DNA of 64,000 bases from Nostoc sp. DedQUE12a. GTDB lineage: Bacteria; Cyanobacteriota; Cyanobacteriia; Cyanobacteriales; Nostocaceae. The stretch's first letter is position 1, and every line of letters starts with the position of its first letter. Under the pieces are notes generated by a model, which saw nothing but the letters and a program-made list of their open reading frames with translations, made no database searches and was not told the origin of the DNA. Positions 1 to 64,000 of this stretch are shown piece after piece. The stretch lies in assembly GCA_034530795.1 (NCBI GenBank), contig JAVRCH010000059.1, forward strand, positions 847 to 64,846. Reading direction: 5' to 3'. A program made the position numbers and the translations under genes.

Positions 1-1404
1 CTGTTCGGATTGATTGACAATAATACTAAAAACTAACGTTTCATACTTAGACGCATTCACATATCCAGATAGAGAAACTACACCAGTTAACGTACCGGTT
101 TTGGCTTGCACAATACCTTCAGCTGGTGTGTTTTGAAAACGATCTTTTAAGGTTCCACTTTTACCAGCTACAGGTAAAGATGCACGATATATCGATGCTG
201 CTGGCGTTCTTGCAATTCCCCGTAAAACTTGTACAAAAGCTTCTGGAGTGACTAAGTTACGACGTGATAAACCCGAACCATCTATTAAAACATAATTTGC
301 TGGATCGACTCCTAATTGAGTTAAACTTGCTTTGACAACTTCCAAACCGACATTAGCGCTAGTCTGATTTTTCAGTCTGGGTTTTTCCACTGCTAATGCT
401 CTTAATAGTGCCTCAGCATAAAGATTATTACTATTAACATTCGTCTCTGCTAATAATTCAGCTAAAGGTGGCGACTCTACAAATGCTATTTCTTCTTGAT
501 TAGTACCACCAGATACGACTAATGCTTTTCCCAAAGGGATTTTTTCTTTTGCTAAAACCGCACGAAAGCGCCGTAAAAAGTAATAATTAGGATCGACTAC
601 AGGTAAATCTAGTAAATAAGGTTCAGAATTTGCTGTTAACTGTCCTTCAATTCGCAATACTGTTCCTGATAGCTCACGGTTAACATTAATATAAATTGGT
701 TGATTTTGGTCAACAGTTAATGACTGATTAATTGTCCGCCACTGTCTCGCTTCATTAATATCAGTCCAAACTAATTTTAAAGGTTTACCTACAGCCTGAG
801 GTACTAATTTTAAGCTAAAAATATTTTGATTGATAATGAAACTATTGACTGGTGCACCGTAGTCTGACTGGACATCTTCCCATTGCCAAGTGGGGTTAAC
901 AATATCCCCTTGAATATAACTATCATCGGCGATTAATTCCTGAATTTGAGTAATACCTTTCTGTTTCAACTGTTGTGCTAATGCTTGCAGTTGAGTATCG
1001 CTTAAACTCGGATCTCCTCTACCGACAACACGTAAAACACTATTGCCATTTTGATAAATAGAAGTACGAATACGAAAATTACCGCCCAACTGCTGTAATG
1101 CAGCTGCTGTTGTCAGCAACTTCATGTTAGATGCTGGAGTAAAATATTTCTCGGCATCTCGATTGTAAAGAGTTAACCCTGCTGATAGAGGTTGTACTAA
1201 AATTCCCCAACGCATCCGATTAAATAGGGGACGATTAATAACAGAATCTATAGCTGTTCCCAATTGGGTAGAGCAAATTGCTTTTGTAGTAGTTGTAGGT
1301 GGGGTTGGGGTTTGTGCTTTACCAACTCTAGAATTAAATGTTATCTGGGTAGTTAAAAATATTAACAAAACACCCAGCGATCGCTTGAAAATCTTAAGTT
1401 TCAC
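1..1404 (-). CDS. dacB: D-alanyl-D-alanine carboxypeptidase/endopeptidase, PBP4 (peptidase S13) family; C-terminus lies outside the window
   Basis: Own translation of the minus strand from GTG at 1404 gives VKLKIFKRSLGVLLIFLTTQ (signal peptide) and later YFTPASNMKLLTTAAALQQLG (SxxK active-site motif, near 1100-1135). The frame stays open to position 1. It is absent from the ORF track because its stop is outside the window. Confidence 0.8.
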   Translation of the reverse strand, partial: MKLKIFKRSLGVLLIFLTTQITFNSRVGKAQTPTPPTTTTKAICSTQLGTAIDSVINRPLFNRMRWGILVQPLSAGLTLYNRDAEKYFTPASNMKLLTTAAALQQLGGNFRIRTSIYQNGNSVLRVVGRGDPSLSDTQLQALAQQLKQKGITQIQELIADDSYIQGDIVNPTWQWEDVQSDYGAPVNSFIINQNIFSLKLVPQAVGKPLKLVWTDINEARQWRTINQSLTVDQNQPIYINVNRELSGTVLRIEGQLTANSEPYLLDLPVVDPNYYFLRRFRAVLAKEKIPLGKALVVSGGTNQEEIAFVESPPLAELLAETNVNSNNLYAEALLRALAVEKPRLKNQTSANVGLEVVKASLTQLGVDPANYVLIDGSGLSRRNLVTPEAFVQVLRGIARTPAASIYRASLPVAGKSGTLKDRFQNTPAEGIVQAKTGTLTGVVSLSGYVNASKYETLVFSIIVNQSEQ

Positions 1405-1695
1405 CAATATACCTTATCCAATGTTCAATAATTTCACTTTACCAGCAACTTCTTTCTTTAAAAAAGAGCAACTTGGTCAGTAAACTTACTTAACTAGTAT
1501 AAGAGAGATGTTCACATATTTACAGTAATCTTCATCTATTTCAACCAAAATCCTCAGTGCTTGTAGCAACTTGGTCAAAATTTCCATCAAAAATGTAAAA
1601 TCTCAGGCTATATAGGACTTAGCGGTGGTCAGATCCCCGATTTCTTGAATGAAGTCGGGGATCTTGCAGCCCATCAAAATTAATGGCACAGACTA

Positions 1696-1899
1696 TTAGA
1701 AGTATTGACTAATATGATAGTCAATGAATTCACTGCAAGTTAACCATTTATCTTGGGGAAAGACTAACTTTTTAGTCTTGGTCATAACCTCATTAAAGAA
1801 ATTGATATAGTCATCGCCTTGCAAAATTAACTCATCACCTGTTATGTGGTCAGTTAACACTACAGACTGACCTACTTTCATGTATGTGTATCGTTGCAT
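1696..1899 (-). CDS. small hypothetical protein (67 aa)
   Basis: ORF track only; no motif recognised. Confidence 0.3.
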   Translation of the reverse strand: MQRYTYMKVGQSVVLTDHITGDELILQGDDYINFFNEVMTKTKKLVFPQDKWLTCSEFIDYHISQYF

Positions 1900-2647
1900 A
1901 AGTTGTTGCGCTAGTGGTTGTTTAGTTTAAGTAGCCGCTTTCTAGCTATAAATTTGGACACGAAAACGCTAACCATTCCGCAGTTAGGTGACAGATTTTT
2001 GATAAAATTTTCCAGCAAAATTCAGTATTATCAAAATTGGCAAGTTAAACAGCTTTTACGCTTGGCTTGGAAACTGAAGTACATAACTTCAGTTGATTTT
2101 AAATTTGCTGTATATGCTAATACATTTATGTGCAGTTTTTCCCCCTTGTTTTCGTTGCAGTTTCTAGTTGCTTATTTATAGCAAGGAAGGATATTTTCAA
2201 ACTGAATCATATCAGACCAATATTGCGATCGCTAAGAGATATAAAACATAATTTTCTCTCAAATCCAACAATGAAACTTTAATCTTAACTTAACCTGAGA
2301 GTTCCCTAACTGAACTTCCAACAATCTCCAAGTCCGTCTTTTTGAAGTGGATTTACAGCAGATTTTAAGGAAAGCTAAGTACGGTATTTATGTCTGAAAG
2401 TTAGACAGAGAGCCTCTTGTAATTACGGATTTCGCTCTAGGTTGAAGCCGATAGTTATTTTGATAATAGACTATGCAGACTAATTTAGTAAATAAAATGT
2501 TCCAATTTTTCTCAACCAAATTTTTTGTAATTAATGAAACTTAGATAACAAGTTTGGGAATAATAAATCATGCCAGAGAAACATTTTAAATGAATCTCAG
2601 CATACTAGGTGTGTCCTTTTATCGGCGATTACAGGAGCAAATTGTTC

Positions 2648-3457
2648 ATGAAAGTAAGTTCATCAGGGGCTAAGCTGGGTAGTGCAATTATTAGCAGTAC
2701 TTGTTTAACCGCAGCAATTATAGGTTTGGGTGGTTCCGGTGCATTTGCGGCTCAATTCATTACAATTAAAACCACTGGTACATTATCAGGAACTATCGAA
2801 CTCCCCAGAAATAATCCCAATTTCAATAAAAGTATTACTCGTATTGATACGGATGAGACTGGAACTTATTACCGGAACTTAGGCACTACTAATAATCCTA
2901 ATTATGTTCCTGTGTATCAATCAAACTATTTGCAGGTAGAAACACGTCCTGATGGAAGTCTGCATTACTTCGTTGACTTTAAAGGTATTCCTTTTGTCTC
3001 CTTCGATGGTGTTTTGACATCGCCTGTTCTTTCTGGCGGTCAGTTGACTCCCTTCAAATATCAAGGACAATTGGCGGGAACCACATTTCAGGGAGTAGTT
3101 CAAGACGAATTTAATTTTATCAAAGCTTTCTACAGTGGTACTGTCACCGACCCAGACACCGGAAAACAGTATCAGGGCACTTTTGAAGTTTATGGGTATG
3201 GTGAACGATATAGCGATCGCAATGGTAGCTTAACTCCTACCGTTTTTGATTTCCAGTCCGATATCCCCGGTTCGCCAACCATAACATCTTTGACTTTGAC
3301 TAACACCCCCTTGAAAAATTTGAGTATCAAAGTACCCATACCTGTGGATGAAACTTCTATTCCAGAACCCACTAGTATTTTCGGAACCTTGATGGCGGCT
3401 ACTTTTGGTATCATCTTCAAAAAGAAAAAAGATATGTCCGCTAAAGATTTAGCTTAA
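2648..3457 (+). CDS. PEP-CTERM sorting-domain secreted protein
   Basis: The C-terminus IPEPTSIFGTLMAATFGIIFKKKKD has a PEP motif, a hydrophobic helix and a basic cluster. An N-terminal signal-like segment starts at MKVSSSGAKLG, so the ATG at 2648 is preferred over the track start at 2609. Confidence 0.75.
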   Translation: MKVSSSGAKLGSAIISSTCLTAAIIGLGGSGAFAAQFITIKTTGTLSGTIELPRNNPNFNKSITRIDTDETGTYYRNLGTTNNPNYVPVYQSNYLQVETRPDGSLHYFVDFKGIPFVSFDGVLTSPVLSGGQLTPFKYQGQLAGTTFQGVVQDEFNFIKAFYSGTVTDPDTGKQYQGTFEVYGYGERYSDRNGSLTPTVFDFQSDIPGSPTITSLTLTNTPLKNLSIKVPIPVDETSIPEPTSIFGTLMAATFGIIFKKKKDMSAKDLA

Positions 3458-3487
3458 TCATGCATTTGCCATAATTTTGACAACACT

Positions 3488-3530
3488 TAACCATAGTCAA
3501 GCGTAATATTTAGCTTAACTATGGTTTTAT
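3488..3530 (+). terminator. hairpin followed by a T-rich tract downstream of the PEP-CTERM gene
   Basis: aaccatagt (3489-3497) pairs with actatggtt (about 3518-3526), followed by ttatatgttttt. Confidence 0.4.
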
Positions 3531-3562
3531 ATGTTTTTCCTCAAGGCAGTATTTTAGCAAGA

Positions 3563-3792
3563 AAGGCAGAGGGCAGGAGGCAGAAGGCTTTTATGGAATT
3601 CTGATTCCTGCCCTCTGCCACGACCGTTCGCGCAGCGTCTCGTAGAGAAGGGAGTAAGGGTTGAAGCCCCACTCCAAAATTTCTGATTTGGTGTCCTGCA
3701 ATCAGTGTAGGTCTGTTCGCGCAGCGTCTCGTAGAGAAGCCTACACTGCAAGAGCAAACCTTCTGCCCTCTGCCCTCTGCCTTCTGCCTTCT
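3563..3792. repeat. composite dispersed-repeat element with G-rich/C-rich heptamer ends and an internal 25-bp direct repeat
   Basis: The left end ggcagagggcaggaggcagaaggc is mirrored by ttctgccctctgccctctgccttctgcc (3761-3792). gttcgcgcagcgtctcgtagagaag occurs twice (3626-3650 and 3715-3739). The arms cagtgtagg/cctacactg flank the second copy. Confidence 0.7.
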
Positions 3793-3894
3793 TTAGTTGT
3801 ATAGCGGTAGTCACATAGGTTAGGAAATTTTAAAAACTTGAATGCAGGCATAGTAAGACTTTTACCTCCTGCCTCCTGCTATACAGCCAAAATC

Positions 3895-5670
3895 TCACTC
3901 CATATCCTTTTGTTTAAACATTGCCATCAACTTCCGCTTACGGCCGTGGGTTTGCATCAAATTTTCTCGATAAGTAGACCAGTCAGCCTTTCTCCCAGAT
4001 TGCAAGTACGCGGTACGTGCTTTTTTTAGCCATTCTACGGCATAGTAGTAGTATTCTGCTTTACCTGCATCCATAATTTTTTCCGCACGATTACGGGCAT
4101 TGGCAATTACCCAACCAGGATTATGAAGAATAGCAGCATCCATAACTCGGTGAATTAAGTCAGAATTATAAGAACTAAGTTCACTAACGATCGCAATTGC
4201 ATCATCAATTAGCCCCTCGTGCAATAAAATATCCACTTTGGCTGATTCTGTTCCCCAACCAACATAACTACGGATGATTCTCAGTAAATCTGTTTTGACA
4301 CTTTCCCAATTTTCGCCAGCTAATTCTTGCATCTTCTGATAATCAGAAAACGAGGGCTTGACTTGGAAAGCCGCCTTGATTGCTAATAAAGCAGCTTCAT
4401 GATTACCCAATTCAACAGCTAAATCACCTGCCCAAGTTCCTAACTCATACTGACAATCACCAGGTAAATTTAATCCACTTTGGGCAATATCTAATGCTTG
4501 CTGTAGCGCTCCCTTATCGGTGAGTGTTTTCGCTAAAGCCAAAGCTTCTTCCTTTGAGTTCATTTGGGTTTGAGCAGCATCAATGGCTTCTTCTACTCTG
4601 CCTAAACGCCCCAGCATTGTGAGATATTGCTGGGTTTGCCCTTCTGCTTCAGCCAAATACAGGTATTCTTGGTAACGTTCTTGACGTTCGAGGATTTTCA
4701 GGCGAATTAGTGCCAAATCGTCTGCATAGTCAGGGACATCTTCTTCCCAGGCTCCTCTTTCGGTAATATTACCTTGGAGAACTTCCACCAGGGGTGGATA
4801 ATCCCAACCTTGGCGTAGAGCCTCCATAATCAGACCAAAATCAGCATTCCATTCATCTTGCCATGCTTCTAAATTTATTTGAATATCAACTTTTTCGTCT
4901 GGGGTGAGTTCGGCACTTAGAATTGCTTCACACCAGGCCTGATTTAATTCCTGGACAATTTCATCATTTTCGGCACCGTATTCTGCAACATCGTGCCAAT
5001 TTTCCACACAGGTAGAGGTAATCGCCTCTAAAATAGCGATCGCATTTTCAGCCTCTCCCCGTTGGCAAAAATCCACGGCAGTTTCCACCAGACTCAGTAA
5101 TTCTTCAGCAATCGGGTCTTCTTCGTAACCTTCCTCGAAATACCGCACAGCGTCCCGGAGAATCTGCCGCACTTCGCGCCGAAAGGGAGCAGGATCAATA
5201 GTACTGCGTCGCACGCGTTTGATACTTTTTTCTTGGGCAACTGGAGCAATCATCCAGCTGACACGACGTTCAATCGCCTCAATCAGTCGCGGGTATTCTG
5301 CTACTAAATCTTGTAGCAGCCTTTGAGTTTGGACGCCATCTAAGCGATCGAGTAATTCTTCTAAAGTTGGGCGCTGTTCAATGTGTTCTGAGTGACGCGC
5401 ACAGACGAGCATCGTCGCCACAATATGTTTGCACCACCCATCAAAGTTATATGCACAAGTGCAGTTGACAGAAGTCAATCCACTGCTGTCAAAATTTAGG
5501 CTGACATGATAAGGTCTGGCTTCACTGCCGACAACATCCGCTTGAAGCAGACTGCCACGTTGGGTGATACCATTGACAGCGCCAGCTTGATAGTATGCCT
5601 CGCCCCGCTGGAAAGATTTGGCGTTGGCATGGCGGCGGATAGTAAACTCACTAATTTGGGGAATAGACAT
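3895..5670 (-). CDS. SWIM zinc-finger domain protein with a helical-repeat C-terminal region
   Basis: CTCAYNFDGWCKHIVATML fits the SWIM CxC...CxH signature near the N-terminus. The ORF is 591 aa. Confidence 0.75.
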   Translation of the reverse strand: MSIPQISEFTIRRHANAKSFQRGEAYYQAGAVNGITQRGSLLQADVVGSEARPYHVSLNFDSSGLTSVNCTCAYNFDGWCKHIVATMLVCARHSEHIEQRPTLEELLDRLDGVQTQRLLQDLVAEYPRLIEAIERRVSWMIAPVAQEKSIKRVRRSTIDPAPFRREVRQILRDAVRYFEEGYEEDPIAEELLSLVETAVDFCQRGEAENAIAILEAITSTCVENWHDVAEYGAENDEIVQELNQAWCEAILSAELTPDEKVDIQINLEAWQDEWNADFGLIMEALRQGWDYPPLVEVLQGNITERGAWEEDVPDYADDLALIRLKILERQERYQEYLYLAEAEGQTQQYLTMLGRLGRVEEAIDAAQTQMNSKEEALALAKTLTDKGALQQALDIAQSGLNLPGDCQYELGTWAGDLAVELGNHEAALLAIKAAFQVKPSFSDYQKMQELAGENWESVKTDLLRIIRSYVGWGTESAKVDILLHEGLIDDAIAIVSELSSYNSDLIHRVMDAAILHNPGWVIANARNRAEKIMDAGKAEYYYYAVEWLKKARTAYLQSGRKADWSTYRENLMQTHGRKRKLMAMFKQKDME

Positions 5671-5741
5671 CGGGCGATCGCCTGCGTAAATCCTCTGGAT
5701 GAATCCAGCTTAGGTCTTAAACTAACGCCATGTAAAGAATA

Positions 5742-5857
5742 GACTTCTTGCAGAAGTCGGGAAAAGGGGAAGGGGAAAGGGGGAAAGGTTTGGTATTTTT
5801 CCTTTAACATTGAGTCCCTTTTCCTACAAGAGTGCAAAAGTACTTTTTGCACTCTTG
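5742..5857. repeat. MITE-like dispersed repeat (family A), full copy
   Basis: It has a gacttcttgcagaagtc hairpin end, a gggaaaaggggaaggggaaaggggg core and a gagtgcaaaagtactttttgcactc hairpin end. Related copies lie at 16271, 18651, 25767 and 61722. Confidence 0.75.
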
Positions 5858-5923
5858 TCTAATGCATAACTGTATGTCTAATCATGAGTCATATCCCAAA
5901 CATAAAGATTTTTCAAACAGATG

Positions 5924-5950
5924 TAGAGACGTTGCATTGCAACGTCTCTA
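5924..5950. repeat. perfect 12-bp-stem hairpin
   Basis: tagagacgttgc att gcaacgtctcta. It resembles a hairpin class common in Nostoc intergenic DNA. No T-tract follows, so it is not called a terminator. Confidence 0.6.
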
Positions 5951-6068
5951 TCAACCATTTTGTGGCTAAACCAGGGATATTACACCAATTCTCTAAAGCC
6001 AAGCAACAGATTTAAAGCCACAAACCAGGTTAAATCTTAGTTTCTTAATTGCGAACTACCAATAGCTA

Positions 6069-6521
6069 TTAACTACCAGAGCAATAGCTATTAATTTCCT
6101 TGACTATTGAACTTTCTTCTTGACCACTCTTTTGTAGAGATGCCAAAGAGTTCTTTGCTGCTGGGAGATTCTTTTTATCTATAGCTGTTGCTGCATTCTT
6201 CAATTCTTTAGTGATGCTCTGATAAAGTGTGAGGAAACGTCCTTGAAAACCTTGGAGTTTCTCATCTTTAATTTCTAGAGCTTTCATTTCTTGGGTAAGT
6301 GGGTCTATCTTGCTGGCGAGTTCAGTTAAAGATTTAGAACCTTTTGCTGGATTGGGATTTTTACCGAATTCCTGACCTAAAGCGGATGCTTGATTGGCAA
6401 CTTTGATAATTTTGTTACATTGGGCAACTTTACTTTCTCCACAACTTGCAAATAATAATGCGATCGCAGTTGTGGCTGAGAGTATAAAAGTTTTCTTAAC
6501 TACATATTGCATATATTCCAT
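6069..6521 (-). CDS. putative lipoprotein (150 aa)
   Basis: Signal peptide with a lipobox-like LLFASCGES; helical, Lys/Glu-rich mature part. Confidence 0.6.
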   Translation of the reverse strand: MEYMQYVVKKTFILSATTAIALLFASCGESKVAQCNKIIKVANQASALGQEFGKNPNPAKGSKSLTELASKIDPLTQEMKALEIKDEKLQGFQGRFLTLYQSITKELKNAATAIDKKNLPAAKNSLASLQKSGQEESSIVKEINSYCSGS

Positions 6522-6780
6522 AATCTCCGACTATATTTTGCTAACGTTGAGCAAAGGAAATTGATAGTCAGCAAAAATACTTTTCTTTTTTTTTCAAAAA
6601 TCTCTATTTCTGCTCCTGATATCACATCCGGTTAATCACTTATGATTCAAATCTCTGTGCCTCAAGACATCAGTCCAAATAATAAGTATTCAATCAGACA
6701 TGATATGACTTTTATATCCCTGCTACTTTATACTGCATTTTTTCGCAGATGTGTATGTAATTTCACTGGAAGTAATAATT

Positions 6781-9474
6781 TTATTCTGCCAATTTTGGCA
6801 TTAACTTCAATGTGGCAGTAGTATTTGCTGCAACATTCGTTTTTTGCCACAGCATTGGGTGGTATTCAATCCGACACCAGGAATTAACCATATCTTTGTA
6901 ATGTCTATGGAACGCATGACCTGATTGTCCAGGGGTATGAATTCCCAATGAATTATCTAAATTTGCCAAATCTACAATCATCCGCAATGAAGGAATATCG
7001 GTCACCTCAAAGGATTCATCCGCCTTCCAACGGTTAGCATTCACTGTTTCACCATTCCCAGCCGTAGCGAAGCCACCGCGATTAAACAAAGCTTCAATCG
7101 CTGCAACGCCAGATTTACCGAAGGTGGCATTACGAAAAGTGACGGTATGTAGTTTGCCCCAATTCCAGTTTTTTGGGTCTTTACCTTGAAGGCGTTCTAG
7201 TTCGTCTACGGCTTTTGTCAGGGATTCTCGAAGAATTTGGTCGCGGTTCTCAACTTTTGGGGTGTTGCGATTATCCCACCAAGAACTATTGGGCTGTTTG
7301 ACCAGATTTGCCACCACAGCATACCAGCGATCGCCGCCATCAGGAAAGTATCTTTCAGGCAACTGGTCGTGAAATGTGTTTGCTAGCAAGTGTTTCCAGA
7401 ATACTTCAAACAAAGCCGCAGCTGGGGATGTCATTCCCAACTCCAAATCCCAATTTTGTAGCAGTTTTTGGGCTGCTTGCAAACGGGGTGTATCGACTGC
7501 GAGTGATTGCAGTAATGGTACTAGTGTTTGGGCATTGAGATTGCGATCGCTCCCTTGTATCTGCTGTACGTCCTTCAAAGAAATCGCCTCGGTTTGTTGT
7601 GAAATCATCTTAACAATCTGCTTTGCCCGATAGCCATAAACCCAGTCTGCGGTAATTAAATACGGATATTCACGGGAAACTAAATTATTAGCACTAGCAA
7701 TAAAACCTTCGGTCGGATTGAAACTTTTGGGTAACTCCTCAAAATCAATATAGCCTTGCCATTCGTATTCATCCGTCCAACCAGGAACCGGATAACGCCC
7801 ATCTCCCTTGGCTCTGATGGGGAATTTACCAGGCATTTGGTAGCCAATATTGCCATCAATGTCAGCGTAGACTAAATTTTGAGCAGGAACATCATAATTC
7901 TTGGCAGCAGTGCGAAATTCCTGCCAATTTTGAGCGCGATTGATTTCAGGAATAGCATAGCCTAGCTTAGAAGGTGCTAATGCTGTCCAGCGCAAAGCTA
8001 CGGCATAATTTTGCGGCAATTCTAGCGGCTGACTGGATTGTAACTGCTGGAGATTCGGCGAAACATCAGAGAGAATCGGCCCGTGTCGAGTGTAGCGAAC
8101 CGTTTGCACAATTGGCTGACTTCCGGCAACTTGAATCGTTTCTTTCACAAGTTCCATATCAACCCATTTACCATTGACTTCATATTGGTTGGGGTTTTTC
8201 GGGTTGATTTTCTCGATGTATAAATCCATCACATCAGATTGAACATTAGTCACACCCCAAGCAATGCGATCGCTATGACCGATAATTACTCCAATCATCC
8301 CCGCAAAAGAAAAGCCCGCAACGTTGTAAGGACATTCTGTACTCTCAGACGTACAATGCAAACCAACCTCATACCAAATCGAGGGAATTTGCACGCCCAA
8401 ATGCGGGTCATTCGCCAAAATCGGCTTACCTGTGGTTGTGCGTTTACCAGATATCACCCAGTTATTTGAACCAACACCAATTCCCGTAGAACCAATTAGT
8501 TTTTCCAAAGCCACCATCGGCTGATTAATTGACTCTAAAGCAGAGAAGAGGGAAGAAGACGCGGGGACGGGGAGACGCGGCGACGCGGGGAAAGAACTCT
8601 CTGTATCCTCTTTCACCGCGTCCCCGTGTCCCCATGTCCCCGCGTCCTCTTTCACCGTGTCCCCATGTCCCCATGTCCCTGCGTCCTCTTTCACCGCGTC
8701 CCCGTGTCCCCATGTCCCCGCGTCCTCTCTCACCGCGTCCGCTTTCTTCCCGAACTCCGGCAAAATCGCTGGCAAGTCCTGAGGATAGGGTGGAAAAAGT
8801 TCCTCAACTTCACCATGGGTAAGAGTTTTAAGCAGTATTGCACGTTCAATTTCGCTTTGAAAATTTCTGCCCAAATCGTAAGCCATCACCTTACCCCAAG
8901 TTAGAGAATGGAGTATTTGCCAAGGTTCTGGCTGATATGCAGGATTGAGAAATTTTAGTACAGCGTATTCTAAACTCAAGCTGCTGCCTTGATGTTTTGC
9001 TAAATAAGCGTTGACACCATCGGCGTAAGCTTCCAGATATGCCTTCATTTCTGCATTGATTTGCGGGATTTCTTGCTGCGCTACCCTCGCCCAACCCATT
9101 GTCCGCAAATATTTGTCAGTTTCAACCTGAGAAGAACCAAACATTTCTGAGAGTCGCCCAGAACCGATGTGTCGCCAAAAATCCATTTGCCAAAAGCGGT
9201 CTTGGGCGTGAATGTAACCTTGCGCCATGAATAAATCGTGGGAGTTGGCAGCATAAATATGGGGTACTCCCCATTTATCGCGCTGAACGGTTACTTCAGC
9301 TTTCAGTCCAGGTATTTGAATTGTGCCACTCTCTTGGGGAAAGGATTGGCGCACAATGTGAGTGGCAAGTCCCATTAACAATAGCCCCAGGACTAAGAGG
9401 AAAATCACAGTAGCTTTGAGTCTTTCCAGTAACCAAAGTTTCCTAGAGCTTTTGATTTGGTCTTGCCGTGCCAT
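6781..9474 (-). CDS. penicillin acylase family (Ntn hydrolase) protein, AHL-acylase-like
   Basis: N-terminal membrane anchor. GVGSNNWVISGKRTTTGKPILANDPHLG contains the family's Ser nucleophile motif (Ser codon at 8467-8469). The size (897 aa) is typical for the family. Confidence 0.85.
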   Translation of the reverse strand: MARQDQIKSSRKLWLLERLKATVIFLLVLGLLLMGLATHIVRQSFPQESGTIQIPGLKAEVTVQRDKWGVPHIYAANSHDLFMAQGYIHAQDRFWQMDFWRHIGSGRLSEMFGSSQVETDKYLRTMGWARVAQQEIPQINAEMKAYLEAYADGVNAYLAKHQGSSLSLEYAVLKFLNPAYQPEPWQILHSLTWGKVMAYDLGRNFQSEIERAILLKTLTHGEVEELFPPYPQDLPAILPEFGKKADAVREDAGTWGHGDAVKEDAGTWGHGDTVKEDAGTWGHGDAVKEDTESSFPASPRLPVPASSSLFSALESINQPMVALEKLIGSTGIGVGSNNWVISGKRTTTGKPILANDPHLGVQIPSIWYEVGLHCTSESTECPYNVAGFSFAGMIGVIIGHSDRIAWGVTNVQSDVMDLYIEKINPKNPNQYEVNGKWVDMELVKETIQVAGSQPIVQTVRYTRHGPILSDVSPNLQQLQSSQPLELPQNYAVALRWTALAPSKLGYAIPEINRAQNWQEFRTAAKNYDVPAQNLVYADIDGNIGYQMPGKFPIRAKGDGRYPVPGWTDEYEWQGYIDFEELPKSFNPTEGFIASANNLVSREYPYLITADWVYGYRAKQIVKMISQQTEAISLKDVQQIQGSDRNLNAQTLVPLLQSLAVDTPRLQAAQKLLQNWDLELGMTSPAAALFEVFWKHLLANTFHDQLPERYFPDGGDRWYAVVANLVKQPNSSWWDNRNTPKVENRDQILRESLTKAVDELERLQGKDPKNWNWGKLHTVTFRNATFGKSGVAAIEALFNRGGFATAGNGETVNANRWKADESFEVTDIPSLRMIVDLANLDNSLGIHTPGQSGHAFHRHYKDMVNSWCRIEYHPMLWQKTNVAANTTATLKLMPKLAE
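8607..8742. repeat. 39-bp tandem repeat (3.5 copies) lying in-frame inside the acylase gene
   Basis: The unit cctctttcaccgcgtccccgtgtccccatgtccccgcgt occurs at 8607, 8646 and 8685, with a partial copy after that. On the minus strand it translates as DAVKEDAGTWGHG x3. An inverted heptamer-rich arm lies at 8556-8590. Confidence 0.85.
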
Positions 9475-9643
9475 TGTTAAGTTAAATCACGCGAGGTTAC
9501 CACGTTGATATTACAGTACAGTGAGTAATATTAGACCTGCGTTGAAAATAGGGAACAGAGAACTATTAACAGGGAACAGGAAAGAAATATTTTCATTGTT
9601 CCTTGTGAGCGTAGCTCATGGAGTCTCTTGCAAAAGTCCCTAA

Positions 9644-9791
9644 TATCATGTCCGCTTGATTGGTTATTAAACACGAAGAACCCCACCCCGCCAAAGCTAC
9701 GCTTTGTCTCCCCTCCCCGCTTGCTCTTAGGGGTTGGGGGTGGGGTGTAATGACTGTGGTTAGCATAACTAATTATGCGGACATGATATAA
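9644..9791. repeat. imperfect palindromic element of about 150 bp
   Basis: The termini atatcatgtccgc (9644) and gcggacatgatat (to 9791) are inverted copies. The inner arms gaaccccaccccgcc and ggggttgggggtggggtg also pair. A related segment lies at 10135-10175. Confidence 0.6.
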
Positions 9792-9852
9792 CACCCCACC
9801 CTCAATTCCTACCTTTGTTAAGGGGCTACGGTGTACACACAAGTCTCTTGAC

Positions 9853-10062
9853 CTGCACCTTTGTTGCATTGCCTTGCACCTTTGATGCATTGCCTTGCAC
9901 CTTTGTTGCATTGCCTTGCACCTTTGTTGCATTGCCTTGCACCTTTGTTGCATCGCCTTGCACCTTTGTTGCATTGCCTTGCACCTTTGTTGCATTGCCT
10001 TGCACCTTTGTTGCATCGCCTTGCACCTTTGTTGCATTGCCCCGCACCTTTATTGTATCGAA
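9853..10062. repeat. 21-bp tandem array, 10 units, non-coding
   Basis: The unit is ttgcacctttgttgcattgcc with a few point variants. The array is bracketed by a perfect 16-bp inverted repeat: gtgtacacacaagtct (9831-9846) and agacttgtgtgtacac (10105-10120). Confidence 0.9.
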
Positions 10063-10264
10063 AAGCAAAAATTAACCTTCTGTGTCTTACACAACAACTC
10101 TAAAAGACTTGTGTGTACACCTAAGGGGAGGGGAGCGTTTGCTTTACTCAAATGCGGGGTGGGGTTCTTTATTTTTGATTTATGGAAGACTTGAACGTGG
10201 AGAAAAGCCCAAAAGCAAAACAAAAAAGCGATCGCCTCCCATCCCTCAGGCACAAAAGCAAAGT

Positions 10265-11638
10265 TTAGTACAGTGTCACCCCTCGGTTATAAGCGTCTTT
10301 AAAACTCGCATAGTCGTACTGGACTTGAGCCGCATAGTCTAGGGCAAAGTTAACGATCTCATCTTTAAATCCATCCTTATTACCGCTGGTAATATCAGTC
10401 ACTTCCTTATCAACACTTGCGGCAACAATCCTAGCATCATAGTCCTTGTCTGAGATGGCATGATTCTTAGCAACCACCTTCCCTACATAGCCCATTGCAT
10501 CCATGAACTTTGATTTAGTGGTTAGCAAAGTATAGTCAAAATCTACTTGATAGGGTGATTTTTCACGCAGCATAAAGGAAATACTGCTAACAGTAGTGTA
10601 GCCAACTAAAGGGTCAGTATTAGAAAGCATCGCTTTGGTGGCGATTGTCACCCTTGTTCCTTCATGATTATTATAAACTGAACTCGGCAACAGACCTGGA
10701 GATGCGATCGCCACGGCGCTACTATTTTGTTGCTTCATCTCTAAAATTCGGTCATCATCGGTTGCTGAACTTGGCCCTTCAATAAGTGAGTAATACCGAT
10801 ATTTGCCAAGACTACCTGTACCAGAACCTAATTTGAGGCGAATATCTTTTAGGGTGTAGTAACTATTGCTATGGCGTTTGCTGCTAGGAATTGAAGCGAT
10901 GTAGCTACTCATGGCAGTAGCGATATTTGAATAGGTGCTGCTAGATACAGGCTGGAGTTCCGAAGTTGTTTGAAAAACGCGATCGCTAGTACTGTTTAAC
11001 AGCGTGTACTTATTTAGTAAACTAGAGCGACTCTTAGCCGCTGCCTTTTGAATTAAATCTTTAACCACACCATTGGTATTGCTTTCTTCTAGACGGTATG
11101 ATAGCTCGTCATTAGTCCCTTTAAAGTCGCTTATCTTGTTCAGGTAAGCATCCAGGAAATTGCGGGCAATATCTTGAGCATCACCAGAGCTAAAACCGTT
11201 CTCTTTAGCTGCCAACAGAATAGAAACTGCCATACGTCGCAAATCCCAAACGTAGGGGCCAAGATAACCTTCATCAAAGTCAGTAGTATCAAAGACGTTA
11301 TTATCGTTGCTATCCCTCATCCCTCCAAGATTCTGCATGTGCATATCTCCCTCTAACCAAATGGCTGATGTCGGAGAATTGACAAATCCTGAACCTGGTA
11401 AAGTTTGCATATCACGATAAAAGATGTGAGCCGTCCCTCGATAGAACGCAAACGGGCTAGCTGTCATCTTTTGCATCTTTGTTGCCAGTTCTTGCGGCAA
11501 TTGGGAAGCAAACACATGGTTATATTGGTAAATCTCATTTTCCACCCACGTTGAACGGGGAGTTGCCGCTTGAGATCTAGATGGAAACCCCAAAGTTAAA
11601 ATCAGGATGATGATGATTGCAGATATCTGTTTCAGCAT
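10265..11638 (-). CDS. DUF2252-family protein with signal peptide
   Basis: SPFAFYRGTAHIFYRDM, EGDMHMQNLGG and FDTTDFDEGYLGPYVWDLRRM match my recollection of DUF2252. 457 aa. Confidence 0.65.
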   Translation of the reverse strand: MLKQISAIIIILILTLGFPSRSQAATPRSTWVENEIYQYNHVFASQLPQELATKMQKMTASPFAFYRGTAHIFYRDMQTLPGSGFVNSPTSAIWLEGDMHMQNLGGMRDSNDNNVFDTTDFDEGYLGPYVWDLRRMAVSILLAAKENGFSSGDAQDIARNFLDAYLNKISDFKGTNDELSYRLEESNTNGVVKDLIQKAAAKSRSSLLNKYTLLNSTSDRVFQTTSELQPVSSSTYSNIATAMSSYIASIPSSKRHSNSYYTLKDIRLKLGSGTGSLGKYRYYSLIEGPSSATDDDRILEMKQQNSSAVAIASPGLLPSSVYNNHEGTRVTIATKAMLSNTDPLVGYTTVSSISFMLREKSPYQVDFDYTLLTTKSKFMDAMGYVGKVVAKNHAISDKDYDARIVAASVDKEVTDITSGNKDGFKDEIVNFALDYAAQVQYDYASFKDAYNRGVTLY

Positions 11639-11805
11639 GAAAGCGTTTTAAGCGGTAAAAAATTAATTGCTGGACTTTTGTATAGGGACAATCATCCAAC
11701 AACAATTCTTTTAACACCTTGAGCTATAGCTTATAAAGTAATTTAAAGCACAATGTAATAACTATTTATATTAAGACTACTATTTGATTTTTGAAAAGAT
11801 AGGTA

Positions 11806-11859
11806 GTAACGCACCATTGTTTTAGATTTGGTGCGTTACGATGAAATCCGTAACGCACC
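11806..11859. promoter_or_regulatory. triple 10-bp motif (gtaacgcacc / ggtgcgttac / gtaacgcacc) between the DUF2252 and HxlR genes
   Basis: The motifs lie at 11806-11815, 11830-11839 (inverted) and 11850-11859. This could be an operator or a copy of a dispersed repeat. Confidence 0.25.
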
Positions 11860-12021
11860 CTACAATACTTACTCTCTGCAGCTCTGCGCCTCTGCGTGAG
11901 CTAAATTCATATTCTCAATCAGCAACACCAGAAATCACAATGGTGCTTTTATGCCATTCATGTCCACTATTGGCAGAATATAATAATACTGATTTGGAAG
12001 TAAATTTCCACCAAAATTTCT

Positions 12022-12363
12022 ATGAAAGCTGAAGCAGAAAACTATACCAAGCTGACTTGCGAAGTAGAAACTACACTCAAGGTCATTGGCGGGCGGTGGA
12101 AGGTTTTGATTATTAGAGAATTAATGACTGGCGTCAAACGCTTTGGCCAGATGCAAAGGGCTTTACCTGGAATCACTCAAAAGATGCTAACTCAGCAACT
12201 TAGAGAAATGGAGGAAGACGGTATTATTCATCGAGAAGTTTATCCCCAAATTCCACCAAAGGTAGAATATTCACTGACGCCTCTAGGAGAAACTTTGCAA
12301 CCCATTCTCTACGCTATGCATGAATGGGCTGTTCAACATTTTGGTCGAAATAATGACCATTAA
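12022..12363 (+). CDS. HxlR-family winged-helix transcriptional regulator
   Basis: [22 protein letters not shown]...[51 protein letters not shown] is the canonical HxlR pattern. Confidence 0.85.
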
Positions 12364-12383
12364 TATTAAGCTGTTAGGCGTTA

Positions 12384-12773
12384 TTAGTTATTTCGTAAAT
12401 ATTCAATCGCTGCCTCTAATTTCGACGGATAACTTTCAGCAAACCTTTCAAACCAAAGTCCTTCAGGCGAAAATGGATCTATTTTCGCCAACCATTCTTT
12501 TGCTTGCACTTTCAAAGCCTCTAGCTGTTTAGCTTTGAGTTGTTCTTGGCGAATTCGTTCCTGTTCTAATTCCTGCTGTCTTTTTAATTCTTCAGCAGCA
12601 TCTATTTCTGTAAAATCAGACTTAACTTCTGCCAAAAGATTATCCATGAAAGATGCAGATTTTGGTGAGGCTGGAACAAAAGATTTGGCCGTAGTTGATT
12701 TTGGCTGCTGTTTGGGTTGTTCTTCTTTGTATTCAGTTTTAAGTTCAGCTAACAGCTTATCAATAGAATCCAT
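12384..12773 (-). CDS. hypothetical coiled-coil protein (129 aa)
   Basis: ORF track; charged, helical composition. It lies directly downstream of the two vWA genes on the same strand. Confidence 0.5.
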   Translation of the reverse strand: MDSIDKLLAELKTEYKEEQPKQQPKSTTAKSFVPASPKSASFMDNLLAEVKSDFTEIDAAEELKRQQELEQERIRQEQLKAKQLEALKVQAKEWLAKIDPFSPEGLWFERFAESYPSKLEAAIEYLRNN

Positions 12774-12905
12774 TTTTATAAGTCCTATAAAGCGGAAGCG
12801 AAAACCAAGATTATATTTGGCATTTTTTCAAAAGTTAAAAAAATGAAAATAGTTAAACAGTTTCCTGTTAACTATTCTTTTTTGCCTTTTGCCTTTTGCC
12901 TAATA

Positions 12906-13511
12906 CTAGTCATTAATGGCATTGAGTAGCACTTCTGATAAACTCAAATCTTCCATATCTTCCATAGTAATTGTGTCACAGATATCAAACTTAGCACCGG
13001 CGCTTTGGAGTTCATCGTCTAAAACTTTGAGAAAACGAGTAGCTTGCTGATCTGTACCAACTTGAATGAAAGAAATAGCTAATTCTTCATCTCTATCCAT
13101 CCGGCGAGAAGCTTCAATAATCACCTTCATGACTGCTTTGCGATCGTCTGGTTCGCCATCAGTAACCACTAAAATTGTTTCACCATTTGGCTTCGTTTGA
13201 CCAGCGCCTTTGCGTTGAAAATAATCATCAGTTGCATGTTTCAACACACCAGCTAAGTCAGTTGTACCAGAGGGATCGTTTTCTCGAAAAATTTGTGCTA
13301 CCTTCCCGGATGTCACATTTTCATAGCGCTTAAATTTACCAGAAAATACATAAACGGTGATACCATCTGGGTCAAATTGCTCACATTTACTAGCTAAAGC
13401 TAAAGTTGATTCTTGTGCTGTTATCCATCTGGTTCTACCACCCTTTTGATCTGGGGTAGCCATACTGCCACTTTTGTCAATAATTAAGGTATAATCTCGA
13501 TTTTCTAGCAT
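12906..13511 (-). CDS. von Willebrand factor A domain protein (TerY-like size), paralogue 2
   Basis: MIDAS-type DKSGSM near the N-terminus and VVTDGEPDD. 201 aa. Confidence 0.75.
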   Translation of the reverse strand: MLENRDYTLIIDKSGSMATPDQKGGRTRWITAQESTLALASKCEQFDPDGITVYVFSGKFKRYENVTSGKVAQIFRENDPSGTTDLAGVLKHATDDYFQRKGAGQTKPNGETILVVTDGEPDDRKAVMKVIIEASRRMDRDEELAISFIQVGTDQQATRFLKVLDDELQSAGAKFDICDTITMEDMEDLSLSEVLLNAIND

Positions 13512-13631
13512 TTATAACTTCCCCCAATATTTAGTCACAACTTTTATATTAGGAATCAATTTTTGAGCATAGATACTATCTCCAAAAATTGATAATAATG
13601 TATTAGATAAAGCCGATCAAGTTAGAAATTA

Positions 13632-14237
13632 TCAGTCAGTTATGGCGCTGGTTAATACATCTACAAGACTCATTTCTTCTAGGTCATCTAAAGTGACTGT
13701 ATCGCAAATATCAAATTTAGCGCCAACACTTTGCAACTGGTCATCCAAAGCTTTCAAAAACTTAGTGGCTTGACTGTCTGAACCTACTTGAATAATCGAA
13801 ATTGCCAATTCTTCATCACGCTCCATCTGCCGAGTAGCATGAATGATAACTTCAAACACAGCTTTGCGATCGTCTGGTTCACCATCAGTAATCACTAAAA
13901 TTGTTTCTCCGTTTGGCTTAGTTTGACCAGCAGCTTTGCGTTGAAAGTAATTATTGACTGCATCTTGGAGTACGCCTGCTAAGTTTGTCGTACCAGCAGG
14001 ATCGTTTTCCAGAAATATCTGTCCGACTTTGGCTGAAGTTACATCATCGTAGCGTTTAAATTTTCCAGAAAAGACATAAACAGTAATACCATCTGGGTCA
14101 AACTGTTCTGCCTTTCTTGCCAAAGCGAGTGTAGATTCTTGGGCTATTTCCCATCTACTTCTACCACCAACTTGGTCAGGTGTGGACATACTGCCGCTTT
14201 TATCAATGATTAGAGTGTAGTCGCGATCGCTCATCAT
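13632..14237 (-). CDS. von Willebrand factor A domain protein (TerY-like size), paralogue 1
   Basis: DKSGSM and ITDGEPDD. It is 201 aa and collinear with the 12906-13511 product, roughly three-quarters identical by eye. Confidence 0.75.
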   Translation of the reverse strand: MMSDRDYTLIIDKSGSMSTPDQVGGRSRWEIAQESTLALARKAEQFDPDGITVYVFSGKFKRYDDVTSAKVGQIFLENDPAGTTNLAGVLQDAVNNYFQRKAAGQTKPNGETILVITDGEPDDRKAVFEVIIHATRQMERDEELAISIIQVGSDSQATKFLKALDDQLQSVGAKFDICDTVTLDDLEEMSLVDVLTSAITD

Positions 14238-14800
14238 ATTTTTCCTGTAATTATTGCCCTGTGGTTCTAGTTTAACGCCGTTTTTTTATCATTAAGCAAG
14301 GGTTTAAGTTTTTGTATCAATTAGGTTATACAACACAACCCCGCTACAGCATATTTATGCGTGTAAACACGGTTGATTACGTGTATGTAGCGCCTTGATT
14401 TGTAAAATTTTTCGTAAGTATTGGTAATCAGCAAAAATATTTTATTAAGTATTAATTTTTATTAAAATCAACCTGAATTATACGTTAATTATATTTTTGA
14501 GGATTTCTGCCTTAAAAATAGGGAGCGGGAAACAAATATTTTTCATGTTATTTTTGTGTAATTTATCACATATTTGTCTAAGTTGAAAAATTCAGAGCCA
14601 ACAAAGCCCTATGTGTTCACTTTTAACTTTGTGGATGTAGTATTCACTAATTCTGACTTCTAAATTTTAAATTGTGGTTTCTTTTTAGCTGTTGCAATTG
14701 CATTAAATTTGGAAATACTAAATGTTAATTATGCTAATACCCGCCTAATTAAGTACCTTTCGACAAACTTCAAACCACCTAGATTCAGTTAGTTCAAAGT

Positions 14801-14995
14801 GAAAAGATGTCTAGCTTGGGTCAACTAGTTGCAGGAGTAGCGCCCTAAATTAACAACCCGATGAATTTTGTTTAATGACCGAACAATTTTTAATATCAAA
14901 CAGGGCAATCCCCGTAATTCAAATTAGAGGATTTAGATAATAAGCAAACAATCCGCAGTACGGATAAAGCGCGTATTGCGAATTGGTTCGACTAC
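14801..14995 (+). pseudogene. decayed histidine-kinase H-box remnant
   Basis: Positions 14807-14875 read MSSLGQLVAGVAP*INNPMNFV*. The common cyanobacterial H-box is SLGQLVAGVAHEINNP.NF, so the phospho-accepting His codon is now Pro and the next codon is a stop. Weak further similarity (LEDL...RI) follows in shifted frames. Confidence 0.45.
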
Positions 14996-15012
14996 TCTTT
15001 CGTAGCGACTTA

Positions 15013-15047
15013 AAAAGCCCTGAATTATTTTATTTCAGGGCTTGTTT
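15013..15047 (+). terminator. rho-independent-type terminator hairpin
   Basis: aaaaagccctgaa ttattttat ttcagggcttgtttt has a 9-bp stem flanked by an A-tract and a T-tract, so it may act in both directions. Confidence 0.6.
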
Positions 15048-15341
15048 TATATACAGTTTATTAAATGCCAGCGAAAAATCTTTGCCAGCGGTTTCTATAC
15101 ACATAATCATCGCTCAATGGCTTGCAAAAAAATAGCGGGTAACTACCCAATTTCTACCCATCTTTTCTGGGTATTCCCTTAATGTTTTCTTTATATTTGT
15201 CTATACCTCTACCGAGAAATTCTGAAGGTATGCCTTATGGCGGTTACAGTACTTATGCTTATAAAAAAGGTTAGCTTTTTTTGCAGCGAATTTACTTATA
15301 ATAATTTCAGCTATTACCACTCATTCCCTACACGATGACTT

Positions 15342-16226
15342 ATGGCAATACTTCAACTGATTGAACCTGAAGTTAAAGATTTAGGTGGTTTTTTTGCCCG
15401 TCGCAGTTTGCCATATCCTCATCGCCAAATGGTAGGGCCGTTTATTTTTTTCGATCATCTTGGGCCGTCCGTTTTGCCACCTAACAAAGGCATTGATGTC
15501 CGACCACACCCTCATATCAATCTGGCAACCCTCACTTACTTATTTGATGGTGCTATAATGCACCGCGATAGTTTAGGTACTGTACAGGAAATTCAACCGG
15601 GTGCAGTCAACTGGATGACCGCGGGAAAGGGGATTGTACATTCAGAACGCTCTCCCGACAGTGACCGTTACAACGAAGCCACCGTTCATGCTATTCAAAC
15701 CTGGATTGCTTTGCCTGTTGAACACGAAGAAACCGATCCTTGTTTTATTCACTATCCTGCTCAAACGCTTCCTACCTGGGAAGAAAATGGCGTTACCATC
15801 AAACTCATTGCTGGAGAAGCTTATGGTTACATCTCACCTGTGAAAGTTTTTTCACCCGTGCTTTATTTAGATGTGGTGCTATCTAGCAATACTCACTTCA
15901 CTATTCCTACTGGTTACTCAGAAACAGCAGTATACAGCGTTACAGAGGGATTGAGCATTAACGATCAACTGCTTGAGCCATATCGCCTTGCCATATTACA
16001 GCCAGGTCATGAGGTGAAGGTTTCTGCTGCTGTTGCTGCTAGGTGTATTGTCATTGGTGGTGAACCATTAGGTACACGTTATATATGGTGGAATTTTGTT
16101 TCTAGCCGACGGGAGCGAATAGAGCAGGCAAAGGCCGATTGGCGTGAGAACCGCTTTCCTAGCGTGCCAGGTGAAGCAGAATTTATTCCCCTGCCAGAAG
16201 TGGTGGCAGAGCCTAATCCTTTATAA
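15342..16226 (+). CDS. pirin family protein
   Basis: RRSLPYPHRQMVGPFIFFDHLGP, PHPHINLATLTYLFDG and MHRDSLG form the pirin cupin signature. 294 aa. Confidence 0.85.
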   Translation: MAILQLIEPEVKDLGGFFARRSLPYPHRQMVGPFIFFDHLGPSVLPPNKGIDVRPHPHINLATLTYLFDGAIMHRDSLGTVQEIQPGAVNWMTAGKGIVHSERSPDSDRYNEATVHAIQTWIALPVEHEETDPCFIHYPAQTLPTWEENGVTIKLIAGEAYGYISPVKVFSPVLYLDVVLSSNTHFTIPTGYSETAVYSVTEGLSINDQLLEPYRLAILQPGHEVKVSAAVAARCIVIGGEPLGTRYIWWNFVSSRRERIEQAKADWRENRFPSVPGEAEFIPLPEVVAEPNPL

Positions 16227-16270
16227 TCTGCGATCGCTTGCTTAAAATCCTTAACAAGTTTAACTCATTA

Positions 16271-16377
16271 GACCTCTTGCAAAAGTAACTTTTGCAAGAG
16301 GGGGTAAAGGGAAAAGGGTTTTTATTAGCCCTTTCCCCTTTACCCCTTACCCTTTTCCCCACTTCTGCAAGAAGTCT
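16271..16377. repeat. MITE-like dispersed repeat (family A), inverted relative to the 5742 copy
   Basis: gacctcttgcaaaagtaacttttgcaagagg ... ccctttcccctttaccccttaccc ... cacttctgcaagaagtc. Confidence 0.75.
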
Positions 16378-16566
16378 ATTTTGCAGTAGCTTTTCTAACA
16401 ATAAAGTTGGGGAAGCAAATCTTGGTAGAAAATTTAGTACTGATGCGAATGGTATCAATCTACTAGCCAATGTCAGGGCATTTGCTCAAAAGTGCGATCG
16501 CTAGTATCAACAGACTTAAACCCTGCAAAATGCTTTAATAGCTTTAGTTTATACTAAAGTTTATTA

Positions 16567-18465
16567 ATGATCCTGGTAACAACTACAGTAACTCTCCTCT
16601 CTCTTTTAGCTCTGTCAAGCCCCGATGTTGTAGCCTTTTCTGATACCCAAAGCTATTGGGCAAAGCATTGTGTTCAGCAGCTAGGAGACCGTAAACTTAT
16701 CACAGGCTACCCTGATGGTAGTTTTCGCCCAGATGCAACAGTGACACGTGCCGAAGCAGCGGTGTTAATGCTAAATGCTTTTCCTGATTCCCCAGTTAAA
16801 CGCACTGCTGCGTCATTTAAAGATGTACCTGCTAATTATTGGGCAAATAAAGCAATTTCTAACGCTTACCAAAAAGGATTTTTTTCTGGTTATCCTGGCG
16901 GAATTTTCCAGCCTAACCAACCAATTCCTCGCGCCCAAATCATTGGTGTCATAGCTGGTGGCAAAAATTACAGCCCTTTATCCAACCCAATGCAGACATT
17001 ACAACAGTATTTTAATGATGCGGCACAAATTCCTAACTATGCCCAAAATGCGATCGCATCTGCCACCATTAATAGTATTGTTGTCAATTATCCCAATGTC
17101 AAACAGCTAAGACCACTACAAAGCGCTACCAGAGGTGAAGTTGCAGCTTTGATGTGTCGGGCGTTAAATATTTACACAGTTCCCCCACAATATATTGCTG
17201 GAGTCGAAGTAGACAGCCAAGAAGTACGTCCTTTACCAGGAAAACTCGATCTTATTCCTACTTTTAACAGCAATAGTCCTGAACTAGTAACAACTGAAGG
17301 AATTTTACTCTCAACCTTTCCCCCAGATGGAAAACAAGTACAGTCAGCACATTTAAATTATTCTTTTCAAGGCAGATTTGATATATTTGCTCATCATATC
17401 GTCAGAGCAGAAACACCAGCCCAAAGCCGTACTGTTTACCAAGGAATAATCGTACATAATCCGGGAAATGAACCTGTAACACTGCAAATATTACAAGCAG
17501 CTAGTTATTCCACCAAAGAAGCACAGTTTATTACTTTACCAGATATTGTCGAAAATCCCCAAGGTTCAGTTTACTCTGGCCCAGGCGATCGCACAATGAA
17601 TGATGTACTGCGGGGAGTTCGCCAAGGGATTTTTCCCCAAAAGCTGGTAATAGAACCAAAACAAACTCAAATTTTAGCAAATTTACCCATTTCCGTACAA
17701 GCTCCTTCTTCTAACGGTCGCACTACCATGATGCGCTTGGCAAGTAGTGGCCCAGTTTATGTAGCAAATTTAGCCAAAAATAGTAATATTCCGCCCACTT
17801 TAGCTGAGTGGCAAAAGCTTCTGGATACAGGCACTTTAGCAGGAAAGCGTGACCCGATTCCGACACCTCTCGATCCTCCCAGAGAACCAACAGTATTTAG
17901 TCGTGTCGCTGGCGTATCCCAAGGAGCGCAATGGCAAGCACAAATTACGGATAATCCTAATGTATCTGAGTTAACGATACCCCAACCAGGAAAGGCATTT
18001 TCTTATCCTTTGGGAACTGTACATTTAGTTACTCTCAGCACCGGACAAATTCAAAGTGCAGCCATGTTAAGACGTTATCCTGATACGGCTTACTTTGCTC
18101 ACAGTAACTATGGTGTTGAATACAATCTAACTTTACCTCTCAGAAATATTACTAATCAAACTCAGGTGATAAATGTATCAATACAGACTCCTTTAAAGGA
18201 TGAAGGAGGAATAGATAGACTGCTGTTTTTAAAGCCAAATATAGAACAAATATTCTTTCGGGGAACGGTGCGGGTAAGTTACATCGATGATAATGGTGTT
18301 GAAAAGACGCGTTATGTGCATTTGGTACAGCGTCGGGGACAAATGGGCGAACCGTTGGTGACACTGAAGATGTTGGCGGGTGAACAGCGACAAGTACAGA
18401 TAGACTTTTTATATCCTCCAGATTCTACGCCGCCGCAGGTTTTAACGATCAAAACCCAGAGGTGA
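16567..18465 (+). CDS. SLH-domain protein with a large C-terminal domain (DUF3370-like)
   Basis: Signal peptide, then two S-layer-homology repeats (FSDTQSYWAKHCV...GYPDGSFRPDATVTRAEAAVLM and FKDVPANYWANKAI...GYPGGIFQPNQPIPRAQ). The C-terminal family name is from recollection only. Confidence 0.75.
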   Translation: MILVTTTVTLLSLLALSSPDVVAFSDTQSYWAKHCVQQLGDRKLITGYPDGSFRPDATVTRAEAAVLMLNAFPDSPVKRTAASFKDVPANYWANKAISNAYQKGFFSGYPGGIFQPNQPIPRAQIIGVIAGGKNYSPLSNPMQTLQQYFNDAAQIPNYAQNAIASATINSIVVNYPNVKQLRPLQSATRGEVAALMCRALNIYTVPPQYIAGVEVDSQEVRPLPGKLDLIPTFNSNSPELVTTEGILLSTFPPDGKQVQSAHLNYSFQGRFDIFAHHIVRAETPAQSRTVYQGIIVHNPGNEPVTLQILQAASYSTKEAQFITLPDIVENPQGSVYSGPGDRTMNDVLRGVRQGIFPQKLVIEPKQTQILANLPISVQAPSSNGRTTMMRLASSGPVYVANLAKNSNIPPTLAEWQKLLDTGTLAGKRDPIPTPLDPPREPTVFSRVAGVSQGAQWQAQITDNPNVSELTIPQPGKAFSYPLGTVHLVTLSTGQIQSAAMLRRYPDTAYFAHSNYGVEYNLTLPLRNITNQTQVINVSIQTPLKDEGGIDRLLFLKPNIEQIFFRGTVRVSYIDDNGVEKTRYVHLVQRRGQMGEPLVTLKMLAGEQRQVQIDFLYPPDSTPPQVLTIKTQR

Positions 18466-18573
18466 TTTTTTTACGCACAGGAGCCAGCACAGTACTAATT
18501 TTGTTCAAAAATCAAACATGATTCCTATATATTGAGATTAAAGGTGAGCTAAAAAAGCCCACCTTATTTTAAA

Positions 18574-18651
18574 CTAGACCAACAAAGCTTGTTCTTCTTT
18601 AGAAATCACTCTTCCTTGATCCTCGAAACCAACGATTTGATCAAAGTTCAA
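18574..18651 (-). pseudogene. relic copy of the acnB 3' end
   Basis: The minus strand reads [24 protein letters not shown]. Positions 18604-18651 align at about 45 of 52 nt (by eye) with acnB 22434-22482 ([15 protein letters not shown]). The upstream side is cut by a family A repeat. Confidence 0.65.
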
Positions 18652-18726
18652 GGTTTGGTATTTTCCTTTCCCCTTTAACCTTTTCCCTTTTCCCACCTCT
18701 TGCAAAAGTGTTTTTTGCAAGAGGTC
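18651..18726. repeat. MITE-like dispersed repeat (family A), half copy
   Basis: aggtttggtattttcctttcccctttaaccttttcccttttcccacctcttgcaaaagtgttttttgcaagaggtc. It lacks the gacttcttgcagaagtc end. Confidence 0.7.
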
Positions 18727-18846
18727 TATTGTATGAGTCAGCAGGACTTTTTTAGATATTTTTCCCAAGTATAAGCCAAGGCGATCGCCAATTATATAGA
18801 CGATGCAAAGAGCGATCGTAGTTTGACTTATACTTTATTGAACCAT

Positions 18847-19302
18847 TTAATTAATGCTTTGCCATTCACGAGCATCTACAAATAATGACAGATGTTTAAT
18901 ATTAGTAGTAGCAATAATAACTTGATGCCCTTTTAATTCTTCAATTTTGGCTTGTGCTGCTAAAATGACATCACCATCAAGAGATTTAGCATCAGTAGTT
19001 GGTTTTCCTGTTTTTCTAACTTCAGCCCAAAAATTCGCGGCTAAAAGCATTACAGAAGTAGTAATGGGTAAATAAGTAATTGCTGTTTTCAGTTGATCTA
19101 ACCGTTTAATACCCGATGTTTTTCCTGCTCTCAGTAATTCTCGCCTCACTTCGTAATCAGCAATTTCAGGTAAGATTATTTGATACCCTTTTAAAGGTAG
19201 TTCATCTAACCATTCTTTACACTCCTGACAAATAGGATTAGAGTTTTTCGGATTTGTTACCATTCCTAAAACATTTGTATCAAGGAAAACCAGTTTACCC
19301 AT
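18847..19302 (-). CDS. PIN-domain (VapC-like) toxin
   Basis: FLDTNVL, PEIADYEV, DGDVILAAQA and ATTNIKH give the acidic PIN residues in the canonical order. 151 aa. Confidence 0.75.
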   Translation of the reverse strand: MGKLVFLDTNVLGMVTNPKNSNPICQECKEWLDELPLKGYQIILPEIADYEVRRELLRAGKTSGIKRLDQLKTAITYLPITTSVMLLAANFWAEVRKTGKPTTDAKSLDGDVILAAQAKIEELKGHQVIIATTNIKHLSLFVDAREWQSIN

Positions 19303-19319
19303 AAAAACTGATGCAAAAT

Positions 19320-19673
19320 CTAAACCAGATTGTCATCAATTGCTTGAGACAGATATTCCCAAGTTTCTGTTTGCTCTTTTTCATCTCCTTCTTCTAACCA
19401 TTGTTTTGTTAGTTGTTTGAGTGATTGATGTTGTTGATTTAAAATTTCTTGTTCTTGTTTATTTAACTCTTTTGGTGAATTGCTTACTAATTCCGGTTTA
19501 ATAGTTACACTTTCCCGAAAAACCCGCATAATTGCCAGCAAGTTTGGCCAGTATTCTTTGGGCGTTTCTTGGATTTCTCTTAAAATTTCTATCAAACAAG
19601 TTTCTTTCTGATTATTACTGGCTTCAGCTTCCTTAATTAAATTGGGTTGAGACATCAGAACATCATTCCTCAT
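19320..19673 (-). CDS. putative cognate antitoxin (117 aa, unknown family)
   Basis: It lies 17 nt upstream of the PIN gene on the same strand. The call rests on context only. Confidence 0.45.
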   Translation of the reverse strand: MRNDVLMSQPNLIKEAEASNNQKETCLIEILREIQETPKEYWPNLLAIMRVFRESVTIKPELVSNSPKELNKQEQEILNQQHQSLKQLTKQWLEEGDEKEQTETWEYLSQAIDDNLV

Positions 19674-19788
19674 TAAATTAATTCCAGTAAAGATAAGCTA
19701 AAAAAGCTCATTTTAATTCAATTCTAGCAACACAGCTTGTTCTTACTTAGTTGTAGGTTGGGCTTACGATCTGATAACTCAACATTAT

Positions 19789-20028
19789 TTACATTAACAA
19801 ACTTTCAATTTCTTCATCAGTAAAGCCAAATTGCCTAAAAATACGCAAAACATAAGCAGGAGACATTTCTTTTGCACCCATATCTATAGGAACGACTCTT
19901 CGTTGACCTTCAACTTCACGAGTATATAATCTATGGTCGCCTTTTCCTTCTCTATGAAATGTACAACCTGCTTGTTCTAAAAACTTAATTAACTCCTTGG
20001 GTTTCAGGGAAGGTATATTTTTAGGCAT
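19789..20028 (-). CDS. hicA: HicA-family toxin
   Basis: KPKELIKFLEQAGCTFHREGKGDHRLYTRE...VVPIDMGAKEMSPAYVLRIFRQFG matches the HicA (YcfA-like) pattern. It overlaps the upstream HicB gene by 8 nt. Confidence 0.75.
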   Translation of the reverse strand: MPKNIPSLKPKELIKFLEQAGCTFHREGKGDHRLYTREVEGQRRVVPIDMGAKEMSPAYVLRIFRQFGFTDEEIESLLM

Positions 20029-20287
20029 AAACCTTTCTTAATTCGTATATTTCTGTATCTTGTTCTTTCTCTTCAATATATAAAAATTCATGTAATTGCT
20101 CTATTGAAACAGGAGATTTATAAATATTAGTTTCAGACTCATAAACAATTTCAAAGGATTCAATTGCTTTTTTCAGCTTATTAATAGCATCTTCTTGAGT
20201 ATCCCCCTGGCCGACAATACCATTTTCTAAACATAAAGCAACCCAATAGCCAGAACTTTGTCTGAGTACAACTGTATAAAAATTCAT
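20021..20287 (-). CDS. hicB: HicB-family antitoxin
   Basis: MNFYTVVLRQSSGYWVALCLENGIVGQGDTQEDAINKLKKAIESF is a typical HicB N-terminal fold sequence. Confidence 0.7.
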   Translation of the reverse strand: MNFYTVVLRQSSGYWVALCLENGIVGQGDTQEDAINKLKKAIESFEIVYESETNIYKSPVSIEQLHEFLYIEEKEQDTEIYELRKVYA

Positions 20288-20371
20288 TTTTGTTACTTGT
20301 TGATGTTCTATAATTAGGAGAGCATTGCTTACTTTATTCTATTTTATAGGCTGAAAAAAAGAGGCGATCGC

Positions 20372-20470
20372 TTAATTAACTTGATTGATTGGTGCTTCTT
20401 GAGTTATTCCTTGTTTTACCAATCTATTTTCTATACATAAAGCAACCCAGTAACCCGCAATCTTTCGCAT
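20372..20470 (-). pseudogene. truncated HicB-like remnant (32 codons)
   Basis: MRKIAGYWVALCIENRLVKQGITQEAPINQVN* parallels SSGYWVALCLENGIVGQGDTQEDAINKL of the adjacent HicB. It is below the ORF-track threshold. Confidence 0.5.
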
Positions 20471-20518
20471 TAATTGACCTCTCCCCCAACCCCTCTCCGA
20501 AGCAATGAAATACTCTTT

Positions 20519-22216
20519 TTATCTAGGCCAAACTTTAATAGCTATATCAGCTAAATGTTCTGCACGCTTTTTAATTGCTTCTTCATTCCAAACATATATT
20601 TGTCTGAAATAATGATTTAATGACAAATTGCTAGTATTGAAATATACTAATTTTTCTGAAAAAGGTTTATTACCCATCTCAGAGTTATATCCTGTTAATG
20701 TGAGGTTACCTAACGTATGTAGCCATTTCTTCTGAACAGAAGCATGATTTCCTCCTAACATTGTTTTCCATTCTTTATTTAATGTCTGGGGCAGGATATG
20801 TTCAATAGTTAAACTATCTGACTTAACCTTTTCTTTAGTAAGAGATGACTCTAGGCTCTCTAAAAGAAGCTTCGCTCTATCAGTCAAACTTTTAGTGTAT
20901 ACACCCTTGGTCATAATCCCATCACGCAATGCATCATCATCAGGCCAAACTTTACTCTTATCATAGCCCTTCAATACTTGTTGTAATCCATCAACCAGAT
21001 CAGTAGGATTTACTTTCTGGACTTCAGAGTACAAGGCATTGAAAACTGATCCTAAACTTTTGGTAGAAATTCCAGCAAATAAACGACGTACAAAATATGA
21101 CTCTAGATAACGTAAAATTTCTTCAAACTTATCAAGCGAGAAGCTTTCCTGTTCATACTCATAATAAACATTGAGTAGGAATATCTGACAAGTCATAAAG
21201 TCAAGCCTTTTCAACCGCTGGAAGTAATGTCTTAATTTAGGTTCTGGTTCTTGTTCACAAAAATTAAGGCGTTGATAATACTTTGCAAACAGTATAAGAT
21301 TTTGTAGTTCAGACTTTACACCCATCCTTGAAGTATCAAAGCGTTTTTTGATATTTTTGTAAATTTCTTTTTGGTTAACTGCTTCGCCATCTTTACGTAA
21401 ATAAAACCAAAATGCGTTTGTTAATTCATCTGCATACTCTTTTTGGCTAACACTAGATTTAAAACTTTCTATGAAAGGTAACCATTCATTTTCATATACC
21501 TCTTCTCGTTCTTCATGAGGTAACCTCATAAATATATAGTTCCGAACTAAGTCTACCTGAGTTAGTTCTTCTCCCTTATTATTTAAACTTTCAAAAATAA
21601 GATATGGATTATCGTTTGCATCTGAAGTTATATTTACTACCACTAATTGTTCTAATATAATTTTTTTCAATCTTGTTAAATCAAGAGGTGTATCTTGATC
21701 GGGCACAGATTCTTTCAGCCGTTTATCAAAAAACTTATAAGCTTCATTTATTTCTCCTGTCTTCAATGGTGGATTTTTGCTTTTCCCTGTTTTACCTTCA
21801 ACTATAATTTTATATGCATCACGATCATTTTGAGTAGGTAGTACTTTAAAATAATCATCATTTTTCTGATATTTATTAATCAGATAAAATTCATATATCT
21901 GTTCAGACATTTGTTCGTCATATTTCTTGAGATGATTTCGTAATGCTGCTAGGAGAATACTAAGAGTGGTAAGACGTTGTTGCCCATCTATTACAATATA
22001 TGGAGTGATACCGTCAGCTGTTCCTAATTCTGCTTGTGTGACTATGGGACCAAGAAAATAAGAACCTTGTACTTCATCATTGTAGAGACTCATCAAATCT
22101 TCCCAAAGAGTCTTCCAATTTTTCTCTTTCCAAGAGTATGGTCGTTGAAACAGAGGTATTTGAAACTGTTTACCACCTTCTAGTAAGTTGCGAAGAGTCG
22201 TTTCTGAGGCTTTCAT
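20519..22216 (-). CDS. GmrSD-like type IV restriction endonuclease (DUF262 + DUF1524)
   Basis: The N-terminus has FQIPLFQRPYSWKEKNW and IDGQQRLTT (DUF262, ParB-like NTPase). The C-terminus has IEHILPQ...WLHTLGNLTLTGYNSEMGNKPF (DUF1524, His-Me finger). Confidence 0.8.
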   Translation of the reverse strand: MKASETTLRNLLEGGKQFQIPLFQRPYSWKEKNWKTLWEDLMSLYNDEVQGSYFLGPIVTQAELGTADGITPYIVIDGQQRLTTLSILLAALRNHLKKYDEQMSEQIYEFYLINKYQKNDDYFKVLPTQNDRDAYKIIVEGKTGKSKNPPLKTGEINEAYKFFDKRLKESVPDQDTPLDLTRLKKIILEQLVVVNITSDANDNPYLIFESLNNKGEELTQVDLVRNYIFMRLPHEEREEVYENEWLPFIESFKSSVSQKEYADELTNAFWFYLRKDGEAVNQKEIYKNIKKRFDTSRMGVKSELQNLILFAKYYQRLNFCEQEPEPKLRHYFQRLKRLDFMTCQIFLLNVYYEYEQESFSLDKFEEILRYLESYFVRRLFAGISTKSLGSVFNALYSEVQKVNPTDLVDGLQQVLKGYDKSKVWPDDDALRDGIMTKGVYTKSLTDRAKLLLESLESSLTKEKVKSDSLTIEHILPQTLNKEWKTMLGGNHASVQKKWLHTLGNLTLTGYNSEMGNKPFSEKLVYFNTSNLSLNHYFRQIYVWNEEAIKKRAEHLADIAIKVWPR

Positions 22217-22233
22217 TTTGAATTTAGTATAAA

Positions 22234-22247
22234 TTAGACTAGTCTAA
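22234..22247. promoter_or_regulatory. perfect 14-bp palindrome just upstream of the GmrSD-like gene
   Basis: ttagactagtctaa, 18-31 nt upstream of the start codon. Its function is unknown. Confidence 0.2.
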
Positions 22248-22294
22248 CAAAAAAATTTTAATTATACTTAAAAGGCTTTATCTGTAATAATTAG

Positions 22295-22320
22295 CAAAAA
22301 AGCCCGTCTAGGCGGGCTGA
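22295..22320 (-). terminator. rho-independent terminator of acnB
   Basis: The minus strand reads cagcccgcctagacgggcttttttgc: a GC-rich stem followed by a T-run, 55 nt after the acnB stop. Confidence 0.7.
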
Positions 22321-22374
22321 ATTAGTATAGCTTTAAGGTATAAGCGCTAAGCACTTAAGATAAATTATTACTAC

Positions 22375-25035
22375 CTACCTCGCTACCGTAGGCATACCTA
22401 AAATATCCTCAATCTTAGGCATATCTTCCAACGCAATGACTCTTCCCTCATCCTCAAAACCAACGATTTGATCGAAGTTCAAATAGCGATACAAATCATT
22501 AGCAAAAGGATCGATTTTCTTTGCCACAATATCCAAATATTCCGCTACTGTGGGAATGCGTCCTAACAGCGCGCAAACTGCTGCTAATTCTGCGGAACCA
22601 AGATACACTCGCGCATCTTTGCCCATGCGATTATTGAAGTTGCGGGTAGAGGTTGAAAACACTGTTGTACCATCAGCAACTCGCGCCTGATTTCCCATAC
22701 ACAAACTGCATCCTGGTATTTCTGTTCTCGCACCCGCAGCCCCAAAAATGGCGTACACTCCTTCTTCTTTTAATTGGTGTTCGTCCATGCGGGTTGGTGG
22801 TGCTATCCACAAGCGAGTTTTCACTTCACCAGCGCCTTCCAAAACTTTCGCCATTGCTCGATAATGACCGATATTTGTCATACACGAACCCAGGAATACT
22901 TCTTGCACTGGGTCATGAGCAACTTCCGATAATAATTTAACATTATCGGGGTCATTGGGAGCAGCAACAATTGGTTCTTTGATTTCGTTCAAATCAATTT
23001 CAATTATTTCAGCATACTCGGCATCGGCGTCGGCTTCTAATAACACGGGATTTGCTAACCATTCTTCCATTTTGGCAATGCGGCGGAGGATGGTACGCGC
23101 ATCCTGATAGCCCCGTGCTATCATGTTTTTCAAAAGTGCGACGTTAGAACGCAGATACTCAGAAATTGTCTCTACACTCAGCTTAATGGTAGAACCTGCA
23201 CAAGAACGTTCGGCGGTGGCGTCGGCGAGTTCAAAGGCTTGTTCGACTTTCAAATCTGGCAAACCTTCAATTTCTAAAATTCGCCCGGAGAAGATATTTT
23301 TCTTGTTTTGCTTCTCTACTGTGAGCAAACCTTTTTGAATTGCTACGTAGGGAATGGCATTTACAATATCCCGCAGGGTAACGCCGGGTTGCAATTCACC
23401 TTTGAATCTTACCAAAACTGACTCTGGCATATCCAAAGGCATGACGCCCAATGCCGCAGCAAAAGCTACTAAGCCAGAACCGGCGGGGAAGGAAATTCCT
23501 AAGGGGAAGCGGGTGTGGGAGTCGCCGCCAGTTCCCACGGTGTCTGGTAGCAGCATTCGGTTTAACCAAGAGTGGATGATACCATCACCGGGATGCAAGG
23601 CAACACCGCCACGTTGGGCAAAAAAGTCGGGGAGGTCGTGGTGAGTTTTAATGTCTACTGGTTTGGGATAAGCTACTGTGTGGCAGAAACTCTGCATTAC
23701 TAAGTCTGCACTGAAACCCAGACAAGCGAGTTCTTTTAATTCGTCGCGGGTCATGGGGCCTGTGGTATCCTGAGAACCAACGGTGGTCATGATGGGTTCG
23801 CAAGATGTACCGGGACGGACGCCAGGTAAGCCGCAAGCTTTACCCACCATTTTTTGGGCTAAGGTGTAGCCCTTGCCTGTGTCGTTGGGTTGTTGGGGAC
23901 GGATAAAAACGGTACTGGGTTCTAAACCGAGTGCAACGCGTGTTTTATCGGTGAGGGTACGCCCGATAAGTAGGGGGATGCGTCCACCTGCGCGGACTTC
24001 ATCGAGGATGGTATCTGGTTTGAGAGTGAAGGTAGAAATAACTTCCCCTGCTTCATTGGTAATTTCACCTTTGTAGGGATGGATGGTAATTACCATGCCG
24101 GTTTCTAGTTTGGTGACATCGCACTGGATAGGCAAAGCACCGGCATCTTCAGCTGTGTTAAAGAAGATAGGCGCGATCGCACCACCTAAAATATACCCCC
24201 CAGCGCGTTTGTTTGGCACATAAGGTATATCATTTCCCAAATGCCACAACACCGAATTTATAGCAGACTTCCGCGAGGAACCCGTACCAACCACATCCCC
24301 CACGTAAGCTACAGGATGTCCCTTCTTTTTCAGTTCGGCAATGGTTTCTAAACTTCCCGGTTGCCGTGACTCTAACATCACTAAAGCATGTAAGGGAATA
24401 TCTGGGCGAGTTGTGGCGCTTTGGGCGGGGGATAAATCATCAGTGTTGGTTTCCCCAGGAACTTTAAAAACAGTAACAGTAATGGCTTCTGGTACAGTCG
24501 GGCGGGCAGTAAACCACTCAGCTTCAGCCCAAGAGTCAACTACTAGTTTGGCAAAAGGATTGGTTTTCGATAACTCCAAAACATCATGGAAAGCATCGTA
24601 TACCAACAAAATTTTGCTTAAGGCATTGGCGGCGTAGGCGGCGATGGGTTCCTTTCCTTGTCCCCCCATCACCAGGGGTGTTTCGGAAGAGTCTGATACA
24701 GATACGGTAGGGAATTGCAGCAAATCAATTAAAGCTTGTACGTTATAGCCGCCCACCATTGTGCCCAGCAATTGCACCGCTTGTATGGGGGAAATTAAGG
24801 GACTGGTAATTTCTTTCTTGGCAATACCTGTGAGAAATCCAGCTTTTACATAGGCAGCTGCATCGACACCGGGGGGGACGCGATCGCTCAATAAATGCAA
24901 TAATGTATCTTCTTCACCCTTGGGCGGATTCTTCAGTAATTCACATAATTCTGAGGTTTGCTTCGCATCCAACGGTAAGGGGGGGATTCCTAATGCTGCC
25001 CTTTCTACAACATGTTGACGGTATTGTTCTAGCAT
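22375..25035 (-). CDS. acnB: bifunctional aconitate hydratase 2 / 2-methylisocitrate dehydratase
   Basis: The N-terminus [42 protein letters not shown]...[17 protein letters not shown] closely parallels E. coli AcnB. Aconitase Fe-S cluster Cys motifs are present ([14 protein letters not shown]). 886 aa. Confidence 0.95.
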
Positions 25036-25766
25036 TTTTGTATTCTCGTTGGGATGTTCTACTTTTAATTATGAAATATTTTTAGGCAAGACTTAGCTAT
25101 AAAAGTTTACCTTACTTTTATTACTGAAAGCCTTACTGGCGATCGCTTATTAGCAATTTATTTTTATACTGAAAGTTTAGTTTTTGTCTCTCAAATATTT
25201 TTAACTTTTTATAGACTACGAACAAACTTGTTTACTGTTGCTGTAGACTCCACCTTAGTTAGAAATTAATTATTTTACTGATAATTTATTCTGATTGTTG
25301 GTTTAACCAAGCTTCTAAATCAGGAATACTAGAAAAATCTAATAACGCCTCTCCTAAGTTTTCTAATTCTTCTATCGATAATCCTGTAATTCTGTCGATT
25401 AATAACGCATCAATTTCACCAATACGGCGATTGAGTAGACGCAGTATTAAATCTCTTTCTCCTTCTTGTCTTCCTTCTTCTTTGGCTTGTTCTCTGTCTC
25501 TTTGATAAAGTGGTTCTAGTCGCATAATTAACTCCCTATCATCTGCTTCTAATTCTTGATTTACTCTTAAATTTTCACGCAAGTTGTAAACTAATTCCAG
25601 GGTTGCTTTTTGATATGGATGATCTAATGGTAAGCCCTGCAACTCAATAATTGCTTGTGACTGCACGTTTCCTCTACCCAAAAGTCTCAACCATAAAGTC
25701 TCCGGTGTTGGCGGTAGTTGATGTATTGCTACAATTGCTGTCCGTAAGGCATCTGGCAGAAAATAG

Positions 25767-25863
25767 ACTTCTTGCAGAAGTCGGGAAAAGGGGAAGGGGA
25801 AAGGGGGAAAGGTTTGGTATTTTCCCTTTTCCCACCTCTTGCAAAAAGCACTTTTGCAAAAGG
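25767..25863. mobile_element. MITE-like repeat (family A) inserted in the Rpn/DUF4351-type gene
   Basis: gacttcttgcagaagtcgggaaaaggggaaggggaaaggggg...cccacctcttgcaaaaagcacttttgcaaaagg. It interrupts GV|YFLP and carries a stop codon. A TA duplication at the junctions is possible. Confidence 0.7.
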
Positions 25864-26124
25864 TTTAATGTACTCCTGGTAACCAACCTGCTTGTTGCAT
25901 AGTTCCAAAGCTAGATAACCTAGTTTCAGATACGGTAGGTGTCAGAATCCACAATTTAGGAATTTCCGAGTCCTGAAGTTTGGTTTTATTGGTTTTGGCT
26001 TCTCGTCGTAAGAAAGCCTTTACTTCTAATAATTTTAGAATACAGTCGCATATTTCATCGGTAGAAGCTGGATTACGAAAAGCTTCTATGAGTGCAGGAT
26101 GTTCCGCAAATCTTCCTAGCAAAC

Positions 26125-26256
26125 CTAGTAGTCTGCCAACCCAAAATTGCTAGGTTTAGACTGGGAAAAGAGGAAAGGGGAAGGGGGAAGGAATTAAAAC
26201 CTTTTCCCTTTACCCCTTACCCTTTACCCCGCCAAGTTTCCTTGGCGAACTACTAG
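26125..26256. mobile_element. MITE with 14-bp terminal inverted repeats inserted in the Rpn/DUF4351-type gene
   Basis: The ends are ctagtagtctgcca (26125-26138) and the reverse complement of 26243-26256, ctagtagttcgcca (12/14 match). CTAG is shared at both junctions. The core is G-rich like family A. Confidence 0.7.
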
Positions 26257-26574
26257 TATTTCTATATTAGAGCTTTGCTGTTTGGCAGGAGTGAATAAAA
26301 CATCTATTTCTTTAATTTCTCCTGAAAGTTTTTCTGATGCCTTGACTTCTCCGTAATTTTTTAATAACTCTTCTAAATAGTCTTTGGCGAATTTATCGTG
26401 TATAAAACGGGTCATTCAATTTTAAGATTGCGGAAGTTTTGAATTAATGTAAAGTTTTATTATATAGGAGTCCTGATTCATTTGTGAGAAGATAGATCCC
26501 GGATTTTTCAAAAAAGTCAGGGATCTAGACACGACGAGTTTGCCAAACCTTACTAAAATTATCGCGCAATTTTA

Positions 26575-26970
26575 CTAGATAGTTGTTACATTTTCATCCG
26601 ATGTTTTATTTGCGTTAGATTTTAACCGTGTTAATCTGCTTTTACGAACGCGTTCGCTGTCTCGAATCCCACCTGCAAGTTCATATTCATTGCTGTTTTT
26701 GCCGTACTTGCAACCAACCCACGTCAGCATTTTGTCTGAAACCTGATTTAAGTTTTTTTCCATCTCATCCAGCTTTTTTTTAGAAGAGTCAATCATAGCT
26801 ATAGCAACGTTATAATCATTAAGCATCTTGTGAAAATTCTCTATTAATTGAGTCAGGTTTTGCAAGTTGTAAGTATCATCAAAATTGAGATTTGGATCGA
26901 TAGCTTTCAGACCAGCAACTCTAAACTGAGCTTTTTTTAGAATTTGGGAGCTACGTTTTTTTACAGGCAT
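26575..26970 (-). CDS. hypothetical protein (131 aa)
   Basis: ORF track only; helical, Lys-rich. Confidence 0.45.
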   Translation of the reverse strand: MPVKKRSSQILKKAQFRVAGLKAIDPNLNFDDTYNLQNLTQLIENFHKMLNDYNVAIAMIDSSKKKLDEMEKNLNQVSDKMLTWVGCKYGKNSNEYELAGGIRDSERVRKSRLTRLKSNANKTSDENVTTI

Positions 26971-27226
26971 ACATTTACGCTTTTAAAAGCTTTACAGAGC
27001 TATTTTGTCTCAATTAACCTGTATTCTGGTTCAGCAAAAAGCGCATTTTTTTAGTAAAAGTTTTTATTTATGCCCGTGATTTCTCGGAATTTAATCATCA
27101 AAGGTTGATTTTCAGCACAATAATATTATGTTTAAGCAATAAACAATAGGGCACAGCAATGCTATGCCCCTGCAAATGGTCTGTATTCCATGCAATTGAG
27201 AACCGCTATCAGCGATCGCTTTAACT

Positions 27227-27415
27227 TTAAGGCTTAATGTTGTAACCTTAAGGCTTAATGTTCTAGCTCTAAGGCTTAATGTTCTAGCTCTAAGGCTTAA
27301 TGTTCTAGCTCTAAGGCTTAATGTTGTAACCTTAAGGCTTAAAGTTATAACCTTAAGACTTAATGTTCTAACTTTAAGGCTTAAGGTTCTAGCTCTAAGG
27401 CTTAATGTTGTAACA
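27227..27415. repeat. 21-bp tandem array, 9 units, non-coding
   Basis: The units alternate between ttaaggcttaatgttgtaacc and ctaaggcttaatgttctagct. The 104-aa ORF in the track is a translation of the repeat. Confidence 0.9.
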
Positions 27416-27602
27416 TTGATGATCAAAGTTTGTTGGTGAGTCCAATCATCGCTACATAATGTATATTGTTGATTTACAGCGATCGCAGAGTTGGAAAAAA
27501 CCTCAATAAAAATGAAAAGCTTATTTTATAGGCCTTTTGGCTTCCACGTAGGGTATTAGTCTGTGATACATTAACAGAGATACTGCCAAAAATCTCAATA
27601 GT

Positions 27603-27896
27603 ATGACAACTACTACAAACTCTCGCTATGTTACCCGACAGCCTGATATTTTATCCGGTGAACCGATTATTAAGGAAACTAGAACGCCTGTGAGAGCAAT
27701 TGTTGAAAATTGGCGTTTAGGTATTAGACCAGAAGAAATCCCGCTACACTTACCTCATTTAACCTTAGCGCAAGTTTTTGATGCTTTGAGTTTTTACTTA
27801 GATAATCAAGCAGAAATCAATGAATATATCGAGCGTAATCATGTCCCTGATGAATTAGTCCATCCAGCTATTAAAGCTAGATTAAATCAAAAATGA
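27603..27896 (+). CDS. DUF433-family antitoxin-like protein
   Basis: ILSGEPIIKETRTPVRAIVENW and LTLAQVFDALSFYLDN. Its stop overlaps the start of the next gene (ATGA). Confidence 0.7.
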   Translation: MTTTTNSRYVTRQPDILSGEPIIKETRTPVRAIVENWRLGIRPEEIPLHLPHLTLAQVFDALSFYLDNQAEINEYIERNHVPDELVHPAIKARLNQK

Positions 27897-28237
27897 CGAT
27901 TTTTGCTCAAGTTTATATTGATGAAGATGTGGATGTTCTTGTGGCTACTTTACTCTTAGCAAGAGGTTTTGATGCAACGACAGCACGAGAACAACAAATG
28001 TTAGGAGAACCAGATCAAAGACAACTAGCTTTTGCTGTATCTATTGGGCATTGTATTTTAACTCATAACCGACTTGATTTTGAGGAATTACACACAAACT
28101 ATCTAGTTAATAGTCAATCTCATCTAGGAATTTTAATTGCTAAACGCAGAAATTCTTATGAAATTGTCGAAAGAATTGCCATCCTTTTTGATACTTTGAC
28201 AGCAGACGAAATTGCTAATCAATTATTGTATATTTAG
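27893..28237 (+). CDS. DUF5615-family PIN-like (Mut7-C-type) toxin-like protein
   Basis: VYIDEDVDVLVATLLLARGFDATTA...ILTHNRLDF. It is the usual partner of DUF433. Confidence 0.65.
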   Translation: MTIFAQVYIDEDVDVLVATLLLARGFDATTAREQQMLGEPDQRQLAFAVSIGHCILTHNRLDFEELHTNYLVNSQSHLGILIAKRRNSYEIVERIAILFDTLTADEIANQLLYI

Positions 28238-28259
28238 CGCAATAATGATATAGCTTTTC

Positions 28260-28415
28260 ATGTCTCGCCCAAAACGCAATTTACAATCAGGTTTTTGCTA
28301 TCACATCACGACTCGCTGCAATAACCGCGAATTTCGCCTAGATTATGATAGTAATTACATCTATCCATCCACCCGTAGCCGTTTATCCGAACATCTCACC
28401 CCTAGCCCCAATTAA
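28260..28415 (+). pseudogene. N-terminal fragment of a Y1 (IS200/RAYT-like) transposase
   Basis: MSRPKRNLQSGFCYHITTRCNNREFRL fits the R..R....G..YH(V/I)T.R.N.R pattern of Y1 transposases. It then diverges and stops after 51 codons. Confidence 0.45.
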
Positions 28416-28418
28416 GTC

Positions 28419-29114
28419 ATGTCAGTTGCCCAAGATTTAGAACCAGCAGAAGATATAATATTTCCACCAGGAGATATAGAAAGTTACGAACCACCATTGG
28501 AAAGCGATTTACATCTACGCCAAATTATTCTGTTATTACAATGCTTAGAATTGTGGTGGCAAAATCGCAATGACTTTTATGCGGCGGGAAATTTGACAAT
28601 TTACTATAGCCAACGTCAACTTAAATCAGAAGAATTTCGCGGCCCAGACTTTTTTGTGGTGCTAGGATGCGAACGCAAACCGCGCAAAAGTTGGGTGATT
28701 TGGCAAGAAGACGGTAAATATCCAAATATCATTGTTGAGTTGCTTTCGTCTTCCACAAAAGCCACAGACAAAAGTTTAAAAAAACAAATCTACCAAGATA
28801 TCTTTCGCACCCCAGAGTATTTTTGGTTTGACCCGAATAATTTAGAATTTGTAGGGTTTCATTTAGTAGACGGTAATTACCAACCAATAGAACCGAACCC
28901 CCAAGGTTGGTTATGGAGTCAGCAGTTAGATTTATATTTGGGTGTGCAGAACAATCAATTACGCTATTTTACAGCACAAGGGCAGTTAGTACCGACACCG
29001 CAAGAATTGGCTGAACAAGAAAAGCAACGCGCAGAGCAAGAAAAGCAACGCGCAGAACGCCTAGCCGCTAAGTTGCGAGAATTAAATATTGACCCTGATA
29101 ATCTATATAGTTAA
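28419..29114 (+). CDS. Uma2-family (DUF820) PD-(D/E)xK endonuclease-like protein
   Basis: PDFFVVLG...NIIVELLSSSTKATD is the typical D...E.LS core. The C-terminus carries an EQEKQRA repeat. Confidence 0.7.
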   Translation: MSVAQDLEPAEDIIFPPGDIESYEPPLESDLHLRQIILLLQCLELWWQNRNDFYAAGNLTIYYSQRQLKSEEFRGPDFFVVLGCERKPRKSWVIWQEDGKYPNIIVELLSSSTKATDKSLKKQIYQDIFRTPEYFWFDPNNLEFVGFHLVDGNYQPIEPNPQGWLWSQQLDLYLGVQNNQLRYFTAQGQLVPTPQELAEQEKQRAEQEKQRAERLAAKLRELNIDPDNLYS

Positions 29115-29244
29115 AGCTTTGGTTTCTTAGAGGGTGTTTGAAACTGTGATTATCACTTTTTAACCTAAATTTTTATGGTGATATCTGGATATTTTTAACT
29201 AATTCCGATATAGTAATAAATTTGCCCCTTGCTTAAAACTTTTT

Positions 29245-29571
29245 TTGAATATGCCCAAAACTTACACCGTAGAAATTCATCACCAAGGTAAAATTCATAC
29301 TTTGCAAGTCCCCGACAGTGAAACCATCTTATCAGTTGCCGAGGCAGCTGGTTTAGAATTGCCGGCTTCTTGCCATGCAGGTGTTTGTACAACTTGTGCC
29401 GGTCAAATCAGCGAGGGAAAGGTAAATCAAGCTGATGGTATGGGCGTTAGTCCGCATTTACAAGAACAAGGTTACGTATTGCTTTGCGTTGCCAAACCCC
29501 TTTCTGATTTGAAAATTGAGACTGAAAAAGAAGACACACTTTATCAGTTGCAATTTGGCAAAGACAAATAA
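29245..29571 (+). CDS. plant-type [2Fe-2S] ferredoxin
   Basis: SCHAGVCTTCAG (Cx4Cx2C) plus the downstream LLCVA cysteine. 108 aa. Confidence 0.9.
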   Translation: MNMPKTYTVEIHHQGKIHTLQVPDSETILSVAEAAGLELPASCHAGVCTTCAGQISEGKVNQADGMGVSPHLQEQGYVLLCVAKPLSDLKIETEKEDTLYQLQFGKDK

Positions 29572-29818
29572 TTACAGCAGAATTCAGAATTCAGAATTCA
29601 AGAGTAAAACAAGCTTTATGGTTGGCTTTGAAACTGAAGTTGTGTACACCATAAAGTTTAAATCTGTTGTGAGTGAACAGTTATCAGTATAGGTGTTGAT
29701 TTATTGATAGCTGAATGACTGTTCACCCGCATGATTACAAAAACTGGAAAATCATATAACTATTTCATAGCACCTGATAAGCTATTCTATAAACTAAAAA
29801 TCAACAGGATTTAGCGCG

Positions 29819-29998
29819 ATGACAACTCATTTTATTACCGCAGAAATTGATCTGCAAGAGACTCCCGCAGAATTACTCAAAACAATTGAAACAGAGTTAA
29901 AGAAACAAGGCGAACCCCTGCGTTGGGCGGTTACCTCTGTAGACGTTACCCAGCAAAAGGCTAAAGTTGAGGCTGTTGTCACCACGGTTAATAGTTAG
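29819..29998 (+). CDS. small conserved-looking hypothetical protein (59 aa)
   Basis: Own translation: MTTHFITAEIDLQETPAELLKTIETELKKQGEPLRWAVTSVDVTQQKAKVEAVVTTVNS*. It is one codon below the ORF-track cut-off. Confidence 0.5.
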   Translation: MTTHFITAEIDLQETPAELLKTIETELKKQGEPLRWAVTSVDVTQQKAKVEAVVTTVNS

Positions 29999-30065
29999 AG
30001 TCGGGCATAGAGGATGGGGCATGGGGTATGGGAAGCAGAAAAGAAAATTCTTAACCCCTAACTTT

Positions 30066-30094
30066 CAATGCCCAATGCCCAATGCCCAATGCCC
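30066..30094. repeat. heptamer tandem array (caatgcc x4)
   Basis: Read directly from the sequence. It abuts the start codon at 30100 and creates the spurious upstream ATG at 30082. Confidence 0.85.
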
Positions 30095-30099
30095 ATAAT

Positions 30100-31167
30100 A
30101 TGCATCCATACACTGCTATTTTAATAATACCAACCGGCGTTGGGGCTGCAATTGGCGGTTACGCTGGTGATGCTTTGCCTATTGCCAAACTTATAGCACA
30201 GGTTTGCGATCGCCTGATTACTCACCCCAATGTCCTCAATGGCGCGAATTTGTACTGGAACCTCCCCAATGCTTTCTACGTTGAAGGTTTCGGACTTGAT
30301 AAATTTGCCGCTGGTTCCTGGGGTTTACGTCCAGTGCGGAATAACAAAATAGGTTTGCTTTTAGACCAAGGTATTGAGCCAGAGTTAAGGCTTAGACACC
30401 TGCAAGCAGCCGACGCAGCTAGAGCGACCCTGGGATTGACTTTAACAGATTATGTGATTACTGATGCACCATTAAATGTAGAATTACGGACTACTTCATC
30501 GGGTGCAAGTTGGGGGACAATTGGTAACCCCGATAGCTTGTTAAGGGCAGCAGAAATACTGATTAAAAAAGCTGGGGCAGAAGCGATCGCAGTTGTAGCC
30601 CGTTTCCCCGATGATATAGATGAGGAAGCACTACAGAAATACCGCCAGGGTGAAGGAGTTGATTCTCTAGCGGGTGCTGAAGCTGTAATTAGCCACTTAG
30701 TTGTGCGAACCTTTCAAATTCCTTGTGCCCATTCACCAGCTATTGCCAGCGCACCTCCAGAACCAGATTTATCACCACGTTCCGCTGCTGAGGAATTGGG
30801 TTATACATTTTTACCATGCGTTCTCGTCGGTTTGAGTCGTGCCCCAAGATTTATTGTTGAGAGAAAAGCGATAGCATTAGAACAAGAGGATATTTGGGCT
30901 GATAGAGTAGATGCTGCGATTGTACCTGCAAATGCCTGTGGTAGTAGCGCTTTACTGAGTTTAAGCCAAACACCATGCCAAATAATTACAGTAGAAGAAA
31001 ATAAAACTGTCATAAAAGTTCCTTCCCAACCGTTAGGAATCAAATCCATACAGGTAAACTCATATTTAGAGGCAGTAGGCGTTTTAGTAGCCCATAAAGC
31101 AGGCATCGATCCCTATGTTCTCCGTCCCAAATTATCCTCTTTGCAACCAGTAGTCATTAGTGATTAG
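30100..31167 (+). CDS. conserved cyanobacterial protein (DUF3326-like)
   Basis: MHPYTAILIIPTGVGAAIGGYAGDALPIAKL...LITHPNVLNG. The family name is from recollection. The start is moved to 30100, outside the heptamer array. Confidence 0.7.
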   Translation: MHPYTAILIIPTGVGAAIGGYAGDALPIAKLIAQVCDRLITHPNVLNGANLYWNLPNAFYVEGFGLDKFAAGSWGLRPVRNNKIGLLLDQGIEPELRLRHLQAADAARATLGLTLTDYVITDAPLNVELRTTSSGASWGTIGNPDSLLRAAEILIKKAGAEAIAVVARFPDDIDEEALQKYRQGEGVDSLAGAEAVISHLVVRTFQIPCAHSPAIASAPPEPDLSPRSAAEELGYTFLPCVLVGLSRAPRFIVERKAIALEQEDIWADRVDAAIVPANACGSSALLSLSQTPCQIITVEENKTVIKVPSQPLGIKSIQVNSYLEAVGVLVAHKAGIDPYVLRPKLSSLQPVVISD

Positions 31168-31195
31168 TCATTAGTCATTAGTCATTAGTCATTTG
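31154..31195. repeat. heptamer tandem array (tcattag x6)
   Basis: Read directly. It contains the stop codon of the 30100-31167 gene. Confidence 0.85.
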
Positions 31196-31241
31196 TGAAT
31201 AACCAATGCCCCATGCCCAATGCCCCATTTTCTAAAAACCC

Positions 31242-31838
31242 GTGATTGAAAAACAAAAGCAAGAACCAGAAATTCCATATCTGACGCGCATCCAAGTACT
31301 TGTAGCGATGGGAGCGACTGCAATTATTTTGTTTATAGTCGCCAAACTATCGTTGTACTTTGGCAACTTTTCGCTATTTTCCTGGAATTTAAACGAAAAG
31401 GATTTGCTGTTGGGTGTAGGATTGGGATTTGCTATTACCGCATTAAGTGGCTTAACTTATCGCCTTTGGACTCCCTACCGTAAAAGTGCAGATTTTTATC
31501 TAGAAGTGATATTAAAGCCTTTAGCCTTACCAGACTTAATTTGGTTAGGGTTGCTACCAGGTTTGAGTGAAGAATTATTATTTCGGGGCGTGATGCTGCC
31601 AGCTTTAGGTTTAGACGATTTAGCTGTTATTGTATCTAGTCTTTGTTTTGGCGTCTTGCATCTGAGTGGTTCTCAACAATGGCCCTATGTAGTTTGGGCA
31701 ACGATTGTCGGGATGATATTAGGATATAGCGCCTTGCTCAGTGGCAACTTATTAGTGCCCATCACTGCTCATATTATGACAAATTGGATTTCTAGTTATG
31801 TGTGGAAAATGTGGCAATTGTCGAAAAGTAAAAAATAA
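31242..31838 (+). CDS. CPBP-family intramembrane glutamic endopeptidase (CAAX protease type)
   Basis: LSEELLFRGVMLP, FGVLHL and ITAHIMTN motifs, with multiple TM segments. Confidence 0.8.
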   Translation: MIEKQKQEPEIPYLTRIQVLVAMGATAIILFIVAKLSLYFGNFSLFSWNLNEKDLLLGVGLGFAITALSGLTYRLWTPYRKSADFYLEVILKPLALPDLIWLGLLPGLSEELLFRGVMLPALGLDDLAVIVSSLCFGVLHLSGSQQWPYVVWATIVGMILGYSALLSGNLLVPITAHIMTNWISSYVWKMWQLSKSKK

Positions 31839-32015
31839 GAGGTTGCTAAATTATAGTAATTATCTTGGATTTTTGAATTTATTTACTACCCATAGCAAGG
31901 AACATTTTTTCTATTTTCCCTAAACTTTGTAAAAGCTTTTTACATTGTTACTATGAAGGTTTAAACATCAAAGATAATTTGTTTTTCGGTTAGCTATTAA
32001 ACAATAAATTTGTAT

Positions 32016-32279
32016 ATGGAACCATCAAATATCCGTACAAAGCTTTTATCAGAAATCAATCTTATTCCTGAAGAAAAACTAATAGAATTATATCTTTTTA
32101 TTCATTATTTTCGAGTTGGGATAGAGGCCTCTAAAGCTACGCCGGAAAAAATTATGCAGTTTGCTGGTTGCTGGAACGATATGTCAGATGAAACATTTAC
32201 TGACTTCAATGAAGATATAATTATGCGTTGCCACCAAGCTTTTTTGGGGAGAAGAAGCGATGAAACCAGCTTTGGTTGA
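32016..32279 (+). CDS. putative antitoxin (DUF2281-like N-terminus)
   Basis: KLLSEINLIPEEKLIELYLFIHYF. It overlaps the remnant PIN gene by 20 nt. Confidence 0.5.
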   Translation: MEPSNIRTKLLSEINLIPEEKLIELYLFIHYFRVGIEASKATPEKIMQFAGCWNDMSDETFTDFNEDIIMRCHQAFLGRRSDETSFG

Positions 32280-32376
32280 TACCAACATTTTATCTTTATT
32301 TTTCCGCAATCAAACCCTGGTAATTGAAAAATTCGATCGGTCAAATACTGACTCGTGGAAAAAAGAGTTTTTGTAA
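32260..32376 (+). pseudogene. truncated VapC/PIN toxin remnant (38 codons)
   Basis: MKPALVDTNILSLFFRNQTLV is a canonical PIN N-terminus. It then diverges and stops, and the remaining acidic PIN residues are absent. Confidence 0.55.
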
Positions 32377-32397
32377 CCACAGTGGTATTTATTGTGA

Positions 32398-33042
32398 CTA
32401 AAAATTAGTATAGGCTGCCAAGGCGATCGCTATTGGTAAAATGCGATGTTCTTGAATTTGAATTCTGGCGTGCAGTGTTTCTGGCGTATCATCCGGCAGC
32501 ACTGGTACTGCGGCTTGCATCAATATGGGGCCGCTATCCATTTCTAAACAAGCGATATGTACAGTACAGCCAGTGATTTTTACCCCAGATGCTAAAGCTT
32601 GTTCTACAGCATTAATTCCCTTAAAACTAGGCAACAAACTCGGATGTATATTAATAATCCTGTTAGGAAAAGCATCAATAAATACTGATGTCAACAGTCG
32701 CATCCAGCCTGCCATAATTACCCATTCGACATCATAGCGCCGTAATGTCTGCACAATTTTTTCATCAAACTTTTCTCGGCTTTTGTAGTCGCGGTGATTC
32801 AACAACACAGCTTCTACTCCTCGATTTGCTGCTCTGAGTGCTGCTTTAGCCGTAGGATTATTATAAATCAAAACTTGAATTTTGGCATTTAGCTGTCCAT
32901 CTTCGATCGCTTGAGCAACTACATCAAAATTGCTGCCATTCCCAGAAGCCATAACTCCGAGCTTTAAAGGAGTGTCTTGTCGGCAGACGTTGTTAACGCT
33001 AGGAGAAACCAAGCTAGGGGTACAATCAGGGCTAAGGGTCAT
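32398..33042 (-). CDS. purN: phosphoribosylglycinamide formyltransferase
   Basis: LGVMASGNGSNF, WVIMAGWMRLL and INIHPSLLPSFKG are PurN signatures. Confidence 0.9.
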   Translation of the reverse strand: MTLSPDCTPSLVSPSVNNVCRQDTPLKLGVMASGNGSNFDVVAQAIEDGQLNAKIQVLIYNNPTAKAALRAANRGVEAVLLNHRDYKSREKFDEKIVQTLRRYDVEWVIMAGWMRLLTSVFIDAFPNRIINIHPSLLPSFKGINAVEQALASGVKITGCTVHIACLEMDSGPILMQAAVPVLPDDTPETLHARIQIQEHRILPIAIALAAYTNF

Positions 33043-33066
33043 AACAGCAAAAAAGGAAAATGATAA

Positions 33067-33948
33067 ATGCCAAAAACATATAGTAAGTCTTGGTTGGATA
33101 ATGATACAGCGGCTGCTTGGATTTTTCTCACACCAGCACTAATTTTATTAGGCGTTTTTATTATTTGGCCCATAGCCTATTTGTTTTACCTCAGTTTCAC
33201 CGCTGGCAGTTTCACGTCAAAGGGTATTTATTGGATAGGGTTAAAAAACTATTGGCGCTTGTTATTGAACTCTGACTTCTGGCAAGTTATTGGTAACACC
33301 ATTTATTTTACTGTTGCCACCATCATTCCTAGTTTAATTATCCCTTTGGGATTAGCAGTGCTATTAAATCGCTCCTTGGCTTTGCGGGGAATCTTGCGGA
33401 GTGCTTATTTTTTACCTTCAATTATTTCTCTTGTAGCTGCTGGCTTAGGATTTCGCTGGCTGTTTCAAACAACGGGGCCAGTAAACGGACTTTTAAATTT
33501 TTTTGGTATTCCAGCTATACCTTGGCTAGGAGATACATTTTGGGCAATGCCAGTACTGATTTTAATGAGTATTTGGAAACAAATCGGCTTCAATATGGTG
33601 GTATTTTTAGCTGGGTTGCAAGCAATTCCCCCCAGCCGTTATGAAGCAGCAGATTTAGATGGTGCAAATGCTTGGCAACAATTTTGGCATATTACATTAC
33701 CTGGATTGCGTCCCACCGTTATATTTGTCACAATCACCACCGCCATTTTTACATTGCGGAGTTTTGAACAAGTTTATGTAATAACTGGCGGCGGCCCCTT
33801 GAATTCAACTAATTTGCTGGTTTACTACATTTATCAAGAAGCCTTTGCTCAATTTGATTTTGGTTATGCCGCCGCCGCCGCAACGGTGTTGTTAGCAGTG
33901 ACTTTAGTACTAGTGTATTTACAATTACAAACTTGGGGAGAGGAGTAA
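33067..33948 (+). CDS. carbohydrate-type ABC transporter permease
   Basis: Six TM segments and the EAA loop YEAADLDGANAWQQFWHITLPGLRP. Confidence 0.8.
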   Translation: MPKTYSKSWLDNDTAAAWIFLTPALILLGVFIIWPIAYLFYLSFTAGSFTSKGIYWIGLKNYWRLLLNSDFWQVIGNTIYFTVATIIPSLIIPLGLAVLLNRSLALRGILRSAYFLPSIISLVAAGLGFRWLFQTTGPVNGLLNFFGIPAIPWLGDTFWAMPVLILMSIWKQIGFNMVVFLAGLQAIPPSRYEAADLDGANAWQQFWHITLPGLRPTVIFVTITTAIFTLRSFEQVYVITGGGPLNSTNLLVYYIYQEAFAQFDFGYAAAAATVLLAVTLVLVYLQLQTWGEE

Positions 33949-34193
33949 TACCAATTCAAAATTAAGAAGCTGAATTCTGAGTTCTGAATTCTAACGTATC
34001 AATATTTCCTGACTTATGTCAGCATATTTTGTTTTAAAAAAGACTTTTAGAGCGTATTTTCACGTTATTGACGATTTTTTCGGAATTTCTTCTTGATTAT
34101 TGATCGCTTTTATCGACCTTTGAGGTGTACTCTCAATATACAGTAACTCTCGCGATCGCCTTTTGAGATAAGTTCTACCCAGAGGTGAATACC

Positions 34194-34853
34194 ATGAAAA
34201 ATTATGCTGACAAGCAGGAATTGATCTTAAATCAAATCACAAATAAATCTTTTGGGCATCACAATTTCAGTGGATATGATTTGAGTGAAATTGACCTGAA
34301 AGGACTGGATTTAAGTGGATTTAACTTCATAGGTGCAGATTTGCGTGGTACTAATCTATCTGGTTCTATACTCACTCGTGCTAATTTAAGTGGCGCAAAT
34401 TTGATGGAAGCTAATTTATGCGAAGCGAATTTGTATGAAGCCTCTTTATGTGAAGCTAATTTAATTAATGCCGACTTAAGGCAAGCAAATTTGTGTGGGA
34501 GTTTTTTATGGCGAGTGAAATTAATAGGTAGTAACCTTTGGGGTACTTCTTTATGTGCTGCGGATTTAAGTGAAGCAGACCTAACCGAAGCCAAATTAAT
34601 TGAAGCATCCTTAATTGAAGCTAATTTAGTTAGAGCAAATCTCACAAAAACAAAGCTATGCGGAGCAATATTGCTAGAAGCTAATTTAACTGAAGCCAAT
34701 TTAACCAGTGCAGATTTGACATGGGCAAACTTAACTAAAACAAACTTGAGTAAAGCAAACCTTTACCAGACAAACCTGATTTATGCAAAATTCCGAGATA
34801 CGATCATGCCTGATGGCACAATTAAAGAACCTCAGATAGTTATTAATTATTAG
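34194..34853 (+). CDS. pentapeptide-repeat protein
   Basis: Continuous A(D/N)LxX repeats (ANLSGANLMEANLCEANLYEASLCEANL...). It is convergent with the fra-like operon region. Confidence 0.85.
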   Translation: MKNYADKQELILNQITNKSFGHHNFSGYDLSEIDLKGLDLSGFNFIGADLRGTNLSGSILTRANLSGANLMEANLCEANLYEASLCEANLINADLRQANLCGSFLWRVKLIGSNLWGTSLCAADLSEADLTEAKLIEASLIEANLVRANLTKTKLCGAILLEANLTEANLTSADLTWANLTKTNLSKANLYQTNLIYAKFRDTIMPDGTIKEPQIVINY

Positions 34854-34880
34854 TCATTAGTCATTAGTCATTAGTGATTC
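34847..34880. repeat. heptamer tandem array (tcattag type)
   Basis: Read directly. It overlaps the stop codon of the pentapeptide-repeat gene. Confidence 0.8.
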
Positions 34881-34915
34881 TTTCTCACAATACCAAATGC
34901 CGTAATGCCTATAAA

Positions 34916-35989
34916 TTAAAAATCAGTAACGACACCAGCACAAATGCGATCGCGCCCTTGGTGTTTAGCCGTATAAAGTGCTTTGTCAGCTGCTTCAATT
35001 AAATGTTCCGGTGATAATTTTGAATTTGGCACAATGCTGACAAAGCCTATGCTTACAGTGACATAACTACTTATACTAGATTTAGCATGAGGAATTGCTA
35101 AGTTGCGTACTGTTTCTAAAATTTTTTGAGCCATATAAATTGCTCCTTGATTTTCCGTGTTAGGAAGAATCACCACAAATTCTTCTCCACCGTAACGAGC
35201 AACTAAATCGGCTGGACGTTGAACAACACTTTTTAGCACACTTGCAATTTGTCGTAAACAATCATCACCCATTAAGTGACCGTAAGTGTCGTTATAGCGC
35301 TTAAAAAAATCGATATCTAACAAAATTAAAGATAAAGGTAAGCGATCGCGTTTTAGACGACGCCATTCAACATAGAAACACTCATCAAATCGGCGACGAT
35401 TAGCTATTTGAGTCAAAGGATCTAGATTAACTAGTCTTTTTAGTTCCTCGTTAGTAGCTTGCAGCTGCTCATACAGCATTAATCGATGAATCGGGTCTAC
35501 ATGATTCGGGCAATTAACATATAACTTAGGATCGACCGGAATCACTGCGTCCTTGATTTTCTGAAGTTCATTAATCAAAAATTGCTCGCGTTGATAGCGA
35601 TTGAGTGCCGTTTGAATAGCAACGTAAAGTTCTTGGTATTTTATAGGTTTGATGATATAACCAAAAGGTAACGTCAGCGTTGCCCGCTCTACCGTACTCT
35701 TGTCAGAATACCCAGTGAGGTAGATGACCGGAATTTGCAGATGATTCCATATTTGCTCTGCTGCTTCAATACCATCCATCTCACTTTGCAAGCAAATATC
35801 CATCAAAACCAAGTTGGGGCGTAGCTTGGCTGCTTTCTGAATTGCTTCTTCAGCTGAATCGGCGATATCGACTACTGCGTATCCCAATGATTCTAGGATT
35901 TCCTGCAAATTGATACCAAGAATATACTCATCTTCAACAACCAGGATTTCCACTAACTTGGTTTTGTCTATTTCCGATGAGTTGCTCAT
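34916..35989 (-). CDS. response-regulator receiver + GGDEF diguanylate cyclase
   Basis: ILVVEDE...LVLMDI (receiver acidic pocket). The C-terminal GGDEF domain has RYGGEEF and an upstream RxxD-like site. Confidence 0.85.
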   Translation of the reverse strand: MSNSSEIDKTKLVEILVVEDEYILGINLQEILESLGYAVVDIADSAEEAIQKAAKLRPNLVLMDICLQSEMDGIEAAEQIWNHLQIPVIYLTGYSDKSTVERATLTLPFGYIIKPIKYQELYVAIQTALNRYQREQFLINELQKIKDAVIPVDPKLYVNCPNHVDPIHRLMLYEQLQATNEELKRLVNLDPLTQIANRRRFDECFYVEWRRLKRDRLPLSLILLDIDFFKRYNDTYGHLMGDDCLRQIASVLKSVVQRPADLVARYGGEEFVVILPNTENQGAIYMAQKILETVRNLAIPHAKSSISSYVTVSIGFVSIVPNSKLSPEHLIEAADKALYTAKHQGRDRICAGVVTDF

Positions 35990-36242
35990 GCTGTTAATTT
36001 CCTGCTTTTTATGAAAATATAGTCAACACAGGCCAATCCATAATGTGCAGTATCAGTAATTTTAATTGCCAAACATAACAGTAACTATACTGGATAACCT
36101 GTTTATAAGCTAAAAAAATTATAGCGGTTCCCAATCAAATGACGTACAGAAATTTGTAGGAGCGCAAAGCTTTTCACCCCTACCTTGTACCTCACTAAAA
36201 CGATAAATGCTAAAAAATTCCAGTATAAACTTAAAACACGCC

Positions 36243-37019
36243 CTAAAACTCGCGTTGTGAGAAGATAAAAATAGCGATCGCCAACAACATACCACTGTAC
36301 AGTAGGCCATAGCCAGCATTGGTAATCAGTACCGTTGTATCAGGTAGTGCTTGTAAACCATAAACAGCCTCATTTTTCAAATCTAATCGAGATAAATCTG
36401 GCAAAATAAGAAACAAAGCTTGAGTTAAACGTTCTATCCCAAGGTTGCGACTAAGCCGGCCAAGTTGTACCAAATCTTGGGTAATATTTCCCATTAAATA
36501 CACAGCAAATGTTAAAATAGTCGCCACCAACGAAGCTGTAAAAACACCAAAAGCAATAGCCGCAGCGGTGATTAACGACAACTGCAAAAACAAGAAAATT
36601 GCCGCAATTAAAATACTCGTTGTTGGATGAGGAATATTACCAAATTGCAGAAATAACAGATAAATTGCTGTCATCGTAGCTATCAGCACAGCTAGCACTG
36701 CGGATAATCCTAAATACTTACCAACAATAATTTCACTACGGCTAACAGGTTTGGCAATTAATACTAAGACAGTACGTTTTTCAATTTCTTTATTAACTAG
36801 TCCCGTCCCAACAAATACCGTTACAATTAACCCGATCGCATTCATCGCTGCCATGCCAAAATCTAAAAATATTTTGTCTTCCGTAGCAGCTGCCAATTCA
36901 GGAAGGACGCTAAAAGCGGCGGCAAGTATTAAGGCATAAAAACCAATAATATATAGGATGCGATCGCGTATCACTTCCTGAAACACATTCTTAGCAAGTA
37001 CAAAAATTTTGGTTGTCAT
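36243..37019 (-). CDS. fraE: ABC-2-type permease, FraE-like
   Basis: A 258-aa polytopic permease, third in a 180 aa / 335 aa / 258 aa membrane-protein operon. This matches my recollection of fraC-fraD-fraE in Anabaena PCC 7120. Confidence 0.6.
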   Translation of the reverse strand: MTTKIFVLAKNVFQEVIRDRILYIIGFYALILAAAFSVLPELAAATEDKIFLDFGMAAMNAIGLIVTVFVGTGLVNKEIEKRTVLVLIAKPVSRSEIIVGKYLGLSAVLAVLIATMTAIYLLFLQFGNIPHPTTSILIAAIFLFLQLSLITAAAIAFGVFTASLVATILTFAVYLMGNITQDLVQLGRLSRNLGIERLTQALFLILPDLSRLDLKNEAVYGLQALPDTTVLITNAGYGLLYSGMLLAIAIFIFSQREF

Positions 37020-37064
37020 TAGTTATTAGTCATTAGTCATTAGTCATTAGTCATTAGTCATTAG
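37016..37064. repeat. heptamer tandem array (tcattag x7)
   Basis: Read directly. It begins inside the fraE-like start codon and fills much of the fraD-fraE spacer. Confidence 0.85.
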
Positions 37065-37129
37065 TTATTCCCCGCGTCCCCGCGTCTTTGTGTCTCCCCA
37101 CCTCCCCATCTCCCTCTGCTCCCCACTCT

Positions 37130-38137
37130 TCACTGCTGCGGAGGCGGCGAACCAGCAATCAATTTATTCAAGCGATCGCATTCAATTTCTCCAACTGTGA
37201 TTTTATCCCCCGCTCTAATAGTTGCCGCAACTGGTTCAATTCGGCAAGATTTCTTTAAGTAATACCCCCGTGGATTAGAACTCGGCCCTATCCAGATACT
37301 TAGTAAATCTAATATATACCCAGACTTAGTATTAGATACACGCGGTTCAACAAGCCATAATTCTTTCTCTTCATATTTTCCGAGGTTTTTTTGAATTACT
37401 TTTCTACCCAAGCTTCCTACTCGCTGTTTTGCATCTAACAACCATTTTTCCACTTCCGACCAAGGTGTTTCTGCTATTTGTTCTTCTACTATTGGTTGAA
37501 GTCTATCTAAAATTAAAATTCCATTCGGTGGCGCTTTAGCTGGTTCTTCATTTCTGACAACAAAAGTACTAGTTTTAAAAGTATCTGCCTGCAAACTGGG
37601 ATATTCTTCTAACCAATTATCCACTACAAAATAAAACTGTAACCAGCAGCTTAGCAACATACTGCTAGCTACTAAAATTATGATTTTTTGGCGGTCTTCT
37701 GGCTTAGGAATTTGAGCTTTAGCATCAGTATCACTTCCTTCAATAAATTCTGGTATTGCCGTAATTAGTGCTGAAATTGTCGGCCAAAAAACAATTGTTG
37801 TTGGTGTAACTACATCCCTTTGGTTTCCAAAAGCAAAAACACTAACTAAAAATCCAGTGATTACTGCTCCCACTGGCATAAAAGTCCCAGGAACTCTCAA
37901 AGGATCTTGTGTTGTATACCAAGCTGTACCAGAAATTAAAAACAGCCAACCAAAAAATGCAATTATATCTTTTATATAACCTATAGCAAAATATGAAATT
38001 ACCCAAGAAAAAACACTCAGATAAATAAATGTTTGCCAAGAATAAGCTCTGGGCGGAACTAATACTTTTCTAATCCCTGCGTAAAGCCCTTCAACAAATT
38101 TGAAAGCTCCAAATAAATCTTTAAGTAGCGTATTCAT
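37130..38137 (-). CDS. fraD: integral membrane protein, FraD-like
   Basis: 335 aa, with N-terminal TM segments and a soluble C-terminal part. The call rests on operon position. Confidence 0.55.
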   Translation of the reverse strand: MNTLLKDLFGAFKFVEGLYAGIRKVLVPPRAYSWQTFIYLSVFSWVISYFAIGYIKDIIAFFGWLFLISGTAWYTTQDPLRVPGTFMPVGAVITGFLVSVFAFGNQRDVVTPTTIVFWPTISALITAIPEFIEGSDTDAKAQIPKPEDRQKIIILVASSMLLSCWLQFYFVVDNWLEEYPSLQADTFKTSTFVVRNEEPAKAPPNGILILDRLQPIVEEQIAETPWSEVEKWLLDAKQRVGSLGRKVIQKNLGKYEEKELWLVEPRVSNTKSGYILDLLSIWIGPSSNPRGYYLKKSCRIEPVAATIRAGDKITVGEIECDRLNKLIAGSPPPQQ

Positions 38138-38195
38138 ATTTCTCCGTACACCTAATTAATCACTGGCCTTCCTATGAATAAAACAATTATTTCTC

Positions 38196-38738
38196 CTACT
38201 TTGAACGAAGCAGTAAAATAGCGGTTATGACGCTATAGCTCAGAGAATTTCCTATTAATACAGTAGTAACTACGTTCGTATTTTGCAATTTTAGACTGCT
38301 AAAACCGCGCCATCTCTGTCTCTGGAATACTTGAATTTCCTCTTCTTTTTTCGCAAATGGTTCCTTGACTAAAGAGAAAAGTAACGCCTTCAAAAGGAAA
38401 AATTTCACTATAAAAGTAGCAAAGAATATTATAAAAGCAGTTAAAATTAGTAGAGTCTGCGTACCAGCTGATTTAAAATTATTAAAAAACAGATAATTGA
38501 TTAATTCTGATTTAACCTGTATTGGCAACAATGGTTCTGAAGCAAAAAATACAGACCAACCAATAACACTAGAAAACAAATTAATAGAAATGGCATAATA
38601 AGTGCTAGTTTTTTTATCAAATTTTAGGCGTTTGTGTAAAACATATGCTTCGATAGGGATGGCAATCAGTACAAATAAAAAGTCAAATAGAATTCCTCCA
38701 ATGGGAAAAATCCTCGGAAGCATCCAATTTTCAGGCAT
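38196..38738 (-). CDS. fraC: filament integrity protein FraC-like
   Basis: A 180-aa membrane protein. LPRIFPIGGILFDFLFVLIAIPIEAYVLHKRLKFDKKTS resembles FraC sequences as I remember them. It is first in the operon. Confidence 0.65.
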   Translation of the reverse strand: MPENWMLPRIFPIGGILFDFLFVLIAIPIEAYVLHKRLKFDKKTSTYYAISINLFSSVIGWSVFFASEPLLPIQVKSELINYLFFNNFKSAGTQTLLILTAFIIFFATFIVKFFLLKALLFSLVKEPFAKKEEEIQVFQRQRWRGFSSLKLQNTNVVTTVLIGNSLSYSVITAILLLRSK

Positions 38739-38810
38739 AAAAAGTCAATGGTAAGGGTTAACTGTAGAGAGTATAACCGGGATAGCGATGGTGATGGGGG
38801 AAATTGTGGG

Positions 38811-38885
38811 GAAGATGGGGAGATGGGGAGATGGGGAGAATAATTCTTAACTCCTAACTCCAAACTCCTCACTCCTAACTCCTCA
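38811..38885. repeat. two adjacent heptamer arrays (gatgggga-type x3, then aactcct-type x5)
   Basis: Read directly, upstream of the fraC-like gene. Confidence 0.8.
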
Positions 38886-39290
38886 GTCAAAACACAGATA
38901 CTGAGCGATCGCTTTGCAATACTTAATGTTTGAAACACTAATAATTCGTTTATCATGCGATTGTGATTTCCAGCACATTTTTTTTTGTGTGTATTGTGTA
39001 AACTGTATCTGATGAGTCAAATTCCTATAGAAATTTATGGTAATTCGACCGCCAAGCAGTAGCATCCTTAGTTCTGCTGTGGTATCAACCAGACATACAG
39101 TTCCGTCATTTCATTCCTTGTAGAGCAGTTAGCAAGCTTCTGCAAGCAATTTTGGTTGTTACTAAAGCATTCCATCATTAGATTCAGTGTCTTTTCATAT
39201 CTGCTTTAGACAACCCTGACGCAGACATGAAAACTCATTGGGTATACACAAATCAGCGATACGACCGTAGAGCTAGCGCTAAAAAACATT

Positions 39291-40655
39291 ATGAACAAAA
39301 CACGTAAGTTTCGTTTAGGTGCATTTATTCAAGCAACCGGACATCATGTTTCTGCTTGGCGGCATCCCGATTCACAAGCAGACGCTGGTTTGAATTTCGA
39401 GCATTATAAGGAAATTACTCAGACTGCCGAACGTGGTTTATTCGATGCAGTTTTTCTAGCAGACAGTCCAGGAGTCTGGGGTGGCACTCCGGAAACTCAG
39501 ATACGTAATGGAAAACTTGCCCATTTCGAGCCAGTCACCCTGTTTTCGGCTTTATCCTCAGTCACCCAAAACATCGGCTTTATCGCTACTGCCTCGACTA
39601 CCTATGAACAACCCTACACCCTAGCACGTAAGTTTGCCTCTTTGGACTATCTGAGTAAAGGTCGAGCAGGCTGGAATGTAGTCACCACAGGCAATGAAAA
39701 TGCCGCTCTTAATTTCGGCCACGACCAACATCCAGAACACAGCCTGCGTTACGAACGTGCCGAAGAGTTTGTGCAAGTAGTAAAAGGACTGTGGGATAGC
39801 TGGGAAGACGACGCCTTCATCCGTGACAAAGAATCTGGCATCTATTTTGACCCTGACAAACTGCATATACTCAATCACAAAGGCAAACATTTTTCTGTCA
39901 AAGGGCCTTTGAACGTCGGTCGTCCGCCCCAAGGCTACCCAGTAATTGTACAGGCTGGAGCTTCAGAAGCCGGACGTGACTTGGCTGCGCGTACTGCCGA
40001 AGTCATCTTTACAGCTAATCAAACCCTAGCCGATGCCCAAGAATTTTATGCTGATGTCAAAGGTCGGCTAGCGAAATACGGACGCTCCCCGGACGATCTG
40101 AAAATAATGCCTGGTGCTTTTCCGATTATTGGCCGTACTGAAGAGGAAGCTCAGGAAAAGTATGAATTTCTGCAATCCTTGATTCACCCCGATGTTGCCT
40201 GGGGTATTTTGAAAAACTATTACAAAGGTGTTGATTTATCGAAATATTCTCTAGATGATGTTGCTCCCGAACTACCCAGCGATACCAACACCAACAAGAG
40301 TCGTCTCAAACTGGTTAAGGATCTAGCTACTCGTGGCACTCTCACACTGCGCCAGTTGTATCTTTCCCTTGCCACCGCCAGAGGTCATCGCACCATCCTT
40401 GGTACTCCAGAAACCATTGCCGACCAGTTAGAAGAATGGTTCAACAACGACGCCGCAGATGGCTTTAATATCATGCCGCCAATCCTACCTACAGGATTAG
40501 ATGATTTCGTTAACCTAGTCATTCCTGTTCTCCAAAAACGCGGATTATTTCGTACCGAATACGAAGGCACTACCTTGCGTGAAAACCTGGGATTGGCTCG
40601 GCCGAGTAATCGTTTTGCCGTCAAACAAGCCGACGAAAGATTAGTGCTGGCATAA
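39291..40655 (+). CDS. LLM-class flavin-dependent monooxygenase (NtaA/SnaA/DszA family)
   Basis: FRLGAFIQATGHHVSAWRHP...FDAVFLADS...GRAGWNVVT is the family signature. 454 aa. Confidence 0.85.
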   Translation: MNKTRKFRLGAFIQATGHHVSAWRHPDSQADAGLNFEHYKEITQTAERGLFDAVFLADSPGVWGGTPETQIRNGKLAHFEPVTLFSALSSVTQNIGFIATASTTYEQPYTLARKFASLDYLSKGRAGWNVVTTGNENAALNFGHDQHPEHSLRYERAEEFVQVVKGLWDSWEDDAFIRDKESGIYFDPDKLHILNHKGKHFSVKGPLNVGRPPQGYPVIVQAGASEAGRDLAARTAEVIFTANQTLADAQEFYADVKGRLAKYGRSPDDLKIMPGAFPIIGRTEEEAQEKYEFLQSLIHPDVAWGILKNYYKGVDLSKYSLDDVAPELPSDTNTNKSRLKLVKDLATRGTLTLRQLYLSLATARGHRTILGTPETIADQLEEWFNNDAADGFNIMPPILPTGLDDFVNLVIPVLQKRGLFRTEYEGTTLRENLGLARPSNRFAVKQADERLVLA

Positions 40656-40829
40656 ACCCGGATTTCTCATAAATGGTTAAGCCACACCTGTTAAAGCAGA
40701 ATTTCTGTAGATCCCCACCGTACAGGAGATGGAAAGATGAGGGACTGACAGTTAACTGTTCACTGTCCAATGCCCAATGCCCAATACCCAATGCCCAAAC
40801 GCAAATTGTAATTTTTGGAAGAGAAAATC

Positions 40830-42368
40830 ATGACTGAATATAGCCGATTAAAGACTTCGCAATCCGCTGCAATCAGAGCGACTCTTGATTATCCAGTAAT
40901 CGATACTGACGTTCATACCAATGATTTCACACCAGCTTTTGAGGATTACATCGCTAATTATGGCGGTGCAAAACTTGTGGATGAGTTACGCAAGGCAGAA
41001 GCTTCGCGTCTCAACTCCAAGAGCAATGGTAAAGATTGGTATCAACAAACTCCTGAAGAACGTCAACGCAACCGCACAATTCGATCGCCTTGGTGGGCAA
41101 GAGTCACCCGCAACACGCTGGATCTTGCTACTTACACCCTCCCGGCATTGCTCTATGAACGTCAGGCCGAACAAGGGTCAGACTATTCGGTACTGTTCCC
41201 CAACAATGTCCTAGCACCAGCCGGTGCAAGTCCAGAGAACCGTCAAGCACTACAACGGGCGGTGAATCACTATCATGCTGATATCTACCGGAAATATAGC
41301 GATCGCCTAACGGTGGTAGCTGGTATCCCCATGAGTAATCCTCAAGAAGCGATTGAGGAGCTAGAATTTGCAGTTAAAACACTGGGTTTGAAGGTAGCAA
41401 ATATTCCTGGTGGTGTAAAACGGCCGATTAAGGCGATCGCTGAGAAATATCCAGCAGATCAATTCCCTGAAATCGCCAAGTATGCTTCCTATATCGACTT
41501 TTACGGATTGGATAGTGAATATGACTACGATCCATTCTGGGCTAAGGCGGTGGAACTAGGTGTACCCATTACTACACACTACGGCAGTCAGGGTTGGACT
41601 GGACGCTCCTCCATCAGTAACTACATGAATAACCACATCGGTCACTTCGCCGATGGTTCCCAAGCATTTGCCAAAGCATTGTTCTTTGGTGGCGTGACCA
41701 AACGATTCCCACAGTTGCGCGTGGGTATGTTAGAAGGTGGTGCAGATTGGGGTGCCCACGTCTACATTCATTTGGTCGATCGCTTTTCCAAGCGCAGCCT
41801 CAAAGGACTGGAAAACTACAATCCAGAACTGACAAATGCTGATGAATTGTTCGAGTTGTTTGAACGTTTCGGCGGTGAAATTACTCAAGGGCATTCCCTG
41901 AGCAAAGAAGAACTGACCAAGACTGTACTGGGTTCTTCATTCAGTCGTCATAGCCGCCAGCCAGTTGGTAGCGAACTCAACGATTTTGGCGCAGCAGGAA
42001 TTGAAACAATAGAAGACATCCGCGATCGCTGGGTGAACAGCTTCTTCTTTGGTTCCGAGTCCGACGACCGCACCATCGCCGCAGCATTCAACGACAAAGC
42101 CAATCCGTTGGGTGTGAAAATCAACGCCATCTACTCTTCGGATGTTGGTCACTGGGATGTACCCGATCTCACCTCCCCCTTGGCTGAAAGCTGGGATCTC
42201 GTGAGAGAAGGCGTGATTTCCGAAGCCGACTTTAAAGCCTATGTTTTCGCTAATCCTTACAAGTTCTACACCCAAGCCAACCCCGACTTCTTCAAAGGAA
42301 CAGCGGTTGAATCCAAAGTAAGTGAAATCGCATCTCCACAAGTGGATAAGAACCTCGTAGTGGCTTAA
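40830..42368 (+). CDS. amidohydrolase-family metal-dependent hydrolase
   Basis: VIDTDVHT (metal-binding His region) and a TIM-barrel-sized product. Start moved to the ATG at 40830. Confidence 0.7.
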   Translation: MTEYSRLKTSQSAAIRATLDYPVIDTDVHTNDFTPAFEDYIANYGGAKLVDELRKAEASRLNSKSNGKDWYQQTPEERQRNRTIRSPWWARVTRNTLDLATYTLPALLYERQAEQGSDYSVLFPNNVLAPAGASPENRQALQRAVNHYHADIYRKYSDRLTVVAGIPMSNPQEAIEELEFAVKTLGLKVANIPGGVKRPIKAIAEKYPADQFPEIAKYASYIDFYGLDSEYDYDPFWAKAVELGVPITTHYGSQGWTGRSSISNYMNNHIGHFADGSQAFAKALFFGGVTKRFPQLRVGMLEGGADWGAHVYIHLVDRFSKRSLKGLENYNPELTNADELFELFERFGGEITQGHSLSKEELTKTVLGSSFSRHSRQPVGSELNDFGAAGIETIEDIRDRWVNSFFFGSESDDRTIAAAFNDKANPLGVKINAIYSSDVGHWDVPDLTSPLAESWDLVREGVISEADFKAYVFANPYKFYTQANPDFFKGTAVESKVSEIASPQVDKNLVVA

Positions 42369-42441
42369 AGCACTGAAAAGTGCTGAGTACTTTTTACTTT
42401 ACTCAGCACTTTAATCAAACCCACGCTTAGGAGTTACAACT

Positions 42442-43095
42442 ATGTCTATCGAACACCGCTCTGGTTTATTGCCTTATCTATTTGCGATCGCCTCTGAAGA
42501 TACCAACAAACCTGCACCTCTGGTATTGTTTTTGCATGGAGCGCGCGATCGCGGTAACGATCTAAATGTGCTGCTCAAATGGGGTTTACCTCGTTTTGTG
42601 AACGAATCAAGCCCCTTACCTTACTTCTTTTTAGCGCCCCAACTTCCTGAAGGGCAGACTTGGGTAGAGCGAGAATCAGATGTAATTGCTTTGTTGGATA
42701 ATCTTATCGCCTCGCGGCCTATCGATCCGTCCCGTGTTATCTTATCTGGGTTCAGTTTAGGTACAGCTGGAGCTTGGCACATCGCCGCTTCCCATCCTGG
42801 TCGGTTCGCTGGTCTGGTAGCAGTATCCGGTCGTGTTCCCAAAACTTTAGAAACCAGCCAGCTAGCTGCACTTAAGGAAATTCCTATCCAAATATTCCAA
42901 GGTGGCAAGGATGAAAAACTGCCAGTTGAGGATACACAGCAGATTGTCGATACCTTGCGCGGTGTGGGTGGGATAGTAGATTTTACTGTACTACCTGAAG
43001 GCGATCATTTTATTGCTGATGAAGTGTATGGAGACTCGAAATTGCAAAAATGGCTGATTTCACAAAGCCGTCGTCAAGCTTCTGTAGTGGTCTGA
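42442..43095 (+). CDS. alpha/beta hydrolase (carboxylesterase/phospholipase-like)
   Basis: LFLHGARDRG, GFSLGTAG (GxSxG nucleophile elbow) and GDHF near the C-terminus. Confidence 0.75.
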   Translation: MSIEHRSGLLPYLFAIASEDTNKPAPLVLFLHGARDRGNDLNVLLKWGLPRFVNESSPLPYFFLAPQLPEGQTWVERESDVIALLDNLIASRPIDPSRVILSGFSLGTAGAWHIAASHPGRFAGLVAVSGRVPKTLETSQLAALKEIPIQIFQGGKDEKLPVEDTQQIVDTLRGVGGIVDFTVLPEGDHFIADEVYGDSKLQKWLISQSRRQASVVV

Positions 43096-43255
43096 AGGAT
43101 TTATGTCTTACGCTCCATCCGCTCACTGGAACGAATTCTTCTCTAAATGTAGGGATGCTGACACAGATTTAGATTGGGGAACCCAATAGGTAAAATCTGG
43201 AAATGCGATCGCAGCAACTCTGTTAGTCAGATAACTTTACTGGTTAACATTGTCA

Positions 43256-44044
43256 TTATGCGGCTGGCTTGTGCTTTGCTAACTTCAACGCCGACAACAA
43301 TAGAATCACACCCAAAATTACATGTAGTAAAGAACTTGCTACATACCTTAAAAGGTTGCTGCCAATAAACGCTCCCAATATTGAACCAGATGCCATTGAA
43401 ACAATAAACCCACCATCTGATTTCACTTCTTTAAGTCGTTGCTGACTTTTATATTTGAATAAACCCATCACGATTGTTGGAATGCTAATTGCAAGACTCA
43501 AACTTCCTGCTAATTTGATGTCAATTGCAAACACGATAATAATCGTAGGGATAATCAACTCACCACCTGCTACACCAAGCATACTGCTGAATATCCCAAT
43601 CACAATTCCGGCTACAAAACCGATGGCGATTCTCAATAAATCTGGAAGTTGCCAGTTCTGAAGGCTGAAAATAAGATTATGCCCGATTAGTACAAAGCTC
43701 AAAAAAAATAGAAAAACTACAACAACCCGATTTAATGTTCGTTCATCGATCTTGGTTGCATAGTTAACTCCAACATAAGAGCCAATGAGAGAACCTGCCA
43801 GAATGTTGATGATTACTGTCAGGTTTGCAAAAACATTTTCAAGCCCAATAACGCCACTCCGAAAAATAAATGAAAATATGACACTGACGAGGCTGACAAT
43901 GAGATTAATAGTAATTGCCTGTAAAGTTCGATAGTTAAAAACGCTAACTAAAACCGGTAAGCGAAACTCTGCACCACCCAAGCCGATTAGCCCACCGAGA
44001 ACCCCAACCAAAGCACCCCAAGTAAACGCCCAAATATTTCGCAT
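43256..44044 (-). CDS. TauE/SafE-family sulfite/organosulfonate exporter-like membrane protein
   Basis: 262 aa and about 8 TM segments. The two halves are duplicated, each with GLIGLGGAEF / LGVAGGELIIP motifs. Confidence 0.75.
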   Translation of the reverse strand: MRNIWAFTWGALVGVLGGLIGLGGAEFRLPVLVSVFNYRTLQAITINLIVSLVSVIFSFIFRSGVIGLENVFANLTVIINILAGSLIGSYVGVNYATKIDERTLNRVVVVFLFFLSFVLIGHNLIFSLQNWQLPDLLRIAIGFVAGIVIGIFSSMLGVAGGELIIPTIIIVFAIDIKLAGSLSLAISIPTIVMGLFKYKSQQRLKEVKSDGGFIVSMASGSILGAFIGSNLLRYVASSLLHVILGVILLLSALKLAKHKPAA

Positions 44045-44086
44045 TTAAATCTTCATATCTACAACAGCAGCATTAGGAAAGATTCT

Positions 44087-45085
44087 ATGGCATTATCAAC
44101 CACCAAACTCGGTAAAACCGGATTAACTGTTTCCCGCCTCTGTCTGGGCACCATGACCTTCGGACTACAGACAGAGGAAGAAACTTCCAGGCAGATCCTT
44201 GACACCGCGGCTGATGCTGGAATCAACTTTTTGGATACAGCCGATGTTTATCCACTTGGGGGTGGTCTTGCTACTGCTGGTAGCACTGAAGAAATAATTG
44301 GGCGGTGGTTGAAAGGGAAGCGCGAACATTTTATTGTGGCTACCAAGTGCGTAGGTCGGGTAGGCCCTGCACCTTGGGATCAAGGTGCTTCGCGCAAACA
44401 TATTTTGGATGCGATCGATGCTTCTTTAAGACGGTTGCAAACAGATTATATCGACTTGTATCAATTGCACTCCGATGATACCTCAACCCCCCTTGATGAA
44501 ACTTTAGAAGCGTTAGATACGGTAGTTCGTGCTGGTAAGGCACGCTATATCGGGGTTTCTAACTTCTTAGCTTATCGACTCAGCCGTGCCTTGGGTCGTG
44601 CTGAGGTGCGTAATCTAACTCGTTTCGTGTCGATTCAGCCTCGCTACAACCTCTTATTCCGTGAAATTGAGCGAGAATTATTGCCCCTGGCGCAAGAAGA
44701 AGGACTCGGTGTAATTCCGTACAATCCTTTAGCGGGTGGTTTGCTCAGCGGCAAACACAGCCTTGCTCAAGGCCCCACCCCAGGTACGCGTTTCACTTTG
44801 GGTGCCGCCGCAGAACGTTATCAAGAACGCTATTGGCGCGATCGCGAGTTTAATACTGTGGAAGAATTACGCACAGTGGCGGAGTTTGCAGGATTATCGC
44901 TGACTACCTTAGCAGTAGCTTGGGTTTTAGCTAATCCGATTATCACCGCCCCGATTGTTGGTGCTAGCCGCCCAGAACAACTTGCTGACACCCTCAAAGC
45001 TGTGGAAGTAAAACTTGATGACAATTTAAAACAAAAATTAGATGACCTCACGGCCGAGTATCGCAGAGGAGATTCTCTACGTTAG
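44087..45085 (+). CDS. aldo/keto reductase
   Basis: LGTMTFG, INFLDTADVY, ATKC and IGVSNF are AKR catalytic-tetrad contexts. Confidence 0.85.
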   Translation: MALSTTKLGKTGLTVSRLCLGTMTFGLQTEEETSRQILDTAADAGINFLDTADVYPLGGGLATAGSTEEIIGRWLKGKREHFIVATKCVGRVGPAPWDQGASRKHILDAIDASLRRLQTDYIDLYQLHSDDTSTPLDETLEALDTVVRAGKARYIGVSNFLAYRLSRALGRAEVRNLTRFVSIQPRYNLLFREIERELLPLAQEEGLGVIPYNPLAGGLLSGKHSLAQGPTPGTRFTLGAAAERYQERYWRDREFNTVEELRTVAEFAGLSLTTLAVAWVLANPIITAPIVGASRPEQLADTLKAVEVKLDDNLKQKLDDLTAEYRRGDSLR

Positions 45086-45104
45086 GGATGGAGGAGTGGG
45101 GAGG

Positions 45105-45195
45105 CAGGGGGCAGGGGAAAAGGTTAAAGGGAAAAGGGAAAAGGAATAAATTTAATCTTTCTCCTTTCCCCCTTACCCTTCCCCTTTTCCCATAC
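45105..45195. repeat. G-rich/C-rich palindromic dispersed repeat (related to the family A core)
   Basis: ggcagggggcaggggaaaaggttaaagggaaaagggaaaagg ... cctttcccccttacccttccccttttccc. Confidence 0.65.
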
Positions 45196-45220
45196 CCAAT
45201 GCCCAAATTTAAAATTTCAA

Positions 45221-46285
45221 ATGGTATTAGTTATGATTAAACGCCGTCGTTTTCTCAATGTTGCTACATCTGGTATATCTGGTTTTTCTCTGGCCTATCT
45301 GTTAGGAAGTTGCAGCCAACAAAGCCAACAAAATATATTAAACAGCGCAACTAGCAGTTCAAGTTCCCTTGGTATCAAAAGCAAGGTTCTCCGTATGGGA
45401 TATCAGAGTGCAGGGGATCTTGTGAGAAATCGCAAAGTATTAGAGAAACGCTTGGAGCCACTGGGAATTAAAGTGGAATGGGCACAATTTGTCCAAGGGC
45501 CCCAACTTATGGAAGGAATGGCTGCGGGAAGAGTTGATGTGGGATCGGTGGGGGAAACGCCGCCAATTTTTGCCCAAGTAGCTGGGTCAGACCTCGTTTA
45601 TGTCGTGGGTACGCAAAGAAATAAAAGAACAGGAAGAAGTAGTGTTATTGCTGTACCTCCAGAGTCCCCTTTGAAAAAATTTGAGGAGATTAAAGGGCAA
45701 GAAGTTTATTTTCAAAAAGGCTCGGCATCGCACTATTTTATTCTTAGAGCTTTGCAGTCAATTAATTTGACCATCAAAGATATTAAAATCAAAAGTATAC
45801 CGACTATTGAGGCGCGAGCTGCTTTTATTGAAGGTAAAATTCCTGTTTGGATGACATCAGATCCGCATTATGCGATCGCCGAAAAAATGGGTCGAATTCG
45901 TGTCCTCAGGGATTCTGTTGGTCTAGATTCTCCTGGTGGTTATTATATTGCTGACAGGAAGTTTGCGGAAGAAAATCCTGGTTTACTAAAAATTCTCATT
46001 GAGGAACTTCATCGACTTGATAAATGGGCAGAAGCGAATCGAGATGAAGTGAAAAAATTGATGATTACTGAACAAAAACTAGATGCGGACGTAGCCGCAA
46101 GGGTGATGTCTCGCCGCACTTTTGTAGGGCGCAGAGGACTTAGCGAGGCACTGATCGCAGAACAACAACGTGTAGCAGATTTGTTCTTTCAAGAGGGTGT
46201 CATACCAAAGAAAATTAACATTCGGGATGCGTTACTTCCGCCTGATTTATATGCTGCAATTACACCCGCTGAAATTATGGTTTAG
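45221..46285 (+). CDS. aliphatic sulfonate/nitrate-type ABC substrate-binding protein (SsuA-like)
   Basis: Tat-like signal MIKRRRFLNVATSG and lipobox-like LLGSC. LRMGYQSAGD and the periplasmic-binding-protein size also fit. Confidence 0.7.
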   Translation: MVLVMIKRRRFLNVATSGISGFSLAYLLGSCSQQSQQNILNSATSSSSSLGIKSKVLRMGYQSAGDLVRNRKVLEKRLEPLGIKVEWAQFVQGPQLMEGMAAGRVDVGSVGETPPIFAQVAGSDLVYVVGTQRNKRTGRSSVIAVPPESPLKKFEEIKGQEVYFQKGSASHYFILRALQSINLTIKDIKIKSIPTIEARAAFIEGKIPVWMTSDPHYAIAEKMGRIRVLRDSVGLDSPGGYYIADRKFAEENPGLLKILIEELHRLDKWAEANRDEVKKLMITEQKLDADVAARVMSRRTFVGRRGLSEALIAEQQRVADLFFQEGVIPKKINIRDALLPPDLYAAITPAEIMV

Positions 46286-46395
46286 AAAGTACAGACTAGT
46301 AGTTTTTGAGTACTCTATTTAACGCTAGAGGGCGGCTAAAGAAGCCGTCCTATTTTTGTTTGAGAGAAAAGTTTGCTAGTACGAGAACAACTTTT

Positions 46396-48219
46396 ATGAC
46401 AAAAAAAGTCAGAATTTCCAAATCTTTTCAACGTGCTGCCGATGCACCAAATTTACCTAATACGACCTTCAGGTTCATTTGTTATTTCGTTAACCAGTTC
46501 CGCTGGTGGTATTTAGCAATGGTAATCCTGGAGGCAACACACGCAACCTGTGGTATAATGCTTCCCTATGCCATTGGCGAGATCATTCGGAGCGTGACGC
46601 GATCTACTGCCGACAGCAAGTCCATTTTTGATACTGTCAGCCAACCACTGATGTTGTTCACCGCTTTGAGTGTGGGTGAAGTGGTATTCGGGCGATCGGC
46701 TGGACTTTTGCAGACTATTCTCCATCCCATCCACCGACAGCACATAGTCCGCTCTTTATATGCGTACTTGCAGCACCATTCCCATCGCTACCTAAGTAGT
46801 AGTTTTGCTGGAGCATTGGCACATCGCATCGGCGAAACCTCTTTGGGTGTTACCCAGACGATGCAAATGCTGATTACTGAATTTATGTCTGTAATTATCG
46901 TGTATATTGTATCCGCTATTTTACTGTATCGTGCCTATCCGCCCCTTGCTGCATTTGTGGGCACGTGGGCAGTTCTCTTTATCAGTATTTCCTTCTGGCT
47001 GGCAACTCGCTGCCGAATTTACTCCCGGAGAGCCGCAGCCGCAAGAAGTGAGACAACTGGGATCATCGTAGATGCAGTGACAAATCTCAGCAGTAGCCGC
47101 TTGTTTGCTCGTCTGGATTTTGAACGACGCTATTTGAATGAGCAATTAAAACACGAAATTAAAGAGGTGAGAAAGTCTAACTGGTACTCCGAACGAATTC
47201 GTTGGTTTCAGTTTATCTCAGCAGCCATTCTGAAAATTGGCACTTTGTATTATTCCCTCTCCCTTTGGAGTCAAGGGTTAATTGCTACTGCTGACTTCGT
47301 TGTGGCAACTAGTCTGTCGCTGTTGATCATCAGTGAAGCCCGTAATTTGAGCCGACGGTTTTTAGAATTCTTTGAACATATCGGCAATGTCGCCAATGGT
47401 GTCTCCGTAATTGTTCAACCGCATGAGTTAATCGATCGCGATAAAGCGATCGCTCATCCCATCACCCAAGGTAAAATCGAATTCCGGCAAGTTTATTTCA
47501 GTTATTCGGCTGGCAAACAAGTCTTTGAAAACCTTTCCATCACCATCCAACCAGGCGAACGTGTCGGCTTGGTGGGCTTTTCCGGCTCTGGAAAATCTAC
47601 CTTTGTGAATTTAATTTTGCGCCTTTTTGACCCACAATCAGGGCAAATTCTCATTGATGGGGTCGATATTCGAGATATGACTCAGAATGCCCTACACGCT
47701 CAGATCGGCTTAATTCCCCAAGATCCATCTCTATTCCATCGCACATTGATCGAAAATATTCGTTACGGACGCATAGATGCAACCGATGAGGAAGTGATTG
47801 AGGCAGCACGAAAAGCCTATGCTCACGATTTTATCGCTCAAATGAAGGAGGGTTATAATTCTTTGGTGGGCGAACGCGGTGTGAAATTGTCTGGAGGGCA
47901 GAGACAGCGAATAGCGATCGCACGGGTAATCCTTAAAAACGCGCCGATTCTAATTTTGGATGAAGCCACCTCTAGTCTCGATTCCATCACCGAAAAAGCC
48001 ATCCAGGATACCCTAGACTCAGCAATGGACGGCAAAACCGTGATTGTAGTAGCTCATCGCCTGTCTACTATTGCCCATCTAGACAGAATTTTGGTCTTCG
48101 ACCAAGGTCGAATTATCGAAGATGGTAATCACACCAAACTCCTGGCACGGCGCGGCGCTTACTACAGGCTATGGAAAATGCAGGCGGGTGGATTCCTGCC
48201 TGTAGAAGTCAGTAAATAG
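46396..48219 (+). CDS. ABC exporter, fused permease/ATPase (MsbA-like)
   Basis: Six-TM N-terminal domain, Walker A GFSGSGKST, signature LSGGQRQR and Walker B ILILDEATS. Start moved to the ATG at 46396. Confidence 0.85.
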   Translation: MTKKVRISKSFQRAADAPNLPNTTFRFICYFVNQFRWWYLAMVILEATHATCGIMLPYAIGEIIRSVTRSTADSKSIFDTVSQPLMLFTALSVGEVVFGRSAGLLQTILHPIHRQHIVRSLYAYLQHHSHRYLSSSFAGALAHRIGETSLGVTQTMQMLITEFMSVIIVYIVSAILLYRAYPPLAAFVGTWAVLFISISFWLATRCRIYSRRAAAARSETTGIIVDAVTNLSSSRLFARLDFERRYLNEQLKHEIKEVRKSNWYSERIRWFQFISAAILKIGTLYYSLSLWSQGLIATADFVVATSLSLLIISEARNLSRRFLEFFEHIGNVANGVSVIVQPHELIDRDKAIAHPITQGKIEFRQVYFSYSAGKQVFENLSITIQPGERVGLVGFSGSGKSTFVNLILRLFDPQSGQILIDGVDIRDMTQNALHAQIGLIPQDPSLFHRTLIENIRYGRIDATDEEVIEAARKAYAHDFIAQMKEGYNSLVGERGVKLSGGQRQRIAIARVILKNAPILILDEATSSLDSITEKAIQDTLDSAMDGKTVIVVAHRLSTIAHLDRILVFDQGRIIEDGNHTKLLARRGAYYRLWKMQAGGFLPVEVSK

Positions 48220-48287
48220 GGCATGGGGCATGGGGAGATGAGGGGGATGAGCGAGACAAATCAATTCAAAATTCAAAATTAAAGAAC

Positions 48288-48333
48288 TTCTGCCTTCTGC
48301 CTCCTGCCTCCTGCCTCCAATGCCCAATGCCCA
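48288..48333. repeat. heptamer arrays (ttctgcc/tcctgcc x4, then aatgccc x2)
   Basis: Read directly, upstream of the adenosyltransferase gene. Confidence 0.8.
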
Positions 48334-48362
48334 GATGATGCTATATTATAACTTTTCAAGAA

Positions 48363-49499
48363 ATGATAAGGAACGGTATCGGTATTCGCACGGCGCAAGT
48401 GCGTCAGGAACGGCTCATTGGTCAAATTCATGTTTATGATGGTGCGGGAAAAGGCAAGTCTCAGGCGGCTTTAGGGGTGGTTTTGCGCTCCATTGGGTTG
48501 GGAATTAATACACCTACTAATTCCAACCGGGTTTTACTACTGCGGTTTTTAAAGGGGCCTGAGCGTGATTATGATGAAGATGGGGCGATCGCAGCTCTAC
48601 AACGTGGTTTTCCCCATTTAATTGACCAGGTTCGGACTGGCAGAGCCGAATTTTTTGGCCCAGAAGAAATTACTGCTTTTGACAGAGATGAAGCCGCGCG
48701 GGGTTGGGATGTGGCCAAAGGTGCGATCGCCAGCGGTTTATATTCAGTTGTGGTTTTGGATGAAATTAACCCTGTACTGGATTTGGGTTTGCTACCAGTA
48801 GATGAAGTGGTACGCACATTAAAATCTAAACCCCAAGAGTTGGAAATCATTGCTACCGGACGCGCTGCACCACAAAAGTTGCTCGATATTGCAGATTTGC
48901 ACTCAGAAATGAAACCCCACCACCACCCAACTGCTAAAGCACTTTTACTTAATGGCATCGAAATTTATACTGGTGCTGGTAAAGGTAAATCTACGAGTGC
49001 TTTAGGTAAAGCCTTGCAGGCAATCGGTAGAGGAATTAATCACCCAGGCTCTACACGTGTATTAATTATGCAGTGGTTAAAAGGTGGTACTGGGTATACA
49101 GAAGATGCGGCGATCGCGGCTTTGCAGCAGTCATATCCAGAAGTAGTGGATCATCAACGTTGCGGTCGAGATGCAATTGTTTGGCGCAATTCCCGGCAAG
49201 AATTAGACTATGTAGAAGCCGAACGGGGTTGGGAAATTGCCAAAGTTGCGATCGCTTCTGGGTTGTATAAAACAATTATTCTCGATGAACTCAATCCCAC
49301 AGTTGACCTGGAACTACTACCCGTTGAACCCATTGTCCAAGCTTTGCTCCGCAAACCCCGCGACACTGAAATTATTATCACTGGTCGCTGTCAAAATCAA
49401 CCGAGTTACTTTGATTTGGCTAGCGTTCATTCAGAGGTTTACTGCCACAAACACTATGCAAATCAAGGCGTAGAACTCAAACGGGGAGTAGATTTTTAA
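48363..49499 (+). CDS. cob(I)yrinic acid a,c-diamide adenosyltransferase (CobO/BtuR type), tandem double-domain form
   Basis: There are two collinear halves, each with a P-loop (YDGAGKGKSQAALG; YTGAGKGKSTSALG), (R/Q)(F/W)LKG and (V/I)(V/I)LDE(I/L)NP. Confidence 0.8.
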   Translation: MIRNGIGIRTAQVRQERLIGQIHVYDGAGKGKSQAALGVVLRSIGLGINTPTNSNRVLLLRFLKGPERDYDEDGAIAALQRGFPHLIDQVRTGRAEFFGPEEITAFDRDEAARGWDVAKGAIASGLYSVVVLDEINPVLDLGLLPVDEVVRTLKSKPQELEIIATGRAAPQKLLDIADLHSEMKPHHHPTAKALLLNGIEIYTGAGKGKSTSALGKALQAIGRGINHPGSTRVLIMQWLKGGTGYTEDAAIAALQQSYPEVVDHQRCGRDAIVWRNSRQELDYVEAERGWEIAKVAIASGLYKTIILDELNPTVDLELLPVEPIVQALLRKPRDTEIIITGRCQNQPSYFDLASVHSEVYCHKHYANQGVELKRGVDF

Positions 49500-49643
49500 A
49501 TTGGCTGGCAGAGGGGTAGAGGGGTAGGGATAAAAACTGCTACAGTTTCTCTTCTGCTCCTCTAATTTCCATCTCCGTATCTTTGCGCGTCCTCCTGTCT
49601 TTGCGTCAGTCTAAACAATAAATCTCAATCAGAGATAAAATTA

Positions 49644-51989
49644 TCAATTTTCAATTAATACCTTTGCCACTTTTTGTAGCAAAGATGATTGACTATTATC
49701 ACTTATTTTTAAAATATTTTGAGTAAGCGTACTAAAATGTAAAGCTGTGATTGGATGTTCAATAAGTTCAGATGTAGAAATTTCTGTTTGAGAATATGTC
49801 TTTCCAATCAAGTGATAAACTCTAAATCCTTTTTTTAATTTACTTTCAAGACTTTTTCCAGGCGGAACATAATACTGAATAAAGCTTTCATTTTGCAAAT
49901 CAAAACATATCATATTTTGTATTCGCTTAATGGGTTTGATTTCGCCGTTGTAATATGATACCACAGGGAATAATCTACTACTATCTTCATCTCGAATTCC
50001 TCGATTAATTTTTAAGGTTCCCTTGTTTATGTCTTCAAGGATACCATTACGTCCAATTAAAGTTGGTGTATACAAGTCATTGGTATAGCAACTAATATAT
50101 AATTTTTCCGATTCATCTACAAAATATTGTTGATCGTCAATTAATTTTTCTTTATTGTTTTTCTGCTTTCTTAAAAATGGAAATTCTTTTTCTATTTGTT
50201 TGATGTCACGCATTACATTTTTGATATATATGCAACCCTCTTTATATAAGAACTCTACTGCTACTGCTTTAGCTTTCTTGTGTCGTGGGCTACGCACATA
50301 TATAGTAAAGAATTTTTTTTCAGTAAATGATTGAGCAGTAATTGGCAAGCCAAAGTCAGAATCTACAAAACTTAACCTCATCCAGTTTTTAATTCCCAAT
50401 TCAATCAAAATCTTCTGAAATTCTGGTGAAATATTTATCTTAAATTTATCGCAAAAACTTTGCCATTGTTCGCTATCTTCTTGACCTTTTAAATAGCACA
50501 AAATCGAACTATCTATGTCCAAAAATTTACCATCTGTAAAAGCCTGTGTATCCTGACGTAGGGTATCTTCATCATTTTTTTTATAACTTGTATAATTAAA
50601 AACACAGCAATCAGGTTCTATATTCTCAACTTTCTTAGATTCTTTTAATTTAATAGGTATAAATTGTTTTAGATTTATACCCTGCAAGCTAAAAAACTCT
50701 CCTGTATCCAAATAGTTAAACTTTCTCTTTAACTGTGAATAAAAATCAACTTTCTCTTTATTATCTATTTTTGTTGATGGATACCAGAAGCCATCATTTC
50801 CCTGGTAAGCCATTGAACCCACTTCTTGCTCCAAATCTCTATTGAAAACTAAATAATTTTTTCCCTTATCAAGGTTAATATCCGACCAAGGAACAACTTC
50901 AGTAATTTTCCAACAAGGCTCGTCTTCACTCTCAACTAATTGTTCATAGGTACTAATGGTTTTTCCTATATTATAAAATGTGAGTAAAGATACCCCTTGA
51001 TGTTTCAGAAAATTCTTCATAAATTGTTTGTCAGATTCAGTCAGGTCAATTCCAATATTGTTAATAATCTCTAATGATTCTACAGATTCTATGTTGTTGA
51101 TAAAAGCATTTTCTAAATAATTGTCAGCCTGAAAATGAAGAGGTTTAAATTTAATATTACACTCACTTAAAAAGCCCTCAAGCTTTGTCATGAGATTTTG
51201 ATAATGATAAACCTGAGTTTTTCTGAACTTCTCAAAATCTTGCTGATCTTTAGGAAATTCCATAAAATAAATAGAATTTTGGCGACGAGCATCGCGCTTA
51301 CGTTCAAAGTAGTAATTTTTCTTGTTATGGACTAACCAATCCTCGTCACTATCTATGTTGGTGTACTTATCTTGTGGTAAAAATCGTCTGCTTTGTCGAG
51401 ATAAGGTTAACGTTAAGACATTATAGGGATTGTATTTGATTAATAAACTCTGTCCCCAAACTAAAAGAGCATCTTTCGATTTGGTTAAATTTTTGGCATG
51501 GACTAAGAGTAATTCTTCAAAACCATTCACTGTCTCAACAGATAAGCTTTCATAAAGAAGATAAAATTTAAAAACTAAATTGAAAATTCTTTCTTGATTA
51601 TCTTTAAATAACCGTTTCCATCCAGAATGGCTTTTATTTGGAGATAAAAAGAATACATTGATTTTACCATTAACAGAGGAAAGAAAGTAATAAACATCTG
51701 AATATTTACGTTTGTCTCCATATCCCCAAAGCCGTTCTTGGATTTGTTTTTTAATGTATTTATGCCGTTCTTTATAAAAATTGGCTTGTGAATCTTCATC
51801 TTCAGGATACTCATCTTCAGGATACTCATCTTCAGGAACCTGATAGTTAAGAGGAAAATTCTCAATTCCCATATTCTTATTAAAGAGATACTGGAAAAGA
51901 CCTTCAGCAACCTCTTCTGGTTTTAGTAATATCTGTAACTGGTTTGTTCTTGATTTATCTGATAATACTTTAGTCATTTTATCTCTCAT
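49644..51989 (-). CDS. 781-aa protein of unknown function, partner of the helicase-nuclease
   Basis: Long open frame in very AT-rich DNA. The ATG at 51989 lies one nucleotide after the upstream TAA (taaTatg) and follows aggga. No motif was confidently recognised. An acidic EDEYPEDEYPEDED repeat lies near the N-terminus. Confidence 0.8.
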   Translation of the reverse strand: MRDKMTKVLSDKSRTNQLQILLKPEEVAEGLFQYLFNKNMGIENFPLNYQVPEDEYPEDEYPEDEDSQANFYKERHKYIKKQIQERLWGYGDKRKYSDVYYFLSSVNGKINVFFLSPNKSHSGWKRLFKDNQERIFNLVFKFYLLYESLSVETVNGFEELLLVHAKNLTKSKDALLVWGQSLLIKYNPYNVLTLTLSRQSRRFLPQDKYTNIDSDEDWLVHNKKNYYFERKRDARRQNSIYFMEFPKDQQDFEKFRKTQVYHYQNLMTKLEGFLSECNIKFKPLHFQADNYLENAFINNIESVESLEIINNIGIDLTESDKQFMKNFLKHQGVSLLTFYNIGKTISTYEQLVESEDEPCWKITEVVPWSDINLDKGKNYLVFNRDLEQEVGSMAYQGNDGFWYPSTKIDNKEKVDFYSQLKRKFNYLDTGEFFSLQGINLKQFIPIKLKESKKVENIEPDCCVFNYTSYKKNDEDTLRQDTQAFTDGKFLDIDSSILCYLKGQEDSEQWQSFCDKFKINISPEFQKILIELGIKNWMRLSFVDSDFGLPITAQSFTEKKFFTIYVRSPRHKKAKAVAVEFLYKEGCIYIKNVMRDIKQIEKEFPFLRKQKNNKEKLIDDQQYFVDESEKLYISCYTNDLYTPTLIGRNGILEDINKGTLKINRGIRDEDSSRLFPVVSYYNGEIKPIKRIQNMICFDLQNESFIQYYVPPGKSLESKLKKGFRVYHLIGKTYSQTEISTSELIEHPITALHFSTLTQNILKISDNSQSSLLQKVAKVLIEN

Positions 51990-51990
51990 A

Positions 51991-54900
51991 TTATTTTTCC
52001 CTTTGAAACAAAAAGTTTTTGAGAATATCAGATTCAACCGGAATATTATGGCGGTCAAAGTAAATTAAATTTCCAGAAAATAAATTTGGTGAGTGTTGCT
52101 GATTTTTTTCTTGTTTTGCTTGCAAGTTTAGAAGTAATCCTCTCACAGCTTTAAATTCTGCATAATCTGAAACAATAGCATCTAGCTTCTTTTGTGCTTT
52201 TTCTAGTGTCTTTTGTGAAAGGCGATTTCCTGAAGCTTGACTCCATGCTTTAACATCAATACAAAATAGCGTATTGTCTTTGATATAATACAAATCAAAA
52301 CGTTCATACAATTTATGATATTTTTTGAAATCAAGCAATGGCTCAAAACCATAGTTAGATTTTATAGCTTTCCAGTCTTTACCTTTAAAAAGTACATCTT
52401 TAATCCAGCGTTCCGCAAAATTTTCAGTCAGCGATGGATACAAAACATCGTAAAAGAAATGTGGGCGTGGAATATAGGTATTAAAAATTTCCGGTTGTGG
52501 AATCAACTCGTTGTACAATTTACAAATTAAATTAGTCGAAGGATCTGTCAAAGCAATTTCGTTACCTTCCAAGTCATAGCCTTGAGCATTTGTTTTGAGA
52601 TATTCAGGATATAATCGCTGCTGGTAATGATAAATTTTTTCCCCATTAATGCTATCGCTGACGATCTGAAACTGTTTACCTTCTTCCTCCACAGAAGCTA
52701 AATATGGTGTAAATCGAGTTTGTTCTGCGTTGTGATAAAATAATGAGTCAATAAAATCATCAGAAAATAGTTCTAACTCTTGTAACTTTTTCAGATATCT
52801 GTCTGGCTCTTTAAAAACAATTGGATCGCGTAAAGCATCCCACATTTTTGTAATAGCAAATGCTTTTTTATCTTGATGAAAATTTTCAATATCATTCAAC
52901 ATTTTTTCTCTAAACATTTGAAAATTTACAGAAGCATCAGTTTCATCATAAACATGATCGTCATAATCGTTAATTGCTCGTTTTTTTTCCTCCTCTTGAA
53001 CGTTTAAATAAACTTTGTGGTTGTTAACAGAGAATTTACGAATTTCATCAGGTTCTTTCTGCTCCAGGTATCTATAAAAATTCACTAAATTTTTTCTTGT
53101 TTCTTCATTAATGAAAATCTTTCCTACTTGGTCTGGGAAATCACGCCTTTCAGATCGGCCAATGGCTTGTAAAATTCCTTTACCTAATAAAATTTGATGT
53201 TGTTGCTCTCTAAACGCTCCAGCTTCCGGTTGACTTAGATATTTGTTGAAATCTTTGATTTCTAAATTAGAATCTCCTAAATTTACAATACTTTTCATTA
53301 AACCAAAATGATAAAGTGTTGTAGATTTTTCAGGTTCTTTTGATTTTTTCAATGATGATTTCATTACTGTATAGTAACTGTCCATCAGCAAAACTAAAGA
53401 GTCAAAGTCCTTTTCTTCTCCGTTGGGATTTTTGATGATGGGGTTCAAACCTTTTGAGGCTGATTGATAAGCTGAGATAAAGAAAATTTTTTGCCCTTCT
53501 TCTTCAACAAGCTCATCCAAATATGTTTTTTGAGTTGTTTTATCCAAGTAATTTTTATTAAAGGAGGCTTCATATAAAATTATTTTAATCAGAATATTAC
53601 TTTTGTATTCTTGATGATTTAGATTGACATAGTATATGCTTGGATGCTCTGAGGATTTTTCAATCTTAAAGTTATTATGATGAAGTTTTTCCCAAAATAT
53701 CATCAATTTTTTAATCCAGCTTAACGTTTGCGTAAAAGCAATCGTTTCTTGAATTGATTCATCTTCAAAAAGGTAAAATAAGAAACGAATAAAATTTTTT
53801 ATTTCTTGAATCTTGTAAACACTGAACCAAGCTCTATCATTTTTGCAATCGTTAATAAAATGTTTTAAAGTTTTATTTTCAAATTGTTCTGCAACTTCTT
53901 GAGTCTCGTTATTTGGAAACGATGATAAATTAGCGTTGAAAAAATTCACTGTAATTTGTCGCTTGGCATTACGCTGGCTTCTAATTTCTTCACAAAGCAA
54001 TATTTCTTCTTCAATCATTGCTTTAAAAGAACTTTGACCAGATTCATTACGTAGATTATCTTCCAAATAACGCATATCATAACTGGTACTTAAATCGCCA
54101 AAAATTCCTCCTGTTGCTGAAATAAGAAAAATCACATTACTATTATTGGTTAGCATAGAATTTATCTTTAATTCAGGTGAAGTCAATATAGCAGTACTCC
54201 CAATAGAGACTTCTCTCAGATCTTGAGCTATTAAGTTATTCTTGGGATTTTGATATCGAGAAATTTCTTTGATATTTATGATAGACTTATAGCTTTCATA
54301 GACATAGGTACGGTTTAAGTATTTGAGTAGTTGATTTGTTGATGAGCTTTCTTCACTTGCGTTTTGGACTCTAGTTATCTGTTTTGACCAAATATCTAAA
54401 GAACGAGATTGAGAATCCTCAGCATCCAAAACATTAGCCAGAAAATTTTTGATAGATTTAATTTCTCGTCGAACAGCCAAAATAGCATAAATTAATTCTG
54501 CTACAGACGTATTATCTGCAATTATTTCCTCAGTGATGTGAACATGACCACCAGAAGGTCTAGTTAAAAATAATCTTTTTAGAAGCTCGATGTTGTAGAT
54601 ATATAGGTTATTATATGAAAAAATGTTCATCAATTCATCACTGATTTTGTTGTAAAGCTGCTGAGGAATCAACAAACTTCTATTATTCTCAAATTTTGAA
54701 AAAACCCTAGCCAACATTTCAAAATTTAATACAATGGTACTTTCTTGATCATAATCATCGAGAATCCCAACAATTTCGTCCATTGATTTATCAAGACATT
54801 TTTTTATTGTTACTACCTGTTCTAAAAAATTGATAGAATTTCCTTCCTCAAATACTAGTCGTTGATATGTTGGGGCAAACTTTTGCAATTTTGGATCAAT

Positions 54901-55938
54901 ATCTTTGTTTTTATCAAAATATTCTTGAAACTCGGACAAAGCACCCCTATTTTTCTCAATAAAATTTAAAAATTCTCTGTTTTCATTATTTTGTGTAGAA
55001 AAAAGGATGGACAATTCCCTATTGATAGATGAAAGTGCATTATTGATTGCCAATTGTTCAGGTGAGATGATATCAATTTTTTTATCTAGCATAATTTGAT
55101 AGCCATCTTCCTGCTCATCCAATGCAAGGATAAATTTTGTAGAGGTATTTGTGTATTCAATAACGTATTTATCAAGCTTGTCTTCTTTCTTTCTCCATTT
55201 TTCGCCAATATGGATAAAGTATGGAATAGAAGTTTCAAACTTATCATAAGTAAGCATCAAAATTCCCGATTTTTCTTGCAAAAGATGAAGAGGGAAAAAT
55301 ATCTCCATCAACCTCAAACATTCAATTGGCCAAGTTTCTTGAGCCAACTGAGATTTAATGATAAATTCTAAAAAACTTTCAAATAACTTGTTGAGTTCTC
55401 TTCTTGCTTTTGTAATTTCAGAACTATTCAATTCTTCATCGCCAAAATCTACTATTGTAAAATATTCAAGACGATTAATAACATTTTTTATTTTGCTCAG
55501 ATTTTGTTTATTTTCTTGAACTTTTTCATGAGAATTGTATTTTGATATCAACTGCCAAAATTTTTGATTACTAATGATTGCAGATATCCATTTTGGGTAT
55601 ATTTTAATATATTCTTCAGTCGTCTTCATCTCTAATGAATTTAGTTTATAGACGGGAATATCAGGATATTGCCTAACAATTGAATTTGGAACACATAAAT
55701 GTTCTCTTAATGGAGCAACATATATACCGATGATTTTAGTATTGGGATGTTCTTTAATAGTTTTGCAAATTGCATGGAACAATTGGTGAGTCTTTCCTGA
55801 ACCTGTACCATAATTTATGAGTTTTAGTTGGGAACGGTTTTCTCGAAAGCTATCTTCAATTGTTGTAAGGTAGGAATTAAGGATTTCTGAACGAGCCGAT
55901 TCTAGCTGCCGACCAAGGGAATCTTTTCGCTTTTGCAT
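51991..55938 (-). CDS. 1315-aa SF2 helicase (DinG/XPD-like motif pattern) with a C-terminal PD-(D/E)xK-like nuclease motif
   Basis: Motif I GTGSGKT (aa 44-50; nt 55789-55809), motif II DEQED (aa 274-278), motif III SAT (aa 607-609), an SASKGLN motif V-like segment (aa 826-832) and motif VI QAIGRSERRDFPDQVGKIF (aa 924-942). The C-terminus reads FDLYYIKDNTLFCIDVKAW (D1215...D1228-x-K1230; nt 52249-52296). Confidence 0.85.
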   Translation of the reverse strand: MQKRKDSLGRQLESARSEILNSYLTTIEDSFRENRSQLKLINYGTGSGKTHQLFHAICKTIKEHPNTKIIGIYVAPLREHLCVPNSIVRQYPDIPVYKLNSLEMKTTEEYIKIYPKWISAIISNQKFWQLISKYNSHEKVQENKQNLSKIKNVINRLEYFTIVDFGDEELNSSEITKARRELNKLFESFLEFIIKSQLAQETWPIECLRLMEIFFPLHLLQEKSGILMLTYDKFETSIPYFIHIGEKWRKKEDKLDKYVIEYTNTSTKFILALDEQEDGYQIMLDKKIDIISPEQLAINNALSSINRELSILFSTQNNENREFLNFIEKNRGALSEFQEYFDKNKDIDPKLQKFAPTYQRLVFEEGNSINFLEQVVTIKKCLDKSMDEIVGILDDYDQESTIVLNFEMLARVFSKFENNRSLLIPQQLYNKISDELMNIFSYNNLYIYNIELLKRLFLTRPSGGHVHITEEIIADNTSVAELIYAILAVRREIKSIKNFLANVLDAEDSQSRSLDIWSKQITRVQNASEESSSTNQLLKYLNRTYVYESYKSIINIKEISRYQNPKNNLIAQDLREVSIGSTAILTSPELKINSMLTNNSNVIFLISATGGIFGDLSTSYDMRYLEDNLRNESGQSSFKAMIEEEILLCEEIRSQRNAKRQITVNFFNANLSSFPNNETQEVAEQFENKTLKHFINDCKNDRAWFSVYKIQEIKNFIRFLFYLFEDESIQETIAFTQTLSWIKKLMIFWEKLHHNNFKIEKSSEHPSIYYVNLNHQEYKSNILIKIILYEASFNKNYLDKTTQKTYLDELVEEEGQKIFFISAYQSASKGLNPIIKNPNGEEKDFDSLVLLMDSYYTVMKSSLKKSKEPEKSTTLYHFGLMKSIVNLGDSNLEIKDFNKYLSQPEAGAFREQQHQILLGKGILQAIGRSERRDFPDQVGKIFINEETRKNLVNFYRYLEQKEPDEIRKFSVNNHKVYLNVQEEEKKRAINDYDDHVYDETDASVNFQMFREKMLNDIENFHQDKKAFAITKMWDALRDPIVFKEPDRYLKKLQELELFSDDFIDSLFYHNAEQTRFTPYLASVEEEGKQFQIVSDSINGEKIYHYQQRLYPEYLKTNAQGYDLEGNEIALTDPSTNLICKLYNELIPQPEIFNTYIPRPHFFYDVLYPSLTENFAERWIKDVLFKGKDWKAIKSNYGFEPLLDFKKYHKLYERFDLYYIKDNTLFCIDVKAWSQASGNRLSQKTLEKAQKKLDAIVSDYAEFKAVRGLLLNLQAKQEKNQQHSPNLFSGNLIYFDRHNIPVESDILKNFLFQREK

Positions 55939-56130
55939 TACTTTTCATTACCTTATGTAGGGTAAACACATAAAACCTGAGCATAGGTAACTGACGAATC
56001 TCTAGCCCAGGGCGCTTGAAATCGCTGTTATCAAGGCAAAGTCTGTTCGCGCCGACTTTATATTGAACTATCTTAGATCTGGAAAATATACCAAAAATTC
56101 TCCGTTTATTTATCGAATTCTTCATAAATA

Positions 56131-56149
56131 TATAGAAAAATTTTCTATA
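56131..56149. promoter_or_regulatory. 19-bp palindrome in the AT-rich divergent region upstream of the helicase gene
   Basis: tatagaaaa a ttttctata, about 190 nt upstream of the 55938 start. Its function is unknown. Confidence 0.2.
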
Positions 56150-56323
56150 AAATTTCTTTTTGCCAAAATATAAACTTTTTCTGTATATAGAGCCTGTTTA
56201 AGGAAACAATATAAAAAATTTCCGTGTAATTCACCGTGATATTTAGAACTTTTCCGAATATCATTCACTAGCGCGACTCGACTCTATCGATAGCTGTACG
56301 CACTCTTAACTCATTCTTTGCTT

Positions 56324-59119
56324 ATGCTATACAAGCACCATCGACAAAAGCTGTTGAAATCGATCGCACTATTCTTAATTGGAACATTTCTGCAATTTTT
56401 GTTTTACATCCCAACACCAGTCTTATCCCAAAATTCCAATAACTGTAGCAATATTACAATTCCTCTGACACCTGAAGAACAAACTTACGCTCGTGCTGCT
56501 TGGCAGTATTTTGTGAAAAATTATCAGCCAGCAACGGGATTTACCAATTCTACTGGGGGTTATCCTTCCGGTACGCTTTGGGATATGGGGAATTACCTGA
56601 TGGCGTTGAATGCTGCACGCTGGTTGAATCTTACTGACCAAGCAGACTTTGATACTCGCCTGAATAAGTTTTTGACGACTCTTAGCAGCCTGAAGTTATT
56701 TGAGGATGCCTTACCTAATAAAGTCTATAACGCAGCTACCGGACAGATGGTTGATTATGGCAACAATCCCATTGAACGGGGTATTGGCTGGTCTGCTTTG
56801 GATGTCGGTAGAATCCTGGCTGCGTTTGATGTGATTCGCAGCTGTCATCCGCAATATAAGGATTGGCTCAAGGGCATTGTAGCAAAGTGGCAGGTAGGGC
56901 GATCGCTCAAAGACGAACAACTTTTTGGCGCTACTGTTCTGACTGACAACAAAACGTTATTGGTGCAAGAAGGACGACTCGGCTACGAAGAATACGCCGC
57001 TAGAGGTTATCAACTTTGGGGCTTCTCTGCACCGAAAGCTATTGCTTTTGAGCCGTTTAAGCTAGTGGAAATTAATGGCGTCCAAATTCCCGTTGATACC
57101 CGTGATTTTCAAAGCACTAACGCCAATAATTACGTTGTGAGTGAGTCTTATATTCTTGATGGTATTGAATTTGGTTTGCAAGGTCAGTTAGCTGATTTTG
57201 CTGCTAGAGTTTTGGATGTCCAAAAACGCCGTTACGATACTACAGGTCAGTTAACTGCGGTTACAGAAGACAATATTGACCAAGCACCCTATTTTCTCTA
57301 CAACACTGTCTACGCCAACGGTACAAACTGGGCAACAATTACCGACGCTAACCAGCCTTATCCCCAGTTTCGCAGCATCAGCACCAAAGCTGCTTTTGGT
57401 TGGCGCTATCTTTTTCCTGATAATGCCTACGCCCAAAAACTTTTTGATGCTGTTAAGGATCTCCGCAGTCCTGATGATGGTGGCTACTATGCTGGTATTT
57501 ATGAAGAATCAAAGCAACCCAATAAAGCTTTGACAGGTAATACTAATGGGCTAATTTTGGAGATTTTATACTACAAAGCTAGGGGAAATCGCCCTTTAAT
57601 TGCCTCTGGTACTGTGAGTGTGTCTACTGGTAAGCCCAGTGAGAATGCAACACCCTCAAATCAAGCGAATTCTACTGTTACGCCTCCTACCCCAACCCCT
57701 GCGGATACTTCTAAAATTACAGAAGTGGCTGTTGCACCGATTCCACCAGTGGGTAGTCCGCAACCATCATCTAATCTCAAATTAGAAAGACCACTATCGG
57801 TAATTGAAAAACGCTATGCAGAGGCGGCTTGGCGATACTTTCAAGCTAATTATCACTCCAAAAATGGCTTAGTTGACGATCGCAGCGATTTCAAAGGTGC
57901 AACTCTCTGGGGCTTAGGAGATTATCTGGCAGCCCTCCATGCAGCGCGATCGCTCGATATAATTAACCCCAAAGAATTTGACGGACGCACCCGACATTTA
58001 TTAGCAGCCTTGACAAAATTACCTTTATTTGCTGGTGAGTTACCGAGTCGGGGTTACGATACTAGAACGCTGCAATCAGTGGATTATGGTGGAAATCCGA
58101 TTCCAGAAGGAAATGGCTGGTCGGCTTTAGATTTGGGCAGGATGCTGGCGGCGCTTTATAACTTAAAAACCTGTCATCGAGAATACACGGCTGCGGTAGA
58201 TAAAATTGTGCTGGATTGGTCATACTTGCGTGTGGTACGGGAAGGTATTCTTTCGAGTGCTACTGTTAGCAAAGAAGAAGATGGGCGATATCTTACTCGC
58301 GTCAACCCTGAAACCCGCTTAGGTTATGAAGAATATGCCGCTCGTGCTTTTCAATTATGGGGGTTTAATGTTGAGGGTTCTGCTGTTGGTGGTGAATATC
58401 AAACTGCCTCAGTAGAGGGGGTGAAAGTACCAATTCAACGCCGCCGCACAGATACTAACTCCAAAAACCAATATACAGTTAGCAATCCGTTCTTACTCTA
58501 TGCTTTGGAATTTGGACTAGATCCACAAATGCGATCGCTTTTTGAGCCGATTTTCCAAGCGCAAGCCGAACGTTATCGTCGCACCGACACTCTCACAGCC
58601 TCAGCTACCACGCTAATCGATCGCAAGCCTTACACTGTCCACAGTACAATTACTGGGCAAGGCGATGCTTGGGTAGCTTTAGGAGATGACGGTCAACCCG
58701 TACCCAAAGGACGATTAGTAAGTACAGCAGTAGCTTTTGCTTATCATGCTTTGCTTCCAGAAAATAAGTATAGTCAAGAATTACTACAAGCAACAACTGA
58801 TTTATATAATCCATCGGCTGGATTTTATGAAGGCTTCTATGAAACCACGGGTAAAACGGCAGTTGGTTTCACTAGCAGCACCAACAGTATGATTTTGCAA
58901 TCCTTGTTGTACAAAGTGATGAATGAACAACCTCTAATTCGTCCGGCTACCACCATGAAGTCTCCTTGGTGGGTGGCAGTAAGTAAGGGAAATTCCGGGC
59001 GAGGTTTGCCCAACACTGCAATCCAACGAACCAAGTTAATTTCTGATGGTTCTGGAAGTTACTGGGCTTCAGCTAGCAAAAATACTCAACTAGTAACTGG
59101 TACAAAAGTCACAGAATAA
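56324..59119 (+). CDS. secreted protein with two tandem DUF3131-like domains
   Basis: N-terminal TM/signal segment. The internal duplication is visible directly: YARAAWQYFVKNY / YAEAAWRYFQANY; GNNPIERGIGWSALDVGRILAA / GGNPIPEGNGWSALDLGRMLAA; RLGYEEYAARGYQLWGF / RLGYEEYAARAFQLWGF. The family name is from recollection. Confidence 0.7.
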   Translation: MLYKHHRQKLLKSIALFLIGTFLQFLFYIPTPVLSQNSNNCSNITIPLTPEEQTYARAAWQYFVKNYQPATGFTNSTGGYPSGTLWDMGNYLMALNAARWLNLTDQADFDTRLNKFLTTLSSLKLFEDALPNKVYNAATGQMVDYGNNPIERGIGWSALDVGRILAAFDVIRSCHPQYKDWLKGIVAKWQVGRSLKDEQLFGATVLTDNKTLLVQEGRLGYEEYAARGYQLWGFSAPKAIAFEPFKLVEINGVQIPVDTRDFQSTNANNYVVSESYILDGIEFGLQGQLADFAARVLDVQKRRYDTTGQLTAVTEDNIDQAPYFLYNTVYANGTNWATITDANQPYPQFRSISTKAAFGWRYLFPDNAYAQKLFDAVKDLRSPDDGGYYAGIYEESKQPNKALTGNTNGLILEILYYKARGNRPLIASGTVSVSTGKPSENATPSNQANSTVTPPTPTPADTSKITEVAVAPIPPVGSPQPSSNLKLERPLSVIEKRYAEAAWRYFQANYHSKNGLVDDRSDFKGATLWGLGDYLAALHAARSLDIINPKEFDGRTRHLLAALTKLPLFAGELPSRGYDTRTLQSVDYGGNPIPEGNGWSALDLGRMLAALYNLKTCHREYTAAVDKIVLDWSYLRVVREGILSSATVSKEEDGRYLTRVNPETRLGYEEYAARAFQLWGFNVEGSAVGGEYQTASVEGVKVPIQRRRTDTNSKNQYTVSNPFLLYALEFGLDPQMRSLFEPIFQAQAERYRRTDTLTASATTLIDRKPYTVHSTITGQGDAWVALGDDGQPVPKGRLVSTAVAFAYHALLPENKYSQELLQATTDLYNPSAGFYEGFYETTGKTAVGFTSSTNSMILQSLLYKVMNEQPLIRPATTMKSPWWVAVSKGNSGRGLPNTAIQRTKLISDGSGSYWASASKNTQLVTGTKVTE

Positions 59120-59210
59120 ATAGAAAGGCAACTAACTCAGGACTTATGCCCAGTCTACGGAAAACCTAAACCCAAAGTGGTTACTTAGGCTACTAAAGAG
59201 GATATTACTA

Positions 59211-59271
59211 CTTGTGGGGTGGACATCTTGTCCGCCCTTCCTTACCGACGACGAGACACCTACCCCACAAG
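59211..59271. repeat. nested-hairpin dispersed repeat
   Basis: The arms cttgtggggt (59211-59220) and accccacaag (59262-59271) enclose ggacatcttgtcc. This is a repeat type common in Nostoc intergenic DNA. Confidence 0.6.
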
Positions 59272-59736
59272 AAAAGTTGAGTGTTTTTATTTGGAAATCC
59301 GTAATCGCAAAACTCTGTGTGTTAATAACCAGTTGTATTTGGGAATACTTGTACATGAGTCAATGTATTCATATCATGTCCACCTAATCAGTTATCAAAA
59401 ACTCTCTGCGTCTGGCGTGTCCCTCCGTCCTTCATATTTTTTGGGATGTTGCTACACGCAGCATCTCCTTGAAGAAAAGTTCCGATCTAAAAAAGCCTGA
59501 GATTTTGATTTCTCTTTGTATTAGCCCTAATGATAAATCTTGAACCAGACACGATCTCAGTAGCTTGTACGACCAATAGACATCTCGATTTAAAATCCCT
59601 AGCTAGTTATTCCTTTAAATCTATTTTCAAAAATCATGCTGATAGACAGAGTGTAAAAAATGGCTATTATTAATTCTTTCTCTACGATAAAGTACGCAAA
59701 CATAATCTAAAATCTAAAATCCAAAATATTACTAAG

Positions 59737-61719
59737 ATGACATCAGTTTCTATTATTGATAACTCCGCAAATTTTTCCGGTAATAGCCGCTCTTTACTCA
59801 AAAAAAGAACGCTGTTATTTCGTTATTTGGCAGAAATAAATTTAATTTTTGGTATCTGGTATTTGCAATGGCGCATTACTCATTCTATTAATTTTGATGC
59901 ACTTTGGATTTCTATCCCGTTGCTAGTAGCAGAAATTTATAGCTATTTCGGTGGGGTAATGTTTGTAATTGGGTTGTGGCGGCCTTTAGTTAGACAAATT
60001 AAATCTCTTGACCAAATGACCCCACCGATACCTAGATCTGACTGGCCAACAGTGGATGTATTTATTACGTGCTACAACGAGCCGCCAGAAATTGTACAAG
60101 AAACAGCTAAAGCTGCTTTAGCAATGGATTACCCGCCAACCAAGTTACGTGTTTATGTGCTAGATGACGGTAACTCGGCTGATATGCGAACAATGACGGA
60201 AAGATTGTGTATTGAGGATTTGCAGTCATCACAACTACAGCAGGAAGCAGAACGAATTGATGCAGAACGCTGTTCTTTGTTGGAACGCTTGAAGCAACTG
60301 GAAAATCTCACACCTAACACTCAAGCTGCTGAAGAATGGCTGCAAGGATCGTCAGAACCAGAGGTCAACCAATTTGCTAGCGAATTTGTGAAAAGCCTGC
60401 GACAGTTTATTCTTTGGTTACCTCCACAACATCAAAGTATGAGGGAACGCCTCACTACCGAACGCAAAGCCTTAGAAGAAGCTATTCGCAAAAAAGAACT
60501 AGAATTAGTTGAACTGGCTCGTTTTCGCTACATTGCTCGTCCCAAGCCAGCTGGTGTACCCCATCACGCTAAAGCGGGTAACCTCAATTACGCAATTTTT
60601 TCTGGAGAAACTTCTGGAGAGTTTATTCTCACCTTAGATGCTGACCATATTCCCAAACCACAATTTATTAAGCGAGTTCTGCCTTATTTCTACACTTATA
60701 ATCTTTTCACAGGGAAATATGACCAGAATCAAATTGCTTTTGTCCAGACCCGCCAGGATTTTTACAACATTCCTCCAGGCGATCCTTTTGGACATCGAGC
60801 AAATTTATTTTATGGCCCGCTGCAACAAGGTAAAGATGGCATGAATGCTGCTTTTTATACAGGCACGAATGCACTTTTGAGGCGGGAAGCACTGATTAGT
60901 GTAGGACTGCAATATTTTGCTGATGAATTTGCCAAAGATGAAAAACGTTTAAATGAATTTCAATTAATTGGTGGCGTATCCAGCAACAGTATTACAGAAG
61001 ATATGAATACAGCAATGCGTCTACATGGCGCTGGATGGAAATCTATTTATCATCATGAATTGTTAGCAGAAGGTTTAGCACCAGATGACCTCAGTTCTAC
61101 TCTTAAACAACGGCTACGCTGGGCACAAGGAACTATTCAAGTGCTGCTGAGAGAAAATCCATTAACAAAACCAGGGCTAAGTTTTTGGCAGAGATTACAT
61201 TATTTTAAAACCATGTATAGCTATTTTTCTGGTTTTGCGACTCTGGTTTTTATTTCTTGTCCAATTATCTATTTTTTTACCGATATTATTCCAGTTAAAA
61301 CCTACGGCCCGGATTTTGCCATACACTTTTTCCCAGCTTTTATTATCAATCGCTTGACTTTCCTTGCAGCCACTTGGGGGATTCCGGCTGGAGAAGTTTG
61401 GCGTTCAGAACAATACGCGATCGCTCTATTTCCCTTATTAATCCAAGCCGTATGGAGTGTATTTACAGGACAAAAACTCAATTTCCAAGTAACGCCTAAA
61501 CAACGACAATCTGGCATTTATATCCGGCTAGTTTGGCCACAGGTTGTTGTTTTTATCTTGACCATTTTGGGAATATTATGGAGCCTTTATCGGTTTGCAA
61601 CAGGCCATCTAAATTATCCTGAAGTTCACTTACTCAATGGTGCATGGGCTATTTATAACTTGTTACTTTTGTCGGCCATCATCCGCGCATCTGTTTGGCA
61701 ACCTCCGAAAGAGGTGTAA
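59737..61719 (+). CDS. processive family-2 glycosyltransferase, cellulose-synthase-like (plant CesA/Csl-like features)
   Basis: VFITCYNEP, VLDDG, HHAKAGNLN, LTLDADH, ITEDMNT and QRLRWAQG (QxxRW), with N- and C-terminal TM bundles. A coiled-coil insert of about 115 aa lies between VLDDG and HAKAGN. Confidence 0.85.
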   Translation: MTSVSIIDNSANFSGNSRSLLKKRTLLFRYLAEINLIFGIWYLQWRITHSINFDALWISIPLLVAEIYSYFGGVMFVIGLWRPLVRQIKSLDQMTPPIPRSDWPTVDVFITCYNEPPEIVQETAKAALAMDYPPTKLRVYVLDDGNSADMRTMTERLCIEDLQSSQLQQEAERIDAERCSLLERLKQLENLTPNTQAAEEWLQGSSEPEVNQFASEFVKSLRQFILWLPPQHQSMRERLTTERKALEEAIRKKELELVELARFRYIARPKPAGVPHHAKAGNLNYAIFSGETSGEFILTLDADHIPKPQFIKRVLPYFYTYNLFTGKYDQNQIAFVQTRQDFYNIPPGDPFGHRANLFYGPLQQGKDGMNAAFYTGTNALLRREALISVGLQYFADEFAKDEKRLNEFQLIGGVSSNSITEDMNTAMRLHGAGWKSIYHHELLAEGLAPDDLSSTLKQRLRWAQGTIQVLLRENPLTKPGLSFWQRLHYFKTMYSYFSGFATLVFISCPIIYFFTDIIPVKTYGPDFAIHFFPAFIINRLTFLAATWGIPAGEVWRSEQYAIALFPLLIQAVWSVFTGQKLNFQVTPKQRQSGIYIRLVWPQVVVFILTILGILWSLYRFATGHLNYPEVHLLNGAWAIYNLLLLSAIIRASVWQPPKEV

Positions 61720-61721
61720 AG

Positions 61722-61836
61722 AGACCTCTTGCAAAAGTGTTTTTTGCACTCTTGTGGGAAAAGGTTAAAGGGGAAAGGAAAATACCAAACCTTTCCCCCT
61801 TTCCCTTTCCCCTTTCCCCGACTTCTGCAAGAAGTC
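61722..61836. repeat. MITE-like dispersed repeat (family A), full copy
   Basis: gacctcttgcaaaagtgttttttgcactcttg...ggaaaataccaaacctttccccctttccctttcccctttccccgacttctgcaagaagtc. It starts 3 nt after the GT2 stop codon. Confidence 0.75.
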
Positions 61837-61891
61837 TAAGGAGCAGGGGAGACAGAGGATAAGGAAAGTAACTCAGCACTCTCAATACCAA

Positions 61892-62617
61892 ATGACAAAC
61901 TCGAAAACAGCCATGAATACTCATTTAGACTGTAACAACTTTGGTCAGCGAACTGTATTAACAATTTATGCTCATGCTGATGATGAAGTTCTACCTGCTG
62001 CTGGTACTCTCAGCTTGATGTCTAAGGCAGGGTGGAATGTTCGTTGCTTAATTTTGACTGATGGTAGTCTTTCTAGTTCATCTATTAAGGGTACACGTCA
62101 TCAAGAAGCAGATGCAGCTGGTAAAATTATCGGTGCAAATTACGAATTTTATGCGCTTGAGGAGTGTAACTTTTCGACACAAGCAGTAATTAAAGTTACT
62201 GAAGAAGCTATTGTGCGTTCGCATCCAGATTTGATTATTACTCACGCACCACAACCTGAAAAATATGGCCATAGAGATCATGAAGTGTGTGCGATCGCAG
62301 TTTCTAATGTTGCTACCCGCAAAAACATACCTTTGTGGTATTCAGCACCGCCTGTTTTTTTGCGTGGTTTTGAACCAAATTTTTTTGTCGATATAACTTC
62401 TGTAATTGAAGAAAAAGTAGCTGCTATTGGTTGTTATGAATCAGAAGCAAATAAAGCATTTATGCAACTGGATTCCATACTTGTTTTGTCTCGATTTTGG
62501 GCACGAGAATTAGGTCAAAAAGATGGATATTTTGAAGCTTTTGAAATTTCTCGGCAATGGGTTGACGCTAGCTTTTTCAGTGCGATCGCTAATAGTAATA
62601 AACAAGTAATAAAATAG
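61892..62617 (+). CDS. PIG-L/LmbE-family deacetylase
   Basis: LTIYAHADDEVL (AHxDDE motif) and HRDH zinc-ligand motif. 241 aa. Confidence 0.8.
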   Translation: MTNSKTAMNTHLDCNNFGQRTVLTIYAHADDEVLPAAGTLSLMSKAGWNVRCLILTDGSLSSSSIKGTRHQEADAAGKIIGANYEFYALEECNFSTQAVIKVTEEAIVRSHPDLIITHAPQPEKYGHRDHEVCAIAVSNVATRKNIPLWYSAPPVFLRGFEPNFFVDITSVIEEKVAAIGCYESEANKAFMQLDSILVLSRFWARELGQKDGYFEAFEISRQWVDASFFSAIANSNKQVIK

Positions 62618-62850
62618 AATAGGGTTTTTTCAGCTAATCTGCTGAAATATTTCACTATAGTTATTGGTCATTGGACAAATGATTAACGATCAAAACATAC
62701 CTCGTGAATCACATTGCAATATTTATATATCTTAATAATATTTAAATTTATAACTTTATAAACAAAAATATTTTTATAGCTATTGCAGTTTGTATTAATT
62801 TGATGCCAGAATAATAACATATTTAAAAAAAATAGTTGGAGAATTCATCC

Positions 62851-63180
62851 ATGAATATGAGCGTAACTGTACTAGAATTATCTGGAATCTTAGATGGTAT
62901 TAGGGGTAATGAATTGCGTCGTGAAGTTAGTAATGTTGTGGACACTGGAACAAATATTTTATTGTTAGATTTAAAAAATGTAAAGTTTATTGATAGTTCT
63001 GGTTTAGGTGCTTTAGTATCAGCAATGCAAATAGTACGAAAAAATGATGGGCAACTTTTTATCTGTTCGATAAATGACCAAGTTAAGATGTTATTTCAAC
63101 TGACTAAAATGGATAGGATTTTCCAAACTTTTGCTGACCAAGAGGAATTCAATCGTCAAGTACTAGCAACGCAAAATTGA
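62851..63180 (+). CDS. STAS-domain anti-sigma-factor antagonist
   Basis: LLLDLKNVKFIDSSGLGALV contains the conserved phosphorylatable Ser context. Start moved to the ATG at 62851. Confidence 0.8.
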   Translation: MNMSVTVLELSGILDGIRGNELRREVSNVVDTGTNILLLDLKNVKFIDSSGLGALVSAMQIVRKNDGQLFICSINDQVKMLFQLTKMDRIFQTFADQEEFNRQVLATQN

Positions 63181-63342
63181 ATATGCTAATCTAGTTTACC
63201 TTTGCAATTTACTTGCTTCCATAAACGAGTATCTAAAAACGCAATTAATCGCATCTATAAAGAACATAAAATCAGATTCTTCGGGTTCATGGCAAGTTTT
63301 TCATGCAATTTAATAGAGATTATATATCTAAATTTAAGGTTA

Positions 63343-64000
63343 CTAGCCAAAGTTAACCTTTACTAAAGATAAATCATCATTAAGATTATCTTGAGCATTG
63401 AAACCGAGAATATTTGTTAATAACTGATTGAGGTTACAGATATCTGTTTGGCTATATTTCATTAGTAAGTTAATGAAAGCATCAAGACCTAAAATCTTGC
63501 CATCTGGCTGATTAATTTCATAAGCTCCATCGCTAAATATATATAAATTACTGTTTTCTTTGACTTCAAAAACAGCATTTTGAAATTCAATATCAGGTAA
63601 AAAGCCAATTGGTAAATCTAAAGAATTTAGCTGTTGAATTTCGATATTTTTTGTAGAGTTACTAGATAAAAGTAAAGCAGGTGGATGTCCAGCGTTGGCG
63701 TAAATAAGTTGGCGTTTGAGGCGGTGATAAACTCCATACCAAATTGTGAAGTATTTATCACCGTGTTTCCTCATTTGGAAGGCGTGATTGAGGGCTTTTA
63801 GGACTTCACTGGGTTGAGAAAAGTTGGTGTTTGGTAGAGATTGCGATCGCAATACATTCAGCACCGATACAGACAACAGTGCTGAACCAACTCCATGTCC
63901 TGATACATCTAATAAATAAATCGCTAAGCGATCGTCATCGAGCCAATTATGGCCAAAGCAATCACCGCCTAGCTGTGCTGAAGGAATAAACAAATTTTCT
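63343..64000 (-). CDS. PP2C/SpoIIE-family serine phosphatase, C-terminal domain; N-terminus outside the window
   Basis: GGDCFG, LLDVSGHGVGSALLS, ANAGHPP and SDGAYE are SpoIIE/PP2C motifs. The frame is open to the window edge. Confidence 0.8.
   Translation of the reverse strand, partial: ENLFIPSAQLGGDCFGHNWLDDDRLAIYLLDVSGHGVGSALLSVSVLNVLRSQSLPNTNFSQPSEVLKALNHAFQMRKHGDKYFTIWYGVYHRLKRQLIYANAGHPPALLLSSNSTKNIEIQQLNSLDLPIGFLPDIEFQNAVFEVKENSNLYIFSDGAYEINQPDGKILGLDAFINLLMKYSQTDICNLNQLLTNILGFNAQDNLNDDLSLVKVNFG

Follow-up and report, generated by a model that had tools for sequence, protein, structure and literature searches.

DdmDE, a system of Vibrio cholerae and Lactobacillus casei, was reportedly described by Jaskolska et al. 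in 2022. Structures of this system date from 2024-25 (e.g., 9ezy, 8u3k, 9ixm). The ApsAB system, which acts against plasmids, was described in E. coli ST38 (Zongo et al., Nat Commun 2024, PMC11096173). To eliminate plasmids, both ApsAB and DdmDE need the Walker A, nuclease, and MID residues that correspond to those of the cassette described below (for ApsAB, PMC11096173), and the authors of the ApsAB study regarded ApsB as lacking a PIWI RNase H fold and as structurally unlike DdmE (PMC11096173). Two further groups combine related parts: the three-gene pPIWI-RE systems (Burroughs et al. 2013), in which a DinG-type helicase and an REase-fold nuclease are encoded separately and accompany a PIWI-like protein, and the long-B pAgo-nuclease systems (BPAN and similar) or inactive pAgos with an effector, in which a guide-binding inactive Argonaute sensor is coupled to a stand-alone nuclease and abortive infection is frequent.

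The window analyzed here, a 64,000-nucleotide stretch of DNA from Nostoc sp. DedQUE12a, contains a cassette of two intact co-directional genes on the minus strand, encoding proteins of 1315 and 781 aa in the ORF listing:

51991..55938, minus strand: gene A, 1315 aa from an ATG start, a predicted ApsA/DdmD-like protein with a DinG/XPD-family SF2 helicase and a C-terminal PD-(D/E)xK nuclease.
49644..51989, minus strand: gene B, 781 aa, a predicted ApsB-like, DdmE-like Argonaute-fold protein (ORF and P0001).
51987..51993, minus strand: the gene junction TAA-T-ATG, read from the sequence.
55939..56135, minus strand: a 5′ leader/promoter region of about 190-200 nt, conserved directly upstream of gene A.

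Gene A is NCBI locus tag RM338_09795, annotated as "hypothetical protein" (the protein P0121 is 100% identical to it), and gene B is RM338_09790, for which the NCBI annotation gives 777 aa, counted from the second ATG. The gene B reading frame is open over 49644..52058 on the minus strand, and the start used in the family, the ATG at 51989, yields 781 aa. At the junction (...GGGAAAAATAATATGAGA...), the TAA (51993-51991) is followed by a single T and the ATG (51989-51987), so that the ORF listing and the sequence bear out the coordinates of the two large genes and of their junction in the initial annotation. A purine-rich AAGGGA lies about 10 nt upstream of the gene B ATG, and the junction spans -7 to +19 nt among 39 complete homologous loci. 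The TAA-T-ATG arrangement suggests an operon, and the two genes are probably translationally coupled. The 5′ leader moves with the cassette in Nostocales, being kept in four loci (L001, L007, L009, and L010) and partly in a fifth (L045) despite differing outer flanks; the leader region matched nothing in Rfam, and its RNA folding was not significant (z -0.49).

The cassette has a GC content of 0.308 (gene A, 0.310; gene B, 0.305), compared with 0.456 in the left flank (44000-49499) and 0.422 in the right flank (56318-61719); the value for 55939-56317 is 0.335. It is thus a block of 31% GC between housekeeping genes at 42-46%, as had been proposed from four hand counts (18, 17, 29, and 26 of 60), all of which proved exact on recounting. 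An ABC transporter and a CobA/CobO/BtuR corrinoid adenosyltransferase lie on one side, and a DUF3131 protein and a cellulose-synthase-like glycosyltransferase on the other, so that the neighbors do not form a defence island. The cassette is compositionally foreign, and the same holds for its homologues, which in each of the 39 complete loci have a GC content of 0.28-0.35 between flanks of 0.35-0.57.

The product of gene A carries a set of helicase and nuclease motifs that are invariant or nearly so in 45-99 homologues:

55789..55809, minus strand: helicase motif I (Walker A), GTGSGK49T, invariant in 45 homologues.
55108..55119, minus strand: helicase motif II, DEQE274-277, with D274, E275, and E277 invariant, equivalent to ApsA DELH532-535 (PMC11096173).
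54112..54120, minus strand: helicase motif III, SAT607-609, invariant, equivalent to ApsA SAT823-825 (PMC11096173).
53143..53169, minus strand: helicase motif VI, QAIGRSERR924-932, with Q924, G927, R928, E930, R931, and R932 invariant.
52249..52305, minus strand: PD-(D/E)xK nuclease core, E1212-R-F-D1215 ... D1228-V-K1230, all five residues invariant.

The counterparts of K49, namely DdmD K55 and ApsA K221, are both essential in published mutants (for ApsA, PMC11096173). The counterpart of motif VI is ApsA QAVGRVER1140-1147, and the nuclease pattern agrees with D1420...D1433-V-K1435 of ApsA (PMC11096173) and with E1082, D1085, D1100, and K1102 of DdmD. Weak profile matches fall in the same regions (Pfam DEAD at residues 41-79; NERD and YraN at residues 1199-1269). 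An AF2 model of residues 37-1236, leaving out 1-36 and 1237-1315 (pLDDT 81.3, pTM 0.80), retrieved DdmD at ranks 1-15 in a Foldseek search of the PDB (E 3.8e-20 to 2.1e-16), followed by DinG (7e-8) and then XPD; the DdmD alignments run over about 1270-1340 columns and cover essentially the whole target, with modest TM-scores of about 0.4. The model and motifs indicate that gene A encodes a fusion of a DinG/XPD-family SF2 helicase with a PD-(D/E)xK (restriction-endonuclease-fold) nuclease, in keeping with the initial annotation, which had recognized both the SF2 motif set with its D...DxK nuclease motif and the two domain classes.

The model of gene B is of medium confidence only (pLDDT 66, pTM 0.58). 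Its first six Foldseek matches in the PDB are DdmE (E 1.9e-7 to 2.3e-5), followed by TtAgo, RsAgo, and PIWI, with modest TM-scores of 0.33-0.39. The Piwi and PAZ models of Pfam did not match gene B. Its conserved features, taken from an alignment of close and distant relatives, are as follows:

50679..50741, minus strand: MID 5′-end pocket motif, part 1, Y417-x3-K421 ... Q436-G437.
50388..50402, minus strand: MID pocket, part 2, E530-x3-K534, with K534 invariant and E530 in 37/38.
49647..49673, minus strand: conserved C-terminus K773...E780-N781 and the stop codon after it, with K773 invariant and N781 as the last residue in 33/38.

In part 1, Y417 and Q436 are invariant, K421 occurs in 37/38 sequences, and G437 in 35/38. 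An exhaustive HMMER search of 1.8 billion proteins with the gene B profile found relatives of 660-750 aa and reached the ApsB-like protein P0329 at E 9.4e-5; P0329 shares 70% identity with the published ApsB of E. coli, and hhalign aligned it with the gene B family at 91.8% probability over 651 columns. When aligned with P0329, Y417/K421/Q436/G437 fall on Y410/K414/Q432/G433 of P0329 (ApsB Y409/K413/Q431), and K534 falls on K490 (ApsB K489). The counterpart of N781 is the C-terminal N743 of ApsB, which is proposed to reach the guide pocket (PMC11096173). The spacing of E530-x3-K534 is that of DdmE E401/K405, to which these residues may correspond. The residues K773/E780 are comparable to DdmE K674/E678. 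Judging from the model and the invariant MID pocket motif, gene B does hold the Argonaute/PIWI position in the cassette, as had been suggested for what was then an orphan protein, and it is predicted to be a guide-binding sensor without slicer activity.

The initial annotation had gone further and, as a hypothesis only, named the pPIWI-RE systems as the closest architecture, with a fusion of DinG helicase and REase and with the 781-aa protein in the place of the PIWI-RE protein. The parts are indeed analogous, with a helicase of DinG type, a nuclease of REase fold, and a partner of Argonaute fold, but the Pfam models for pPIWI-RE (module_N, X/Y/Z, MID_pPIWI_RE, RNaseH_pPIWI_RE, and REase), as well as Piwi, did not match the window proteins at E<=1, and a scan of 38 relatives of gene B, close and distant, reported none of these models at E<=0.1. 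Moreover, the cassette has two genes rather than three, and sequence profiles group gene B with ApsB. Membership in the pPIWI-RE systems is therefore unsupported, and this explanation is highly improbable. The long-B pAgo systems share with the cassette an inactive Argonaute sensor, a nuclease effector, and a MID motif of the Y-K-Q-K type; the effector of the cassette, however, appears to be a processive helicase-nuclease, and gene B, unlike those pAgos, is unmatched by the Piwi/PAZ models.

By sequence, the pair falls within the ApsAB branch of Zongo et al. 2024. Among the ApsA/ApsB homologues in Supplementary Data 7/8 of PMC11096173 are P0131, P0025, P0006, P0187, P0193, and P0224, entered with an "ApsB-like" partner; their identity to the window proteins is 57-76%, and the tabulated homologues include ones 70-76% identical to both gene A and gene B. 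The cassette shares with ApsAB a two-gene operon in identical order (helicase-nuclease, then Argonaute-like protein), the Walker A, DExx, SAT, and QAxGRxER helicase motifs with the D...DVK nuclease motif, and, aligned residue for residue, the Y-x3-K..QG..K MID motif and C-terminal Asn of gene B, which is detectably homologous to ApsB by sequence; cyanobacterial homologues of its clade stand in the supplement itself. On the other hand, the proteins share only some 16-24% identity with ApsA/ApsB, and gene A has 1315 aa against 1569 aa in ApsA, lacking an N-terminal extension of about 170 aa and having its Walker A lysine at residue 49 rather than 221. The span from the MID Tyr to the final Lys is 117 in gene B and 80 in ApsB (37 longer), the hosts are cyanobacteria, and the best PDB matches of gene B are DdmE and canonical Argonautes, whereas only a loose Argonaute similarity was reported for ApsB (PMC11096173). 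A BLAST search of the gene A family with the N-terminal 400 aa of ApsA found nothing; this stretch is mostly the ApsA-specific extension, and the sequence link between gene A and ApsA thus comes from the published PSI-BLAST table (PMC11096173).

In structure, both proteins match DdmDE best, and this system shares with the cassette the DinG/XPD-like helicase, the C-terminal PD-(D/E)xK domain with its E-x2-D...D-x-K pattern, and an Argonaute-fold partner without an obvious DEDX tetrad; the Y, Q, E-x3-K, and C-terminal K/E of gene B resemble, and probably map to, DdmE Y363/Q376/E401/K405/K674/E678. However, searches of the PDB sequences, which include DdmD and DdmE, with family profiles of gene A and gene B gave no match even at E<=10, and the link to DdmDE is therefore one of fold and architecture, not of sequence. 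The cassette proteins are also larger (1315 vs. ~1190 aa and 781 vs. ~690 aa), and the Y-x3-K lysine of gene B is the canonical one that characterizes ApsB and long pAgos. Searches of Pfam, NCBIfam, and PADLOC v2 gave no significant match to either protein. The earlier view that the pair maps to no named two-gene system is nevertheless unsupported, since tabulated homologues make it ApsAB-like and the structural matches to DdmD and DdmE place both genes in a named system. We consider it likely, at a probability of about 0.85, that the cassette is a nucleic-acid defence module of the ApsAB type, within the ApsAB/DdmDE superfamily, which was acquired horizontally and inserted into the chromosome; its function is assigned by analogy.

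A scan of one genome per species across 185,579 species yielded 53 loci, with non-cyanobacterial hosts including Caldilinea, Thiotrichaceae, and Calditrichia. In 51 of the 53 genomes, gene A immediately precedes gene B, and in the two exceptions a contig end cuts the locus. The pair, its order, and its low GC all recur in 39/39 complete loci from other genomes, so that the cassette is not a chance association. This distribution bears on the possibility that the pair is a housekeeping or mobile-element helicase-nuclease for repair, replication, or recombination with an accessory protein, rather than an immune system. Repair commonly involves DinG/XPD helicases and PD-(D/E)xK nucleases, and the neighbors in the window are housekeeping genes; yet the distribution is patchy, the foreign composition persists across loci, and the flanks are variable: they form 165 clusters unrelated to one another, and no third gene is conserved beside the pair. 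The cassette is not accompanied by integrase, transposase, or replication genes, a search of viral contigs and PLSDB plasmids yielded no relative, decay is frequent, and the partner combines an Argonaute fold with a pocket for the guide. Only a slight chance is given to this explanation. The same decay raises the question of whether the window copy is an inactive relic, since about nine of the 53 homologous loci (about a sixth) are truncated, internally deleted, or interrupted. In the window, however, both ORFs are full length, all invariant catalytic and pocket residues are retained, and the conserved leader and coupled junction are intact, making an inactive copy very unlikely.

The expectation of a defence-type cassette of foreign composition is supported, with function argued from analogy. 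Defence genes occur only sporadically beside homologous cassettes. Some of these loci adjoin AbiE, PD-T4-6-like, and other defence genes, and helicase-nuclease defence systems and many pAgo systems target phage; the same machinery may thus act chiefly against cyanophages, possibly via abortive infection, instead of eliminating plasmids. Against this, ApsAB was inactive against eight coliphages and yet eliminated several plasmids (PMC11096173), DdmDE has been characterized for plasmid elimination, and host killing has been reported for neither. We regard cyanophages as the unlikely, though credible, chief target.

For the ApsAB-type reading, a mechanism may be proposed with the solved DdmDE system and the mutants of ApsAB as analogues. 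Gene B, with an Argonaute fold lacking a complete slicer tetrad, would hold a short 5′-phosphorylated guide, probably DNA, in a pocket formed by Y417, K421, Q436, E530, K534, K773, and the C-terminal E780-N781. The guide would pair with an invading plasmid or other mobile DNA to form a D-loop, which would recruit and activate gene A, presumably a 5′→3′ helicase (K49) with nuclease residues E1212, D1215, D1228, and K1230. Gene A would then load onto the displaced strand, translocate, and degrade the DNA; autoinhibition in a dimer and a protective phenotype in cyanobacteria may be expected on the same analogy. The cassette is a new member of a known, little-studied defence family, with an intact cyanobacterial copy. 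If the mechanism holds, an Argonaute-like protein would locate foreign DNA and pass it to a helicase-nuclease that destroys it.

The cassette consists of two long ORFs on the minus strand, meeting at a TAA-T-ATG junction, which is the layout that the initial annotation had read from the sequence:

51991-55938, minus strand: gene A, a long ORF encoding 1315 aa
49644-51989, minus strand: gene B, encoding 781 aa as counted from the ATG supported by its homologues
51993-51991, minus strand: the TAA of the junction, followed by a single T and then by the gene B ATG at 51989

In Nostoc sp. DedQUE12a, the source of the window, the deposited locus tags of the two genes are adjacent (RM338_09795 for gene A and RM338_09790 for gene B), and both products are described as a "hypothetical protein." At NCBI, the gene B product (P0001) is given as 777 aa, beginning at a second ATG, four codons downstream of the first (51977-51989, minus strand). 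The first ATG, which abuts the stop codon of gene A and is preceded immediately on its 5′-side by a purine-rich AAGGGA, agrees with the homologues, in which M1 is nearly invariant and the N-terminus reads MK/RxK, and is therefore the more likely start. The GC content of the cassette is 0.308, as against 0.456 in the left flank and 0.422 in the right flank; the four 60-base counts from which a low GC content had been claimed proved exact. Housekeeping genes lie on both sides: one flank encodes an ABC transporter as well as a CobA/CobO/BtuR adenosyltransferase, and the opposite flank encodes a DUF3131 protein together with a cellulose-synthase-like glycosyltransferase. A second stretch of low GC content (0.30-0.34) is found at the end of the window (62000-64000) and contains a partner-switching signalling pair:

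62836-63180, plus strand: STAS-domain protein
63343-63993, minus strand: SpoIIE-type PP2C phosphatase

Searches of Pfam, NCBIfam and PADLOC-DB v2.0.0 yielded no significant match for either protein, and with gene B there was no match of any kind in these three libraries. PADLOC v2.0.0, the use of which on the window had been recommended in the initial annotation, did not call the cassette, and neither protein had a match at E<=1. Sub-threshold traces were confined to gene A, in the form of DEAD/ResIII at the Walker A motif and NERD/YraN at the C-terminal nuclease motif. When 38 close and distant relatives of gene B were scanned against Pfam at E<=0.1, nine families were listed, none of them meaningful.

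The fold of gene A was modeled with AlphaFold2 over residues 37-1236, a range that includes the Walker A and D-x-K motifs (pLDDT 81.3, pTM 0.80). In a Foldseek search with this model, ranks 1-15 were all occupied by DdmD (E 3.8e-20 to 2.1e-16), with alignments of 1270-1340 columns to targets of 1122-1178 residues, followed by DinG (7e-8), XPD/TFIIH and CRISPR-associated DinG. The DdmD fold comprises a DinG/XPD-like helicase (HD1, bearing the INS and Arch inserts, and HD2) and a C-terminal PD-(D/E)xK domain, and the comparison of the whole model suggests that gene A adopts this fold. The motifs GTGSGKT44-50, DEQE274-277, SAT607-609, QAIGRSERR924-932 and D1215...D1228-V-K1230 are invariant in the family, including K49 and D1228-V-K1230, which had been singled out from the sequence. 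The order of the structural matches confirms the earlier designation of gene A as a DinG/XPD-like helicase-nuclease.

The AlphaFold2 model of gene B, built from an alignment of 41 sequences, is of lower confidence (pLDDT 66, pTM 0.58). Its Foldseek ranks 1-6 are taken up by DdmE structures of two species, Vibrio cholerae and Lactobacillus casei (E 1.9e-7 to 2.3e-5, probability 1.00); DdmE is a protein with a long-C pAgo-like N-L1-(C-APAZ)-L2-MID-PIWI architecture, whose PIWI domain is devoid of the DEDX catalytic tetrad and hence of slicer activity. Thermus thermophilus Argonaute, RsAgo and animal PIWI proteins come next. The alignments to DdmE extend over about 700 columns, but in this whole-model comparison the TM-scores are only 0.26-0.39, at a model pLDDT of 66. 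Residues 557-625 of the model appear to form an RNase H-like strand-strand-strand-helix-strand run, of which the predicted first strand, FFTIYVRSPR, is free of acidic residues and in which D625 alone is conserved family-wide; gene B is probably devoid of slicer activity. Residues ~52-67 (51789-51836, minus strand) form an acidic tandem peptide repeat, PEDEYPEDEYPEDEDS; the segment differs in length among homologues, has pLDDT values below 50 at residues 55-68 and is probably a disordered linker.

The closest described system is ApsAB of E. coli ST38 (Zongo et al., 2024; PMC11096173), in which ApsA is an SF2 helicase with a PD-(D/E)xK nuclease (motifs GFGKS218-222, DELH532-535, SAT823-825, QAVGRVER1140-1147 and D1420...D1433-V-K1435) and ApsB is a 743-aa Argonaute-like protein with the MID motif Y409-x3-K413...Q431-G...K489 and a C-terminal N743. 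Plasmid destabilization by ApsAB is abolished by K221A, E533A and K413A and reduced by K1435A, and the system has no effect on eight coliphages (PMC11096173). The cassette shares with ApsAB the two-gene operon, in which the helicase-nuclease gene lies directly upstream of the Argonaute-like gene. Gene A carries the ApsA signature (GxGKS/T, DExx, SAT and QAxGRxER, together with the C-terminal D...DVK), and gene B carries the ApsB signature Y-x3-K-xn-QG-xn-K plus a C-terminal Asn: each of Y417, K421, Q436-G437, K534 and the terminal residue N781 is kept in 33-38 of the 38 relatives compared.

Sequence homology between gene B and ApsB was found by an exhaustive HMMER search of 1.84 billion representative proteins, in which the gene B profile reached distant relatives of 660-750 aa. 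Among these is P0329, a protein 70% identical to the published ApsB fragment, which was matched at E 9.4e-5; P0287, a homologous protein among the intermediates, was matched at 7.8e-19, and the ApsB fragment matches the same intermediates at 1e-28 to 1e-36. In an hhalign comparison, the gene B family aligned with P0329 at 91.8% probability over 651 columns, and Y417/K421/Q436-G437/K534/N781 of gene B are aligned with Y410/K414/Q432-G433/K490/N744 of P0329. A BLASTP comparison of the gene A family with the N-terminal 400 aa of ApsA gave no match; this stretch is mostly an ApsA-specific extension, and the sequence link between gene A and ApsA is therefore that of the published PSI-BLAST table. 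The N-termini of accessions in Supplementary Data 7/8 of that paper exactly match six homologous proteins (P0131, P0025, P0006, P0187, P0193 and P0224) that have 57-76% identity to the window proteins and are labelled there as having an "ApsB-like" partner. Four of them (P0131, P0187, P0193 and P0224; 61-76% identical to gene A) are entered in Supplementary Data 8 as PSI-BLAST homologues of ApsA with ~85% coverage, and ApsAB-like systems are reported in "some ... cyanobacteria" (PMC11096173). A search of the literature for later work on ApsAB returned the original paper only. Within the ApsAB/DdmDE family, the cassette is a new member on the ApsAB branch, with a predicted role in defence. The kind of system is already known: the family dates from a description of 2024, and the supplementary tables of PMC11096173 already contain members of this clade. 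Thus, the architectural reasoning of the initial annotation was sound, but its statement that the pair belongs to no named system does not hold.

The relationship to DdmDE is one of fold and architecture. Each gene has the matching DdmDE subunit as its best structural relative, since DdmD heads the Foldseek list for gene A and DdmE that for gene B. The family profiles A1, A2 and A3 retrieved nothing at E<=10 from all PDB sequences, with DdmD and DdmE included, and PDB searches by profile or single sequence with A1, A2, A3 and P0287 gave no real matches; sequence-family membership with DdmDE is therefore not indicated. This agrees with the finding that ApsA and DdmD stand at opposite ends of a single PSI-BLAST continuum (Zongo et al., 2024; PMC11096173). 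The nuclease pattern E-x2-D...D-x-K of DdmD (E1082, D1085, D1100 and K1102) is also present in gene A. In an alignment of 38 sequences of the gene B superfamily, D415, Y417, Q436, K534, P642, T756 and K773 are invariant and K421, E530 and D625 nearly so. The guide 5′-phosphate and Mg2+ are bound in DdmE by Y363, Q376, E401, K405, K674 and E678, and, judged from the pattern of conserved residues, this pocket would be mirrored by the ApsB-superfamily set Y417, Q436, E530-x3-K534, K773 and E780, in which the E-x3-K spacing is identical to that of E401-x3-K405. This correspondence goes slightly beyond PMC11096173 and hints that the guide pockets of ApsB and DdmE are equivalent. Two further residues, D415 (~50745-50747), located two residues ahead of the pocket tyrosine Y417, and D625 (~50115-50117), which closes strand four of the RNase H-like run, at the position of the second catalytic Asp of canonical PIWI domains, are invariant or nearly so across the ApsB superfamily, yet lie outside the published ApsB motif.

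In the published account, DdmE is said to be devoid of the MID-like motif and to have no structural relationship to ApsB (PMC11096173). The conserved Y417, Q436, E530-x3-K534, K773 and C-terminal E-N, together with DdmE as the best structural match, are in favor of a different reading, to which we give about an even chance: that the cyanobacterial ApsAB clade shows the ApsB-type and DdmE-type partners to be the same kind of Argonaute, reproducing the Mg2+/5′-phosphate pocket of DdmE.

It had also been supposed that the cassette might be a pPIWI-RE system in which the 781-aa protein takes the PIWI position. The pPIWI-RE systems have three genes, with stand-alone DinG helicase and REase, whereas the cassette has two, with helicase and nuclease fused. 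The Pfam models of pPIWI_RE (module N, X/Y/Z, MID_pPIWI_RE and RNaseH_pPIWI_RE) and pPIWI_RE_REase did not match the window proteins at E<=1, and the nine families recorded at E<=0.1 across the 38 gene B relatives included none of pPIWI-RE. A conserved third gene was likewise sought at 53 homologous loci, where 257 flanking ORFs fell into 165 unrelated clusters, none of them conserved. Consequently, the resemblance to pPIWI-RE is one of logic and not of membership, and the identification as pPIWI-RE is very unlikely.

Each cassette protein has 140-200 homologues at the cluster level. Among the best 120 matches listed per protein, identity is 55% or higher throughout, Pfam domains are absent and the sources are nearly all cyanobacterial (Nostoc, Aulosira, Microcoleus, Planktothrix, Lyngbya, Crocosphaera, Pseudanabaena and Prochloron). 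The 53 loci came from a scan of 185,579 species with one genome each, and include outlier hosts in Caldilinea/Caldilineaceae (L039 and L050) and Thiotrichaceae (L044); a Calditrichia MAG encodes a further homologue (P0229). The cassettes of these Chloroflexota, Gammaproteobacteria and Calditrichota are 53-63% identical to the Nostoc proteins, and their GC content is still ~32%. The presence of cassettes outside cyanobacteria indicates inter-phylum transfer. Gene A is located immediately 5′ of gene B at 51 of the 53 loci, the other two ending at contig edges, so that the co-occurrence of the pair, proposed initially as a check, was borne out; the accompanying idea of a defence-island setting was not, as the flanking clusters are mostly housekeeping and AbiE, PD-T4-6-like and Cas12f/TnpB-like neighbors are only sporadic. 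At the 39 complete loci, the junction of the two genes spans -7 to +19 nt, and every cassette is AT-rich relative to its flanks (GC 0.28-0.35 vs 0.35-0.57). The DUF3131 neighbor beside gene A is the only flank common to about 10 Nostoc genomes, the cobO-side flank of the window not being shared; two or three DUF3131 paralogues lie near the cassette in several Nostoc loci (L005, L052, L003, L004 and L001). No relative of the cassette was found among IMG/VR viral contigs or, by tblastn, among PLSDB plasmids, so that there is no support for an origin on a phage or a plasmid. The two-gene cassette behaves as a self-contained, horizontally moving and dispensable module. Decay is seen in about nine of the 53 copies, in the form of large deletions, insertions or what look like frameshifts:

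L019: decayed copy, gene A without residues 49-510
L045: decayed copy, gene A ending at residue 830, with the nuclease lost
L047 and L048: decayed copies, remnants consisting of gene A residues 1-85 and gene B residues 371-781
L050: decayed copy, gene B carrying an insertion of ~1 kb
L052: decayed copy, gene B without residues 351-704
L035, L040 and L049: possibly decayed copies, with apparent frameshifts that may be assembly errors

A leader of ~190-200 nt directly 5′ of gene A (55939-56135, minus strand) is conserved among Nostocales loci (L001, L007, L009, L010 and L045). It is kept even where the flank beyond it is unrelated, and thus belongs to the mobile unit, of which it is presumably the promoter and leader. 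An Rfam scan of 49300-56500 gave no match, in the leader or elsewhere, the predicted fold of the leader is no better than those of shuffled sequences, and a promoter consensus scan found promoter-like sites no more numerous than in shuffled sequence and no terminators. An 82-aa ORF overlapping the start of gene A (55877-56125, minus strand) was not accepted as a gene, because indels in the homologous leaders break its frame.

The cassette is real, intact and of the defence type. Its operon structure, the predicted folds of both proteins and the intact helicase, nuclease and putative guide-pocket residues are shown by the analysis. By analogy with the DdmDE structures and with the mutants of ApsAB and DdmDE, gene B would hold a short 5′-phosphorylated guide, probably DNA, and recognize complementary foreign DNA as a D-loop. 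It may then recruit and activate gene A, which would move 5′ to 3′ along the displaced strand and degrade it.

A well-conserved and deeply sampled cyanobacterial clade can help to settle the relationship between the ApsB-type and DdmE-type Argonaute partners. If the two are indeed the same kind of Argonaute, the published separation of DdmE from ApsB would be contradicted, ApsAB and DdmDE would be unified as one superfamily of DNA-guided pAgo/helicase-nuclease systems, and short 5′-P DNA guides would be predicted for a mesophilic cyanobacterial system, which could be one of the obstacles that plasmids meet on transfer into Nostoc-type strains. The value of the finding lies, beside the hint on the guide pockets, in the annotation of a widespread cyanobacterial "hypothetical" pair that current HMM libraries miss: a functional prediction is gained for two large "hypothetical proteins" that are blank in Pfam, NCBIfam and PADLOC v2 and have relatives in dozens of cyanobacterial genomes, including those of Nostoc, Microcoleus, Planktothrix, Lyngbya, Crocosphaera and Prochloron. 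If plasmids are eliminated as by ApsAB/DdmDE, the cassette could be one practical barrier to the genetic manipulation of filamentous cyanobacteria and could also hinder the natural flow of plasmids among them.

Follow-up and report, generated by a model that had tools for sequence, protein, structure and literature searches.

Results

Two adjoining genes lie on the minus strand of the window, the 64,000-nucleotide stretch of Nostoc sp. DedQUE12a DNA that was analysed here:

49644-51989 (stop codon included), minus strand: apsB-like gene encoding a putative Argonaute-like sensor/targeting module of 781 aa, assigned from its ORF, the structural neighbours of its AF2 model and its homology to ApsB
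51991-55938 (stop codon included), minus strand: apsA/ddmD-like gene encoding a 1315-aa SF2 helicase fused to a C-terminal PD-(D/E)xK nuclease, assigned from its translation, motifs and model

ORF search and translation place the 781-aa ORF between an ATG at 51989 and position 49644. The longest possible ORF begins at a TTG at 52058 and would overlap the upstream gene, and the NCBI start is the second ATG, at 51977, which gives a protein of 777 aa (P0001). We favour the 781-aa start because the homologues open with MRDK, MKDK or MKNK. A single nucleotide separates the TAA of the upstream gene from this ATG, and the same 1-nt gap is found on three independent contigs besides the window. In a promoter/terminator scan, shuffled sequence gave at least as many promoter-like sites, and no terminator was predicted.

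The preliminary description of this DNA had suggested looking at how the homologues of the 781-aa protein are distributed and at their gene neighbours. Of 52 loci in genomes of GTDB species representatives, 51 carry an ApsA-like gene, or at least part of one, upstream in the same orientation, and the partner gene is intact and abutting in 46. The two-gene pair has a GC content of 0.308, compared with 0.452 and 0.417 in its flanks. There are no tRNA genes in the window, and no convincing direct or inverted repeats flank the island borders. Within the ApsAB-like explanation that we favour below, the data suggest that the pair is a horizontally acquired two-gene island.

Family assignment of the 781-aa protein

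The statement in the preliminary description that this protein has no recognisable domain holds for profile libraries: Pfam, PADLOC, NCBIfam and PHROGs gave no matches at E<=1, and nothing was found among PDB sequences. Ten remote homologues scanned with PADLOC, in a 2023 release that is older than the description of ApsAB, gave no matches either. Assignment to the canonical pAgo/eAgo proteins was rejected with Pfam (no Piwi PF02171, PAZ or ArgoMid match at E<=1). The pPIWI-RE identity was also rejected, as there is no pPIWI_RE Pfam module at E<=1 and the locus consists of two genes, one of which encodes helicase and nuclease in a single protein.

A search of 1.84 billion representatives with a profile built on the cyanobacterial clade retrieves proteins of 660-750 aa, here termed the ApsB branch. 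The clade and this branch align by hhalign with a probability of 100% (E 3.8e-62, 641 columns). E. coli ApsB was compared as its first 443 aa, taken from the supplement of PMC11096173; these residues are 70% identical to the ApsB-branch member P0331, and BLASTP matches them to the 781-aa protein itself at E 1e-7 (22% identity over 295 aa). Identity between the 781-aa protein and ApsB is low, about 16-22%, and at the level of sequence comparison their homology is unambiguous. ApsB itself is an Argonaute-like anti-plasmid protein that has been validated genetically (PMC11096173).

Supplementary Data 7/8 of PMC11096173 list orthologues from Aulosira FACHB-615, Aliterella, Nostoc B(2019) and Calothrix as ApsB homologues, and the Aulosira orthologue pair (86-87% identical) is tabulated there as 'apsA-like/ApsB-like'. 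The published classification has the cyanobacterial pairs on the ApsA/ApsB side (PMC11096173). A limited literature search found no follow-up studies of ApsAB beyond the original paper.

Predicted fold

The AF2 model of the 781-aa protein has a mean pLDDT of 68.7, with 177 residues below 50, and a pTM of 0.64. The top six PDB neighbours of this model in Foldseek are DdmE of V. cholerae and L. casei (E 1.3e-8 to 1e-6, TM to target 0.39-0.49, 740-880 aligned columns); the first-ranked DdmE match, at E 1.3e-8, has a TM of 0.43-0.49. These are followed, among the matches listed, by about 40 PIWI/pAgo structures, including MIWI, EfPiwi, RsAgo and TtAgo, with E values of 2e-5 to 1e-3 (about 2e-4 for RsAgo). 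All 50 matches listed belong to the Argonaute family, 27 of them at E<=0.001; the alignments are full-length, with global TM below 0.5 and 8-10% sequence identity. A possible divergent PIWI-like protein had been proposed earlier, an idea that a confident match to an unrelated family, or a structure prediction showing no RNase H-like fold or MID-like pocket, would have contradicted; Foldseek returned Argonautes across the full length and no such match, and a MID-type motif is invariant in the family. In overall fold, the moderate-confidence model is similar to DdmE (N, L1, small PAZ analogue, L2, MID, PIWI). Judging from the model, the 781-aa protein is probably a highly divergent, non-cutting Argonaute-like protein.

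According to PMC11096173, there is no RNase H/PIWI fold in ApsB and its structure is unlike that of DdmE, and a cyanobacterial model deviates from ApsB by an RMSD of 7.5 Å, compared with 30-35 Å for DdmE-like models. The Foldseek ranking, with DdmE on top, fits awkwardly with this view of the ApsB fold.

Conserved residues and variable segments

Conservation was scored over an alignment of 74 sequences, comprising the cyanobacterial clade and ApsB-branch sequences. Read along the protein, the features are:

51796-51837, minus strand: 15-bp tandem repeat, 2.8 copies, 100% matches (TRF), encoding EDEYPEDEYPEDED
50727-50741, minus strand: first half of the MID motif, Y417-S-Q-L-K421, after invariant D415; invariant in 74/74
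50679-50684, minus strand: MID motif Q436-G437; Q in 74/74, G in 70/74
50430-50672, minus strand: insertion specific to the clade and largely helical, residues ~440-520, separating Q436 from K534 (hhalign, model)
50388-50390, minus strand: K534, last Lys of the Y-K-Q-K MID motif; invariant in 74/74
49647-50357, minus strand: C-terminal PIWI-like region, residues 545-781, with a predicted beta1-beta2-beta3-helix-beta4 core (DSSP, Foldseek)
49644-49697, minus strand: C-terminal tail N765-SQSSLLQKVAKVLIEN781 and stop codon; K773 in 74/74, terminal N in 69/74

Six residues, D415, Y417, K421, Q436, K534 and K773, are unchanged in all 74 sequences. Their counterparts in ApsB are Y409/K413, Q431-G and K489; the K413A mutation abolishes ApsAB activity, and the ApsB C-terminus, N743, was proposed to reach the guide-binding pocket (PMC11096173). 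In DdmE, two residues close to the C-terminus, K674 and E678, are in contact with the Mg2+ ion to which the 5'-phosphate of the guide is bound. The Y-x3-K...Q...K pattern together with the conserved C-terminus is, as predicted from these residues, the classical Argonaute MID pocket for a 5' end; the segment with Y417 and K421 has a pLDDT below 50 in the AF2 model. The preliminary description saw no nucleotide-binding motif in this protein and missed the MID-type Y417-x3-K421...Q436-G437...K534, K773 and the conserved C-terminus.

The insertion at residues ~440-520 is left unaligned against the ApsB branch by hhalign and is carried by all cyanobacterial homologues. Its predicted helices (471-484, 492-502 and 506-515) have pLDDT values of 73-88.

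In the C-terminal region, DSSP assigns strands at 557-566, 574-583, 586-593 and 620-625 and a helix at 596-602. Three of the beta-rich segments pointed out earlier, FFTIYVRSP (560-568), AVAVEFLY (575-582) and CIYIKNV (586-592), are indeed predicted strands in the model. The end of beta1 holds an invariant Arg, R566, rather than Asp (Arg is found in 22 of 30 ApsB-branch sequences), and of the acidic residues of the domain only D625, with which beta4 ends, is conserved in both branches (73/74). Both residues are mapped onto RNase H/PIWI positions by predicted secondary structure, not by residue-level superposition. D697, H726 and H751 of this domain are invariant within the cyanobacterial clade.

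The direct repeat of 15 bp placed near 51790-51835 in the preliminary description was recovered by TRF at 51796-51837. The repeat EDEYPEDEYPEDED lies in an acidic, disordered loop in the N-terminal part of the protein, with a pLDDT of 43-45. This strain alone among 44 aligned homologues has the additional EDEYP copy, and the low-confidence loop is hypervariable among homologues; the repeat is therefore a recent slippage event, not a functional signature.

The helicase-nuclease partner

Motif conservation in the partner was scored over 34 homologues:

55789-55809, minus strand: helicase motif I (Walker A) GTGSGKT, residues 44-50; invariant or near-invariant
55108-55119, minus strand: helicase motif II DEQE, residues 274-277; D274, E275 and E277 invariant
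54112-54120, minus strand: helicase motif III SAT, residues 607-609; invariant
53143-53169, minus strand: helicase motif VI QAIGRSERR, residues 924-932; Q924, G927, R928, E930, R931 and R932 invariant
52249-52305, minus strand: PD-(D/E)xK core E1212-x2-D1215...D1228-V-K1230; all four residues invariant

Profile scans of this protein gave weak, sub-threshold DEAD/ResIII matches and NERD/YraN over the nuclease core, with no confident family in Pfam, NCBIfam, PADLOC or PHROGs. Its model covers residues 116-1315, without the Walker A segment. Only three Foldseek matches reach E<=0.001, and all are DdmD (9ix4_B, 6e-10; 9ix4_A, 2.8e-8; 8u0u_A, 3e-7), the next match having an E value of 0.06. Global TM to DdmD is low (0.15-0.18) because the model has a pTM of 0.40.

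When the partner family was aligned with ApsA residues 1-399 by hhalign, the Walker A motif alone was aligned (E 0.06). The Aulosira partner orthologue, 87% identical, appears as an ApsA homologue in the published PSI-BLAST table, with a query cover of 0.86 and 15.4% identity (PMC11096173, Supplementary Data 8). ApsA has the Walker A sequence GFGKS and the motif II sequence DELH, and is inactive as K221A or E533A; it also has SAT at 823-825, QAVGRVER as motif VI and nuclease residues D1420...D1433-V-K1435 (PMC11096173). The nuclease residues of DdmD are E1082-x2-D1085...D1100-x-K1102.

Discussion

We think it likely that the two genes are a horizontally acquired ApsAB-like defence operon, which within the ApsAB/DdmDE family belongs to the branch associated with ApsB. 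The computed basis of this reading is formed by both predicted folds, the homology to ApsB, the MID, helicase and nuclease motifs, the gene pairing and the composition of the island. In this explanation, the model suggests that the 781-aa protein has a long-Argonaute-type architecture lacking a catalytic tetrad. By its likeness to DdmE and ApsB it is the predicted guide-binding sensor, and the helicase-nuclease is the predicted effector. The earlier idea, in which a PIWI-like protein is inactive and depends on its partner for nuclease activity, is thus supported by the Argonaute fold, the MID motif and the DdmD match, but the protein would be the targeting module of the pair, not the effector it had been called.

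If the operon works like its relatives, the MID pocket formed by Y417, K421, Q436 and K534, and closed by K773 and the C-terminal tail, would hold a short guide by its 5' end; by analogy, this guide would most likely be DNA with a 5'-phosphate. The guide would pair with invading plasmid DNA, and the 781-aa protein may then recruit and load the 1315-aa SF2 helicase/PD-(D/E)xK nuclease encoded upstream. This enzyme could run along the displaced strand and degrade the plasmid, with both the direction and the anti-plasmid phenotype taken from the known systems. Destabilisation of plasmids in vivo was demonstrated for three E. coli ApsAB systems only (PMC11096173).

The six best Foldseek matches of the 781-aa protein are DdmE and the sole significant matches of its partner are DdmD, as would be expected if the 781-aa protein were a true DdmE orthologue, the 'long-C' pAgo of a DdmDE system, and not ApsB-like. 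There is also a weak collinear hhalign match to an N-terminal 'DdmE-like' fragment (E 6e-4, probability 28%); profiles A1 and A2 aligned with this fragment in a collinear, weak and not significant manner. However, the PDB search matches include no ApsB or ApsA structure, so DdmE comes out on top in Foldseek as the nearest solved relative. Neither DdmE nor DdmD was found among PDB sequences with the two window proteins, with P0286 and P0290, or with profiles A1, A2 and A3; for the HMM profiles of both branches, and for DdmE also with the single 781-aa sequence, this holds up to E<=10. The link to DdmDE thus rests on predicted folds of moderate confidence, whereas homology to ApsB is clear by hhalign and BLASTP and the published classification puts the cyanobacterial pairs with ApsA/ApsB (PMC11096173). 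We consider orthology to DdmE improbable.

Two other readings concern what the 781-aa protein does. It might be an active Argonaute nuclease that cuts the target, with the helicase-nuclease only making guides or clearing products, and the conservation of D625 in both branches (73/74) and of D697, H726 and H751 in the cyanobacterial C-terminal domain would agree with this. Against it, invariant R566 occupies the end of beta1, where the first catalytic Asp is expected, conserved acidic residues that could be the second and third are missing across the family, and the nearest structural relatives, the DdmE proteins, lack a DEDX tetrad and do not cleave, which makes an active nuclease very improbable. 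We give hardly any credence to the protein being a non-Argonaute orphan that serves a stand-alone helicase-nuclease as adaptor or regulator, with Foldseek matches that are artefacts of a mediocre model. The mean pLDDT of 68.7 with 177 residues below 50, TM below 0.5, identity of 8-10% and lack of a Piwi, PAZ or MID match in Pfam are compatible with such an orphan, but all 50 listed matches being of the Argonaute family (27 at E<=0.001, full-length alignments) is not easily reconciled with it. The Y-x3-K...Q...K motif and the C-terminus are, moreover, invariant over 74 sequences, mutating the equivalent Lys inactivates ApsAB (PMC11096173), and the partner independently matches the Argonaute-associated DdmD.

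The ApsAB-like reading leaves room for a more speculative one. A predicted fold nearest to DdmE combined with an ApsB-like sequence would be accounted for if the cyanobacterial clade were a distinct third branch of helicase-nuclease-coupled dead Argonautes that bridges ApsB and DdmE, a tentative idea that we regard as possible and rather doubtful. If it were true, ApsB-type proteins would still have all parts of a long Argonaute, a degenerate PIWI among them, in disagreement with the 2024 description, and ApsAB and DdmDE would be a single lineage. In polyploid, plasmid-rich filamentous cyanobacteria, such a system would have to distinguish self from non-self by an unusual rule. By analogy with the DdmD-interacting insertion in the PIWI of DdmE, the helicase-nuclease could dock on the clade-specific helical insertion of 70-100 residues in MID, which would then be a new surface of this kind.

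The ApsAB-like reading turns two 'hypothetical proteins' into a recognisable defence system. The system is not new in kind, because near-identical orthologues of this family are already in a published supplementary table (PMC11096173). From the perspective of annotation, present HMM sets for defence finding miss the cyanobacterial branch of the ApsAB/DdmDE type, which is seen in 52 species-representative genomes. The result also adds fold-level evidence for ApsB-like proteins and DdmE sharing one Argonaute architecture, which the original ApsAB paper doubted. An anti-plasmid Argonaute in Nostoc, Microcoleus and their relatives could explain the poor maintenance of replicative vectors in some strains, and knocking it out would then be a reasonable aim in the genetic engineering of these hosts.

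Comparison with known systems

Type I CRISPR Cascade-Cas3 is similar by functional analogy only: a surveillance module that carries a guide generates a D/R-loop, and a helicase-nuclease is brought by it to the displaced strand, an analogy that the authors of the DdmDE work draw themselves. The proteins are unrelated, and there is neither a CRISPR array nor adaptive memory.

The pPIWI-RE systems consist of three separate genes and have dedicated Pfam models. They were reportedly described by Burroughs, Iyer and Aravind in 2013, and a divergent PIWI-like protein is said to adjoin a DinG-type helicase and a nuclease of the REase fold. Here, in contrast, helicase and nuclease are fused and there are two genes.

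The long-B pAgos with an associated nuclease (RsAgo; EcBPAN, PMC13535254) resemble the present pair, as predicted here, in having an inactive long Argonaute, a Y-K-Q-K MID pocket and cleavage by the associated nuclease. Unlike the 781-aa protein, which has no Pfam match, they are recognised by Pfam through its Piwi model and contain a domain of the PAZ or PAZ* type, and their partners are small nucleases, not a helicase-nuclease of 1300 aa.

The anti-plasmid system DdmDE of Vibrio cholerae and Lactobacillus casei (PDB 9ezy, 8u3k, 9bgk, 8u0j, 9iw3, 9ixm, 9ix4, 8u0u) provides the best structural neighbours of both proteins. In this system, whose logic the present pair is predicted to share, a dead Argonaute uses a short DNA guide with a 5'-phosphate to sense DNA and recruits an autoinhibited SF2 helicase-nuclease, and the nuclease pattern E-x2-D...D-x-K is common to both systems. 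DdmDE differs in that there is no HMM-detectable sequence similarity, apart from one weak hhalign match, and in that DdmE (~690 aa) has a four-helix DdmD-interacting insertion inside PIWI, whereas the helical insertion here lies inside MID.

ApsAB of E. coli ST38 (Zongo et al., Nat Commun 2024, PMC11096173) is from Enterobacterales rather than cyanobacteria, and ApsA has 1569 aa, compared with 1315 aa for the partner here, which is without the ~210-residue N-terminal extension. From its Q to its final K, the MID motif has a gap of 98 residues here and of 58 in ApsB, the longer gap being filled by the clade-specific helical insertion. In both systems the helicase/nuclease gene comes first and the Argonaute-like gene follows directly downstream. 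They share the Y-x3-K...QG...K motif and the C-terminal Asn, the helicase motifs G-x-GK-[ST], DE-x-[HE], SAT and QA-x-GR-x-ER, and the D-x12-D-V-K spacing of the nuclease.

Gene organization and composition

The two genes very probably encode an ApsAB-type system, that is, a defence system that combines an Argonaute-like protein with a helicase-nuclease. The open reading frame (ORF) of the 781-aa Argonaute-like protein was confirmed at the coordinates given in the preliminary description, on the minus strand, and the locus is organized as follows.

48363-49499, plus strand: left neighbour gene, 378 codons
49644-51989, minus strand: 781-aa protein, from the ATG at 51989
51991-55938, minus strand: 1315-aa partner helicase-nuclease
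56318-59119, plus strand: right neighbour gene, 933 codons

Both neighbours lie on the strand opposite to the apsAB-like pair, and the TAA of the 1315-aa ORF lies 1 nt before the ATG of the 781-aa gene. The mechanically longest ORF at the locus starts at TTG 52058 and overlaps the upstream gene; the NCBI annotation (RM338_09790 of Nostoc sp. DedQUE12a, our homologue P0001, 100% identical) begins at the following ATG and gives 777 aa. The 781-aa start is favoured because homologues begin with MRDK, MKDK or MKNK.

The GC content of the 6.3-kb two-gene block is 0.308, with flanks at 0.452 and 0.417. Other low-GC stretches in the composition profile, at 20001-22000 (0.32) and 62001-64000 (0.34; window mean 0.40), may be further acquired segments. 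The left neighbour consists of two similar halves, each with a G-A-G-K-G-K-S/T P-loop and an 'LDE(I/L)NP' motif, and its sequence resembles that of an internally duplicated protein of the ATP:corrinoid adenosyltransferase type.

The 15-bp acidic repeat noted earlier exists (51796-51837; 2.8 copies, 100% identical, encoding EDEYPEDEYPEDED), but does not serve as a clue to function. The loop that it encodes varies in length and composition among 44 aligned homologues, the additional EDEYP unit occurs in this strain only, and the pLDDT of the loop in the structure model is 43-45; the repeat thus arose by recent slippage, which duplicated a unit within a disordered, acidic loop. Beside this duplication there is a second strain-specific indel, an 8-residue insertion, IPIKLKES (residues 443-450; 50640-50663), shortly past Q436-G437 and found in this strain only among 15 homologues compared.

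Homology to ApsB

The earlier remark that the 781-aa protein has no recognisable domain holds for Pfam, PADLOC, NCBIfam and PHROGs (no matches at E<=1), and there was no match to PDB sequences. A word-indexed search retrieved 197 homologues of this protein and 140 of its partner. Among the top 120 of either set, identity is never below 55%; nearly all of the proteins are cyanobacterial and often paired on the same contigs, and they carry no Pfam domains. When 1.84 billion cluster representatives were searched exhaustively with a profile, 95 proteins were returned, comprising the core clade, fragments and about 35 remote full-length proteins of 660-750 aa (E 1e-19 to 5e-4). The alignment of 30 of these remote proteins matched the alignment of 44 homologues of the cyanobacterial clade (58-87% identical to the window protein) over 641 columns (hhalign probability 100%, E 3.8e-62).

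The remote branch is that of ApsB, from the anti-plasmid system ApsAB of E. coli ST38 (Zongo et al. 2024, PMC11096173). ApsB residues 1-443, taken from Supplementary Data 7 of that paper, are 70% identical to one member of the remote alignment (P0331) and 24-39% to the others, and they match the 781-aa protein directly (BLASTP E 1e-7, 22% over 295 residues). The same study reported ApsAB-like systems in "some ... cyanobacteria", and its Supplementary Data 7 and 8 label a pair from Aulosira sp. FACHB-615 "apsA-like / ApsB-like" (PMC11096173); these proteins (P0002 and P0122) share 86% and 87% identity with the window proteins. Proteins of Aliterella, Nostoc sp. B(2019), Calothrix and Microcoleus are likewise in the supplement as ApsB or ApsA homologues (PMC11096173). 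The family assignment has therefore already been published, in a supplementary table only and without clade analysis.

Predicted fold and conserved residues of the 781-aa protein

The AlphaFold2 model built from the 44-homologue alignment has a mean pLDDT of 68.7 and a pTM of 0.64. Its six best Foldseek matches in the PDB are all DdmE, which is the Argonaute that acts in plasmid defence by DdmDE, from V. cholerae (9ezy_B, E 1.3e-8; 8u3k_E, 9bgk_E, 8u0j_A) and L. casei (9iw3_A, 9ixm_B), with target-normalised TM scores of 0.39-0.49. These are followed by about 40 PIWI-clade and prokaryotic Argonaute structures (MIWI, EfPiwi, Siwi, RsAgo, TtAgo, AaAgo, CbAgo, hAgo2), aligned over about 750-950 columns. 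The list contains Argonautes throughout and no unrelated family, so that the idea of a divergent, probably inactive PIWI-like protein stands, with support from the DdmE, PIWI and pAgo matches. We infer in part the following layout (residue numbers; nucleotide positions on the minus strand).

N-terminal half: S-R-T-N motif, variable acidic loop, beta-rich region
13-16 (51942-51953): S/A-R-T-N motif, in the cyanobacterial clade and the ApsB branch (A-R-T-N in ApsB); R in 65/74 and N in 69/74 sequences
About 300-544: MID-like region with Y417-x3-K421, Q436-G437 and K534
About 440-520: MID insertion, helices predicted confidently at 471-484, 492-502 and 506-515
C-terminal third: predicted strands 557-566, 574-583 and 586-593, helix 596-602, strand 620-625
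625 (50115-50117): conserved Asp, end of predicted beta4
765-781: C-terminal tail N765...K773...E780-N781, as conserved as the MID motif

In the joint alignment of 74 sequences, D415, Y417, K421, Q436, K534, P642, P675, T756 and K773 are invariant, and D625 (73/74), G437 (70/74) and the terminal Asn (69/74) nearly so. The segment around Y417 is poorly modelled (pLDDT <50 over residues 387-432). The Gln and Lys of the MID motif are about 25-30 residues apart in canonical Argonautes and 98 residues apart (Q436 to K534) in the 781-aa protein. The 440-520 insertion is present in all cyanobacterial homologues and has no counterpart in the ApsB branch; the matching spacing in ApsB is 58 residues (PMC11096173). 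The conserved motif of ApsB is Y409-x3-K413...Q431-G...K489, and the last residue of ApsB, an Asn, has been proposed to extend into the pocket (PMC11096173); as read from the alignment, the residues conserved here reproduce that signature exactly. In DdmE, two residues close to the C-terminus, K674 and E678, are in contact with the Mg2+ holding the 5'-phosphate of the guide. A 'DdmE-like' protein in the ApsAB supplement starts similarly to the S-R-T-N motif, with CSRVNEQL (PMC11096173).

The predicted strand-strand-strand-helix-strand order of the C-terminal third is as expected of an RNase H/PIWI core, and the beta-rich segments FFTIYVRSP, AVAVEFLY and CIYIKNV, picked out previously, form its first three predicted strands. 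At the end of beta1, the site of the first catalytic Asp in RNase H/PIWI folds, there is an invariant R566. D625 is the sole acidic residue conserved in both branches (the one exception is Glu) and may be structural, metal- or guide-binding, or a remnant of an RNase H catalytic site. Given R566 and the lone D625, mapped from predicted secondary structure, the protein is probably catalytically dead, like DdmE.

The partner helicase-nuclease

The partner matched profile libraries only below threshold (DEAD/ResIII and NERD/YraN), and its motifs are invariant or nearly so in 34 homologues.

44-50: Walker A, GTGSGKT
274-277: motif II, DEQE
607-609: motif III, SAT
924-932: motif VI, QAIGRSERR
1212-1230: nuclease core, E1212-x2-D1215...D1228-V-K1230

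ApsA, a helicase/PD-(D/E)xK nuclease, has GFGKS, DELH, SAT, QAVGRVER and D1420...D1433-V-K1435 (PMC11096173). The partner was modelled over residues 116-1315 (pLDDT 66.3, pTM 0.40). At E<=0.001 Foldseek returned three matches, all DdmD: L. casei 9ix4_B (6e-10) and 9ix4_A (2.8e-8), and V. cholerae 8u0u_A (3e-7); the next match had E 0.06. The poorly predicted arrangement of the domains keeps global TM scores low, but the specificity of this model-based list is striking. With one model leading to DdmE and the other to DdmD, each gene independently indicates its counterpart in the same known two-gene system.

Distribution and mobility

Screening one genome for each GTDB species, a check proposed earlier on the spread and neighbours of homologues, gave 52 loci. 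The majority are in Nostocales, Microcoleus and other Oscillatoriales, Pleurocapsales, Chroococcales, Pseudanabaena and Prochloron, and a minority in metagenome-assembled genomes (MAGs) of Calditrichia, Caldilinea aerophila, a Caldilineaceae bacterium and a Thiotrichaceae bacterium. The helicase-nuclease lies upstream on the same strand in 51/52 loci (tblastn with the window protein), and the sole exception is ended by a contig edge. In 46 loci it is intact, or cut only by the contig end, and the genes abut or slightly overlap; three independently retrieved contigs have the identical 1-nt junction in different neighbourhoods. One locus (L052) has a 477-nt gap between the genes, and two (L022, L048) have a truncated helicase-nuclease gene. 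The loci in Microcoleaceae UBA11344 (L050, 1621-6383) and on the Microcoleus sp. GLPB chromosome (L051, 2196-7218) retain only ApsA 1-85 and ApsB 371-781; between the two, unrelated ORFs of 159, 112 and 291 aa occupy about 3.5 kb. These are decayed remnants, in which the system was inactivated by replacement.

Intact pairs in Calditrichia (L002, L035), Caldilinea/Caldilineaceae (L042, L053) and Thiotrichaceae (L047) are 53-60% identical to the Nostoc proteins. It is possible that these MAGs are mis-binned; the non-cyanobacterial pairs nevertheless suggest horizontal transfer on mobile islands. One of the three contig neighbourhoods carries an integrase, a toxin-antitoxin pair (HicAB), an AAA_13 ATPase and a serine recombinase, the set of genes, with an integrase of phage type, that surrounds the pair in L002. 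A constant junction in such differing neighbourhoods, taken with the GC drop in the window, is how a mobile defence island behaves.

Possible mechanism

Homology to ApsB and a predicted fold similar to that of DdmE make the 781-aa protein most likely a guide-bearing sensor. The preliminary description had taken it for a possible effector; by analogy, the 781-aa protein is instead the targeting module, and the partner is the effector. A short guide would be bound in the MID pocket and pair with invading DNA, and the 781-aa protein would then recruit the helicase-nuclease, which would move along the invading DNA and degrade it. DdmDE uses a 5'-phosphorylated DNA guide about 11-14 nt long; DdmD, an autoinhibited dimer, is placed on the non-target strand, travels in the 5' to 3' direction, and needs both its ATPase and its nuclease activity. 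ApsAB has the same genetic requirements, and its activity is abolished by ApsB K413A, ApsA K221A and ApsA E533A (PMC11096173). By analogy, it is somewhat probable that the Nostoc pair follows the DdmDE mechanism in detail.

Comparison with known systems

A pPIWI-RE system was rejected, as there is no pPIWI_RE Pfam match and the pair has two genes, one of which joins helicase and nuclease, whereas pPIWI-RE has three; a canonical pAgo was rejected by Pfam criteria, with no match. In homology, motif, C-terminus and gene context, the 781-aa protein agrees with the ApsB family. The ApsAB-like pair is of a recently described kind, and its clade is not recognised by standard annotation or defence-finder profiles.

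At the sequence level DdmE is unlike the 781-aa protein, with no match at E<=10 among PDB sequences (three queries) and, in hhalign, no more than a weak if collinear match to a 'DdmE-like' fragment (E 6e-4, probability 28%), yet DdmE is the best structural neighbour of the model. ApsB was reported to have no RNase H/PIWI fold and an RMSD of 30.6 A from DdmE, and DdmE to have no MID motif (PMC11096173); later DdmE structures have a MID pocket of Y363, Q376 and K405 with C-terminal contacts. The Foldseek ranking of the model suggests that ApsB-like proteins and DdmE have one long-Argonaute-type architecture in common, which would be a modest addition rather than a new kind of system.
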